Source of the DNA: a virus
Lineage: Duplodnaviria; Heunggongvirae; Uroviricota; Caudoviricetes
Strand: one strand, 5' to 3'
Virus record (IMG/VR): IMGVR_UViG_2529292831_000017
Span: 1 to 40,514 of that record
DNA length: 40,514 nucleotides
Below the pieces are notes generated by a model that was not told the origin of the DNA, searched no databases, and worked only from the letters and a program-made list of their open reading frames with translations. Position 1 is the stretch's first letter. Each line of letters starts with the position of its first letter. Positions 1-40,514 of this stretch are shown here, in pieces. The translations under genes were made by a program, and so were the position numbers.

Positions 1-483
1 ATGACGAAGAAAAAAGCACATAAACCTGGTTCAGCGACCATCGCGCTTAACAAGCGCGCCCGTCACGAATACTTTATCGAAGAAGAGTTCGAAGCGGGAC
101 TTGCCCTGCAAGGCTGGGAGGTTAAATCCCTGCGCGCAGGAAAAGCCAATATCAGCGACAGCTACGTCCTTCTGCGTGACGGAGAGGCATTTCTGTTTGG
201 CGCTAACATCACGCCAATGGCCGTGGCCTCCACGCATGTGGTGTGCGATCCTACCCGTACCCGCAAGTTACTTCTCAACCAGCGCGAACTGGACTCATTG
301 TACGGTCGCGTCAATCGAGAAGGCTATACCGTAGTGGCGCTCTCCCTGTACTGGAAAAATGCCTGGTGCAAAGTGAAAATCGGCGTCGCCAAAGGTAAAA
401 AACAGCACGATAAACGTTCAGATATCAAAGAACGCGAATGGCAGGTGGATAAAGCACGTATCATGAAAAACGCCCACCGTTAA
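1..483 (+). CDS. smpB: SsrA-binding protein SmpB (160 aa)
   Basis: Full-length ORF whose translation reads as canonical enterobacterial SmpB; sits immediately upstream of the tmRNA gene as in E. coli. Confidence 0.95.
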
Positions 484-697
484 ACCTGCACTCCAATTAT
501 TGACCAGTTCCTCACCGCGCCTCCCTCTCCGGCGGCGCGAATGAACATCTTATTGGCTATCACATCCGACACAAATGTTGCCATCCCATTGCTTAATCGA
601 ATAAAAATCAGGCTACATGGGTGCTAAATCTTTAACGATAACGCCATTGAGGCTGGTCATGGCGCTCATAAATCTGGTATACTTACCTTTACACATT

Positions 698-1060
698 GGG
701 GCTGATTCTGGATTCGACGGGATTTGCGAAACCCAAGGTGCATGCCGAGGGGCGGTTGGCCTCGTAAAAAGCCGCAAAAAATAGTCGCAAACGACGAAAA
801 CTACGCTTTAGCAGCTTAATAACCTGCTTAGAGCCCTCTCTCCCTAGCCTCCGCTCTTAGGACGGGGATCAAGAGAGGTCAAACCCAAAAGAGATCGCGT
901 GGAAGCCCTGCCTGGGGTTGAAGCGTTAAAACTTAATCAGGCTAGTTTGTTAGTGGCGTGTCCGTCCGCAGCTGGCAAGCGAATGTAAAGACTGACTAAG
1001 CATGTAGTACCGAGGATGTAGGAATTTCGGACGCGGGTTCAACTCCCGCCAGCTCCACCA
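698..1060 (+). ncRNA. ssrA: tmRNA (SsrA), 363 nt
   Basis: Begins GGGGCTGATTCTGGATTCGACGGG, contains the tag-reading-frame region, and ends in a tRNA-like 3' domain GGTTCAACTCCCGCCAGCTCCACCA; length and sequence match E. coli ssrA. Confidence 0.93.
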
Positions 1061-1063
1061 AAT
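1016..1063. repeat. attL: 48-bp direct repeat, the intact 3' end of ssrA
   Basis: ATGTAGGAATTTCGGACGCGGGTTCAACTCCCGCCAGCTCCACCAAAT is repeated exactly at 36431-36478. Confidence 0.85.
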
Positions 1064-1070
1064 AAATCAA

Positions 1071-1103
1071 GGGGTTACGTGAAAGCGTAGCCCCTTTTTC
1101 TTT
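1071..1103 (+). terminator. Rho-independent terminator downstream of ssrA
   Basis: GGGGTTACG / CGTAGCCCC stem followed by TTTTTCTTT, immediately 3' of the tmRNA end. Confidence 0.6.
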
Positions 1104-1115
1104 GGTAGTGGCGGC

Positions 1116-1160
1116 AAAATGGCGACAGACTTTTGCGTCCATCTTGCCTGTCGCCATCTT
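1116..1160. promoter_or_regulatory. 10-bp perfect inverted repeat upstream of the WYL/BRCT-like gene (candidate operator)
   Basis: ATGGCGACAG (1119-1128) and CTGTCGCCAT (1148-1157) separated by 19 bp; lies just upstream of the AAGAGG ribosome-binding site of the 1184 ORF. Confidence 0.3.
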
Positions 1161-1183
1161 GAAATCATGCAAAGAGGTTTCAC

Positions 1184-1666
1184 ATGGAAGAACTTCACTT
1201 TGTTTACATCAATGCAAATGGTCGTATCGGTGTTCACTCAATACAGAGCATCAGTTATAGCGAAAATCATATACAGGGCATTTGTAAGAACACCGATCGA
1301 ATAAAAACCTTCCGAAAAGACCGCATTCTTAAACAGTACGATTCACCAGAACAAGCCATTCAGGAATGCGCGTCATTCCTCCCCGAAAACTACTCACATC
1401 TCACTAAGCAGTCTGGTCCGAAAAAAAATACATTCGATGTGTGCTTCACCGGATTTAAGAAAGCAGATAAAGAAAGATTGGTTGATAAGGCGAATGAACA
1501 AGGATTAACGGTAAGAACCTCTGTAACCCAAAGCCTTCAGATGCTCTGTTGCGGTTACAATGCAGGCCCATCAAAAGTATCGGCAGCCAGGATGAAAGGC
1601 ACAATCATCATAGATGAGCCTGGCTTTATACATTTTCTTGAAACGGGTGAGATCCCAGATGAATAA
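1184..1666 (+). CDS. Hypothetical 160-aa protein: N-terminal WYL-like motif (RIKTFRKDRI), C-terminal BRCT-like region
   Basis: Good SD (AAGAGG, 6-nt spacer). C-terminal half (VCFTGF...GLTVRTSVTQS...GYNAGPSKVSAARMKGTIIIDEPGFIHFL) follows the BRCT pattern seen at the C-terminus of NAD-dependent ligases. GC lower than phage backbone. Sits between attL and ogr. Confidence 0.5.
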   Translation: MEELHFVYINANGRIGVHSIQSISYSENHIQGICKNTDRIKTFRKDRILKQYDSPEQAIQECASFLPENYSHLTKQSGPKKNTFDVCFTGFKKADKERLVDKANEQGLTVRTSVTQSLQMLCCGYNAGPSKVSAARMKGTIIIDEPGFIHFLETGEIPDE

Positions 1667-1667
1667 A

Positions 1668-1694
1668 AACCTGCCGTAGCAGGTTCTCTTTCTT
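1668..1694. terminator. Bidirectional hairpin terminator between convergent 1184 ORF and ogr
   Basis: AACCTGC-CGTA-GCAGGTT perfect 7-bp stem, T-rich on the + side (CTCTTTCTT) and on the - side (TTTATTC). Confidence 0.6.
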
Positions 1695-1911
1695 AAAAAT
1701 TCATATGGCCCTGACCACCTGGCAATGGATGTGGAGGGGCTGTGGCAATCACTGCAGGTGTCACAATAAACCGGACCACTGTTTCATGGGTAACAAAAGT
1801 GCTCCCGCAGTTAATATTTTGGCACTGGCAGTAACGCTCTTTGGTGCTTTCTGTTACTTGAAAACTGCTCCTTGTGTGCGCCGCATGACCACACTTCGGA
1901 CAATTCATCAT
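1693..1911 (-). CDS. ogr: Ogr/Delta-type zinc-finger late transcription activator (72 aa from internal ATG)
   Basis: MMNCPKCGHAAH...KERYCQCQNINCGSTF matches the P2 Ogr C2-C2 zinc-finger pattern; the tracked ORF begins at an upstream GTG, the ATG at 1909-1911 gives the P2-like 72-aa length. Confidence 0.8.
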   Translation of the reverse strand: MMNCPKCGHAAHTRSSFQVTESTKERYCQCQNINCGSTFVTHETVVRFIVTPAVIATAPPHPLPGGQGHMNF

Positions 1912-1979
1912 ATCCAGATCCCTACCTTTGCTATCAGAATCATTGTAATGATACACAAAATATCAATATTGAGAACACT

Positions 1980-3080
1980 TTATTCCATTTCAAGATCATC
2001 AATCTTCACTTCGAGTTCAATGCTGGTTGTAAAACCGTTATCCGGGCTGACGGTATGTGTCAGAGTCGTAATGGTCCATTCCGCATCATCTATCGGCTGT
2101 TTAAAGCCACTGACTTTCACTGGCATTTCCGTGTAGAGATCTGCCCGACCTTCCGCCAGTTGTAGCGAGAATGACGCAACACCACGTTGCAGGCGTTCCC
2201 ACTGCATTTTCGCCGCTCGTTCGGCGTTGCTCCGGTTGGCATAAGTGCGATTAAGTACCAGCACGTTTTCATCCGTACCCACCAGGTAATCGCCCTGCTT
2301 CGCCTCCGGCTCTTTCTTCTGCTTTGCGGTCCTGCGCTTACGCTTCACCGTGGTGCTTTCTTTCTTCGCGGGTTCGCGGGTATGCAACCAGCTGGCAATT
2401 ACGCCCGTATAGGCTCCGCGATCTGCCAGGGTAAAGCGGTGACTGTCGCCGTCCTTACGTGTGATAGTGATCACCGGTAGTGGTTTACCGCTGGCGCTTT
2501 TACCCTGCCCCTGCCGGATGAATAACAGATTGCCATTTTTCACCGACGCAATAGCACCATACTGGCGCGCCAACCGCATCAGAAAACTGCCGTCACTCTC
2601 ATTGGTCTGGTCTATATGTTCCACGGGTTTATCTGACAGGTCTTTACCCAATGCCATCTTCAGTTTGTGCCGCGCAGCTATTTCCTTCACCACTTCCCCA
2701 ACGGTGGTCTTGTGCCACGACTTTTCACGGCGGGGATTCAGCGTTTCCCGAAAATCAGCACTTCGCGCCCGGATAGTCAGGCGGTCCGGTGCGCCAGTGT
2801 GTTCAATCTCGTCCACCGTGAATGCCCCTTTCGGGAAAAGCGGCTGCCCCTTCCAGCCCAGCGCCAGCGTAATAACCGCACCACGGCGCGGCAGCACGAT
2901 TTTTCCGTCAGCGTCATCCAGCTCCAGATCAAGCTGGTCCGCTTCAAAGCCCCGGTTATCCGTCAGCGTCAAACTCATCAGGCGGTTATCCAGCACAGTG
3001 GTGATATCCTTCCCCTCAATACTGATGCTGAATGCGGGAGTTTTGTTGCCTTTGTTAAGCAGTTCAGAGCTGAAATTCAC
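1980..3080 (-). CDS. D: Tail protein D (P2 gpD-like)
   Basis: Size and position at the end of the FI-FII-E-T-U-D tail operon adjacent to ogr. Confidence 0.8.
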   Translation of the reverse strand: MNFSSELLNKGNKTPAFSISIEGKDITTVLDNRLMSLTLTDNRGFEADQLDLELDDADGKIVLPRRGAVITLALGWKGQPLFPKGAFTVDEIEHTGAPDRLTIRARSADFRETLNPRREKSWHKTTVGEVVKEIAARHKLKMALGKDLSDKPVEHIDQTNESDGSFLMRLARQYGAIASVKNGNLLFIRQGQGKSASGKPLPVITITRKDGDSHRFTLADRGAYTGVIASWLHTREPAKKESTTVKRKRRTAKQKKEPEAKQGDYLVGTDENVLVLNRTYANRSNAERAAKMQWERLQRGVASFSLQLAEGRADLYTEMPVKVSGFKQPIDDAEWTITTLTHTVSPDNGFTTSIELEVKIDDLEME

Positions 3081-3562
3081 GACAGCAGCCCTCCCACCGT
3101 TTTACTGATATCGCTTAAGGCAGACGTTGCCGTATCCTGCAAATTATTCAGCTGCGCACGTAGATCACCGAACATATCGGACAGGGATTCATCCACCCGT
3201 TTGAGCGACAGGGTGAACTCAATCCGGCGCGGCATACCATCGCGGAAAAACTCCGTTTTAGTCTGATTCAGTCCCTCAATCACATACATGCCGTAAATCG
3301 TGCCGCTGCCTTCAATCAGGGGCCATGCTTTCCCCTGTTCTGCCATCTGCTCCAGTGCCAGTAACGACAGCCTGCCGCCTGTTATCTCCGGCATAAGAAC
3401 GCCAGAAAGCGTCAGCATGTCGTTATCCGGTCCCAGAAACTGCGTGGACGGGCGTCGGTTAACCCGGCTGTTAGCCGCATGTCGCCAGCTGCGCTGATAC
3501 TGCAGCTCCTGATACGGCACGGTGCGCAGCATAAACACGTACAATCCCAGCACCATCATCAT
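3077..3562 (-). CDS. U: Tail protein U (P2 gpU-like)
   Basis: 161 aa, overlaps the D start and T stop by 4 bp as in the P2 tail operon. Confidence 0.8.
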   Translation of the reverse strand: MMMVLGLYVFMLRTVPYQELQYQRSWRHAANSRVNRRPSTQFLGPDNDMLTLSGVLMPEITGGRLSLLALEQMAEQGKAWPLIEGSGTIYGMYVIEGLNQTKTEFFRDGMPRRIEFTLSLKRVDESLSDMFGDLRAQLNNLQDTATSALSDISKTVGGLLS

Positions 3563-6500
3563 GCGTCGTATCCCCCCTGATCGCTGTAGTTACTCCTGGC
3601 TTTTGCCTTCAGCCTGCGTTCACGTTCATCAAGCTGGCGGGCCACCTCCCGCGCAATATCCTGCGCACTTTGTCCTGGCTGTGTCTGGATGATGATCTGC
3701 GTCGGTGCCTCAATCCGTTGAACGAGCGGCACAGTGGCTGCGCGACTCACAATTGCTTCTCCACCTTTCGCGGGAAGTGCCAAAGGGTGCAACGGTGGAA
3801 GCTCTGCTGGCGCGGCAGCAACGCCCATCATTCCGGCAACAACGGCAGCCAGTGCAGCTGTATTTCTCCGGCTGGTCACATTTGCCGGGCCGTTAACAAT
3901 TTCCGGCCCGTTTTCACCGACGATGCCAAACTGCCCGCGCGGGATATACCCTCCGCTGTCATACATCCCCGCAAAGCCATATCCCCATGACGGAAAACCA
4001 CCCGATGGCATCATCACTTTACCGTCTGCATTCACCGTCGCAAGTTGCTGACGCGTCACGCTTTCCGGCAGTTTTGCCTTTGCGGCCTCTTTACTGACAA
4101 TGCCAAGTTTCTCCAGTAACCATGAAACGCCGGATTTCAGGGAGTCCAGCGGATGCATGACCATATTCAGCCCTTCCGCCAGTGCCTCTCCGAATCGCCG
4201 CCCCATTGCCGCTGCACTCTGCAGTTCGGCAGAGGTCGACTTAACGGGCGTCAGCAGATCAGTAAACCAGCCCCACAGCGCCTGTACTTTGTCGCCAATC
4301 CACTGGAACACGGGCTTAAGCGGTTCGAATGCTGCACTGACGGGACCTGCCGCCGCTTTGAATCCTTCCACCACGCCACCAAGAAATGCGGTGATGGGTT
4401 GCCAGTATTTCCAGACAACCAGCGCCACGCCCGCCAGTGCAGTAACCACAAGACCTATCGGACTGAGCAGAGCACCTAACAGACCAGATACGGCATACAG
4501 GGCAACGCGCAGCATCGCCAGTGGACCAGATGCCAGTACTCGCAGCACCGTGCCTGCGGCGACCAGTCCACCGCGCAGTACCGCCAGAGGATTCATAAAC
4601 ATCACAGCAACAGCACGTAAACCGGATAATCCAGACCGCAAAAGTGCAACCGGCGCACCTGCTACAGTTTTCAGGACATTTCCCGTCAGTGATGCCGTGC
4701 GGCGCAAAGACGACAACGGCGCAGTAAGTAAACCCGCTGCGTTGCCCGATGAAGCAAGCCCGCGTCGCAGCAGTGCCAGTGGAGCGCCAGCTAACCAGGA
4801 CAACGCGCTGCTGGTTCGTGTTACTGCTGCCGTAACGGAAGGTAACGTTTTGATACCCAGCACAGAGAATCCCAGACGGATGACTGCCAGCGGCCCCAGC
4901 ACTGCAGCCAGCGCCACCGCTAAGGTGCCGAGGCCTACGGTAACCGCAGCCACAACAGCCGCTACTTTCATCAGTGTGCCTGTCAGTTCCGGGTTAGCTT
5001 CCACCCAGCGGCGCAACGCCCCCGTGATGCTTTTCACCGTGTACAGAATATCCATCAGCGGCTGGCGCAGCGTTTCGCCCAGGCTGCTGAAGGTGTTCTG
5101 CGCTCCGGTTTTGACCAGCAACCACTGAGCAGAAAGTGAGTCTTTGTTGATGTCGGATTCTTTCTGCATGGAACCGAGCGCATCATTGCCCGCTGTCAGT
5201 TTTAGCTGGCGCTGCAGTTCCGGAAGGTTGTTTGCCAGTTTCGCCGCGTCATCACCAAACTCTTTACCAAACAACATGGTCATGGCAGACAGACGCTTGT
5301 CCTGCGGCAGTGCGTTCACCTTCTCCAGCACACGCTGGATAGTTCCCATCGCATCCTTCGTCATCTGCTTTTCAATCACTTCAGGATTGAGTTTCAGCAG
5401 ATTCATCCCTTCAAAGAAACTCTTGCTTTGCATGGTGGCAATGGACAATTCACGCACCATCGCGTTTGCTGCACTGGCTGCAACCTCTGGCGCAGCACCC
5501 AGTGTCAGAAAGGTGGAACCCAGTGCCGCCGCTTTACGATAATCCAGACGGTCAGCCACACCACCCAGGCGTTGCATGACATCAATGATATCTGCCCCTT
5601 TCGACATGGCGTTATCATCCAGATAGTTCAGCGCATCACCGAGCTGTTCAATATTGCGGGTAGGGATGTTGTAGAGCTGGGCGATTTTCCCCAGACTTTC
5701 TGACAGTTCATCCGCTGGCAGCTCAAAGGCTGTTGCCGCCTTTGCTGCCGTACTGGCGAAGGCCAGCAGGTCACGTTTCTGGTCTTCCCAGCTGTCGTCA
5801 GGGTTTGCGACGTTCATGCGCGCACCACCTTCAACCAGTGCAGCGAAATCCACCGCACCGTTTTCCATCGGCAACTGTTCGCTGGCAGCCTTGATGGCAT
5901 CCTGCATTTCATAAAAACGTGCTGTGCGGTTGCCATTATCGTCACGCAGACCATTGACCTGCTTTGCCACACCTTTCATGGCATCTTCCATGCTGGTATA
6001 GCTTTTTACTGCCGCCATCACTGGTGCGCCCATTGCCAGCCCTGCAGCCGTGGTGGTGGCTCCGGCACCTGCAATACGATCGCGCACCTCCAGCGAACGG
6101 GCATAACTGGCACGTGCTGCATTCATCCTGCGCTGAGCTTCCCCCAGTCGCTTCAGCCGCGCCTCCTGTTTCGACAATTCCTGGTTATAACGTGATGTTT
6201 CACGGGCTAAACGGGCGGTTGCTCCCGCATCATCTTTCGCAGAAATTCCCGCCCGGTACAGTTCTGCACGCACAAGCGCCGTTTGCTTCTGCAAATATTT
6301 TTGCTGTTCTTCCAGGCGTTGGACTGCCAGCGTTTGCCGACCTAAAGCCACAAGGTGCCGTTGTGATGGTTGTTCCATCGCCTCCAGCTCAGAGCTAAGC
6401 AAATTAGCCTTCTGTCTGGCATAGTTCAGCCTGTCGCCTAACTTCTTGTTATCAGCCTGCAGCTTGCGAAATTTTTCCAGGCTATTACCCGCCTGATTGA

Positions 6501-6636
6501 GTTGCTTTAATGCGTCACGGGAGTTTCTGATTGCGCCAGCCAGCTCTTTCGAACTGGCCTGTGCAACACGGAATGGGCGGGGGAGTTTGTCAACCGCATT
6601 AAGAATGACCTGCAGCCGCAGGTTGTTATCACTCAT
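3559..6636 (-). CDS. T: Tail tape measure protein (P2 gpT-like)
   Basis: 1025 aa, Ala/Gly-rich, coiled-coil N-terminus and hydrophobic central repeats; position after E/E'. Confidence 0.9.
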   Translation of the reverse strand: MSDNNLRLQVILNAVDKLPRPFRVAQASSKELAGAIRNSRDALKQLNQAGNSLEKFRKLQADNKKLGDRLNYARQKANLLSSELEAMEQPSQRHLVALGRQTLAVQRLEEQQKYLQKQTALVRAELYRAGISAKDDAGATARLARETSRYNQELSKQEARLKRLGEAQRRMNAARASYARSLEVRDRIAGAGATTTAAGLAMGAPVMAAVKSYTSMEDAMKGVAKQVNGLRDDNGNRTARFYEMQDAIKAASEQLPMENGAVDFAALVEGGARMNVANPDDSWEDQKRDLLAFASTAAKAATAFELPADELSESLGKIAQLYNIPTRNIEQLGDALNYLDDNAMSKGADIIDVMQRLGGVADRLDYRKAAALGSTFLTLGAAPEVAASAANAMVRELSIATMQSKSFFEGMNLLKLNPEVIEKQMTKDAMGTIQRVLEKVNALPQDKRLSAMTMLFGKEFGDDAAKLANNLPELQRQLKLTAGNDALGSMQKESDINKDSLSAQWLLVKTGAQNTFSSLGETLRQPLMDILYTVKSITGALRRWVEANPELTGTLMKVAAVVAAVTVGLGTLAVALAAVLGPLAVIRLGFSVLGIKTLPSVTAAVTRTSSALSWLAGAPLALLRRGLASSGNAAGLLTAPLSSLRRTASLTGNVLKTVAGAPVALLRSGLSGLRAVAVMFMNPLAVLRGGLVAAGTVLRVLASGPLAMLRVALYAVSGLLGALLSPIGLVVTALAGVALVVWKYWQPITAFLGGVVEGFKAAAGPVSAAFEPLKPVFQWIGDKVQALWGWFTDLLTPVKSTSAELQSAAAMGRRFGEALAEGLNMVMHPLDSLKSGVSWLLEKLGIVSKEAAKAKLPESVTRQQLATVNADGKVMMPSGGFPSWGYGFAGMYDSGGYIPRGQFGIVGENGPEIVNGPANVTSRRNTAALAAVVAGMMGVAAAPAELPPLHPLALPAKGGEAIVSRAATVPLVQRIEAPTQIIIQTQPGQSAQDIAREVARQLDERERRLKAKARSNYSDQGGYDA

Positions 6637-7065
6637 CGTTGGCCCCGCTTCTCTGAATCGCTTTATACCGCCATTCCAGCACTTCGGTCAGCGGCATAAC
6701 GTCAGTAACGGATGGCGGCCAGTGAAAAATGGTGGCGATGTCTGCCACCAGATCGTCAACCGTCAGGCTGTCGGTAAACCGGCAAGCACCGACTTCTTCA
6801 ACAAAAAAGTGACAACCTCAACCGACATAGCGGTGAGATCTGCCGGGTCCATCTCTGCGATTTCCTGTGCAGTCAGTACCGGACTGGAAATGCGGGGGAT
6901 CACGGTCATCATCGCGTTCACATCCATATCCATAATGGCCTGCAGGCGCGTGCCGCGCAGCGCACCGGACTGCGGCTTACGCAGCACAATTTCGGTGATT
7001 TCCGTTTTACCGCGCTTGATAGGGGTATCCAGTTGAATGGTCTTTTCAGTCTGCTTATCGCTCAT
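6629..7065 (-). CDS. E+E' tail assembly chaperone fusion made by programmed -1 frameshift
   Basis: Slippery heptamer T-TTT-TTG (- strand, + coordinates 6802-6808) lies 13 codons before the E stop. Hand translation of the -1 frame shows it open from the slip site to a TGA at 6629-6631 overlapping the T start; predicted fusion about 145 aa. Confidence 0.55.
6763..7065 (-). CDS. E: Tail assembly chaperone E (P2 gpE-like)
   Basis: 100-aa ORF between FII and T carrying the slippery site. Confidence 0.8.
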   Translation of the reverse strand: MSDKQTEKTIQLDTPIKRGKTEITEIVLRKPQSGALRGTRLQAIMDMDVNAMMTVIPRISSPVLTAQEIAEMDPADLTAMSVEVVTFLLKKSVLAGLPTA

Positions 7066-7119
7066 TTTGTTGTCCTGTAAATTGGGTTCTGGCGCGGTAT
7101 CCCGCGCCGTTCAGATACA

Positions 7120-7635
7120 TCAGAGGCCGAGGGCGTTGCGGTGCGCTTCCATCAGGTCCACACCGTCCACAATTTCCACCATGTTGATAAGGTCCACTTC
7201 ATAGAGCACCTCACCATTGATGGTCAGCTTCGCGTAGCTGTTGGTACTGGTCACTTTGGTGGTGTTGCTTTCGCCTGTCTTCCACTCGCCGGAATCCACT
7301 TCTTTGTGACGTCCACGCACCACAAGCTCCACGGCCTGCACTTCCCCGGTATCGTCACGCTGGATAGAGCCGGTAAAGCGCAACTGGATGCCATCCACCG
7401 TGGATTTGCCCATCTGCTTAAACAGCAGCAGTTCGGTACCACCAATGGAAAATTCTGTATCCAGTGCACTGTCATCCAGTCCCAGATCCACATCCACCGC
7501 CCCCGGCATACCGCCGCCGCGATACTTCTCATATTTGCGGGTGAATTTCGGCAGCGTCAGCGACTCAACGATTCCCTGCCAGTTGTTCCCGTCGTTAAAC
7601 AGGTTCAGATGTTTTAATTTGCGTGGTAAAGCCAT
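7120..7635 (-). CDS. FII: Tail tube protein FII
   Basis: 171 aa, directly downstream of the sheath gene; P2 gpFII-like size. Confidence 0.85.
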   Translation of the reverse strand: MALPRKLKHLNLFNDGNNWQGIVESLTLPKFTRKYEKYRGGGMPGAVDVDLGLDDSALDTEFSIGGTELLLFKQMGKSTVDGIQLRFTGSIQRDDTGEVQAVELVVRGRHKEVDSGEWKTGESNTTKVTSTNSYAKLTINGEVLYEVDLINMVEIVDGVDLMEAHRNALGL

Positions 7636-7644
7636 GTTGTCCCC

Positions 7645-8817
7645 TTACGCGCTGACCTGGCTGGCGAAATTCACCAGGTACTGATCGGTGATGCGCTGGC
7701 GCAGCATCAGATTTTCAAGTGGCGGCACTGGCGTGTAGTCGTAGTCGATGGTGAGTTTTCCGGCTTTAAGCGTGTCTTTGTCGTTCACCGACTCGTCCAG
7801 CCAGCAATCACCACCAATGAGATAGCCCTGACTGACCAGGCTGCGCATTTTGGCGCGGATACCTTCGATAATGTCGCGGGCCAGCGACGGGTTCAGCGGT
7901 TTGTCTACCGCCCACATGTGTGCTTCTGCCATCGTGTCCGTCAGCACCTGCGCCGTGCGGGTGTAGTTTTCGAAAGCAAAAAGCGGATCATCGCTCAGAC
8001 AGCGGGAACCCCAGAAGCGGAAACCATCCTTGCGCACAAGCGTGGTGACGTCGTTCTGGTTCAGCAGACCTGCATCGGTTGCCGGGTCCTGCAGATCCCA
8101 GAACACATCAGCAGAAATTCCGGTGACACCGTTCACGCCCACGTTGGACAGGCTTTTGTGCCATCCGGTCTGCTCATCAATTTTGGCGCGCAGACCGAGC
8201 GCACGGGCGGTGGCATAAGCCGTTGCTTCGGCATTCAGCACCGTGTCCCAGCCAGTAAAGTCGGGCCAGATCAGCATTCCTTCACGCTGACTGAAGTTTT
8301 CACGGTAAGTGATTGCTTCCTGCACCGTCTTGCAACCATACGCTGACAGGTAAGCAAACCCACGCAGGCTTTGCGCCACGCTCAGCAACTCAGTAGCTAC
8401 CGCCTTCGTGTCGTGACCTGGCACGCCGAGAATGCGCGGTTTAACGCCGAGCTGTGACTGGGCAGATAACAGGGCTTTCATGCCTGTTTTTTTACCTTCA
8501 GCAGTCACTGCGCCGATGATATTGGTCGTGGTTTCTTCTTCCGTTTCACCCTGCGGCACACGCACAACAACGGTCACGGGTTTTGCCTGGTCAGCGATGG
8601 CGTCCAGCGAACGGGCCAGCGTACCGGACTCACCCGCTTTACCGCTGGCGGTCAGCACGTCAGTGATCAGAACGGGTTTATTAAGAGGAAACATTTTTGC
8701 ATCGGCATCATCGCCCGTGCAGACCATACCCACGATGGCGGTGCTCACCGTGGTAATAGATCGGGTGCCTTCGTTGACTTCAACAACGCGCACCCCGTGG
8801 TGGTAATCCTGAGCCAT
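7645..8817 (-). CDS. FI: Contractile tail sheath protein FI
   Basis: 390 aa; first gene of the FETUD operon, P2 gpFI-like. Confidence 0.9.
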
Positions 8818-8892
8818 AAGGCAGTCTCTCCGGTAGTAGAGGGGGTCTGCCTATGTTCTTGTTGATACGAGCAGGATGCACGTTATGTGGTT

Positions 8893-8910
8893 TGTATGAA
8901 AAATGGCACA
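8893..8910. promoter_or_regulatory. TGT-N12-ACA dyad upstream of FI (candidate Ogr site of late promoter PF)
   Basis: TGTATGAAAAATGGCACA, 76-93 bp upstream of the FI start codon; P2 late promoters carry a TGT-N12-ACA Ogr site centred near -55. Confidence 0.55.
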
Positions 8911-8949
8911 ACGGCGGATACAGGAATCCCCGCAGACGCGGGGATGTAT

Positions 8950-9384
8950 TCAGACTTCTGGTGATAAAGGCCAGACTATATCCGGGGCATCACTTACATT
9001 AATATTTTCAAGTAACTCAAGATAATCCAGCATCGCATTAAATCTGGCTGTCTCCATTTCGTTCAGCCTGCCAAGCTGTAATTTTGATGGCCATTGTTTT
9101 TCATTAATCAGGTTGTTAGCCTCATTAATGCGCATCTGTTTCATCATTTCTGCCTGTTCCACCTGTTCCTCATAGGTCAATGGTGGACGTTCTTCCCATG
9201 ATGGCTGGTTATCAGTGCCTGCAACCATTTTGTACCCTTCCCGATAACCAAGATAAAACTCCTGATAGACTGCATCACTTACCTCAATACAGTCATCCGG
9301 CCACGCATCGAGAGCAGCGTAATAATCAGATTTCAGTTCACTGTTATAAAATGCATTTCTTGATGGACTGTAAAAATAACTCAT
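8950..9384 (-). CDS. G: Tail fibre assembly chaperone (P2 gpG / Tfa-like)
   Basis: Downstream of the tail fibre gene; the ATG at 9382-9384 overlaps the H stop (ATGA). Confidence 0.75.
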   Translation of the reverse strand: MSYFYSPSRNAFYNSELKSDYYAALDAWPDDCIEVSDAVYQEFYLGYREGYKMVAGTDNQPSWEERPPLTYEEQVEQAEMMKQMRINEANNLINEKQWPSKLQLGRLNEMETARFNAMLDYLELLENINVSDAPDIVWPLSPEV

Positions 9385-11114
9385 CAGACCCCCTCCGCAA
9401 TAAACCCAATATTCCATCCACCGTTATCTCCGGTGATGCTCAGAGTAAAGCCAGTTGCAGTAATAGCTGTAATGGCGACACCCTCAACACTCCCACCGTG
9501 TGACGAACGGAAAACGGGGATCACGTACCAGCACTGACGGGCAAATGGTGTCGGAAAATTCACCTGATACTCTTTATTCACCACACCCGTTGCCCCGGAA
9601 AAATAACTGTTAAAAAACTGCTTCAGCACACCGCCAGTTATTCGGTGATAATTGCTGCCAAATGAAAATTCATCTTCACAAACACCCCGACGCCATAGTG
9701 TTGTATTGTCTTTAACCGTATCAGAGCCGCTGAAACGGTGATACATTTCCCCTGCTCCGGTGATGAAAATCTGCGCGCGTCTGTTCTTGTTATACGCAGC
9801 CTGAAAACCTGCACCATTCGATGGTACTTCATCTGCATTACCTGAATATGCAAGAAACTGTGAAACCTCACCCATTTCGTAGTTATTATTGCTACCGATT
9901 CCGTATGCTCCCTGTTGTAGAGCACTTTCAGCCTTATCAACCGTCGGTTTAAGTCCCAGATTCTGAATAAACAAAGTCGGGTCAGGAATATCAGCACCAT
10001 TGCGGTCCTTTGCCAGTCTCGCGCTGGCGTTGTCCATCGCAATTTTTACCGCTTTCAATGTCGCCGCAACATTTTCTGACACGCTGTTTACATCGTTCCC
10101 CAGTTGCACCATTCCTTTAACACTCACTGATGCTTCTGGATAATGTGCACTGGTGAACACCTGATTCCACGGTGTTTCATCATCGGCAATTTTCGATAAC
10201 ATGCTGAATCGACAGTACATCTTGCCATCATTAGCGACATAAATTTGTGCACGTCGATTGTCGTTGTAACAGGCCTGGAAACCAGCACCATGTGTTGGCA
10301 CTTCTGGATAGCCGACAGCTGTACCATAAGCAAAAAATTGCGATTTGGTTCCCATGGTTTTCAGATAAGCCAGGCCAATTCCATAATCTCCTGGCTGAAT
10401 CGCTGATGCAGCTTTATCAACAGTCGTTTTCAATCCCAGATTCTGAACAAACAGTGCCGGATTGGGAATATCAGAACCATTGCGGTCTTTTGCCAGTCTG
10501 GCGCTGGCATTATCCATCGCTATTTTCACTGCTTTTGGCGTTGCAGCGACTGTTTCATCATTGCTTTCCACACCGCTATACAGACGTACAAATCCCTTTT
10601 CTGTCAAAGACGCAGAAGGATGGCGGCGCGATTGCTCATGAATCTCTATTTGTTGATCTACATAATGACGGGTTGCCAGCACGACAGCAGGGTCGATTTT
10701 CAGGGTGATATTGTCCGTGCTGCTGGTAATCAGCACCATGCGCACGGTCTGGGTACGCCCGCTGCCTTCAGCCAGTTGCGGTTTATAGCTTTCCGGGCAG
10801 TTCCCCACGGCAATCAATGCCCCTGACTCATCAAACAGGCCCACTTCACGTATCCACCAACCGCCCTCGTTTTCAGGGATCACCTGTTCAGCAATAATCT
10901 GGCTGCTGTTCTGCGGGTCGATATAGAGCATATTCAGCGCAGCCCGGCGTTTCTCATTTACCAATGCCGTCTGCTTTGCGTCCGGCGTCGGCAATGCTCC
11001 GCCGCCATCGCCCACCGCCATATGGGTAATTTTTAGCGGCACACCGAGCGCGGCGGCGCTGGCAAGTTTCGCCGCGCCAATATCCGTCAGCAGGGTATAA
11101 AATTTTGTGCTCAT
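9384..11114 (-). CDS. H: Tail fibre protein H
   Basis: 576 aa; N-terminal 150 aa match the conserved P2 gpH baseplate-attachment domain (MSTKF...MAVGDGGG...ESYKPQLAEGSGR); C-terminal part divergent and internally repeated. Confidence 0.85.
   Translation of the reverse strand: MSTKFYTLLTDIGAAKLASAAALGVPLKITHMAVGDGGGALPTPDAKQTALVNEKRRAALNMLYIDPQNSSQIIAEQVIPENEGGWWIREVGLFDESGALIAVGNCPESYKPQLAEGSGRTQTVRMVLITSSTDNITLKIDPAVVLATRHYVDQQIEIHEQSRRHPSASLTEKGFVRLYSGVESNDETVAATPKAVKIAMDNASARLAKDRNGSDIPNPALFVQNLGLKTTVDKAASAIQPGDYGIGLAYLKTMGTKSQFFAYGTAVGYPEVPTHGAGFQACYNDNRRAQIYVANDGKMYCRFSMLSKIADDETPWNQVFTSAHYPEASVSVKGMVQLGNDVNSVSENVAATLKAVKIAMDNASARLAKDRNGADIPDPTLFIQNLGLKPTVDKAESALQQGAYGIGSNNNYEMGEVSQFLAYSGNADEVPSNGAGFQAAYNKNRRAQIFITGAGEMYHRFSGSDTVKDNTTLWRRGVCEDEFSFGSNYHRITGGVLKQFFNSYFSGATGVVNKEYQVNFPTPFARQCWYVIPVFRSSHGGSVEGVAITAITATGFTLSITGDNGGWNIGFIAEGV
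9726..10559. repeat. Intragenic tandem duplication in tail fibre gene H (two ~0.35-kb units about 480 bp apart)
   Basis: Protein segments aa ~186-304 and ~346-463 are near-identical in blocks (KAVKIAMDNASARLAKDRNG, LFxQNLGLK, HGAGFQAxYNxNRRAQI); DNA copies at ~10203-10559 and ~9726-10079. Confidence 0.6.
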
Positions 11115-11716
11115 GGATTCACTCTCATTGTGTCAATAACATGGACCGCCCCGCCTTCATGCGCGGTGCCACCGGAAATAATCGTTTCGTTGATATACGG
11201 ATAGATCGTGATTTCTTCGCCAAGATAGCTGGCGGCTCCCACCCAATGCGGGCCGCTGGTCTGCAGATTGATGGACATGCCGATCATGTGGCGGCTACAT
11301 GGTTTGGCATCGCTTATCAGTCGCTCAAGTTCCAGATAGGTATCTTCAGTGATGCCCTGGTCCTGCACGCCGATATCCAGGCGAAACGTGCCCGGTGCCT
11401 CTCCGGTTTGCCACCACTCAATAATGCGGATCAGAAAGCCGAACGGCTCCACCACCCGCCGCACGGCACTGGTGGTCCCTTTATGCTGATGAATATAAAA
11501 AGCATCCTTCACCACCTGGCGCTTGACGCTTTCTGTCCAGCCCTCGTCCCAGCGATCCACAGAGAACGCCCAGGCGAGATAAGGCAGGAAACTGACCGGA
11601 CAGGTTGCCGGATTCCACAAGTCACGAAGCGGCACCTGCAGATCAGAAATCCCGCTGCAGGTTTGCGCCAGTCGGCGCTCCAGTGGTGTTGAACCCGGTG
11701 GCAGCAGACTATTCAT
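11111..11716 (-). CDS. I: Baseplate protein I
   Basis: 201 aa, between J and H in P2 order. Confidence 0.8.
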   Translation of the reverse strand: MNSLLPPGSTPLERRLAQTCSGISDLQVPLRDLWNPATCPVSFLPYLAWAFSVDRWDEGWTESVKRQVVKDAFYIHQHKGTTSAVRRVVEPFGFLIRIIEWWQTGEAPGTFRLDIGVQDQGITEDTYLELERLISDAKPCSRHMIGMSINLQTSGPHWVGAASYLGEEITIYPYINETIISGGTAHEGGAVHVIDTMRVNP

Positions 11717-12617
11717 CCGTTCCTCCGTTGGTTACGCTCCACTGCGTACATGATGCCGCCTGTGTTTTGTTCAGGACCACATCCGCCAGAGGAGAAGCCA
11801 GCTCCACACGCTGCACACCCTCAACATGCAGGGCGGCAAAGATGGCGCTACGGCGAATATCCCGACCAAGACGCGTCTGACTGGCGATGTACTTCTGCAG
11901 GCTGGCTTTTGCCGCTGCCATTACCGGCTCTGCTTCCGGTCCCGGATAGAGAAAAATGGTGGCTTCCACACGGTACGGGATGATTTCTGCGCTGCGAACC
12001 GTCAGACGGTCAGCCACCGGGCGGACGTTCTCACTGTTCAGGGCTTTCTCCACCACGTCCAGTAAGTCTTTTTCTGCAGTTCCGTCGCCTTCGCGACTCA
12101 GGACAGTCAGCACCACCTCTGCAGGTGCCGGACTGGTTGCACTGGCATCCGCCACCCGACCGTCGGCGCTTCGGGCATGAAATTCATAAGCTGCAGTTGG
12201 CCCCGCAACTGAAAGTCCTTCAAAGGCTGCAGGCACACGCAGGCGTAACGCTTCATCACTTTCCATCACAGCCGCAACAGGCGGTACAGCGTCATCATCA
12301 GCAGGTGTCACCGTCAGGCGTTTCACGTTGTAGTTGGCAGCAATTTGGTCAAGGTCTCCGCCAATCGCGTAAGCCACCATCACCGCCTGCGCGGCTTCGT
12401 TAATGCGCTGACGCAGAAGCAATTCACGGTAAGCGTTCTCCTGCAACAATTTAGTGACGGGTTCAGATTCAAGCTCCAGCGTACGCATTACTGCTTCCTG
12501 CTCATCTTTCGGATGAAGCGCCACAAATTCTGCCTTGCGTTCAGCAAGCAGCGTCTCAAAGTCCGGCACATCCACAATCTGCGGCGCAGGCAACTGCGAA
12601 AGGTCAATCACTGCCAT
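11709..12617 (-). CDS. J: Baseplate protein J
   Basis: Likely starts at the ATG overlapping the W stop (MAVIDLSQLPAP...); the tracked ORF extends 13 codons further upstream. Confidence 0.8.
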   Translation of the reverse strand: MAVIDLSQLPAPQIVDVPDFETLLAERKAEFVALHPKDEQEAVMRTLELESEPVTKLLQENAYRELLLRQRINEAAQAVMVAYAIGGDLDQIAANYNVKRLTVTPADDDAVPPVAAVMESDEALRLRVPAAFEGLSVAGPTAAYEFHARSADGRVADASATSPAPAEVVLTVLSREGDGTAEKDLLDVVEKALNSENVRPVADRLTVRSAEIIPYRVEATIFLYPGPEAEPVMAAAKASLQKYIASQTRLGRDIRRSAIFAALHVEGVQRVELASPLADVVLNKTQAASCTQWSVTNGGTDE

Positions 12618-12963
12618 TCTCTGCTCCTGTTGATACGGAAAGGGACACAGGCACACCGTTATTCCGCCGCCCGGTCAGCTCCACCACCATAGAACCGTCA
12701 AAGTTGCTGTTGATGGTGATGGAATCCAGCGTCAGCCGTGGCTCCCAGCGACTCAGCGCCACATACACTGCCGACATGACCTGCAGGCGCAATGCCGGAT
12801 TTTGTGCCTGGTCTATCAGCGCCGACAGCAGGGAACCATATTCCCGACGGGCAATGCGGCTACCCTGTGGCGTCAGCAAAATGTCCCGCACCGACTGGCG
12901 CAGATGGTCCGTGTCTGTAATAGCTTTTCCGTTGCTCTGACTCATGCCGATATACAGCGTCAT
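12604..12963 (-). CDS. W: Baseplate wedge protein W
   Basis: 119 aa, P2 gpW-like size and position. Confidence 0.8.
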   Translation of the reverse strand: MTLYIGMSQSNGKAITDTDHLRQSVRDILLTPQGSRIARREYGSLLSALIDQAQNPALRLQVMSAVYVALSRWEPRLTLDSITINSNFDGSMVVELTGRRNNGVPVSLSVSTGAENGSD

Positions 12964-13538
12964 ACCGGGCCTCCGGTTGTATCGCCGCCTTTCAGGACGC
13001 CAGTATGCTGATGCGCATCAACCACAATCCCGTTAGAACTCATCGCTCCGCCGCCCTGGATAACGCCACCATTGATCACCACTTCGCTGTTAATACGCGT
13101 GCGGTCAGCCTCCAGTACAAACTCACTGGTTTTCATGGTGATGTTGTCAGCGGCCTCAATGACCATTGATTTGATGCCCCTGACATACCAGCGCCCGGTG
13201 GCGGGTTCATATTCAAACCAGCCGCCGTCAGGATGCTCTGTCACGCAGGCATCCGCCGACGTCGACGGTGGCGCGAACTGATTCGAATAGATGGCGGGCA
13301 ACGCAAAGGCGGTTTCCAGATTTCCGCCCAGACTCAGCAGCACCACCTGCTCACCTTCCGATGGTCGCCACCATGTGCGGGCATTCCCGGCACGCAGCGT
13401 CAGCCAGCTGATCCAGTTGGTTTCAAGCTCGCCCGTTTTCACCCGGCAAAGCCAGTTTTCCCTGTCCCCTTCGGTGACTACCCCAGTGCGGATCAGGTTG
13501 GTGATAAGGCGCATGATTTCGGTTAATTGTGCGTTCAT
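12960..13538 (-). CDS. V: Baseplate spike/hub protein V
   Basis: 192 aa, first gene of the V-W-J-I-H-G operon. Confidence 0.8.
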   Translation of the reverse strand: MNAQLTEIMRLITNLIRTGVVTEGDRENWLCRVKTGELETNWISWLTLRAGNARTWWRPSEGEQVVLLSLGGNLETAFALPAIYSNQFAPPSTSADACVTEHPDGGWFEYEPATGRWYVRGIKSMVIEAADNITMKTSEFVLEADRTRINSEVVINGGVIQGGGAMSSNGIVVDAHQHTGVLKGGDTTGGPV

Positions 13539-13584
13539 TTCTAAAGTGTCTCACATTAGAATGTCCTACCATTGCGAAGAAATT

Positions 13585-13602
13585 TGTATGAATGAAGATA
13601 CA
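13585..13602. promoter_or_regulatory. TGT-N12-ACA dyad upstream of V (candidate Ogr site of PV)
   Basis: TGTATGAATGAAGATACA, resembling the FI-upstream dyad; sits in the short spacer between V and the divergent cargo gene. Confidence 0.45.
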
Positions 13603-13615
13603 AAATGGAGATTGA

Positions 13616-14467
13616 ATGTTTACTGTTGGTATTTACGGCTTTACTCTAACAAAGATAACTCACTTTTCATTCGGGACAATGTATCCAATAGAAACCAGTT
13701 TTCTTAAATTAAAAAAATATAGACAAGACAAGGAAAAATTATATCTTACTGCGCTCCTTGAACTTGACATCATAGACAAGAGCGAAACAGATAATATCAT
13801 ATTTCATCTAGAGAAAATTTTGAGTTTTATAGAACAGAGAGCAGTATTTATCAGACACCAACTAAATAATAAGACTCATAAATTTGACTTGCCCATAGAT
13901 TACCCTCTCTTTATAACTCCTAATATTAACTTATCAAGTTCAGGAGAAATCATTCTTGAAGATTGCTTTTCCAAAAACTCAAGACGCTACTTTATTGAAC
14001 TTGCTATAAATAAGATCATCATTGCTAGAGATCGACCATTTACCACAATACTTCATAAAAATGTATTGGTTTTCTCTAATCCAATAAATTATCTTGATGT
14101 ATCATATTACTTACTTTTTTCTGGCCTTGAGTCATTAGTTCGAGAACGTGAGAATGATTTTAAATCAAACATTACGCCAATAATGTATCGTTACCTCAAA
14201 AAGCATGGGTTTAATATAAATCAACAAAACAATAAACATCATGACATCTCACTTGATATTTACTGTAGCTTAAGGAACGCATTATTTCACAATGGTCAAT
14301 TCCAAACCATGCCGATGAAAAGAGGCTCTAAAACAATCAGTTTTGCACTAAAGGATTTTTACTCACAATTTAAACGATTAAACTGCCTAGTCATATTAAA
14401 AGAAGCAGAATTCAGCGATCATCATATCAACTGGAATTTTAGTGATTATAGAAACCCTTTTATATAA
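13616..14467 (+). CDS. AT-rich accessory gene between S and V: hypothetical 283-aa protein with an Rx4H (HEPN-like) motif
   Basis: Opposite strand to the late operons, GC far below backbone, SD GGAG 5 nt upstream; motif SLRNALFHNG near the C-terminus. The same S-V junction holds the low-GC orf30 in P2. Confidence 0.5.
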   Translation: MFTVGIYGFTLTKITHFSFGTMYPIETSFLKLKKYRQDKEKLYLTALLELDIIDKSETDNIIFHLEKILSFIEQRAVFIRHQLNNKTHKFDLPIDYPLFITPNINLSSSGEIILEDCFSKNSRRYFIELAINKIIIARDRPFTTILHKNVLVFSNPINYLDVSYYLLFSGLESLVRERENDFKSNITPIMYRYLKKHGFNINQQNNKHHDISLDIYCSLRNALFHNGQFQTMPMKRGSKTISFALKDFYSQFKRLNCLVILKEAEFSDHHINWNFSDYRNPFI

Positions 14468-14468
14468 C

Positions 14469-14915
14469 TCACCCTGACAACCAATGAAGTAAAATATCAT
14501 GAGTGATGGCCTCTAACTCATCGTTGCTCCCCAACAACTGCCGCTCTGCGTACCGTACCTCCGGTCCTTTGCGGCTGACGCGATCACGTAAGCCGTAGTG
14601 ATGAACACGGGCAATGCGCTGTACCTTGCCTTCAAACTGCACGCTGGCAGAGTCGGCGCTGGCGGCAGTTTTCAGGTATTTTGTGGTGCGCAGCTTTGTA
14701 AACATCTGACGTTTGATGCGCCCCTTTTTGCTGCGTGCTGTTACCCTGCGCGGCTCATAACTGCTGCCATCTGGATTGCGCTGCATCCTGATGTTCTGCT
14801 GCTGTGTCCGGCGCAGTTCCTGCGCCAGCTGGCGCATCATGCGGCTTCTTGCGGCTGGCTCCAGATTCGCCAATAATGCACTCAGCCAGTTGTCCACCTT
14901 CTGCAGTTCAGCCAC
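14469..14915 (-). CDS. S: Tail completion protein S
   Basis: 148 aa, P2 gpS-like; overlaps R. Confidence 0.8.
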   Translation of the reverse strand: MAELQKVDNWLSALLANLEPAARSRMMRQLAQELRRTQQQNIRMQRNPDGSSYEPRRVTARSKKGRIKRQMFTKLRTTKYLKTAASADSASVQFEGKVQRIARVHHYGLRDRVSRKGPEVRYAERQLLGSNDELEAITHDILLHWLSG

Positions 14916-15360
14916 GTTTCACCGTCCACATTTCTTCAGGTTCATCAGGTTCCGCTACCGCTTCAACGTTCGACACACTGCCGTCAGTGCTGACCAGCAC
15001 ACGCTCCGTCAGTTGCAGGTTAAGGCTGATATCACAGACATCGTTGCGCAGAATATCCACCTCAAAGGTGAATAGCTTTTCCCGTAACGCCGGGTTATTG
15101 ATGGCATCGGGCTGGTTATCCCGCAGCCACAGCAAAACCGGGGCCATCAGCAGATTCTGATCGCCGCTGAAATCCTCAATCACCACGTTCAGGGTGTAGC
15201 GGTACTCCCATGACATGGAGTTGGCCCCCGTGGCAACCAGCGAACCGTTATCCACAAACAGATGCAGTTTGTCCGGGTTATTACGGACATAAGGCACTGC
15301 TTTATTGAGGGCGTGGCGCAGGGATTGTGGTTTGTTCACTGTTTCGCTCCTGACATGCAA
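14908..15360 (-). CDS. R: Tail completion protein R
   Basis: 150 aa, P2 gpR-like. Confidence 0.8.
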   Translation of the reverse strand: MHVRSETVNKPQSLRHALNKAVPYVRNNPDKLHLFVDNGSLVATGANSMSWEYRYTLNVVIEDFSGDQNLLMAPVLLWLRDNQPDAINNPALREKLFTFEVDILRNDVCDISLNLQLTERVLVSTDGSVSNVEAVAEPDEPEEMWTVKRG

Positions 15361-15592
15361 TAATCATGTCCACTTTGTCTGCACAGACCGCCCAGGCGGC
15401 CTCCGTTTCATCCAGCAACGCGTTCAGATCACCGTTAGTGCGCGGCGCTGCCTGATCCAGCCGACACGGCGTCACCCGCGGACAACCACTGACGGTAAGC
15501 TGCACCTCCGGTGAATGCCGGACGTTTCCGCAGCCGGATAATGTCAGCAGGCAAAGGAGTATCAGCCCAGCGGCGTAAATCCTCGCTCTCAC
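15302..15592 (-). CDS. lysC: o-spanin (LysC / Rz1-like lipoprotein) embedded in lysB in another frame
   Basis: N-terminal signal peptide with lipobox LTLSGC, proline-rich C-terminus, nested in the lysB region. Confidence 0.55.
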   Translation of the reverse strand: MRARIYAAGLILLCLLTLSGCGNVRHSPEVQLTVSGCPRVTPCRLDQAAPRTNGDLNALLDETEAAWAVCADKVDMIIACQERNSEQTTIPAPRPQ

Positions 15593-15863
15593 GTTTCAGT
15601 TCCTCAATCCGGTGTTGTCGTTGTCTCAGCAGTGCAATGGTCTGTTCTGCTTCGGCATAGAGCCGCGCCTGCTCCCGGTTATTGGTTTCAGTCAGAATGG
15701 ACAGGCTGATAAGCTGGCTGTTGCTCTTTGCCAGCGCCTGGCTTTTGCTCTGCAGTTCGTCTGCCTGCGTGCTGATGGTCTGGCTGGCATCAGCCAGACG
15801 CCACGTCTGCCAGCCCAGCGTCGCCAGTAATAACGCCAGCACAACCAGCAGCAACCGGTTCAT
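15435..15863 (-). CDS. lysB: i-spanin (LysB / Rz-like)
   Basis: N-terminal TM helix followed by coiled-coil (MNRLLLVVLALLLATLGW...). Confidence 0.7.
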   Translation of the reverse strand: MNRLLLVVLALLLATLGWQTWRLADASQTISTQADELQSKSQALAKSNSQLISLSILTETNNREQARLYAEAEQTIALLRQRQHRIEELKRESEDLRRWADTPLPADIIRLRKRPAFTGGAAYRQWLSAGDAVSAGSGSAAH

Positions 15864-16237
15864 GCGGCTACCTGTTGCGCCATCTGGTTACGTGTGATCC
15901 AGAAGGCAATAACGGTCAGTAGATAAAAGACCAGGGTAATGGCCCACCCCGTCCAGGCGAGACTTACGATAATCAGCAATCGCATCACCCAGCTGATAAA
16001 TACGTTTTCTTTTCGGGTAATGCTCTTCAGCAAAGATGCCCTCAACTCCTGCCAGAGCGGGCCGTTCTTAATTAACGCAGCCAGTGCTACCGGAATTACT
16101 GCCCATGTCAGCAGACAGGCTACCCAAACGCCGGATGCTGCCAGTACCGGAAAAATCTCCTGTGGATACATCATTGTTGCGATCAACAGCCCCATCCATA
16201 ACATCAGAAACAGCCCGCTGATTAATTTCTTTTTCAT
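15860..16237 (-). CDS. lysA: Lysis regulatory membrane protein (LysA-like)
   Basis: Multi-TM small protein; likely starts at the MKKKLISG ATG (16235-16237) just after the K stop. Confidence 0.6.
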   Translation of the reverse strand: MKKKLISGLFLMLWMGLLIATMMYPQEIFPVLAASGVWVACLLTWAVIPVALAALIKNGPLWQELRASLLKSITRKENVFISWVMRLLIIVSLAWTGWAITLVFYLLTVIAFWITRNQMAQQVAA

Positions 16238-16238
16238 T

Positions 16239-16751
16239 TCAGTTTGCTCCCTGTAAGCACCAGGCCATCTCCCGCGCACGGCGGTTATCCAGCCCCTGAT
16301 TAAAAACACCTTTCACATAAACCCAGCGCGGCAACTGTCGGCACGCATCCGCCCAGCGCCGCTGGTTGAGTAATTTCACCAGTGTGGAACTGCAGGCATT
16401 GCCCGTTCCCACGTTGAAGGCAAACGACACTGCAGCGTCATACACCTTCTGCGGCGGCTGTTGCTTCACACCCCTTTCCAGCGCCCGCTCCACACGCAGC
16501 ACGTTGGAGATCAGCCCTTCCGCGGCCTGTCGTTCCGTAATGGTTTTGCCGGGAATGACGCCAGATGTATTACCAATGCCGTCGGTCCAGACACCCGCGC
16601 TGCACTGATACGGCCGCAGACGACAGCCTTCGTAATCGGCAATCAGTTTCAGCCCCTCCACGGAGGTGTGAAGCTGCTGAAAACCCGGCAGCGTGGCAGC
16701 AATAGCCAGCACGGCCCCTACAAGGCAGCGTTTAACGATTGATGGATTCAT
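16239..16751 (-). CDS. K: Endolysin (P2 gpK-like lysozyme)
   Basis: 170 aa with N-terminal signal-anchor-like segment; in the X-Y-K lysis cassette. Confidence 0.8.
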   Translation of the reverse strand: MNPSIVKRCLVGAVLAIAATLPGFQQLHTSVEGLKLIADYEGCRLRPYQCSAGVWTDGIGNTSGVIPGKTITERQAAEGLISNVLRVERALERGVKQQPPQKVYDAAVSFAFNVGTGNACSSTLVKLLNQRRWADACRQLPRWVYVKGVFNQGLDNRRAREMAWCLQGAN

Positions 16752-16947
16752 AGTCCTCCCGCGTGATCTGCCCGTCGCGCAGAAGCTGGTAGGCTTTGTG
16801 TTTGTAGTACCAGTTGATAGCCAGCATCAGCACACCAATCATCAGGCCGCCCAGCGTTGAGGCATCCTTGATGGACAAATCGCCCAGCCAGGCCAGCACA
16901 ACGGCGATGCAGTACGTGATAAAGGCGCTGATTCGCTCAAGCGTCAT
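16732..16947 (-). CDS. Y: Holin
   Basis: 71 aa, two hydrophobic helices and a charged C-terminus; between X and K. Confidence 0.7.
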   Translation of the reverse strand: MTLERISAFITYCIAVVLAWLGDLSIKDASTLGGLMIGVLMLAINWYYKHKAYQLLRDGQITREDYESINR

Positions 16948-16950
16948 AAT

Positions 16951-17154
16951 TCAGTCCCATAGCTGGACGGTCTGCACGGTGGTGGTTGTCGGTATGTCCG
17001 GCAGCTCCACCTGCAGCCCGTGAGGTAAAAAGGGGCCGTATTCGGCAAGCCCCGGATTTGCCTTCAGTACCTGCTCCGTGACACCCTGCGTGCGCCCGTA
17101 ATGACGCCAGCAAAGCGCGTCCACCGTGTCATACTGATGCGCACGCACTTTCAT
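16951..17154 (-). CDS. X: Tail protein X
   Basis: 67 aa, matching the P2 gpX length and position. Confidence 0.75.
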   Translation of the reverse strand: MKVRAHQYDTVDALCWRHYGRTQGVTEQVLKANPGLAEYGPFLPHGLQVELPDIPTTTTVQTVQLWD

Positions 17155-17681
17155 CAGATAAGCTCCACTGTGCAGTGCGGCGCGTCCTGTACCCGGCTGA
17201 TGGCCCAGCGGGCGTCACGCCATAAATCACCGCTGGCTTCCGCCAGTTCCTCGCCTCGCTTCACACCAGACGCCGTGGCGTCATAGTCCTGGTATCGTTC
17301 GTTGAGCATGGCGCGGGCCCAGCAGTAAACCGCGTTGAAATAGTGCTGAATGCGCTCACTTTTCCCGTCCAGATGTTCTGCCGGAACCTCTGCCAGCGAG
17401 GCATATCCCAGCATCAGCTGGCGTCTGCGAAACTCATACAGCTCTGCGTTGACCTCCGAAATTGCCGACAGCGCAACCTGCTTTAAACGCGGCTGCGTCA
17501 CCGTGCCGTCAGTGCGCATGACACTGCGAAACTCCGACAAGTCCATATCAGGCCAGAACGGCGTATTCCTGATGATTTCCGCCTGTTCCGGTGCCTGTTC
17601 TGGCGCAACAAACTTCATGCTGCTTTCTCCTGAAATAAAGGGCGGTGGACGGGGCTTTGATGTGGCAGTGCCTTTCGCCAC
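17154..17681 (-). CDS. L: Head completion protein L
   Basis: 175 aa, P2 gpL-like, after M. Confidence 0.8.
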   Translation of the reverse strand: MAKGTATSKPRPPPFISGESSMKFVAPEQAPEQAEIIRNTPFWPDMDLSEFRSVMRTDGTVTQPRLKQVALSAISEVNAELYEFRRRQLMLGYASLAEVPAEHLDGKSERIQHYFNAVYCWARAMLNERYQDYDATASGVKRGEELAEASGDLWRDARWAISRVQDAPHCTVELI

Positions 17682-17713
17682 CCCGTGCCGCCCGTGCGCG
17701 GGGGCACGTTCTG

Positions 17714-18364
17714 TCAGCGGCTGTCATTGCGCAGTCTGCGCTCCAGCTGCTGTTTGTCTTTTTTCACGCCACAGCGGGGATCGAGCTGTAACGCATGGTT
17801 GAGATGATTAAGGGCGGAAGCCGGATTACTTTCACTCAGGACAGCGCCAATCGCTTTATGCAGACGCGCCCGTGACTGGTCCGGCATATCCAGACCGTCT
17901 GTCAGCTCCAGCGTCTGCAGCAACAGATCGGCATCAAAGCCGGTAGTGGCAAGCATTGCGCTCTGTGCCGCGTCTGCCATTTCCTCTGCCAGCACGGTCT
18001 GCACGTTGCGGTTACCCAGCGGCATCACCCAGCCATGACGCAGGGCATGACGCCCGATCTCCAGCGCCCCGGCATAATCTCCGGCATCAATACGCCACAG
18101 CATCACGTACATCAGCACGTCATCCTGTTGAGCGCCTCCGGCAGCCAGAACCCCCTCCGCCCAGGCGGCGTACTTCGGCAGCAGCTCCACTTTGATTTCC
18201 GCTTTTTTGACCGTGGACTGAACGCCCTTGAGACGGCGTCGGTCTTCCGCCAGTTGCAGCAGCATCAGGTCATAGCCCGACGCGTGGCGAACGCTGCCGC
18301 CCTCACGGGCGGCCTGTTCAGCCTGAACGCGCAGGCGATGCTGCCGTGCGGGACTCAGGCTCAT
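17714..18364 (-). CDS. M: Terminase small (endonuclease) subunit M
   Basis: 216 aa; position after capsid gene N. Confidence 0.8.
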   Translation of the reverse strand: MSLSPARQHRLRVQAEQAAREGGSVRHASGYDLMLLQLAEDRRRLKGVQSTVKKAEIKVELLPKYAAWAEGVLAAGGAQQDDVLMYVMLWRIDAGDYAGALEIGRHALRHGWVMPLGNRNVQTVLAEEMADAAQSAMLATTGFDADLLLQTLELTDGLDMPDQSRARLHKAIGAVLSESNPASALNHLNHALQLDPRCGVKKDKQQLERRLRNDSR

Positions 18365-18367
18365 GGA

Positions 18368-19426
18368 TTACGCTCCGGTTTCTGCTGCGGCGGCGCTGAA
18401 GTCGCCAATCTGGATGTTTTCCACCAGTGCGGCGCAGCGGTAGTCCTCAACCACATAGGCTTCGTTAACGGATTCAAAGTTTTCAATCCGGTCACGTTTC
18501 GGGTTGTCGATAACTGAACGGCGGCGGGTATCTTCCTGCCAGTAGATGGACAGGTTATCCAGACGGGTGATCAGCAGCGCATTCGGCGGGAAGAACGGCG
18601 CACGCACGGCCTGCAGGCCACCCATGCGTTTCTGACTGATAATCATATCGGCTGCCAGTTTTTCAGTGTTTTCCTGCTCTTTGTTGACCAGCGGGAAATA
18701 CTTGTCAGACAGCAGTTCACGACCGCAAATCACCACCAGATCGTCGTCGTCCTGGTAGACCACGTCGATAAGCTCATTGACCGCATCCATCACCACAGCG
18801 TCCAGGTTGGCATATTCGCCACCTTTCCCGACTTTCACCGCACCCGGTGTGGTTTCGCCGCCCGTGGTGGTGCTGCCCATGACGTGATCCGGTGCATCCT
18901 CACGGATTTTCTGCAGCCAGCCTTTGTTCACATCCTGCAGCAGCGGGTTTTCACTACGGTTGGAGGTTTTCGCACGCTTCACGCCGTTAAAGCCGATCAT
19001 GATGCGGTCCAGTGCCTGACGTTTCACGATGGCGTCACGGATACGCACCTGGAAATCCTGAAACTTCGCCCACAGGTCCAGCTTCGCGTAGGTCAGCACC
19101 GTGTCAAAGTTGGTCTGCTCGCATTTATATTCCACATCGACCATCAGCGTCGGATCGACAGGTTCACGCTCTTTCGCAGTGGTGTCAGTGGTTCCGGCAA
19201 TGGTGCTGCCAACACCCAGCCCCAGCAGCTGACCGGACTGCTCAGTCACTGGCGTGACGTTAATCAGCGTCAGGAAAGCGGCGGACTGCTGGATCTGGTC
19301 TTCCAGCGTCTGCTGCACAGACGGCTCCACAGTGAATTTGCTGGACAGTTCTTCAACTGCCACACCATTCAGACGCGCCAGCTGCTGCAGGTAAGCGTTA
19401 AAAGCAAAGCGGGTATTCTTCTTCAT
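18368..19426 (-). CDS. N: Major capsid protein N
   Basis: 352 aa, P2 gpN-like size and position. Confidence 0.9.
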   Translation of the reverse strand: MKKNTRFAFNAYLQQLARLNGVAVEELSSKFTVEPSVQQTLEDQIQQSAAFLTLINVTPVTEQSGQLLGLGVGSTIAGTTDTTAKEREPVDPTLMVDVEYKCEQTNFDTVLTYAKLDLWAKFQDFQVRIRDAIVKRQALDRIMIGFNGVKRAKTSNRSENPLLQDVNKGWLQKIREDAPDHVMGSTTTGGETTPGAVKVGKGGEYANLDAVVMDAVNELIDVVYQDDDDLVVICGRELLSDKYFPLVNKEQENTEKLAADMIISQKRMGGLQAVRAPFFPPNALLITRLDNLSIYWQEDTRRRSVIDNPKRDRIENFESVNEAYVVEDYRCAALVENIQIGDFSAAAAETGA

Positions 19427-19442
19427 CGGGTTTTGTGCTCCA

Positions 19443-20276
19443 TCAGCAATTGGTCAGAGTGTCAGCGGGGGCGTTACTGCCTGTTGCACGCTGGCGGTAG
19501 TCCTGGCGGCTGTCTTCATGACTCAGCTTGTCCACCAGTTCGTTAAAGGCGGTCTGCTGTGCCTGCAGGGCAGTCTCCAGCTCAGACAGACGTTCTTCCT
19601 GCTCAGACAGGGATTTTTCGGTGTGTGCGCTCAGGTTCTGCTGCTCAGTGGCGACCAGCTCCACGGCCTTATGCACATCAGAGAACCGGGCGTCATCGGA
19701 CTGCTCTTTTTTGGTAAACAGCGCCGTGACGCGGGCAAACAGGGACGGTTTGTCGTCCTGGATTTCTTCCAGTTCGATCACCGTTTCCTCTGCAGCGGTA
19801 AAGAGATTGGCAGGATTCTGCTTGCGGTTTGCCAGCGGGTTATGGGCTGCACTGGCGCTGAATGTCAGCATTTCCGTACCCAGACTGGCAGGGTCATCAG
19901 TGGCAGCCAGGCCGACCAGGTAGGCTTTGCCCGTATCAGCGAACTTCGGGCTGACTTCCATAGAGGTGAATAATTTCTGGCCTTTTTTCACCAGTTCCAC
20001 CAGGGACTCCGTTGGCTCAACGTCGGCATACAGCGCCATCTTGCCTGCCAGCGGACCTTCCGTGATTTCTTCAGCAAACAGCGCCGTCACCTTGCCGTAG
20101 CGGTTAAAGGTGCTGTCCGGCAGATAAGACTTGATGTGCTCAAGGTTAATCAGCGCGGTATACACCGCCGGGTTGTAGCTGGCTGCCATCTGTTCCAGCC
20201 ATTCACGCTGGATTTCGCGTCCGTCGGTGGTGGCACCTTCCACCCCGATGCGAAAACGCTTTGCTTTCACTGTCAT
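19443..20276 (-). CDS. O: Capsid scaffolding protein O
   Basis: 277 aa, acidic coiled-coil-rich; first gene of the O-N-M-L operon. Confidence 0.85.
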   Translation of the reverse strand: MTVKAKRFRIGVEGATTDGREIQREWLEQMAASYNPAVYTALINLEHIKSYLPDSTFNRYGKVTALFAEEITEGPLAGKMALYADVEPTESLVELVKKGQKLFTSMEVSPKFADTGKAYLVGLAATDDPASLGTEMLTFSASAAHNPLANRKQNPANLFTAAEETVIELEEIQDDKPSLFARVTALFTKKEQSDDARFSDVHKAVELVATEQQNLSAHTEKSLSEQEERLSELETALQAQQTAFNELVDKLSHEDSRQDYRQRATGSNAPADTLTNC

Positions 20277-20354
20277 GAGCCGTGCTCCGTTAGAAAAAAC
20301 TTACTGGAGCCTTATGGTTGCGGTGATGGGGGCAGTGAAACAATGAGCGGTATT

Positions 20355-20372
20355 TGTACCGACAACCACACA
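20355..20372. promoter_or_regulatory. TGT-N12-ACA dyad in the divergent O/P intergenic region (candidate Ogr site)
   Basis: TGTACCGACAACCACACA between the O and P start codons. Confidence 0.45.
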
Positions 20373-20418
20373 AACCGCAGGCGGGGAAAGCCTTCATTCA
20401 AGGCTGTAGGTTTGTTCC

Positions 20419-22185
20419 ATGAACACCACACTGACACCCGCAGATCTCGATCCCCGTCGGCAGGCCATGCTGCTGTACTTTCAGGGATACCGCGTAGCCC
20501 GCATTGCTGAAATGCTGGGCGAGAAAGTTGCAACCGTTCACAGCTGGAAAAAACGCGACAAGTGGGGTGACTATGGGCCGCTGGATCAGATGCAGCTCAC
20601 CACCGCCGCACGCTACTGCCAGCTCATTATGAAGGAGCACAAAGAAGGGAAAGATTTCAAAGAGATTGACCTGCTGGCGCGCCAGTCGGAGCGCCACGCG
20701 CGGATCGGCAAGTTTAACAATGGCGGCAACGAAGCCGACTTAAACCCTAACGTCGCCAACCGCAACAAAGGCCCGCGTCGTCAGCCGGAAAAGAACGTTT
20801 TCACCGATGAACAGATTGAGAAGCTGGAAGAAATCTTCCATTCCTCCATGTTCAACTACCAGCGCCACTGGTGGGAAGCCGGAAAAACCAACCGCATCCG
20901 CAACCTGCTGAAGTCACGCCAGATCGGCGCGACCTTTTACTTTGCCCGTGAAGCCCTGATTGACGCCCTGCTTACCGGACGTAACCAGATTTTCCTTTCC
21001 GCCAGTAAGGCACAGGCCCACGTCTTTAAACAGTACATCATCGACTTCGCCAAAGAAGTGGAGGTGGAGCTGAAAGGCGATCCGATGGTGCTTCCCAACG
21101 GGGCCACGCTTTACTTCCTCGGCACCAATGCCCGCACGGCCCAGAGTTACCACGGCAACCTGTATCTGGATGAATATTTCTGGATACCGAAATTCCAGGA
21201 GCTGCGCAAGGTGGCTTCCGGTATGGCTATTCACAAAAAATGGCGACAAACCTATTTTTCCACGCCATCCAGCCTGACACACAGTGCTTATCCGTTCTGG
21301 TCCGGTGCGCTGTTTAACCGTGGGCGCAACAAAACCGATAAGGTGGACATCGACCTGTCCCACAGCAATCTGGCCCCCGGCCTGCTGTGCGCAGACGGGC
21401 AATACCGCCAGATAGTCACCGTGGAAGATGCGGTGCGCGGCGGCTGTAACCTGTTCGACCTCGACCAGCTACGCATGGAGTACAGCCCGGACGAATACCA
21501 GAACCTGCTGATGTGCGAGTTTGTGGACGATCTCGCGTCCGTGTTTCCGCTCAGCGAGCTGCAGGCGTGCATGGTGGACAGTTGGGAAGTCTGGACCGAC
21601 TTTCATGCACTGGCGCTGCGCCCGTTTGGCTGGCGCGAAGTGTGGATCGGTTATGACCCGGCAAAAGGTACGCAAAACGGCGACAGCGCCGGATGCGTAG
21701 TGGTGGCACCGCCAGCCGTGCCGGGTGGTAAGTTCCGCATTCTTGAGCGTCACCAGTGGCGCGGGATGGACTTCCGCGCCCAGGCTGACGCCATCAAAAA
21801 ACTTACCGAACAGTACAACGTGACTTATATCGGAATCGACTCAACCGGCGTTGGTCACGGGGTTTACGAGAACGTGAAAGCGTTCTTTCCTGCCGTCCGG
21901 GAGTTTGTCTACAACCCCAACGTTAAAAACGCCCTGGTACTCAAGGCCTACGACATTATCAGCCACCGCCGTCTGGAGTTTGACGCCGGGCACACCGACA
22001 TTGCGCAGTCATTCATGGCAATCCGTCGCGCAACCACCGCCAGTGGCAACCGCCCAACCTATGAAGCCAGCCGCAGCGAAGAAGCCAGCCACGCCGATCT
22101 GGCCTGGGCAACAATGCACGCACTGTTTAACGAACCACTGCAGGGCGAGTCCGCCAATACCAGTAATATTGTGGAGATTTTTTGA
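20419..22185 (+). CDS. P: Terminase large (ATPase) subunit P
   Basis: 588 aa, P2 gpP-like length; divergent from O. Confidence 0.9.
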   Translation: MNTTLTPADLDPRRQAMLLYFQGYRVARIAEMLGEKVATVHSWKKRDKWGDYGPLDQMQLTTAARYCQLIMKEHKEGKDFKEIDLLARQSERHARIGKFNNGGNEADLNPNVANRNKGPRRQPEKNVFTDEQIEKLEEIFHSSMFNYQRHWWEAGKTNRIRNLLKSRQIGATFYFAREALIDALLTGRNQIFLSASKAQAHVFKQYIIDFAKEVEVELKGDPMVLPNGATLYFLGTNARTAQSYHGNLYLDEYFWIPKFQELRKVASGMAIHKKWRQTYFSTPSSLTHSAYPFWSGALFNRGRNKTDKVDIDLSHSNLAPGLLCADGQYRQIVTVEDAVRGGCNLFDLDQLRMEYSPDEYQNLLMCEFVDDLASVFPLSELQACMVDSWEVWTDFHALALRPFGWREVWIGYDPAKGTQNGDSAGCVVVAPPAVPGGKFRILERHQWRGMDFRAQADAIKKLTEQYNVTYIGIDSTGVGHGVYENVKAFFPAVREFVYNPNVKNALVLKAYDIISHRRLEFDAGHTDIAQSFMAIRRATTASGNRPTYEASRSEEASHADLAWATMHALFNEPLQGESANTSNIVEIF

Positions 22186-23213
22186 TGGGAAAGAGTAAGA
22201 AGAACCGCGCTGCGTCGACGAACCAGATCCAGCATAAAAGTCAAACTACAGCCGAAGCATTCAGCTTCGGTGATCCCGTTCCTGTTCTGGACCGCCGCGA
22301 ACTACTGGACTATGTGGAATGCGTACAAACAGATCGCTGGTATGAGCCGCCAGTAAGCTTTGACGGACTGGCGCGCACCTTCCGCGCCGCCGTGCATCAC
22401 AGTTCACCAATTGCGGTGAAATGCAACATTCTGACCAGTACCTACATCCCCCACCCGCTGCTCAGCCAGCAGGCTTTTTCACGTTTTGTGCAGGACTATC
22501 TGGTATTTGGTAACGCTTACCTGGAGAAACGCACGAACCGGTTCGGTGAAGTTATCGCCCTTGAGCCTGCTCTGGCAAAATACACCCGACGTGGGTTAGA
22601 CCTGGATACCTACTGGTTTGTGCAATACGGTATGACAACCCAGCCGTATCAGTTCACGAAAGGCAGCATTTTTCATCTGATGGAACCGGACATCAACCAG
22701 GAGATCTACGGCCTGCCCGGCTATCTTTCTGCCATTCCATCCGCCCTGCTCAACGAGTCCGCCACGCTGTTCCGCCGTAAGTATTACATCAACGGCAGCC
22801 ATGCAGGCTTCATCATGTACATGACCGACGCCGCGCAGAATCAGGAGGATGTGAACAACCTCCGCAACGCGATGAAAAGTGCCAAAGGTCCAGGCAACTT
22901 CCGCAACCTGTTTATGTACTCGCCTAACGGCAAAAAAGACGGGCTTCAGATCATCCCATTGTCAGAAGTCGCGGCGAAGGATGAATTTCTTAACATCAAG
23001 AACGTAAGTCGGGATGACATGATGGCGGCGCATCGTGTGCCGCCGCAGATGATGGGGATAATGCCAAACAATGTTGGGGGGTTTGGGGATATAGAAAAAG
23101 CCAGTTGCGTTTTTGTGCGAAATGAGTTAACTCCTTTACAAAAAAGACTTGTAGAAATTAATATTTGGCTAAAGAAAAAAATAATAGCCTTCAAAGATTA
23201 TTCATTGAATTAG
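22182..23213 (+). CDS. Q: Portal protein Q
   Basis: 343 aa, 4-bp overlap with P; P2 gpQ-like. Confidence 0.9.
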   Translation: MMGKSKKNRAASTNQIQHKSQTTAEAFSFGDPVPVLDRRELLDYVECVQTDRWYEPPVSFDGLARTFRAAVHHSSPIAVKCNILTSTYIPHPLLSQQAFSRFVQDYLVFGNAYLEKRTNRFGEVIALEPALAKYTRRGLDLDTYWFVQYGMTTQPYQFTKGSIFHLMEPDINQEIYGLPGYLSAIPSALLNESATLFRRKYYINGSHAGFIMYMTDAAQNQEDVNNLRNAMKSAKGPGNFRNLFMYSPNGKKDGLQIIPLSEVAAKDEFLNIKNVSRDDMMAAHRVPPQMMGIMPNNVGGFGDIEKASCVFVRNELTPLQKRLVEINIWLKKKIIAFKDYSLN

Positions 23214-23224
23214 ATAAAATGTGT

Positions 23225-23242
23225 GGGGGATGAAAATCCCCC
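23225..23242. terminator. Hairpin between convergent Q and the KAP-like gene
   Basis: GGGGGAT-GAAA-ATCCCCC stem-loop in the 37-bp gap between the two stop codons. Confidence 0.4.
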
Positions 23243-23250
23243 CTCCCAAA

Positions 23251-24933
23251 TTACAAATACCGTCTAACACGTATTTTATTAATGCTCGACTCATTTCCAA
23301 TTCTTATCAAAGCATTTCTCGCTTTTTCTCCGATGCGTTTCATTCTTTCTGAACCATTGCTATACCCACCAAACTTAAGAGCAGTAGCTATTATTGAATC
23401 ACCACCATCAAGAATGACTTTTTTAAATAAATCATAGTAGTCATCCTCTGAGGCAGCATCCAATATTTCCTCGTGCCTATCAGACCAACCATTCTGACTT
23501 GATAATTTTATTAGAACATCCTTTATAGAACCATCCAGATTTAAAGTAGTAGAATAATCTTGGATTTTTGACTTTAACTCAGCATCTTTTATAGGATGAA
23601 CATTCATGTAAATAGATTGAACATATTCCTTAAGAGCATCATTACCGTAATTAATAAATTTACTTATTAATTCACTTGCTTTAATATTTTCACCTAAATC
23701 TCTATACAGTCCGACAACACTATCCAAGTCACTTGGAGTTACATACTCTATCCCACCAACCACCGCTTGATATAGATTATCAATAACCTGATTTCGGTTA
23801 TCTTCAAATGAATTATAGAAAAGCTTCCATGCTTCAAACAGTGAACCTCGCTTACTATCACGGATAAGTTCATCATTCCTTAGACTTACTTGCCTTTGGA
23901 AATTGTTCATATCAATATATCCATGCCTTACCATGTCTATAAGGACTTCATCAAGTTCGTTTGTTTTTTTATAATCATATATAAGCAAAGTATTAAGCCA
24001 TTTTTTTTCTTTTCCATCCTCTTTTTCATCACGCATATAGATATTTCTCATATTTCTAATATACTCCAATGATGGTACATCTCCATCTGGAGTAAATGCG
24101 TAATGACTCCAACAATACAAAGTTAAGGAGTGTGCGACTTCATTTGCAATTTTTTCAAAATTAACGTTAATGCCAGGTAACAAGGCTAGCAAAAACCGCT
24201 CTATTTTTTTCAGTATCCTAATATTCTTAATACCCAGGGAAATGGAGTATTTGCTTAATAATTTATGAACATCAGAATTATTTTTATATGCTATAACTGC
24301 ACATTCTTCTGGAGTAGGATTATAGGTAATCTCTCTATCAATAACCTTTTCTTTATAAGTGGAGTAGTCATCCATACCACTTGTCCCGTTATTAAGTAAA
24401 AGAACCACCTTACAATTTTTTTGTTCTTTCAATAAAGAAACCAACCCTAAGACATCTTTCACTTCTAAATTTTTACCACGTCTTTCTAAGTCATCTATGA
24501 CTACAATAACATTAGTAATTGACATAAATGACATTGACTCAAGTGTCGTAGTGAAATTTTTCAAAAAAGGTGTATCTTTTAACACACGAGCGGTCTTTCT
24601 AGTGCAGGATTCAAGAAGCCCCTTTGCATTTTGTGTTGCTGTTTTTAAATTAGGTTTGTTTCCAATGAAATCTTTCGTAATTGTATTTTCAAAGATGGAG
24701 TATTTTAATGCGTCCAATGAATTAACACCAAAAAGAGAGACGTAACTATATCTATTAAATGCAATCTTATTTTTATTTTCCTTTAAGAAAGCATTCCAAG
24801 TATAGGTTTTCCCAATCCCCCACTCACCCTGAATAGCCATTACCTCAGGTTCTGCAGATGAAATAAAGTCTGACAACTGTTCTTTAATATAGTCTAATGA
24901 CATGTACATTCTCCGAGATAGATAGTCATCCAT
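23251..24933 (-). CDS. Accessory gene: KAP-family-like P-loop NTPase (560 aa)
   Basis: Walker A GEWGIGKT and Walker B VIVVIDDLERR (the GxWGxGK / hhhhDDLDR pattern of KAP NTPases); very AT-rich; lies between cos and Q. Confidence 0.6.
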   Translation of the reverse strand: MDDYLSRRMYMSLDYIKEQLSDFISSAEPEVMAIQGEWGIGKTYTWNAFLKENKNKIAFNRYSYVSLFGVNSLDALKYSIFENTITKDFIGNKPNLKTATQNAKGLLESCTRKTARVLKDTPFLKNFTTTLESMSFMSITNVIVVIDDLERRGKNLEVKDVLGLVSLLKEQKNCKVVLLLNNGTSGMDDYSTYKEKVIDREITYNPTPEECAVIAYKNNSDVHKLLSKYSISLGIKNIRILKKIERFLLALLPGINVNFEKIANEVAHSLTLYCWSHYAFTPDGDVPSLEYIRNMRNIYMRDEKEDGKEKKWLNTLLIYDYKKTNELDEVLIDMVRHGYIDMNNFQRQVSLRNDELIRDSKRGSLFEAWKLFYNSFEDNRNQVIDNLYQAVVGGIEYVTPSDLDSVVGLYRDLGENIKASELISKFINYGNDALKEYVQSIYMNVHPIKDAELKSKIQDYSTTLNLDGSIKDVLIKLSSQNGWSDRHEEILDAASEDDYYDLFKKVILDGGDSIIATALKFGGYSNGSERMKRIGEKARNALIRIGNESSINKIRVRRYL

Positions 24934-24970
24934 ATTATAACCCGAGTACTATCAAAGTAATAAGCGCGCG

Positions 24971-24989
24971 CTCGTATCCCCGCCACGCC
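24971..24989. other. Prophage cos site (186-type cohesive-end sequence)
   Basis: Reverse complement reads GGCGTGGCGGGGATACGAG, homologous to the 19-nt P2/186 cohesive end, and the flanking GCCCGCTTT...GCGGTTT also matches the second cos at 40245-40263. Confidence 0.6.
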
Positions 24990-25032
24990 TGCCCGCTTTA
25001 TGTAGCGGTTTTCATGCGCCTGCATGACATAA

Positions 25033-25057
25033 GCAAAATCCCGCCACTCCTGGCGGG
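25033..25057 (-). terminator. Rho-independent terminator downstream of the 203-aa membrane protein gene
   Basis: CCCGCCA / TGGCGGG stem with a T-run on the - strand (ATTTTGC). Confidence 0.5.
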
Positions 25058-25149
25058 CCTCAGCTAAAACGATCCTCAAACGATCATGCGGATTCATGCG
25101 GCATAGACATGCACAATCTCCAAAGCGGGCATCGAGACTTTTTGGAAAC

Positions 25150-25761
25150 CTACGTAACCACAGTTAATGTGTGCATCCTGTCTCGAATTGCATCACACGT
25201 CTCATCAAAAAGCTTGGTGATGGTTGTATGGTTCAACTCCGCCTCTTTCCAATAATTTTGCCCGTCAAATTCTGGATCGCTATGCTTAAACGATATTGAC
25301 TCTGAAAGGCATTCCTTCCGGAAACGGTCCAAGATTATATAAACCTCTGGTGAGATGAACGGTTTGTTAGATTCAACACTTGTAACAAAAGTGTTAAATG
25401 CATCAAAAAAAACTTTCAACCTTCTAAATTTTCTCTCTTCAAATGGTTCGTTGGGGTCAACATGATCCAGCGCAGGCCTCAGCTTAAGCACGCTTTCTCT
25501 GGTTTCAAACATCGAATTCCAAATGAGACTATATGCTGATAACTCCTTATCAAAATACGCTTTCGTTACATAAACAGAATTGTCTAACTTAGCCTTTATT
25601 CTTTCATTAGTTGCACTCAGTTGTGATTGAAATTCAGCAATATCTTTGTTTAGCCGCGACTTATATCTTTCTAAATAAACTTTCCCGATCCAAACAAATA
25701 TGCCAGATGCAACAAAAGACACCCCACCCAACGAAGCCAGAACTTTAAAGACCAAATCCAT
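25150..25761 (-). CDS. Accessory gene: 203-aa protein with one N-terminal TM helix and a coiled-coil-rich body
   Basis: Hydrophobic N-terminus LVFKVLASLGGVSFVASGIFVWIG; GC below backbone; between the SOS operon and cos, where P2 carries tin/old. Confidence 0.5.
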   Translation of the reverse strand: MDLVFKVLASLGGVSFVASGIFVWIGKVYLERYKSRLNKDIAEFQSQLSATNERIKAKLDNSVYVTKAYFDKELSAYSLIWNSMFETRESVLKLRPALDHVDPNEPFEERKFRRLKVFFDAFNTFVTSVESNKPFISPEVYIILDRFRKECLSESISFKHSDPEFDGQNYWKEAELNHTTITKLFDETCDAIRDRMHTLTVVT

Positions 25762-25809
25762 TGCGCCCCCACCTGCAAAAATAGTATTCCATTATAAGCT
25801 AATACATTT

Positions 25810-26025
25810 TTAATCAAACAGGGGATAATTCGCGTCAACCTCATCACTTCTCTGCTCTACCCTAGTGACTTCCATCAAAAACCCCAGGCCGTCATATAGC
25901 GAAACGGGGAATTCCAGCTCAAGCCAGAAGCAGTCTTCATAGATGCGGCCCAACCAAAAACCTCCGCCACACTCCTTTGGGCGTTGAAAGAAGACCCAGT
26001 CGCCAAGGGTTAAACGTTCCAGCAC
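25810..26025 (-). CDS. Hypothetical 71-aa protein
   Basis: ORF only; position downstream of the DinI-like gene. Confidence 0.3.
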   Translation of the reverse strand: MLERLTLGDWVFFQRPKECGGGFWLGRIYEDCFWLELEFPVSLYDGLGFLMEVTRVEQRSDEVDANYPLFD

Positions 26026-26143
26026 CTAGCCCCGATAAATAATCTGGTGATTACTGTCTTTTTTACCCATGGCTAACGCCTCGCTACTCTCGTTGTTCAA
26101 CCTTGCTGACGTCAGATTCAAGTTCTTACATCAGGAACGTTCC

Positions 26144-26377
26144 TTAGTGCAGCCAGCTGTCGTCTTCCCAAACCTGTTGCATAATTTCCATCACCCGCTT
26201 TTTGTCTTCATCAAGCTTTAAGCCACTCAGCTCAACGCCGTTTGCCGACCCTTTACGGATGCGGATAGCGGTCTTGGGATAGATGGGTAGCAGGTTGCGG
26301 TAAAGCTCGGACTCCAGAGCGTCCAGGGTAGACTGGCTAATCTTCTGCTCTTTATCGATCATTATTTCAATGCGCAT
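26144..26377 (-). CDS. dinI: DinI-like protein (77 aa from internal ATG)
   Basis: MRIEIMIDKEQKISQSTLDALESELYRNLL...DKKRVMEIMQQVWEDDSW aligns with E. coli DinI (MRIEVTIAK...ALAGEL...EILQETWE). Confidence 0.75.
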   Translation of the reverse strand: MRIEIMIDKEQKISQSTLDALESELYRNLLPIYPKTAIRIRKGSANGVELSGLKLDEDKKRVMEIMQQVWEDDSWLH

Positions 26378-26387
26378 AAAAGTCACC

Positions 26388-26576
26388 TCAGCTGATGACA
26401 TCCATTGAGCGGTTGTATTCGTGGCTTCTGATTTTTGCCATGAGTTCATCAGTCAATTCAGAAACCCACTGCAGGGCCAGCCCCTTCTCTTCATCACTAC
26501 ACTCACTAGCCGCTACAAGCTTAAGAAAAAAATCAATGCGCTGGAGCTTCAAAGACTCCAAAAAATAGTCCTGCAT
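26388..26576 (-). CDS. Small protein (62 aa), first gene of the LexA-box operon; possible Tum-like N-terminal part
   Basis: Strong SD AGGAGG 4 nt upstream of the ATG at 26574-26576; the tracked upstream extension runs through the LexA box and is unlikely to be translated. Confidence 0.45.
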   Translation of the reverse strand: MQDYFLESLKLQRIDFFLKLVAASECSDEEKGLALQWVSELTDELMAKIRSHEYNRSMDVIS

Positions 26577-26619
26577 CTTTCCTCCTATGACACCGCAAAC
26601 AATACTGTATAGATAATCA

Positions 26620-26635
26620 CTGCTTATATTTACAG
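26620..26635. promoter_or_regulatory. LexA box (SOS operator)
   Basis: CTGCTTATATTTACAG fits CTG-N10-CAG with an AT-rich centre; an adjacent weaker half-site CTGTATAGATAATCAC at 26605-26620. Confidence 0.65.
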
Positions 26636-26729
26636 TATATAATAATCTTACTGATGTAAAACGTTTTTTTACGTTCATCAGCCTGATATGCCTGGTATTA
26701 TTAAGAGCACGAATTGTTAACCCGCGTAA

Positions 26730-29144
26730 TTAATACAGGTTCCGCCACTTATCATCTTCCTGCAAACGCTGGTTCCGATAGAAGACACGCAGGCCTGCTC
26801 CTGACGGAATACTGCCGCCGCGAAGGAGTAAATCGACCTCTTTCTCGCTGCCATCAAATCCTCTGGACTTCAGTTCATAGACGAGCTGCTGTCGTTGATG
26901 GTCTGTAATTCGCTGTTTGTAGTCTCTACGCCGTTTCGGTTTCACCAGGCGTAACCTTGCAGCCAGTTCCCGGCGCTCTTTTTTGTTCATACTGTGCAGG
27001 TAATCGTGCAACTCCTTGTCATCCATGTGGGTAATGTCCGTTCTGGTATCCCCATCAGCTGATTTGTCTTTCCCTTGTTGGTTCAAATTTTCAGCAAGGG
27101 GACAGTTATTGCCACGAGTCCAAGGGGCGCAAGCGCCCTGGTCGGCTGCCGCCTCCTGAACGTCAACGGCCTTACGAACCATTTTCCACTTCACCGCATG
27201 AGTGCAGATCTTGCCCTCTGCAATGGGTGACCAGATGCCATAAATACGAATACCGTGATCGCCATAGGCGGTCGGTTCTTCGTTGATTTCATAAGCAGTT
27301 CTGATGAGGTGATATTTGCGGGGAACCAGTACGCCGCCCTGCTTCATGATGTAGGTGGCAAAACAACCAGCATCAGCAGCAGCCAGGATTGCATCAAGGC
27401 GCGGGTTATCCAGTACCGGCGCACCTGCTTTTTTGTCCCCCTGTTGCCTTGCCGCCTGACCAGCCAGCAATCGCAGTTCACGGTAAGCCTGACGCCCCGG
27501 AATGCCAAAGAAGCGGAATTGCTGAACACGATGCAGAGACGCCCAGGCATTAACGTATTCAGCGTTATCACGCAGGGATTTACCCGTTTCCTTGCTGATC
27601 TCGCCAGCCAGACCACGCCCGTCAATGTTCTTACTGATGTATTTCGCGATGTAGCTTGTTGGCGTACCTTTGCGCGGGTTTATCAGCTCAGACTTAAAGC
27701 GTGGTCCCGTGTTATTACCCAGCTCCTCGCGGTCTTCACGAATGGCAAACTTACGCAACAAAGCAGTAATGGTGCGGCGATCTTTTTTGCGCATAAAACA
27801 CAACAGATGCCAGTGAACTGTACCGTCATGATGCGGCTCAGCCACCCGCACGCCATACCAGCGCAATCCGGCTTTGTGCATCGCCTTACGAAATGCAGCA
27901 AACATGCCGACCAGATAATCACTGCTTTGTCTTACCGTCGCATTTGTCCAGGTCGGGTTGGGCCTGCCGTTATTTAGCGTGGAATGGAAACGTGACGGAC
28001 AGGTGATGGTGTAGAAAACGGCGCAGTCACCGCGCATTTCCGCGATAAGCTCCAGACCTTTAACACAGGCCATCATCTCATTGCGGCGATGCGCAGGGTT
28101 GCTGCTGCTGGCGTTTACCACATCCTCCATGTCCAGCGTGTCGCCGTCTTCGTTCACCAGTTCATGAGAACGGAAAAACTCCAGTGACTTGCGGCGCTGC
28201 TCACGTTTATGCATCACGGCTTCATAGCTGACATAGGGAGATGCTTTTTTGCTGACCAGGCAAACAGCACGCAACTGATCTTCCCGCCATTCGCAACGCA
28301 TCTTCCACAATTTCCGATACCACCAGTCGGCGCACAGCATACGCGCCAGCGACCCCGGAATGAGTTCATAGGGCACGGGTTTACGGCGGTTTCTTTTCCG
28401 GCGGAGTTGCTCAAACGCAGGCGGTATGACATCCAGTCGCAGGGTTTCTGCTGCCACCTTTTCCCATGTCTTGCGGATTTCTTCTGGCTTAACATCATCG
28501 GTGGCATACAAATCGCCACAAGCAGCATCAAGGCACATGCTCATATGCGCAGCTACCAAGGTGGACAGGCGTTTCACCTGATCCTGACTCATTTCAGGCA
28601 GAATCAGCAGGCCATCCAGCCCTTCATGGCTTGCCATAAAGCGAAAAGAAGTGGATAGCTGACTGTCGCGTACATGCTCCAGCCGTTCCAGACATGGCTT
28701 AATCGTCTCACACAAATAGCGGGAATAAGCCTTTGGCCTGCCCAGGCTGCTGAAGTATTCAATACGTTGCATCAGCGGCTTGCTGATATGGGAAGGCTGG
28801 GCGTTAACGTCCGCCAGAATGACCATGTCTGGATTAAAACGCTGCTGCTCATGCGCCAGCTTTGCCCAGCTAATGAGCTTATCCTGCTCCATTTCGCGTT
28901 GGACAGGATCACGGGATTCATTAAAGAAATAACGCTCCCAGACCTGAGCACTCAGTGCCTCGCGGCGCAGCTGTTCCTGCTCGTTATCGGCAGCGTACAG
29001 AGTGATCAGGTTTGAAAGCGCAGAAACCGGCGCGACTTCCGCCGGGTCCAGATAAGGGTTAATGGCCTTTTTCGGGCTGTTCCATGAGAATGCTGCGGCG
29101 GCCTCGTTAAAGCCGCTGCAGTTGTTCATATCAGCATGGCTCAT
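26730..29144 (-). CDS. A: Replication initiation endonuclease A (rolling-circle initiator)
   Basis: 804 aa; contains the tyrosine motif [12 protein letters not shown] typical of P2 gpA-family initiators. Confidence 0.9.
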
Positions 29145-29998
29145 GCACGCACTCCGTACACGGCAGAACTATCCACGCCACGCAAAGGATCAAATCCCAC
29201 CCAGCAGCGCGCCCCGGAAACAGCGATGATTTCTGTTGCAGATTTACTCTCACCAGCTGCTACGCCGATGCTGCGTTTTGCCTTGATGTAGTGGTGAGTA
29301 AAATTGCGATACAGCGAACGGATCAGGGATGTGTCACTGTTAGAAACAATGACCGGATGTCCTTCAGATGCTCGATGTTCAAGAACGGATGCCAGGTGAT
29401 ACTGGTCATCTTCAGTGAAACCATCAGTGTGATAGCCGGAAAACGTACCGTCATACGGCGGATCGCAATACACCACATCCCCCGCCTTCAACATCGCCAG
29501 CGTTTCATCAAAGCTGGCGCAGATAAACGTTGCCCGCTGGGCTTTTTCTGCAAATGCGCGAATTTCTTTTTCAGGTAAATACGGATTTTTATAATTACCG
29601 TAGGGAATGTTGAAATGCCCGCTCTTGTTATAGCGACATAAACCACGGTAACCGTGACGATTGAGATACAGGAAATATACCGCTTTCATGAAATCAGTAA
29701 TTTCAGTTGAGTAATTAAACTCCTGCCTTATGTTGTAATAAGCTACCTCCCTGTTTGCGATCTCAAATAAAACTCTGGCGCGAGATATAAACGATTCACA
29801 ATCAGCGGCAACCTTTTTATAGAGGTTGATTAAATCAGGATTAATATCCGCAACCAGATAGCTTGGATAATCCGTCTCCATCATCACCGCACAGGAACCC
29901 GCGAAAGGTTCAACCAGTCGCGGGCCAGCAGGAAGGTGTTTTTTCAGTTCGGACATAATTGCGGTTTTATTTCCCGCCCATTTCAGGATGGTGCTCAT
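29141..29998 (-). CDS. dam: DNA adenine methyltransferase (Dam-like)
   Basis: [12 protein letters not shown]-terminus and catalytic DPPY motif ([10 protein letters not shown]). Confidence 0.85.
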
Positions 29999-30222
29999 AC
30001 AGCACCTCCGTTGTAATGTTTGCCTTTCAGCTCTGCAATTTCCTGACAGGTAATGCAAAGCTGCACACCCGGAATGGCACGACGGCGTGCTGGCGGAATT
30101 GGCGCTTCACACTCAACGCAAAGCACGCGGGACACGCCCGGTGTTTTGGCACGGGCAGCACGGATATGACGTTGGCGTTCTTCTTCAACTCGCTGCTGTA
30201 CGAGATCCATTGCATCAGCCAT
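29995..30222 (-). CDS. TraR/DksA-family C4 zinc-finger protein
   Basis: CVECEAPIPPARRRAIPGVQLCITCQ, the four-Cys motif of TraR/DksA. Confidence 0.8.
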   Translation of the reverse strand: MADAMDLVQQRVEEERQRHIRAARAKTPGVSRVLCVECEAPIPPARRRAIPGVQLCITCQEIAELKGKHYNGGAV

Positions 30223-30461
30223 CAGTGGATCTCCTGCGCTTCGTTCTGGATTGCTTCAGCAGTCACACGCAGCAGTTCTGCCGCTTCGACGTGGTTTAAC
30301 TGGCGGGATGTGATATGACACGCCAGGCTATCAAGGCGGGCAGCCATTGCCTCAGCCCTTGCCCGACGTTCTTCAAGACGGGCCTCTGTCAGTAAAAGAT
30401 TAAGACCTGCATCATCCGGTCCGGTTTTAGTCGTGAGGGTTTCAATATTACGCATAATCAA
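30222..30461 (-). CDS. Hypothetical early-region protein (79 aa)
   Basis: ORF in the early operon, start overlapping the downstream gene. Confidence 0.4.
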   Translation of the reverse strand: MIMRNIETLTTKTGPDDAGLNLLLTEARLEERRARAEAMAARLDSLACHITSRQLNHVEAAELLRVTAEAIQNEAQEIH

Positions 30462-30522
30462 TTCTCCTGAATTTAGATAAAGGGATGCCCGGCGGGTTTA
30501 CGCCATTAATTTCATTAGTTGG

Positions 30523-30864
30523 TTAATTCGGCATGGTTAGCCGTCTGGGAAATAAGCTCACCACTGCACGAAAATGATTCATTGCTTTAATCAACTCCCG
30601 CTTTTCGTCAGTGGTCAGCTCATTAATGCTGATGCTATGACGTTCAGCTGGAATTTTTGCCATAAAGAATATGGCAGCCAGTGCCCGTTTATTTTGTTCG
30701 CTATTAATATCCCGTGAATCACGCATATCTTTAATAAACCGCTCAAGCTCTGACTCAATATTCAGGCCAAAAACTTTCGCCCTTAACTCCGCAATGTGAT
30801 TAAGTCCATTCAGGCGTTCACCGGGGCTTAATGGAACAGTCGCCGCAGTGCCTTCAATAGCCAT
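30523..30864 (-). CDS. Hypothetical early-region protein (113 aa)
   Basis: ORF with protein-like composition in the early operon. Confidence 0.4.
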   Translation of the reverse strand: MAIEGTAATVPLSPGERLNGLNHIAELRAKVFGLNIESELERFIKDMRDSRDINSEQNKRALAAIFFMAKIPAERHSISINELTTDEKRELIKAMNHFRAVVSLFPRRLTMPN

Positions 30865-30945
30865 TTATGCATCCCACAACACATCTACTAAAAAATTTTT
30901 GATATGATCCATTACCAACATATTGATAGCTAGAAGGAATCATCA

Positions 30946-31194
30946 ATGTTGAACCCGGTTGAAAGAGAGCGTATAGAGCAACTTGAAAACGAGATCTCCA
31001 GTCTTCGCGATGAGGTTGCTGTTCAACGAATTCTTGTTTCAGGTCTGATCCACTCCTTATTTCGAACTGACTCAGCAAATCAATCAGCATTTTTTGAGCT
31101 CCTCCGCGAAGAATTAAACAAACTTCCTTTAGGTTCGGTTAAACAACAAGAATTCACTCATCTGATACAGACACTGATAGATCGTTACCGATAA
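30946..31194 (+). CDS. Hypothetical 82-aa helical protein, antisense to the early operon
   Basis: SD AGGAA 7-8 nt upstream; predicted coiled-coil composition; preferred over the overlapping - strand ORF 30854-31090. Confidence 0.4.
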   Translation: MLNPVERERIEQLENEISSLRDEVAVQRILVSGLIHSLFRTDSANQSAFFELLREELNKLPLGSVKQQEFTHLIQTLIDRYR

Positions 31195-31409
31195 ATATTT
31201 CGCCGATAACGTTCAAGAGGTGATGTCTTTATACGCATCACTTCTTGTACTTTTTCACCACGTATAAAGGTTCCATCCTTTAGCGTGAAAAAGTAGCTAC
31301 CATCGCCCGACAACGACGGATAACAACAGAGCAAATCATCTTCAGGTACTGAATAATTCTCCCCTCTGTAACGAAAGTGATAAACCACTTTATTTTCTGC
31401 CGCATACAT
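31185..31409 (-). CDS. Hypothetical early protein (74 aa)
   Basis: ORF downstream of cII; overlaps the alternative ORF 31280-31606, whose N-terminal part is also protein-like. Confidence 0.35.
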   Translation of the reverse strand: MYAAENKVVYHFRYRGENYSVPEDDLLCCYPSLSGDGSYFFTLKDGTFIRGEKVQEVMRIKTSPLERYRRNIYR

Positions 31410-31583
31410 TTGGACTTTCTCCGTTTCCTCGTGGTCAATTCAGACAGCAATTCATCTTGTGAACGGCACGGATGCCAGCGTTTACCATCCTCACCCATGA
31501 TCCAGCCGTGACCGTAGTGCATTGCCGGGCTTTGTTTTACCAGCAGCGATGCAAATGATGGTTCTTTCGTCAGCATAAGCACC

Positions 31584-32093
31584 TCACAGCAAACCGAATG
31601 AAGCACCGAGGCCAGTCACGGTATCAACTGCACTCGCCATCGCAGGATTAGCCTGTAAACGGGCCTGCAATGAAACAGCCGCCAGCGCCATCAGTCGTGT
31701 TACAGAGTTAATGCTGCTGATAGCATCACGACGACCGGCACAGGTTTTTACATCGCCAGATACCGCACCTGCAGCAACACGCCCGATCTCTGCGGTTGCA
31801 CTCATGACGTAATGTGGCAGTTTCTCTTTTGCCACCTCATTAATCGGTACACATGGCAGACAATGAATCTGAGCCAGAAAGCCATCGACCAGCGTTGAAT
31901 CTTCAGTCAGATCGGTAAGCAACCAGATTTCTGACGGCGTGAGCTGATGTGATTGTTCCGGGTTAAGCTTGTTACGCAGCGTCTGGACGTTCATTCCCGC
32001 GCGTTCTGCCAGCTTCGCCATGTTGTGACGCAGTGCGAAAGCCCGACAGGCTTCATCAAAATGCGGATGTTTGGAAATCTTGTAATCAAACAT
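31584..32093 (-). CDS. cII: CII-like lysogeny-establishment regulator (169 aa)
   Basis: Same length as 186 CII and same position after apl; the 186-CII similarity is from recollection, not alignment. Confidence 0.75.
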   Translation of the reverse strand: MFDYKISKHPHFDEACRAFALRHNMAKLAERAGMNVQTLRNKLNPEQSHQLTPSEIWLLTDLTEDSTLVDGFLAQIHCLPCVPINEVAKEKLPHYVMSATAEIGRVAAGAVSGDVKTCAGRRDAISSINSVTRLMALAAVSLQARLQANPAMASAVDTVTGLGASFGLL

Positions 32094-32125
32094 GGTGCTC
32101 CCTTAGAAAGTTCCCATAATTGAAG

Positions 32126-32368
32126 TTACTTACCAACAATGACGCGGAAGTTGGAATGACCGAGGGATTCACGGACCTGATCAGTTTTGTACATCAGATA
32201 ACGCAGGCTTACGCGGCCTTTGTTTTTTTCTTTCTTGACCATGTACTTAGCGAGTTGGCCATGGTGAATTTTTTGGTAAACAGACCCACGGGAAATACCT
32301 TCCCATTCAGCGAATTCAGCAGGCGTAGCCATCTCTTTTGGTACACGAATTGAAATATCTGTGCTCAT
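32126..32368 (-). CDS. apl: Apl/Cox-like excisionase and switch regulator
   Basis: 80-aa basic protein, first gene of the lytic transcript, divergent from cI. Confidence 0.55.
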   Translation of the reverse strand: MSTDISIRVPKEMATPAEFAEWEGISRGSVYQKIHHGQLAKYMVKKEKNKGRVSLRYLMYKTDQVRESLGHSNFRVIVGK

Positions 32369-32475
32369 AGTGCAGTATCCTTAGATTTAAGTTAGTTTTA
32401 TCTCGTTTTAGATCACTTTCCGGGATTCCCCTTGCGGGATAATCGCGATACTACGATCACTTTAAGTGGTCGTCA
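32369..32475. promoter_or_regulatory. Immunity switch region with divergent pR/pL-type promoters
   Basis: 107-bp AT-rich spacer between divergent apl and cI, as in the 186 switch. Confidence 0.5.
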
Positions 32476-33120
32476 ATGGAGTATTTGATGATCAACATTC
32501 AGGCAGGTCCCAATACGGGAGGTAGAGAGGCGATCGAAAGATTGCTTAAGGCATATGGATTCAGCACCAAACAAGCACTAGCTGACCATTTAAAAATTTC
32601 AAAAAGTACTATGGCAAACAGAAACTTACGAGATAGCTTTCCTGCTGAGTGGGTCATCCAGTGTGCACTTGAAACAGGGGTTTCGCTGCTATGGCTAGCC
32701 ACAGGCCAGGGTGAAATGTTCACTTCAGAAGATCGAGAAAAAAATCCCGTAAACGAGTCAAACGTCACGCTTCGACCACTTTCCAAAATCGTTGCCCCCA
32801 GCATTAAGCAAGCCGAATTGAAGAATGGGGAGTTGAATAACGAAGGGGAAGTCTTGCTTGATAGCAGCTTACTGGACAGTGAGCCCGGCAATTCATTGTT
32901 TATAAAAACGTCTACTGACTGCTTTGTAGTGGATATATCTGTCAAACAGGTTAGCAATGGTTACTGGCTTGTCGATATTGATGGGGTGAAAAGCATCGTC
33001 AAGATTGCCCGAATACCAGGCAACAGAATTGTTGTTCACCAGGACGACTCATCCTTTGAGTGTTCTGTTGATGATGTGGAAGTTGTCGGGCGAGCCATTA
33101 AAGTAATCAAGAGTATTTAG
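32476..33120 (+). CDS. cI: CI-type immunity repressor
   Basis: N-terminal HTH-like segment (KQALADHLKISKSTMANRN) plus C-terminal domain; co-oriented with and directly upstream of int. Confidence 0.75.
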   Translation: MEYLMINIQAGPNTGGREAIERLLKAYGFSTKQALADHLKISKSTMANRNLRDSFPAEWVIQCALETGVSLLWLATGQGEMFTSEDREKNPVNESNVTLRPLSKIVAPSIKQAELKNGELNNEGEVLLDSSLLDSEPGNSLFIKTSTDCFVVDISVKQVSNGYWLVDIDGVKSIVKIARIPGNRIVVHQDDSSFECSVDDVEVVGRAIKVIKSI

Positions 33121-33122
33121 TC

Positions 33123-34142
33123 ATGACCATCAGGAAACAGCCGAACGGAAAATGGTTGTGTGAGTGCTACCCTAACGGGCGGGACGGCAAGCGCGTGCGC
33201 AAGCAATTTGCGACGAAAGGCGAAGCCGTAGCATTCGAAAACTTCACCATGGATGAAGTAAACAAAAAACCATGGCTGGGGGAAAAGGAAGATCGGCGGC
33301 ATCTGTCAGAAGTGATAGAGCAATGGCACTCACTATACGGGCAGACGCTCGCAGACCCCAAACGCCTGATGGCGAAACTTAGAATTATCTGTAATGGCCT
33401 GGGCGACCCTATCGCCTCAGAGCTGACCGCCGGAGATTTTACGAAATACCGTGAAGCGCGATTAAAAGGTGAAGTGCGAAATGAAGATGGCGCGCTTATG
33501 TCGCCAGTTAAGCCCCGAACGGTAAACCTCGAACAACGCAACCTATCATCAGTTTTTGGGACTCTGAAAAAACTGGGCCACTGGTCAGCCCCTAACCCGC
33601 TCGCCGGTCTGCCAACATTCAAAATCGCAGAGGGTGAACTGGCATTCCTGACCCCAGAAGAAATTAAACGCCTGCTGGATGCCTGCGCGGATTCTCAAAG
33701 CCCCAGCCTGCTGATGATTGCAAAAATATGCCTAGCTACTGGTGCGCGGTGGAGTGAAGCAGAAAACCTGCAGGGCCATCAGTTATCAAAATACCGCATC
33801 ACTTATACCAAGACGAAGGGCAAGAAAAACCGTACCGTGCCGATATCTCAGGATCTGTATGACGAACTCCCCAAGAACAGAGGGAAGTTATTCACCCCAT
33901 GCAGAAAAGCTTTTGAGCGTGCAGTTAAACGAGCTGGTATCGACTTGCCAGAGGGACAATGTACCCACGTCTTGCGCCATACATTCGCCAGTTACTTTAT
34001 GATGAATGGAGGGAATATTCTTGTACTAAGAGATATTTTAGGCCATTCAGATATAAAAATGACTATGGTCTATTCTCATTTTTCACCTGAGCATCTTGAA
34101 GATGCTGTAACAAAAAACCCTTTATCATCACTAGCGATTTAA
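33123..34142 (+). CDS. int: Tyrosine integrase (P2/186 Int-like)
   Basis: C-terminal catalytic region HVLRHTFASYFMMNGGNILVLRDILGHSDIKMTMVYSH with the R...HxxR...Y signature. Confidence 0.9.
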   Translation: MTIRKQPNGKWLCECYPNGRDGKRVRKQFATKGEAVAFENFTMDEVNKKPWLGEKEDRRHLSEVIEQWHSLYGQTLADPKRLMAKLRIICNGLGDPIASELTAGDFTKYREARLKGEVRNEDGALMSPVKPRTVNLEQRNLSSVFGTLKKLGHWSAPNPLAGLPTFKIAEGELAFLTPEEIKRLLDACADSQSPSLLMIAKICLATGARWSEAENLQGHQLSKYRITYTKTKGKKNRTVPISQDLYDELPKNRGKLFTPCRKAFERAVKRAGIDLPEGQCTHVLRHTFASYFMMNGGNILVLRDILGHSDIKMTMVYSHFSPEHLEDAVTKNPLSSLAI

Positions 34143-34146
34143 CATA

Positions 34147-35358
34147 ATGAAAATTAATAAAATTAGTACCACAGATTATGTAGCAATGCTTAATGAAATA
34201 TTATTCGAAATAGAGTCCAAACCACTATTAAAAGCTCCTTATCTCGCGGGAAATAATATCATTAAAGATTTTAACAATAGGGTTAAATGTTACCTAGAAG
34301 TCATAAACAAGATTTACAGTAAAAACCCTCACAACCTTGTAATTCGTGAAATAAAATCAAAAATAAAAAGCACAAAAACACTCTCGGATAAAATTTCAGA
34401 AACACTTAGATTATATTTAAACGGTAAAATCAAAGAATCTTACCTAACATTTGATCACGCTATCACCAAGACAAATATAAATGACCACATCTATAATATG
34501 TCCGTTCCATTAAGTGTGTTTTGTCATCCTGGAAAACCTCTATTTCGCGTAAGAAAAAGCGATCAAATAATAAAAGAAAGGCGTGATATCTTTCATATTC
34601 CTTTTTCTAAACGTTATCTTGTGAATGCACAAAGATACTCAGTCTCAGGCCTTCCTTGTTTATATTTAGGAACCTCTATTTTTGTATGTTGGCAAGAAAT
34701 GGAAAAACCAGACTTTGATAAATTATATGTATCTTCATTCATCACAGAGTCTGGTTCATCACATAGAATACTTAACCTTGGTTATAATTTGAGATCAGCA
34801 TTGAACATAAACACCTTAGCATGGCTGTTAGATAATGATACTGAAGGAACTATGAATAGGGTCATTTCGAACTTAATTTCCTGGCCACTTGTGTTAGCCT
34901 GTAATTATACAAAACAACATAAAAACTCTAGTTTCAACCCTGAGTACATAATCCCCAACCTTCTTATGCAATGGCTCAGCAGCAATGAAAATAAGGGCAT
35001 AGCCGGTATCGCTTATCGCACGACTAAAATTCTCAATCAAAAAGATAGTGATATTGGTATTAATATAATCATGCCACCTAAAATGGATAATATTTTGGAT
35101 TCTGGTTATGATTACTGCCCACACTTACTAAGTGTATTTAAATTTACCAAACCTGTTTCATGGCAAGTATTTAGCACTTTAAACGTCAAGACCGATGGTA
35201 TGGATGAAGATAGACTCATAATGGGAGGACCAACTCCAGCATCAGGTACAATTGAAGATTTTGATGAATCGCTAGTGGAATATTACAATAATACCTCATT
35301 CAAAAAAGTTCAATTGTTAATTCATAAAATGATGAAGCATGATTATCTTGAGCCTTAA
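34147..35358 (+). CDS. Accessory gene: 403-aa protein with RES-domain-like motifs
   Basis: About 30% GC; starts 4 bp after the int stop; LFRVRK...QRYSVSGLPCLYLGTSIFVCWQEM and later GIAGIAYRTTKI...GINIIMPP follow the RES pattern (conserved Arg, Glu, Ser/Thr). Confidence 0.5.
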   Translation: MKINKISTTDYVAMLNEILFEIESKPLLKAPYLAGNNIIKDFNNRVKCYLEVINKIYSKNPHNLVIREIKSKIKSTKTLSDKISETLRLYLNGKIKESYLTFDHAITKTNINDHIYNMSVPLSVFCHPGKPLFRVRKSDQIIKERRDIFHIPFSKRYLVNAQRYSVSGLPCLYLGTSIFVCWQEMEKPDFDKLYVSSFITESGSSHRILNLGYNLRSALNINTLAWLLDNDTEGTMNRVISNLISWPLVLACNYTKQHKNSSFNPEYIIPNLLMQWLSSNENKGIAGIAYRTTKILNQKDSDIGINIIMPPKMDNILDSGYDYCPHLLSVFKFTKPVSWQVFSTLNVKTDGMDEDRLIMGGPTPASGTIEDFDESLVEYYNNTSFKKVQLLIHKMMKHDYLEP

Positions 35359-35387
35359 GTGGCGGCGTTTTGGCGGTAGAGTATTAA
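35359..35387. repeat. 29-bp imperfect direct repeat, copy 1 (copy 2 at 36317-36345)
   Basis: GTGGCGGCGTTTTGGCGGTAGAGTATTAA versus CTGGCGGCACTTTGGCGGCAGAGCATTAA (24/29 identical); each ends in the stop codon region of a cargo gene. Confidence 0.6.
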
Positions 35388-35391
35388 GAGG

Positions 35392-36345
35392 ATGCAGTTA
35401 CAAAAAACCTCTAACTCCATTATAGAAATAGGAAGTGATCTGATGAATAACATCATCTATACAAACGAACAATATGAAATCGAAAATCTAAGTATAGCCC
35501 TGTATGCAATTTTCGATAAAATAAAAGAAAGGATTTCCATCGCCGAAGAATCTAACATTTACACTATCAGAGATGTTGGTCATAACTCGGAATCTCAAGT
35601 TTGCAAAAACACTTTTAATAAATTAACGCAATTTTTTGATTCAAACATTCTTTACATCCAAGACTGTGAAGTCTTAATTTCATATATAACAGAGTGCAGT
35701 TTGGAACTCTCTGTTATAGCGCAACAATTTTATGAAATACTCTGGAGCGATTTGTTAATAACCACACCAGACAAAGATTTTAAAGGGATTTTAGTAGCAA
35801 AATCGCCAAAAACAAGCTTGCTATTTTCTTTGTTAAGCATGCTATTTATAAAAATGAATAGTTTGTTTGACTACGTTACTAAAATCTCCTTTGAATTATT
35901 AAAGAGTAACTTCCCAATCTCTAAATACAAGAAATTAATATCCAAAAATAAATTATACGGCAACTATAAAGAATTAGTTTTTTCGACAACAACGGATACC
36001 ATATTTGAAAATAGCAATTTTATAAACACTGTAACATCATTACGAAATCATATAATTCACCACGGTTATATAGATGAGCACCCAAAGGTATATGTTGAAG
36101 TGGAAAATGGCATTGCATTTGGGAGATTTGTACTATTCCCCGATTTGAATGAGAGTGGAGGACTGGAAAATTGCATTAACAGAACTTTATTCTATTCAAA
36201 AGAAACAAAGATTGATGAAAAATTACCTGACTTAATTAAGGAATGCCAAATTAAAGTAATTAACTCGTTGAAGGTACTAATTAAAGATCATGAAGCATTA
36301 GAAGATTCAAGAAAGACTGGCGGCACTTTGGCGGCAGAGCATTAA
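35392..36345 (+). CDS. Accessory gene: 317-aa protein with an Rx4H (HEPN-like) motif
   Basis: About 30% GC; motif SLRNHIIHHG parallels SLRNALFHNG in the 13616 ORF; the ATG at 35443 has the better SD (AGGAAG, 7-nt spacer). Confidence 0.5.
   Translation: MQLQKTSNSIIEIGSDLMNNIIYTNEQYEIENLSIALYAIFDKIKERISIAEESNIYTIRDVGHNSESQVCKNTFNKLTQFFDSNILYIQDCEVLISYITECSLELSVIAQQFYEILWSDLLITTPDKDFKGILVAKSPKTSLLFSLLSMLFIKMNSLFDYVTKISFELLKSNFPISKYKKLISKNKLYGNYKELVFSTTTDTIFENSNFINTVTSLRNHIIHHGYIDEHPKVYVEVENGIAFGRFVLFPDLNESGGLENCINRTLFYSKETKIDEKLPDLIKECQIKVINSLKVLIKDHEALEDSRKTGGTLAAEH
36317..36345. repeat. 29-bp imperfect direct repeat, copy 2
   Basis: See copy 1; a related sequence AGTGGCGGCAAAATGGCGACAGAC also occurs near attL (1107-1130). 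Confidence 0.6.
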
Positions 36346-36430
36346 AAACGAGTAAAATGAACAAACACCGAGTAATACCAACCTACTGTTTTAAAAAGCA
36401 AATCATTGTTTTTGTTATAGTTAAGATAGT

Positions 36431-36478
36431 ATGTAGGAATTTCGGACGCGGGTTCAACTCCCGCCAGCTCCACCAAAT
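36431..36478. repeat. attR: second copy of the 48-bp ssrA 3' end
   Basis: Exact copy of 1016-1063; flanks diverge immediately outside the repeat. Confidence 0.85.
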
Positions 36479-36506
36479 CATGATCCGGATACGTCCGGTG
36501 AAGTGC

Positions 36507-36545
36507 AAAAAGCCCGCATGGCACAAGCCCTGCGGGCTTTTTTGT
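36507..36545. terminator. Bidirectional rho-independent terminator after attR
   Basis: AGCCCGCA...TGCGGGCT stem flanked by AAAA and TTTTTTG. Confidence 0.6.
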
Positions 36546-36588
36546 GTCTGTCGTTGTCCGAGAATATCCGGCTAAATCCGGTGATTAT

Positions 36589-36640
36589 TGGTATACGTTT
36601 AGGTATACGGTAGGATGTATACCTAAAAGCGTATACCAAT
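36589..36640. promoter_or_regulatory. Four GTATAC-containing repeats upstream of the P4-type integrase
   Basis: GTATAC at 36591, 36604, 36617 and 36631 (13-14 bp spacing); the outer pair forms the inverted repeat TTGGTATACG...CGTATACCAA; ends 20 bp before the int SD. Confidence 0.35.
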
Positions 36641-36659
36641 TCATGAAGGAGCGGCCACA

Positions 36660-37856
36660 GTGGCACGGACAACACGCCCCCTGACCAACACCGAAGTTCT
36701 GCGCGCTAAAGCGATGGAGAAGGATCTAACGCTGCATGATGGCGATGGCCTTTTCCTAATAGTGAAAACCAGCGGGAAAAAGCTCTGGCGCTTCCGTTAT
36801 CAACGTCCAGTGACAAAACAGCGGACAATGATGGGACTAGGTGCTTTCCCCGCTCTTTCACTTGCTGACGCCCGAGGGTTAAGAGCAGATTACCTTGCCT
36901 TGTTAGCCAACGGAATTGACCCACAAATTCAGGCCGAAGTTGCAAAGGAACAGCAGCAAATCGCTCTGGACAGTATTTTTTCAACGGTTGCCGCTAACTG
37001 GTTCCAGCTCAAAAGTAAAAGCGTTACCCCTGATTACGCAAAAGACATTTGGCGTTCACTGGAGAAAGATGTATTCCCTGTCATTGGTGAGATCCCCGTT
37101 CAGCAAATCAAAGCACGAACTTTGGTTGAAGCCCTTGAGCCAATCAAAGCTCGTGGGGCGCTTGAGACTGTACGTCGACTTGTGCAGCGCATCAACGAGA
37201 TAATGATTTATGCCGTAAACACTGGTCTGATTGATGCCAATCCAGCATCAGGTATTGGAATGGCCTTTGAGAAGCCCAAAAAACAAAACATGCCGACGCT
37301 GCGGCCAGAAGAATTGCCGAAGCTGATGCGTTCTTTGGTTATGTCTAATCTGTCTGTTCCGACGCGTTGTCTTATTGAGTGGCAACTTCTCACGCTTGTG
37401 CGCCCTTCTGAAGCATCCGGCACTCGATGGGCAGAAATCGATCTCGATGCCAAGCTCTGGACGATCCCAGCCGAACGGATGAAGGCCAAGCGTGAACATA
37501 TTGTTCCTCTATCTCCTCAGGCATTAGAGATTCTGGAAGTAATGAGGCCAATCAGTGCTCACCGTGAGCATGTTTTTCCAAGCAGAAATGATCCAAAGCA
37601 AGCGATGAATAGTCAGACTGCAAATGCCGCGTTAAAACGAATTGGATATGGAGGTAAATTAGTAGCTCATGGTTTGCGCTCAATAGCGAGTACTGCTATG
37701 AATGAAGCTGGTTTTAATTCAGATGTGATTGAAGCAGCACTCGCTCATAGTGATAAAAATGAAGTGCGAAAAGCTTATAATCGCGCGACATATATCAATG
37801 CTAGAAAAGAAATTATGAATTGGTGGGGAAATTGCATCAATAAAAGTAAGATCTAA
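36660..37856 (+). CDS. P4-type tyrosine integrase (CP4-57 IntA-like)
   Basis: 398 aa, GTG start with SD AAGGAG; N-terminal arm-binding-type domain plus catalytic region (HGLRSIAST...LAHSD...VRKAYNRATY); P4-family integrases typically target ssrA and tRNA genes. Confidence 0.9.
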   Translation: MARTTRPLTNTEVLRAKAMEKDLTLHDGDGLFLIVKTSGKKLWRFRYQRPVTKQRTMMGLGAFPALSLADARGLRADYLALLANGIDPQIQAEVAKEQQQIALDSIFSTVAANWFQLKSKSVTPDYAKDIWRSLEKDVFPVIGEIPVQQIKARTLVEALEPIKARGALETVRRLVQRINEIMIYAVNTGLIDANPASGIGMAFEKPKKQNMPTLRPEELPKLMRSLVMSNLSVPTRCLIEWQLLTLVRPSEASGTRWAEIDLDAKLWTIPAERMKAKREHIVPLSPQALEILEVMRPISAHREHVFPSRNDPKQAMNSQTANAALKRIGYGGKLVAHGLRSIASTAMNEAGFNSDVIEAALAHSDKNEVRKAYNRATYINARKEIMNWWGNCINKSKI

Positions 37857-37878
37857 AATTAGATCTTACTTTCATCAA

Positions 37879-38787
37879 TTAGATCATGGTTGCTATGCGT
37901 TCTTTTAAATAACCAAATTGCGTGTAGCCTTCATTCTTTTTAATTAAACTTGCTATTTGAGACTCGTTATAGCTACCTTCAAATCCATAAAGACAGAGCT
38001 CATCATTCCCACTGTAACAAAACTGACATTTATCTACCTCATCATGCAGACATTTTGTTTTCAACCCTTTAATTTCACCAATTAACATTCGGCAGAATTC
38101 GCCAATTAACCACTTACCTTTACATATATTAAGTAAACCTGCTAAGTCTTTGCTTACCCCCATCTGAATAGCAAATTCATCAAGTTCTTTTTCTCGCTCA
38201 ACAATTTTTTCAAAAGCGCCTATATTTTTCAAGTGTTGAACGCTCATCTTATATGATGCTAGAGATTCATAATCTTTCACGCAAGCTTTTTTCAAGCACT
38301 CTAAAGACATATAATACAACGACATTAGAGCCTCTGCTAAATTTTCATAGAGCATCTCAATTAACTCACTGGTTAGCAATTTTGGCTGTATTCTTGTACA
38401 TTGTTCAATAACACATTTTATTGCCTGCCGTGTGATAAAATGGCTTTCCATCGAGTACCATCTCAGCACAAAAACGGCTGAATTATTAACAACTTCACCT
38501 CGGTAGTAGCGAGCATCTCGATCTATAATGCCTAAAATGTAGTGCCCTAAATCCCCCTCATACTCAAGTTCAAGTAATGCCTCAATAAAGTCAATTACAC
38601 CTCTATTACCTTCACTCATATCCTTGAAATTCTGAACAGCAACCACCTCGAAATATTTATCAAGCTGTTGACAAATGCCTTCATAAATTGAAATGTCATC
38701 GACGCCTTCAACGACTAACATTGGCGTTTCAGACATAATTGCCTCATTCAATATTTCATCATACTCCATACTCAGCCAATCGTTCAT
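37879..38787 (-). CDS. ariB: TOPRIM/DUF4435-like nuclease, PARIS AriB-like (302 aa)
   Basis: N-terminal LVVEGVDD glutamate motif and ILGIIDRDARYY DxD motif; AT-rich; 4-bp overlap with the upstream ATPase gene. Confidence 0.55.
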   Translation of the reverse strand: MNDWLSMEYDEILNEAIMSETPMLVVEGVDDISIYEGICQQLDKYFEVVAVQNFKDMSEGNRGVIDFIEALLELEYEGDLGHYILGIIDRDARYYRGEVVNNSAVFVLRWYSMESHFITRQAIKCVIEQCTRIQPKLLTSELIEMLYENLAEALMSLYYMSLECLKKACVKDYESLASYKMSVQHLKNIGAFEKIVEREKELDEFAIQMGVSKDLAGLLNICKGKWLIGEFCRMLIGEIKGLKTKCLHDEVDKCQFCYSGNDELCLYGFEGSYNESQIASLIKKNEGYTQFGYLKERIATMI

Positions 38788-40079
38788 TTCGAATTATTCT
38801 CAATTTTAACCGGTGCAAGTTTAACCAGACTGTTGGGTGACTTCTTAGATATGATAGGGCTATGAGAGGCCACGATTATTTGTGTTTCTGGCACTAATTC
38901 CTGTAGAAGACTCAGCAATGTACGTTGCCATTTGATATTAAGAGAAATTTCTGGCTCATCAATAAGTAGAATATCTCTTCCACGACCTGCAATTATAACT
39001 ATTGATAGAAAGGTAAGAATATGCCTTTCACCACTTGATAATGCTCCGATGGATAAATGAGAGTCTTCAGTTTCAACATATATCTCATGCTTATTAATAA
39101 TTAACTTTTTATCTCCAACCAAGAAGGAGTTAAAGACATCAACCAAGATGTTAATGGAACTTAAAAGTTGTTTCTCAACCTTTAATTCACGAGTCATATT
39201 CATGACTAACTTTCTCAACAGTTGGTTTTCAAGTATTTTATTAACATCAGATTCACTTTGTATTGATGATAAAATATTAACAACATGATTTTTAAAATTA
39301 TTCTCAAAACCATCATCCAACGCTTCAATAATCCTCTCTTTATTTTTATATACATCACTCTCAAAATTCGAAGGCATCACGATATCTTCAGAAGTTTTCT
39401 TTGCATCCACTGCTATGGCCAACGTATCAAACAACGCATTTTGAATTCTTTCAGTAGCTATATTCCTTGCTAATAGATAACGTTCAACAAGCATATTCTC
39501 GATATTACTCATTTTTATATTTTGAAGAAAAACATGTTTTGCATCTAAATCCATATCATCTTTTTTATTTCTCCTCCTGTTGTTTTGATATCTCTTTAGA
39601 AACATTGCCATCCTTTCACTAAACAAATGAATATCTGTCTTCGCAAATAAAGAGCGATATTCTGGATGACCAAGAAATCTCAAAATATCCACTGGTTCAA
39701 CTTTCAATGACTCTGATGTTACGCCCCTCTCCACACCAAGAGATAATGATGTACAATCAGCTAATTCAGAATCGACAAGATCGCTCCAGTCGTATGAGTC
39801 TTTAATAATCCCCTCTTCTCCCTCCTCTTGAATCTGTCTTACTGGTACAAACTCTCTTTCTCCATTATTTTTCTCATAATAGATTTCAACATACATTACA
39901 TTTTCGCTTGCAAGCGACTCATCATCACGTTTAAGGATAGAATGTATTAATTTCAAAAATGTAGTTTTACCGCAACCATTATCACCATAAATAACAGATA
40001 TGTCACCATCAGCAAATTCAACATAAGCTGCTCTGTTAATTGATTGGAAGCCTGCAATGTATATAGATAATAGCTTCAT
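38784..40079 (-). CDS. ariA: ABC-type ATPase, PARIS AriA-like (431 aa)
   Basis: Walker A GDNGCGKTT, ABC signature LSSGERHIL, Walker B ILLIDEPE, H-loop ASHSP; AT-rich. Confidence 0.6.
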   Translation of the reverse strand: MKLLSIYIAGFQSINRAAYVEFADGDISVIYGDNGCGKTTFLKLIHSILKRDDESLASENVMYVEIYYEKNNGEREFVPVRQIQEEGEEGIIKDSYDWSDLVDSELADCTSLSLGVERGVTSESLKVEPVDILRFLGHPEYRSLFAKTDIHLFSERMAMFLKRYQNNRRRNKKDDMDLDAKHVFLQNIKMSNIENMLVERYLLARNIATERIQNALFDTLAIAVDAKKTSEDIVMPSNFESDVYKNKERIIEALDDGFENNFKNHVVNILSSIQSESDVNKILENQLLRKLVMNMTRELKVEKQLLSSINILVDVFNSFLVGDKKLIINKHEIYVETEDSHLSIGALSSGERHILTFLSIVIIAGRGRDILLIDEPEISLNIKWQRTLLSLLQELVPETQIIVASHSPIISKKSPNSLVKLAPVKIENNSK

Positions 40080-40244
40080 TACATCTCCATTATTGCATCA
40101 AGGGTTTAGTTTTAAGAAAATGCCCGAGAAGTTTATTACAACTAACCATATGATTCTACAACCATAAAGACTTTAACTTTTTTCTCATCAATCACAAGTC
40201 CTTGAAGTGAAAATTTATAATTATAAATTCTTTGCCTACGCGCA

Positions 40245-40263
40245 GTGCTTTCCCCGCCTCGCC
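40245..40263. other. P2/P4-type cos site
   Basis: Reverse complement is GGCGAGGCGGGGAAAGCAC, matching (from recollection) the 19-nt P2/P4 cohesive end, in a GC-rich non-coding stretch. Confidence 0.6.
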
Positions 40264-40514
40264 CGCCCGCTTTGCGGGGCGGTTTCAATGCAGTTGCACT
40301 GACACGCTCAGGCCGCGCCGGGAATGGCGCGGTCTGCAGAAAATGAGGCAGGAAAACGCATGCAAAGCCATGCACCTTATCGATGCATGGCTTTTTTCAG
40401 TAAAAACGGGCGGATTTTCGGGGAATTTTACACAGACTGATGTGATGCCAGTTGCGCACTTTTACGCGAAAAAATCATGTTCTGCGCAGGAGTGAATTTT
40501 TCACGGCTGTCATC

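Follow-up and report, generated by a model that had tools for sequence, protein, structure and literature searches.

Integrase arm-type sites and a probable module-stacking scar at the cargo genes of a Fels-2-like prophage in ssrA

Heterobivalent tyrosine integrases, such as that of phage lambda, recognise short arm repeats through their N-terminal domain, and for this group of enzymes the arm sites are places of binding and not of cleavage or strand exchange. The att region described here resembles lambda attP (P1, P2 and P'1-P'3) in that short arm repeats flank the core for a heterobivalent Int, whilst the sequences of the repeats are unrelated and lambda is without a cargo slot between int and attP.

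For coliphage 186 the GenBank record lists predicted Int arm-type recognition sequences with the consensus YAYCGCCAYTY (that is, RARTGGCGRTR), and in the 186 sequence the int side of the core carries TGGCGAT, TGGCGGT and TGGCGAA in 11-bp steps. On the far side are two direct heptamers and one inverted, as in the P' arm of the window, by which is meant the whole stretch of 40,514 nucleotides that was analysed. [quoted passage not shown] The locus in the window shares with 186 the TGGCGR core, the 11-bp tandem spacing, the gene order cI-int-attP and the layout of the repeats, which are all direct on the int side whilst beyond the core there are two direct and one inverted. It differs in that the integration site is ssrA and not the tRNA-Ile gene, the heptamer is TGGCGRC(A) and not TGGCGRT, there are two P-arm heptamers where 186 has three, and only here is there an additional copy, non-canonical and 1 kb away from the core.

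Phage P2 also belongs to the Peduoviridae and its attP (tgTGGaCa) has two direct repeats per arm as well, but both the consensus and the Int specificity residues are different, being Y/D/R in P2-type integrases and W11, E14 and Y16 in the window. The int-att accessory hotspot of P2-like phages is likewise comparable, with variable AT-rich cargo between conserved flanks. The published description of that hotspot is statistical (3% of P2 systems), and the borders at the int KNPL codons and the outer heptamer, as well as the stacking scars reported below, are absent from the text consulted. According to a 2026 preprint, the recombination process at such phage defence hotspots is still unresolved.

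The prophage, its integrase and the repeated motif

The prophage of the window is Fels-2-like (186-type), sits in ssrA and is bounded by the two copies of a 51-bp repeat. At the left end of the window are smpB and then ssrA, and the order at the right end is cI (32476-33120), int (33123-34142), two AT-rich ORFs and attR. The cI/int region has 83% nucleotide identity to Salmonella phage Fels-2, and the regulatory genes, which are of 186 type, include one for an Apl/Cox homologue (32126-32368). The right-end region is 100% identical in E. coli strain 504237, and in the window a further element occupies the regenerated end of ssrA. The features that matter for what follows are these:

698-1060, plus strand: ssrA (tmRNA, ARAGORN), the 3' end of which is the attB/core used by the prophage
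1013-1063, plus strand: attL copy of the 51-bp att core repeat (repeat search, 98% identical to 36428-36478)
1069-1096, plus strand: hairpin resembling a terminator, with the core on one side and the P' arm sites on the other; the 186 record has a predicted lysogenic-operon terminator at the equivalent place
1107-1130, plus strand: predicted P' arm, two direct heptamers TGGCGGC (1109-1115) and TGGCGAC (1120-1126) 11 bp apart, found by pattern match, offset as in relatives
1150-1156, minus strand: third P' arm-type heptamer, TGGCGAC, inverted, matching the inverted member of the 186 P' arm
33123-34142, plus strand: gene for a tyrosine integrase of the 186/Fels-2 type (Pfam Int_N and Phage_integrase; 83% nucleotide identity to the Fels-2 region)
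34098-34120, plus strand: last conserved int block, GAAGATGCTGTAACAAAAAACCC, coding for EDAVTKNP, the left border of the variable region in the junction comparison
34147-35358, plus strand: cargo gene 1, 403 aa, with homologues at the same position in 39 loci
35359-35387, plus strand: copy 1 of the motif, probable P arm relic of a first module, cut after ATTAA and collinear with the cargo 1-arm junction of contig L053
35388-35425, plus strand: what is probably left of a second int, its final ~13 codons (GAG GAT GCA GTT ACA AAA AAC ..., or EDAVTKN..), 19/23 to the int 3' block
35443-36345, plus strand: cargo gene 2, 300 aa from its likely start, with AGGAAG 7 nt upstream and a 300-aa call in the database and in RefSeq
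36317-36345, plus strand: copy 2 of the motif, predicted P arm in the functional position, with direct heptamers at 36318-36324 and 36329-36335, a perfect consensus and the top weight matrix (PWM) score of 52.5
36346-36427, plus strand: remainder of the P arm between arm sites and core, kept in relatives from 36313-36318 onward
36428-36478, plus strand: attR copy of the att core repeat (repeat search)

A preliminary description of this DNA had drawn attention to two 29-mers with 24/29 identical positions, and direct comparison of 35359-35387 with 36317-36345 agrees, the two differing at 5/29. A 28-nt degenerate pattern fitting both has these two matches in the window and 0 in 100 shuffles, and the pattern TGGCGGC-N4-TGGCGR with at most one mismatch has exactly three sites in the window (1109, 35360 and 36318) where 0.14 are expected; a chance origin is excluded by these counts. 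Both copies and the stretch near attL also form one family in an independent repeat search of the window. The first base of copy 1 is the base right after the TAA of the 403-aa ORF, and copy 2 makes up the final nine codons and stop of the ORF ending at 36345, so the ORF coordinates agree with the further statement that each copy stands at the 3' end of a cargo gene and that copy 2 ends a 317-aa ORF. The third related stretch that had been placed just inside attL was likewise found, at 1107-1130, on the prophage side of the core repeat (1013-1063) and 46 bp from it.

The motif has the form of tandem TGGCGRC(A) heptamers 11 bp apart, which is one helical turn, and copies 1 and 2 are direct heptamer pairs. 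In all three copies the TGGCGRC heptamers contain the TGGCGR consensus core, with C as the next base here and T in the 186 consensus. Heptamers occur on both arms with the same 11-bp spacing, at 36318 and 36329 on P and at 1109 and 1120 on P', with the inverted one at 1150. The Int N-terminus, MTIRKQPNGKWLCECY, has W11, E14 and Y16 spaced like the 186-type discriminator residues, as judged by inspection only. Copy 2 is ~110 bp before the attR core and its first heptamer 132 bp before GGGTTCAACTCC; given the match to the consensus and an offset from the core that is the same as in relatives, copy 2 and the attL stretch would be the ordinary P and P' arms. The motif therefore belongs to a class of element that is already known, being arm sites of a 186-type integrase where these are expected. 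On the evidence of the sequence, it is likely that copy 2 is the normal P arm, the attL stretch the normal P' arm and copy 1 a stacking scar.

By homology Int would bind at copy 2 and at the P' heptamers, the 186 sites being themselves predicted, and as in other heterobivalent integrases its N-terminal domain would hold the arm sites whilst the catalytic domains act on the core. By analogy with the 186 annotation, IHF and Apl sites would be located in the remainder of the P arm. The hairpin at 1069-1096 would, once the phage is circular, end the cI-int-cargo transcript. Between int and attR no terminator-like site was found, the first on that strand being the ssrA terminator at 36525-36539, so that in the lysogen the cargo probably shares a transcript with cI and int.

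Arm position and the cargo slot across relatives

Int-att junctions were sampled from annotated phages, complete E. coli genomes, the GTDB one-genome-per-species set and IMG/VR. In 84/84 arms (58 distinct sequences) the first heptamer precedes GGGTTCAACTCC by exactly 132 bp, and in the same sample the gap from the int stop to the arm runs from 4 to 2372 nt. Fels-2 and SEN8 have nothing between int and att; in these phages ATGGCGGCATTTTGGCGGCAGGGCATTAAAAACG starts 4 nt after the int stop, the core is ~110 bp beyond the arm and past the core stands GTGGCGGCAAAATGGCGACAG. The P' heptamers of SEN8 and Cartapus are at the same offset as those of the window, +83 from the core anchor. Across the 58 distinct arms the consensus is TGGCGRCA-NTT-TGGCGRCA-GAGCATTAAAAAC, with heptamer positions 98-100% conserved, and similarity between phages ends abruptly left of the first TGGCG. 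When junctions with and without cargo are aligned the motif is thus at a fixed distance from the core either way, and this is the distance seen for copy 2 and for the attL copy but not for copy 1, which is 1.08 kb off, in this element only. It had been proposed that the repeats are integrase arm sites displaced by cargo; they do conform to the 186-type arm consensus, but the displacement falls away, as copy 2 and the attL copy have the offsets of the cargo-free Fels-2 and SEN8, and the 84 relatives agree.

The interval from int to the outer heptamer is hypervariable, with 56 distinct versions of which 10 are empty, 42 are about one gene in size and 4 are at least 1.7 kb. Unrelated genes alternate there between conserved flanks, as is characteristic of an accessory or defence hotspot. 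The left border of the slot is inside int, just past the EDAVTKNPL codons, and the right border is the first (outer) arm heptamer. All cargo-free phages have an Int C-terminal tail of HNLNW(K/N/S)R, and at least 35 different tails are found in cargo-bearing ones. The stretch between the int stop and the outermost P-arm heptamer would be the only part of this genome end in which additional DNA is tolerated, and as a slot it would lie at the 3' end of the cI-int lysogenic transcript.

The commonest occupant of the slot is the cargo 1 family (39 loci, 37-95% identity), some homologues of which are named RES-domain proteins by some sources, and other occupants in relatives include an annotated anti-phage dCTP deaminase. 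Neither Pfam (E up to 10) nor PADLOC gave a match for cargo 1, cargo 2 or three such proteins from relatives. Cargo 2 has an invariant R-x4-H motif and an unspecific helical-bundle fold, and a tblastn search with it against 50,697 phage records gave no match. Its homologues are in Klebsiella and Enterobacter prophages with the order cI-int-cargo2-arm-core (int-cargo2 in L133, L136 and L137). The 317-aa reading of cargo 2, from 35392, begins within the int remnant; the true start is most likely 35443, as the spacing between int and cargo 2 in the Klebsiella and Enterobacter prophages indicates.

Of the four long regions, that of the window and that of Citrobacter sp. FP75 (L012) each have two genes on the same strand, and the other two have one long reverse-strand dCTP deaminase gene. 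A weight matrix built from functional arms was run over the cargo regions, and the best internal score is 32.1 bits in the window, 11.1 bits in L012 and at most -2.5 in the other 54. An internal arm relic is therefore seen in 2/56 distinct cargo regions.

Two junctions with a stacked cargo gene

A single-cargo counterpart of the window is provided by the IMG/VR contig L053, with an int of 93% nucleotide identity and a cargo 1 of 94% at the nucleotide and 95% at the amino acid level. In L053 cargo 1 is followed directly by GTGGCGGCATTATGGCGGCAGAGCATTAAAAATG and the core, without cargo 2. Collinearity between the window and L053 extends over cargo 1 and into the arm as far as ATTAA; from 35388 the window instead has GAGGATGCAGTTACAAAAAACC, which agrees at 19/23 positions with the conserved block at the end of int and reads EDAVTKN in frame. 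With one lost C restored the remnant would read EDAVTKNPLTPL, with a stop at 35423-35425, and then come AGGAAG and the ATG at 35443. From the collinearity with L053 and the int remnant it follows, at the level of sequence, that the right end of the window is [int-cargo1-arm*][int 3' remnant-cargo2-arm-core], in which two modules of one cargo gene each follow one another and the first of them ends in a truncated arm, copy 1.

Copy 1 has the appearance of a relic in decay, with a G where 57/58 functional arms have A and a T where 57/58 have C. Its PWM score is 31.4, as compared with a median of 46.8 and a minimum of 30.2 for functional arms, and it may still bind Int to some extent. It differs from the L053 arm at 4/29 positions against a background of 5.8%, which is not a significantly faster divergence than that of its neighbourhood (P = 0.08). 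Scars of successive insertions had been among the suggestions made for these repeats, and this holds for copy 1, a truncated first-module arm joined to an int 3' remnant, but not for copy 2 and the attL copy, which are ordinary arm sites at their normal places. A search of IMG/VR for a heptamer followed by the int 3' block within 6-30 nt returned only the same element (L139), and in JGI metagenomes the same pattern gave one unrelated chance match, in a contig with iteron-like repeats (L140).

The second case is that of Citrobacter sp. FP75, where int is followed by a gene for a 375-aa membrane-type protein, the last codons of which run into a degenerate arm, TGGCGGCAAAGCGGCTGCAGA. After this arm come TCATTTGGAATGATGCTGTCACGAAAAATCCGTTATATTCATTAAATTATTC..., a gene of the cargo 1 family, a perfect arm and the core. 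From GATCATTTGGAA on the sequence is nearly identical to the int-cargo junction of three other loci (L077, L082 and L088), the int of which ends ...KNPLYSLNYSKG. The relic in Citrobacter has decayed much further than copy 1, and since both the modules and the exact crossover point differ, the two events would be separate. At both joints the arm tail CAGAGCATTAAAA aligns with the int 3' end, CTGAnCATyTnGAA, in one register (GAnCAT); the short match is imperfect, about 8-10/13, and the mechanism proposed here rests on these two junctions.

In outline, an ancestral int-cargo1-arm-core phage would have lost its P arm beyond ATTAA, and what was left of the arm would have been joined to the terminal ~38 nt of int from a second phage, int-cargo2-arm-core. 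The likely event would be illegitimate short-homology recombination between two related genomes, and a simple route to it may be a deletion within tandem prophages at ssrA, which are conceivable because integration recreates the site. Two single-gene modules in series would be the outcome, with copy 1 left as a decaying scar. In another locus (L124) there is a deletion joint just past attR, from a P4-type int to a Fels-2-type int 3' remnant. One might instead suppose that a circular cargo module was inserted into the arm, but the P arm after copy 2 is visibly unlike that of L053 (alignment by eye), the presumed type of parent, and this is better fitted by a single joint with a second phage.

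Other readings and what the junctions mean

It would seem unlikely that copy 1 has been kept because it is functional, be it as an extra Int site that alters integration or excision or as a repeat for the precise shedding of cargo 2. Both of its TGGCGG cores are intact and its PWM score is within the functional range. Furthermore the stacked prophage spreads, being present at 99.8-100% identity in 11/5426 complete E. coli genomes with three different downstream neighbours, from which it can be said that it still moves and that copy 1 is no bar to this. Copy 1 is, however, 1.08 kb from the core and altered at the two positions that are conserved in 57/58 working arms, the analogous relic in Citrobacter is far more decayed, and among the 5426 complete E. 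coli genomes there are 0 with this cargo 1 allele and without cargo 2, so that no shedding products are seen.

Somewhat less likely still is that the heptamers are sites for the excisionase Apl/Cox (a recombination directionality factor) and not for Int, although in 186 five direct repeats of the P arm are bound by Apl and this prophage has a gene for a homologue. The Apl sites of 186 have the Int arm sites on one side and the core on the other and are confined to the int side, whereas the TGGCGR heptamers are on both arms, are annotated as Int arm-type in 186 and match the published 186-type consensus.

The preliminary description had also raised the possibility of cassette-exchange sites, and we consider it very improbable that the repeats are integron attC-like sites where cargo is inserted or exchanged by a recombinase. 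There is a superficial likeness to integron arrays in that serial cargo genes are each followed by a related short site, and such a reading would be in keeping with the position of each copy at the 3' end of a cargo gene, the hypervariability of the int-att interval and the view of the 2026 preprint on recombination at these hotspots. Unlike in attC arrays, however, there is no site before the first gene, so that cargo 1 is unbracketed, and no hairpin-forming inverted repeats are present in the copies. The 42 regions of one-gene size have the canonical arm alone at its fixed core distance, the motif is kept in cargo-free phages, and stacking was seen in two cases among 56 regions, in both of which the internal copy is truncated, degenerate and fused to an int remnant, pointing to ordinary illegitimate joints. 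Finally, arm sites of heterobivalent integrases are bound and not cleaved, and so would not be points of strand exchange.

That the similarity reflects a C-terminal peptide GGxLAxE- shared by the cargo proteins, now or in the past, can be dismissed: one frame of both copies does read GG(V/T)LA(V/A)E(Y/H) and a stop, and cargo 2 and one homologue end ...AAEH, but the GGTLAAEH tail is absent from 7/8 homologues of cargo 2, so that in cargo 2 itself it would be read-through into the arm, copy 1 is beyond the stop codon of cargo 1, and the same DNA directly follows int in cargo-free phages.

With the arm-site reading in place, one could speculate that the match between the arm tail GAGCATTAA and the int sequence GAnCATyTA is a recurrent docking point which stacks, and perhaps sheds, single-gene defence modules in Fels-2/186-like phages without a dedicated recombinase, as a primitive cassette array, and that the extra arm copy, being retained, might still bind Int and affect excision; we regard this as a rather unlikely extension.

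What is new here is modest, namely the exact borders of the slot and two independent arm/int 3' joints in the same short-homology register. An apparent candidate for a cassette site turns out to have the anatomy of an ordinary attP, and in Fels-2/186-like phages the borders of the cargo slot are now fixed precisely, at the KNPL codons of int on one side and at the outer arm heptamer on the other. In the annotation of prophages an internal arm relic together with an int 3' remnant can be used as a practical marker that flags stacked modules. From the two junctions it can be seen how one cargo gene may come to stand behind another, and the scars provide small but direct evidence for short-homology joints between related phages.

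The integrase 3' end as the border of the cargo slot

When the integrase 3' ends of all loci are considered together with that of the window (34121-34142), it can be seen that in cargo-bearing phages the final 4-12 codons of int, the 186/Fels-2-type tyrosine integrase gene, are hypervariable after KNPL, with at least 35 different tails, whereas in cargo-free phages the tail is uniform, HNLNW(K/N/S)R, and the arm-type site begins 4 nt past the stop codon. As the tails are variable with cargo and uniform without it, the end of the integrase ORF belongs to the cargo modules.

The slot, the hypervariable interval between the int 3' end and the outer P-arm heptamer, can be disturbed in another way, by insertion of an IS element into the int 3' end, as in E. 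coli EC96 (L005, 2697-3925), where the Fels-2-type int is interrupted by the IS5-family element ISKpn26 and the EDAVTKNPL block of last conserved codons has been moved ~1.1 kb downstream.

Tandem elements at ssrA

The regenerated end of ssrA is occupied in the window by a second integrated element (36660-40079), which follows attR immediately and has:

P4-type integrase, with Arm-DNA-bind_3, Phage_int_M and Phage_integrase domains
DUF4435-type AriB and AriA ATPase, after the integrase, minus strand

The AriB and AriA genes are a PARIS-like defence pair. Given the position of the P4-type integrase element directly after attR, the tandem at ssrA pairs a prophage of helper type with a P4-like element, an arrangement to be compared with that in another locus, L007.

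The prophage carrying both cargo genes in series is 99.8-100% identical between the window and E. coli 4012, 1-62 and GF47 (L143-L145), and three different downstream neighbours are found next to it (window 36480-37900 compared with L143-L145):

P4-type integrase with PARIS, in the window
a different P4-type integrase with a DEAD/DEAH helicase, among L143-L145
ypjA directly, among L143-L145

This implies either independent integrations or a turnover of the adjacent island.

At 9141-10028 of L124, past the attR core of a further Fels-2-like prophage, approximately the first 85 codons of a P4-type integrase are joined, with the frame kept, to an int 3' remnant of the Fels-2 type that ends ..QEDAVTKNPLTNLNYTRSS* and is followed by another cargo ORF. 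The fusion is a deletion joint inside a tandem array; here too the break falls at the EDAV block.

Heptamers and other repeats in the window

Single copies of the arm heptamer TGGCGRC number 31 in the whole window, against 11.9 +/- 3.5 expected; most are dispersed through coding DNA and probably stem from codon or GC composition, not Int sites. Two further repeats were observed, a 239-nt direct repeat of 71% identity in the prophage structural region (9895-10133 and 10375-10613, 480 bp apart) and a 60-nt stretch, 73% identical, that the prophage interior (24965-25024) has in common with the extreme right of the window (40239-40298).

The cargo genes

In the stretch 35392-35445 the longest ORF for cargo 2, the second gene in the series, has its start at 35392, within the int 3' remnant in another frame. 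The likely start is the ATG at 35443; AGGAAG lies 7 nt upstream, and RefSeq and the protein database call the same start (300 aa).

By far the most frequent occupant of the int-att slot is the family of cargo 1 (~400 aa; window 34147-35358 and 39 related loci), labelled 'RES domain' in some sources and with no match in Pfam or PADLOC. Its members are highly divergent (37-95% identity), and this divergence suggests an accessory gene that evolves fast and is nearly resident in Fels-2-like phages.

Follow-up and report, generated by a model that had tools for sequence, protein, structure and literature searches.

A probable PARIS module in the psu/cos-int hotspot of an ssrA-integrated P4-like satellite, with an effector from a clade carrying four conserved cysteines

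Described PARIS systems and the setting of the gene pair

In the PARIS system of Escherichia coli B185, a hexamer of AriA sequesters AriB until the latter is set free, in an ATP-dependent step, by a phage trigger such as Ocr; the freed AriB dimer then cuts host tRNA (Lys, Thr, Asn) and translation is arrested (Rousset 2022; Burman 2024; Deep 2024). PARIS-1 is distantly homologous to the B185 system and has an overlapping but different defence profile (Rousset 2022, PMC9122126). Since it is active though distant from B185, divergent clades of the PARIS family are functional; the AriB tree of Burman 2024 comprises 11 clades. Operationally, a pair of adjacent genes is assigned to PARIS when one product reaches at least 32 bits with AAA_15 or at least 27 bits with AAA_21 and the other at least 27 bits with DUF4435 (Rousset 2022, PMC9122126).

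We analysed a stretch of 40,514 nt of viral DNA (hereafter the window) in which two neighbouring genes very likely form a two-gene PARIS abortive-infection module, the cargo of the psu/cos-int hotspot in a P4-like satellite that is integrated at ssrA. The features of the locus, in window coordinates, are:

36428-36478, plus strand: att core, the duplicated ssrA 3' end, 51 bp, 98% identical to 1013-1063 (blastn within the window)
36660-37856, plus strand: P4-type tyrosine integrase, 398 aa (Pfam Arm-DNA-bind_3, Phage_int_M and Phage_integrase)
37879-38787, minus strand: ariB-like effector, 302 aa, with a DUF4435/TOPRIM nuclease domain and a helical C-terminal domain
37993-38052, minus strand: C246-x7-C254-x2-C257-x7-C265, CLHDEVDKCQFCYSGNDELC, residues 246-265 of the effector, a proposed structural Zn knuckle
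38446-38709, minus strand: predicted TOPRIM catalytic core of the effector, E27, D31, D89, D91 and E114 (alignment of homologues)
38784-40079, minus strand: ariA-like ABC/SMC-type ATPase, 431 aa (Pfam, PADLOC AriA, phmmer)
38952-38972, minus strand: Walker B of the ATPase, ILLIDEP, residue 370 (motif)
39027-39041, minus strand: ABC signature of the ATPase, LSSGE, residue 347 (motif)
39963-39986, minus strand: Walker A of the ATPase, GDNGCGKT from G32, K38 corresponding to K39 of canonical AriA by alignment to 8ux9_B
40080-40244, minus strand: ariA leader, 165 bp, AT-rich, upstream of ariA
40245-40263, minus strand: P2/P4 cohesive-end site (cos), 19 nt, GGCGAGGCGGGGAAAGCAC (exact match)
40264-40514, minus strand: cos-proximal P4-homologous region, 97.6% identity to P4 X51522, 11374-11624
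40428-40514, minus strand: 3' end of psu, cut by the window end, its translation ending in SAQLASHQSV and a stop

The initial annotation had described two overlapping AT-rich genes on the opposite strand between a P4-type integrase and cos, and had assigned this int-cos hotspot to a P4-like satellite; every element of this arrangement is present, with the integrase, cos and the end of psu all lying in the window. A full-length ssrA/tmRNA is located at 698-1060, and the duplicate of its 3' end at 36428-36478 is the left edge of the satellite. The integrase forms the conserved left side of the hotspot and bears the same annotation in E. coli loci that are 99.9% identical; cos is the right edge and directly adjoins the sequence that is homologous to the terminal part of the linear P4 genome. 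The identical cos 19-mer also occurs inside the cloned PARIS-2 insert, as given in Table S2 of Rousset 2022 (PMC9122126). In one of the 99.9%-identical E. coli loci (L001), an annotated psu occupies the corresponding position, and delta, sid, icd and the gene for the alpha primase come next. The continuation of psu-delta-sid-icd-alpha in near-identical E. coli loci confirms the P4-like satellite and supplies the psu, delta and sid genes for which a search had initially been proposed. The cargo is thus bounded by a P4-type int on one side and by cos/psu on the other, followed by delta, sid and alpha (these three in L001).

The GC content amounts to 0.335 for the ATPase ORF and 0.361 for the 302-aa ORF, compared with 0.47 in the integrase gene and 0.487 in the window as a whole. 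The two ORFs overlap by 4 nt (ATGA). They are not chance ORFs, because they are long for DNA of 33-36% GC and are matched over their full length by homologues from Pseudomonas, Vibrio, and Bacillus; the two-gene order is kept in the gene neighbourhoods examined from Pseudomonas and Bacillus.

Assignment of the ATPase and the nuclease

The 431-aa protein scores above the Pfam gathering thresholds for AAA_21 (76.2 bits) and AAA_15 (62 bits), its top three PADLOC matches are AriA models (the best being PDLC04164, 1.2e-28), and in a phmmer search its residues 21-426 match residues 23-444 of AriA in the PDB (8ux9_B/8v45_A; E 2.5e-14); PtuA follows with 1e-7. Weaker PADLOC matches are to PtuA (6e-20 and weaker), MADS3, GajA, and AbiLi, and NCBIfam returned only sub-threshold generic ABC matches for this protein. 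Like AriA, it is an SMC/Rad50-like ABC ATPase with a Walker A lysine, a signature and a Walker B glutamate, homologous over its full length, and the region from the signature to Walker B (38952-39041) is the best conserved with respect to canonical AriA (44% over 81 aa).

The 302-aa protein matches Pfam DUF4435 (PF14491) over residues 21-203 with 42.9 bits, above the gathering score, and its best PADLOC model is AriB (PDLC02983, 4.2e-13). In a fold search with its structural model the best match was the solved AriB (227 aligned residues), and the predicted structure has the two-domain fold of AriB, i.e., a TOPRIM domain followed by a helical C-terminal domain; the next structural neighbours are OLD-family nucleases and the TOPRIM of retron Ec67. 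E27 (in VEG, 26-28), D31, D89 and D91 (in DRD, 89-91), and E114 are invariant among 39 homologues. An hhalign comparison pairs them with E26, D30, D88, E90, and E122 of canonical AriB, which are named as catalytic by Burman 2024, with one conservative E-to-D change, in a match that is itself weak (E 0.0065, probability 5.8%). Judged from these alignments, all five metal-site residues of AriB have counterparts in the 302-aa protein.

Pairwise comparison gave a different picture. BLASTP of the 302-aa protein against the validated AriB proteins was not significant (E 0.52 for the B185 type, E 0.12 for O42), which makes it a member of a distant clade. A single-sequence phmmer search of the PDB sequences yielded nothing but a spurious match to a chemoreceptor (E 0.98), and an HMM of 39 sequences did not reach AriB either and gave the spurious chemoreceptor match again (E 0.38), so that sequence methods alone provide no link to the solved AriB. 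NCBIfam contains no model and PHROGs no family for this protein. Owing to the failed pairwise and HMM searches and the weak hhalign match, its membership of PARIS rests on family profiles and predicted structure. In B185, R28 and R31 of AriB contact AriA (Burman 2024); the 302-aa protein has G28 and D31 at these positions and, since the contact arginines are absent, its mode of docking to AriA may differ from that in B185.

With the above scores for AAA_15, AAA_21, and DUF4435 in adjacent genes, the pair falls within the operational definition of PARIS. For calibration, the B185-type proteins give 4.8e-32 (AriA) and 4.6e-09 (AriB) on the same PADLOC models. The validated B185-type AriB matches the same three PADLOC models as the 302-aa protein and in the same order, scores lower on the AriB model (34.7 bits), and falls short of Pfam DUF4435 at E 0.001. 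The initial annotation had read the pair as a 431-aa ABC ATPase and a protein with TOPRIM-like E and DxD motifs, PARIS-like and probably of a known class, and had suggested a search with AriA/AriB (DUF4435) profiles. That search, the operational definition, and the AriB-like fold agree with this reading, and all of the ATPase and TOPRIM motifs were found. The class is indeed a known one: Table S1 of Rousset 2022 (PMC9122126) contains the exact accessions, WP_042075471 and WP_001726305, as a P4-hotspot AAA_15/AAA_21 plus DUF4435 system. The pair is an ordinary example of the known PARIS class in a known hotspot, and nothing new as a class.

The clade to which the pair belongs is compact, with ca. 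190 clusters when its sequences are grouped at 50% identity. Its members come from Proteobacteria and Bacillus, and those examined for context sit on mobile elements. In Pseudomonas aeruginosa the ATPase and DUF4435 genes lie near an integrase and in Bacillus cereus they are part of a Tn7-like cargo, with ATPases 44 and 39% identical, respectively, to that of the window and nucleases 34-35% identical. The pair is conserved as a mobile module across phyla. The allele of the window occurs in 4 of 5,426 complete E. coli genomes, and its ORFs are 99.9-100% identical between unrelated isolates. RefSeq labels the two proteins only as "AAA family ATPase" and "DUF4435 domain-containing protein."

The four-cysteine motif and a proposed mode of action

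A C-terminal Cys cluster in the 302-aa protein, left unexplained in the initial annotation, turned out to be a four-cysteine motif that is conserved clade-wide; the cluster had been recognised correctly but not its extent, as it comprises four cysteines instead of three and starts at C246, eight residues before the CQFC that was quoted. C246, C254, C257, and C265 are invariant among the 39 aligned homologues, and C-x7-CxxC-x7-C is present in the large majority of the full-length clade members (171 of 187), while the most distant ones have lost all four cysteines together. H248 is not conserved, and the alignment has no invariant His or Asn column within the motif. The canonical AriB sequence does not contain a CxxC motif. 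We found no mention of the cysteine motif in the mechanistic PARIS papers that we consulted, and a literature search for AriB and zinc yielded author-name collisions only.

Its sequence pattern suggests that the motif is probably a structural zinc-binding knuckle. The four cysteines would bind one structural Zn2+, which would brace a loop in the C-terminal helical domain, outside the catalytic centre; in canonical AriB this domain has a role in dimerisation and probably in substrate contacts. By analogy with B185, the 431-aa AriA would form an oligomeric scaffold that keeps the 302-aa TOPRIM nuclease AriB inactive, and ATP-dependent binding of a phage protein (Ocr in B185) to AriA would set AriB free. 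AriB would then dimerise and cleave specific host tRNAs, translation would stop, and the infection would be aborted.

It is tempting to consider the Cys4-bearing clade as a mechanistically distinct PARIS subtype with the zinc knuckle as a functional module and not just a brace, an idea that we put forward tentatively and consider somewhat unlikely. If it were true, the knuckle could recognise tRNA or RNA, giving a different substrate, or could instead serve as a switch for AriA docking or dimerisation, replacing the R28/R31 contacts, and both the trigger range and the target would be unlike the Ocr/tRNA-Lys paradigm.

Other readings and comparison with known systems

The pair could merely resemble PARIS and belong to the wider OLD/Gabija/AbiL superfamily of ABC-ATPase and TOPRIM proteins, with another mechanism, for example DNA cutting as by Gabija or P2 Old, or a sensor responding to a signal that is not a phage protein. 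DNA is the substrate of the Old and Gabija effectors. This reading would be consistent with the similarity to AriB being seen by profiles and structure only, with OLD-family nucleases and the Ec67 TOPRIM as next structural neighbours, with the additional matches of the ATPase to PtuA, MADS3, GajA, and AbiLi models, and with the four cysteines, which could form a knuckle that binds nucleic acid and has another substrate. We regard it as quite improbable; its fused OLD/Gabija form is ruled out by the two separate ORFs and by an OLD structural match of only 119 residues. A Septu- or retron-type PtuA-PtuB pair, in which the partner of the ATPase is an HNH nuclease and the Cys cluster would be an HNH zinc finger, could be invoked because many PtuA models match the ATPase, and CxxC-containing Cys clusters are known from HNH nucleases. 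However, the 302-aa protein has no HNH Pfam or PtuB PADLOC match, its fold is that of TOPRIM/AriB, its conserved acidic residues lie in the N-terminal TOPRIM domain, and its Cys motif lacks an invariant His or Asn column. An HNH model for the second protein, which the initial annotation had named as counting against PARIS, was thus not obtained, and the Septu/HNH reading, which is scarcely credible, is ruled out by the domain and fold evidence.

There is also the matter of expression. A consensus scan revealed no sigma-70-like site on the minus strand of the 165-bp ariA leader, and promoter and terminator sites in the scanned region did not outnumber those in shuffled sequences, although a promoter may escape so crude a scan. 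The pair might, accordingly, be a decayed or silent remnant, with ORFs that are intact, yet unexpressed or non-functional in the host. The rarity of the allele in complete E. coli genomes fits this, as does PARIS-1, which was inactive from its native promoter and showed activity with an inducible one (Rousset 2022, PMC9122126). However, neither ORF is truncated and every catalytic and ATPase motif is preserved, the ORFs are nearly invariant between unrelated isolates (see above), and a good Shine-Dalgarno sequence (GGAG, 7 nt ahead of the ariA ATG) together with the 4-nt overlap makes translational coupling possible. We consider a remnant very improbable.

In OLD-family proteins, Gabija GajA, and retron Ec67 a single polypeptide contains both the ATPase and the TOPRIM, whereas the window pair consists of two separate ORFs, and their structural match to the window nuclease covers 119-140 aligned residues vs. 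227 for AriB. Septu/retron Ec78 PtuA-PtuB shares with the window pair a related ABC ATPase and the organisation as a two-gene defence operon, but its effector is an HNH nuclease and that of the window a TOPRIM/DUF4435 protein.

A PARIS system in the P4 psu-int hotspot is a textbook arrangement, and the catalogue of the discovery paper already includes exactly this pair. It has modest value as a pointer to an effector clade so far from validated PARIS that pairwise searches miss the effector. The Cys4 clade bears on the range of PARIS triggers and tRNA specificities and on the need for a zinc site in effector stability, docking, or substrate choice. From PARIS-2 (E. coli B185; PDB 8ux9, 8v45-8v49), the proteins of which also occur in the hotspot of strain CFSAN061761 (L002), the window pair differs in an AriB that cannot be aligned by BLASTP, in an AriA of 431 instead of 464 aa with only the 81-aa stretch in common, and in D91 where B185 AriB has E90; B185 AriB is without the CxxC, whereas the window AriB is without the arginines R28/R31. 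Although its AriB, too, lacks the CxxC and significant pairwise similarity to the window AriB, PARIS-1 (E. coli O42, pFR84) combines, like the window pair, an ATPase and a DUF4435 protein in the P4 hotspot.

Gene pair and its place in a P4-like satellite

The genes under study are two overlapping ORFs:

38784..40079, minus: ariA-like ATPase ORF, 431 aa, with Walker A (G32-DNGCGKT), ABC signature LSSGE at 347 and Walker B ILLIDEP at 370
37879..38787, minus: ariB-like ORF, 302 aa, with VEG at 26-28, DRD at 89-91 and the Cys motif CLHDEVDKCQFCYSGNDELC at 246-265

The ATPase and nuclease ORFs share 4 nt (ATGA), which allows translational coupling, and their GC contents (0.335 and 0.361, respectively) are low against those of the adjacent integrase (0.47) and the window (0.487). 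Both ORFs lie at the coordinates proposed in the initial annotation, which had described them as AT-rich genes with ATPase and TOPRIM-like motifs; the Cys cluster it reported in the second protein is also present, although it comprises four cysteines rather than three. A consensus scan located no promoter for the ariA-like gene. The surroundings of the pair are as follows:

698..1060: ssrA (tmRNA)
3559..6636: tape-measure protein of a P2-like prophage
20419..22185: gpP terminase of the prophage
22182..23213: putative portal gene gpQ, based on its position beside the terminase gene
26730..29144: GPA replication protein of the prophage
33123..34142: integrase of the prophage
36428..36478: repeat of the final 51 bp of ssrA (1013..1063)
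36660..37856: P4-type integrase, 398 aa, after the second ssrA 3'-end copy
40245..40263: 19-nt cohesive-end sequence GGCGAGGCGGGGAAAGCAC, exact match

Past the P4-type integrase come the gene pair, a 165-bp leader and the cos sequence, and the remainder of the window, from 40264 onward, matches the right end of phage P4 at 97.6% identity and contains the end of psu. A 99.9% identical int-ariB-ariA-psu stretch occurs in E. coli strain 100181, where it is followed by delta, sid, an HTH regulator, icd and the alpha primase-helicase; the element of this strain is a complete P4-like satellite with psu, delta and sid, the genes that the initial annotation proposed to look for in an extended window. 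The placement of the pair in a hotspot was also correct, since P4-type int and cos/psu flank it and the psu-int interval adjoining cos is the published P4 defence hotspot (Rousset et al., 2022, PMC9122126).

At a single ssrA attachment site the P4-like satellite follows the P2-like prophage (about 1064..36427) in tandem and, consequently, a P2-type phage adjoins a P4-type satellite in one chromosome. In this kind of pairing P2 is the helper. The four E. coli genomes that share this PARIS pair have the satellite immediately after ssrA, without an intervening prophage.

The prophage carries further cargo. Between its integrase and the att repeat (34147..36345, plus strand) lie two ORFs of 403 and 317 aa with a GC content of about 0.30, at a position that differs from the published gpA-gpQ P2 hotspot. 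They have no match in Pfam or PADLOC; their sole matches are to phrog_7835 and phrog_31026, both of unknown function (E 1e-181 and 1e-223), and they are candidates for uncharacterised prophage cargo or defence genes. In strain CFSAN061761 an integrase and a 408-aa hypothetical protein occur just ahead of the P4 integrase. The published P2 hotspot itself, from gpQ to gpA, is occupied at 23251..25761 (minus strand) by a 560-aa KAP-family P-loop NTPase (Pfam KAP_NTPase; PADLOC candidate PDC-S49, 2e-25; phrog_4740) and a 203-aa protein assigned to phrog_26391, of unknown function, with no Pfam or PADLOC match. Together they probably form a candidate defence system of a predicted PDC class.

Family assignment of the two proteins

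Profile searches, as suggested initially, place both proteins in PARIS families. The ATPase matches AAA_21 (76.2 bits) and AAA_15 (62 bits) in Pfam, and its top three PADLOC models are all AriA (best 1.2e-28); the second protein matches DUF4435 (42.9 bits, GA 27) and, in PADLOC, only AriB (4.2e-13), AriAB and PDC-M38B. The pair is thus recognised by the PARIS detection rule of Rousset et al. (2022, PMC9122126), i.e., adjacent genes with AAA_15 of at least 32 or AAA_21 of at least 27 bits plus DUF4435 of at least 27 bits. The refuting case named initially, a Septu-like pair in which the second protein is an HNH nuclease, is rejected, since neither Pfam nor PADLOC yields an HNH signal.

For calibration we used a B185-type PARIS pair located in this hotspot in strain CFSAN061761, the AriB of which matches PDB 8ux9_A (E ~1e-203). 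This validated protein matches the three PADLOC models found for the window protein and ranks them identically; it scores lower on the AriB model (34.7 vs. 48 bits for the window protein) and has no DUF4435 match at E 0.001, so the window protein is more central to the DUF4435 family than the type protein is. By profile scores B185-type AriB (L002:3074-3997 in the CFSAN061761 locus) is an outlier within its own family, and detectors that rely on profiles are better tuned to clades such as that of the window.

Residues 21-426 of the ATPase align with AriA 23-444 (8ux9_B, 8v45_A; E 2.5e-14), the next family being PtuA (about 1e-7). For the second protein, BLASTP gave E 0.52 against B185-type AriB and 0.12 against PARIS-1 O42 AriB (Table S2 sequence), and an HMM built from 39 sequences of its family did not retrieve AriB among PDB sequences; its divergence from validated AriB is too great for sequence methods. 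It is the predicted structure that settles it as AriB-like: an AlphaFold2 model from the 39-sequence alignment (mean pLDDT 93.8, pTM 0.89) has AriB as its only significant PDB chains in Foldseek (8ux9_A, E 7e-7; 8v46_D, 1.6e-5), and the likeness therefore reaches past the TOPRIM core common to both and includes the helical C-terminal domain.

A four-cysteine clade of AriB-like proteins

When 1.84 billion representatives were searched exhaustively with the HMM, 410 proteins scored at E <= 0.001, of which 188 reached E <= 1e-30; the clade is compact and well separated. The homologues, about 300 aa throughout, occur in Cronobacter, Yersinia, Pantoea, Vibrio, Pseudomonas, Providencia, Bacillus cereus and several metagenome assemblies. 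In the 39-homologue alignment C246, C254, C257 and C265 are invariant, as are the catalytic residues and GKW 224-226. The pattern C-x(5-10)-CxxC-x(5-10)-C is found in the C-terminal part of 171 of the 187 full-length clade members, 130 of these 171 having the exact spacing of the window protein; the exceptions have longer loops, have lost one Cys or, in the most distant members, have lost all four. The CxxC motif is absent from the B185-type and O42 AriB sequences. In the AlphaFold2 model C246 lies at a helix end, C254 and C257 at the start of a short helix and C265 in the next loop, a predicted arrangement that corresponds to the usual zinc-knuckle layout. We infer that the motif is a putative, clade-specific structural Zn site, which may brace part of the AriB-like C-terminal domain and would not be catalytic.

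The two genes form a module. In P. aeruginosa a 310-aa nuclease homologue follows a 441-aa AAA_15/AAA_21 ATPase with an integrase nearby, and in B. cereus a 302-aa homologue follows a 430-aa ATPase beside Tn7-like TniB and TniQ/TnsD genes. The ATPases are 44% (P. aeruginosa) and 39% (B. cereus) identical to that of the window over their full length and the nucleases 34-35%, which fits the co-evolution of ariA and ariB in matching clades, 11 of which were counted by Burman et al. (2024, PMC11464382). On the B. cereus contig (L005:1-5909; Logan SRR33868136) the Cys4-clade PARIS pair is directly downstream of TniB and TniQ/TnsD and is likely Tn7-like transposon cargo in a Firmicute; one module thus occurs on very different mobile elements.

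Comparison with known PARIS systems

In a near-identical E. coli P4-like locus the ATPase is annotated as WP_042075471 (AAA family ATPase) and the second protein as WP_001726305 (DUF4435). Table S1 of Rousset et al. (2022, PMC9122126) lists the two accessions jointly for several P4 loci under "AAA_15/AAA_21 + DUF4435", and the window pair had therefore already been catalogued as PARIS-type in the P4 hotspot. With the detection rule, this confirms the earlier view that it belongs to a known system class; it is an ordinary, literature-listed member in its usual location. In E. coli it is rare: out of 5,426 complete genomes 4 carry it, and three of these are isolates of a single strain; all four copies are chromosomal and 99.9-100% identical. 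The systems tested by Rousset et al. (2022, PMC9122126) were PARIS-1 (O42), whose activity was seen only with an artificial promoter, and PARIS-2 (B185), and the window pair is neither.

The anatomy of the pair, its family and fold assignments, the intact ATPase and TOPRIM motifs and the mobile-element context are shown by the present analysis. By analogy with the B185 system, AriA would assemble as a scaffold keeping AriB inactive until a phage protein binds AriA; AriB would then be set free with ATP, form a dimer and cut particular tRNAs, so that translation would halt and the infection abort.

The mechanistic PARIS papers covered here mention neither zinc nor cysteine, and the conserved four-Cys motif, which marks a distinct AriB-like clade, is the sole point that goes beyond them. 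Docking onto AriA may differ in this clade: the window protein has G28 and D31 in place of the salt-bridge residues R28 and R31 of B185 AriB. The metal-binding residues of AriB, E26, D30, D88, E90 and E122 (Burman et al., 2024, PMC11464382), lie opposite E27, D31, D89, D91 and E114 in the profile alignment with the window protein, and all five of the latter are invariant across the 39 homologues.
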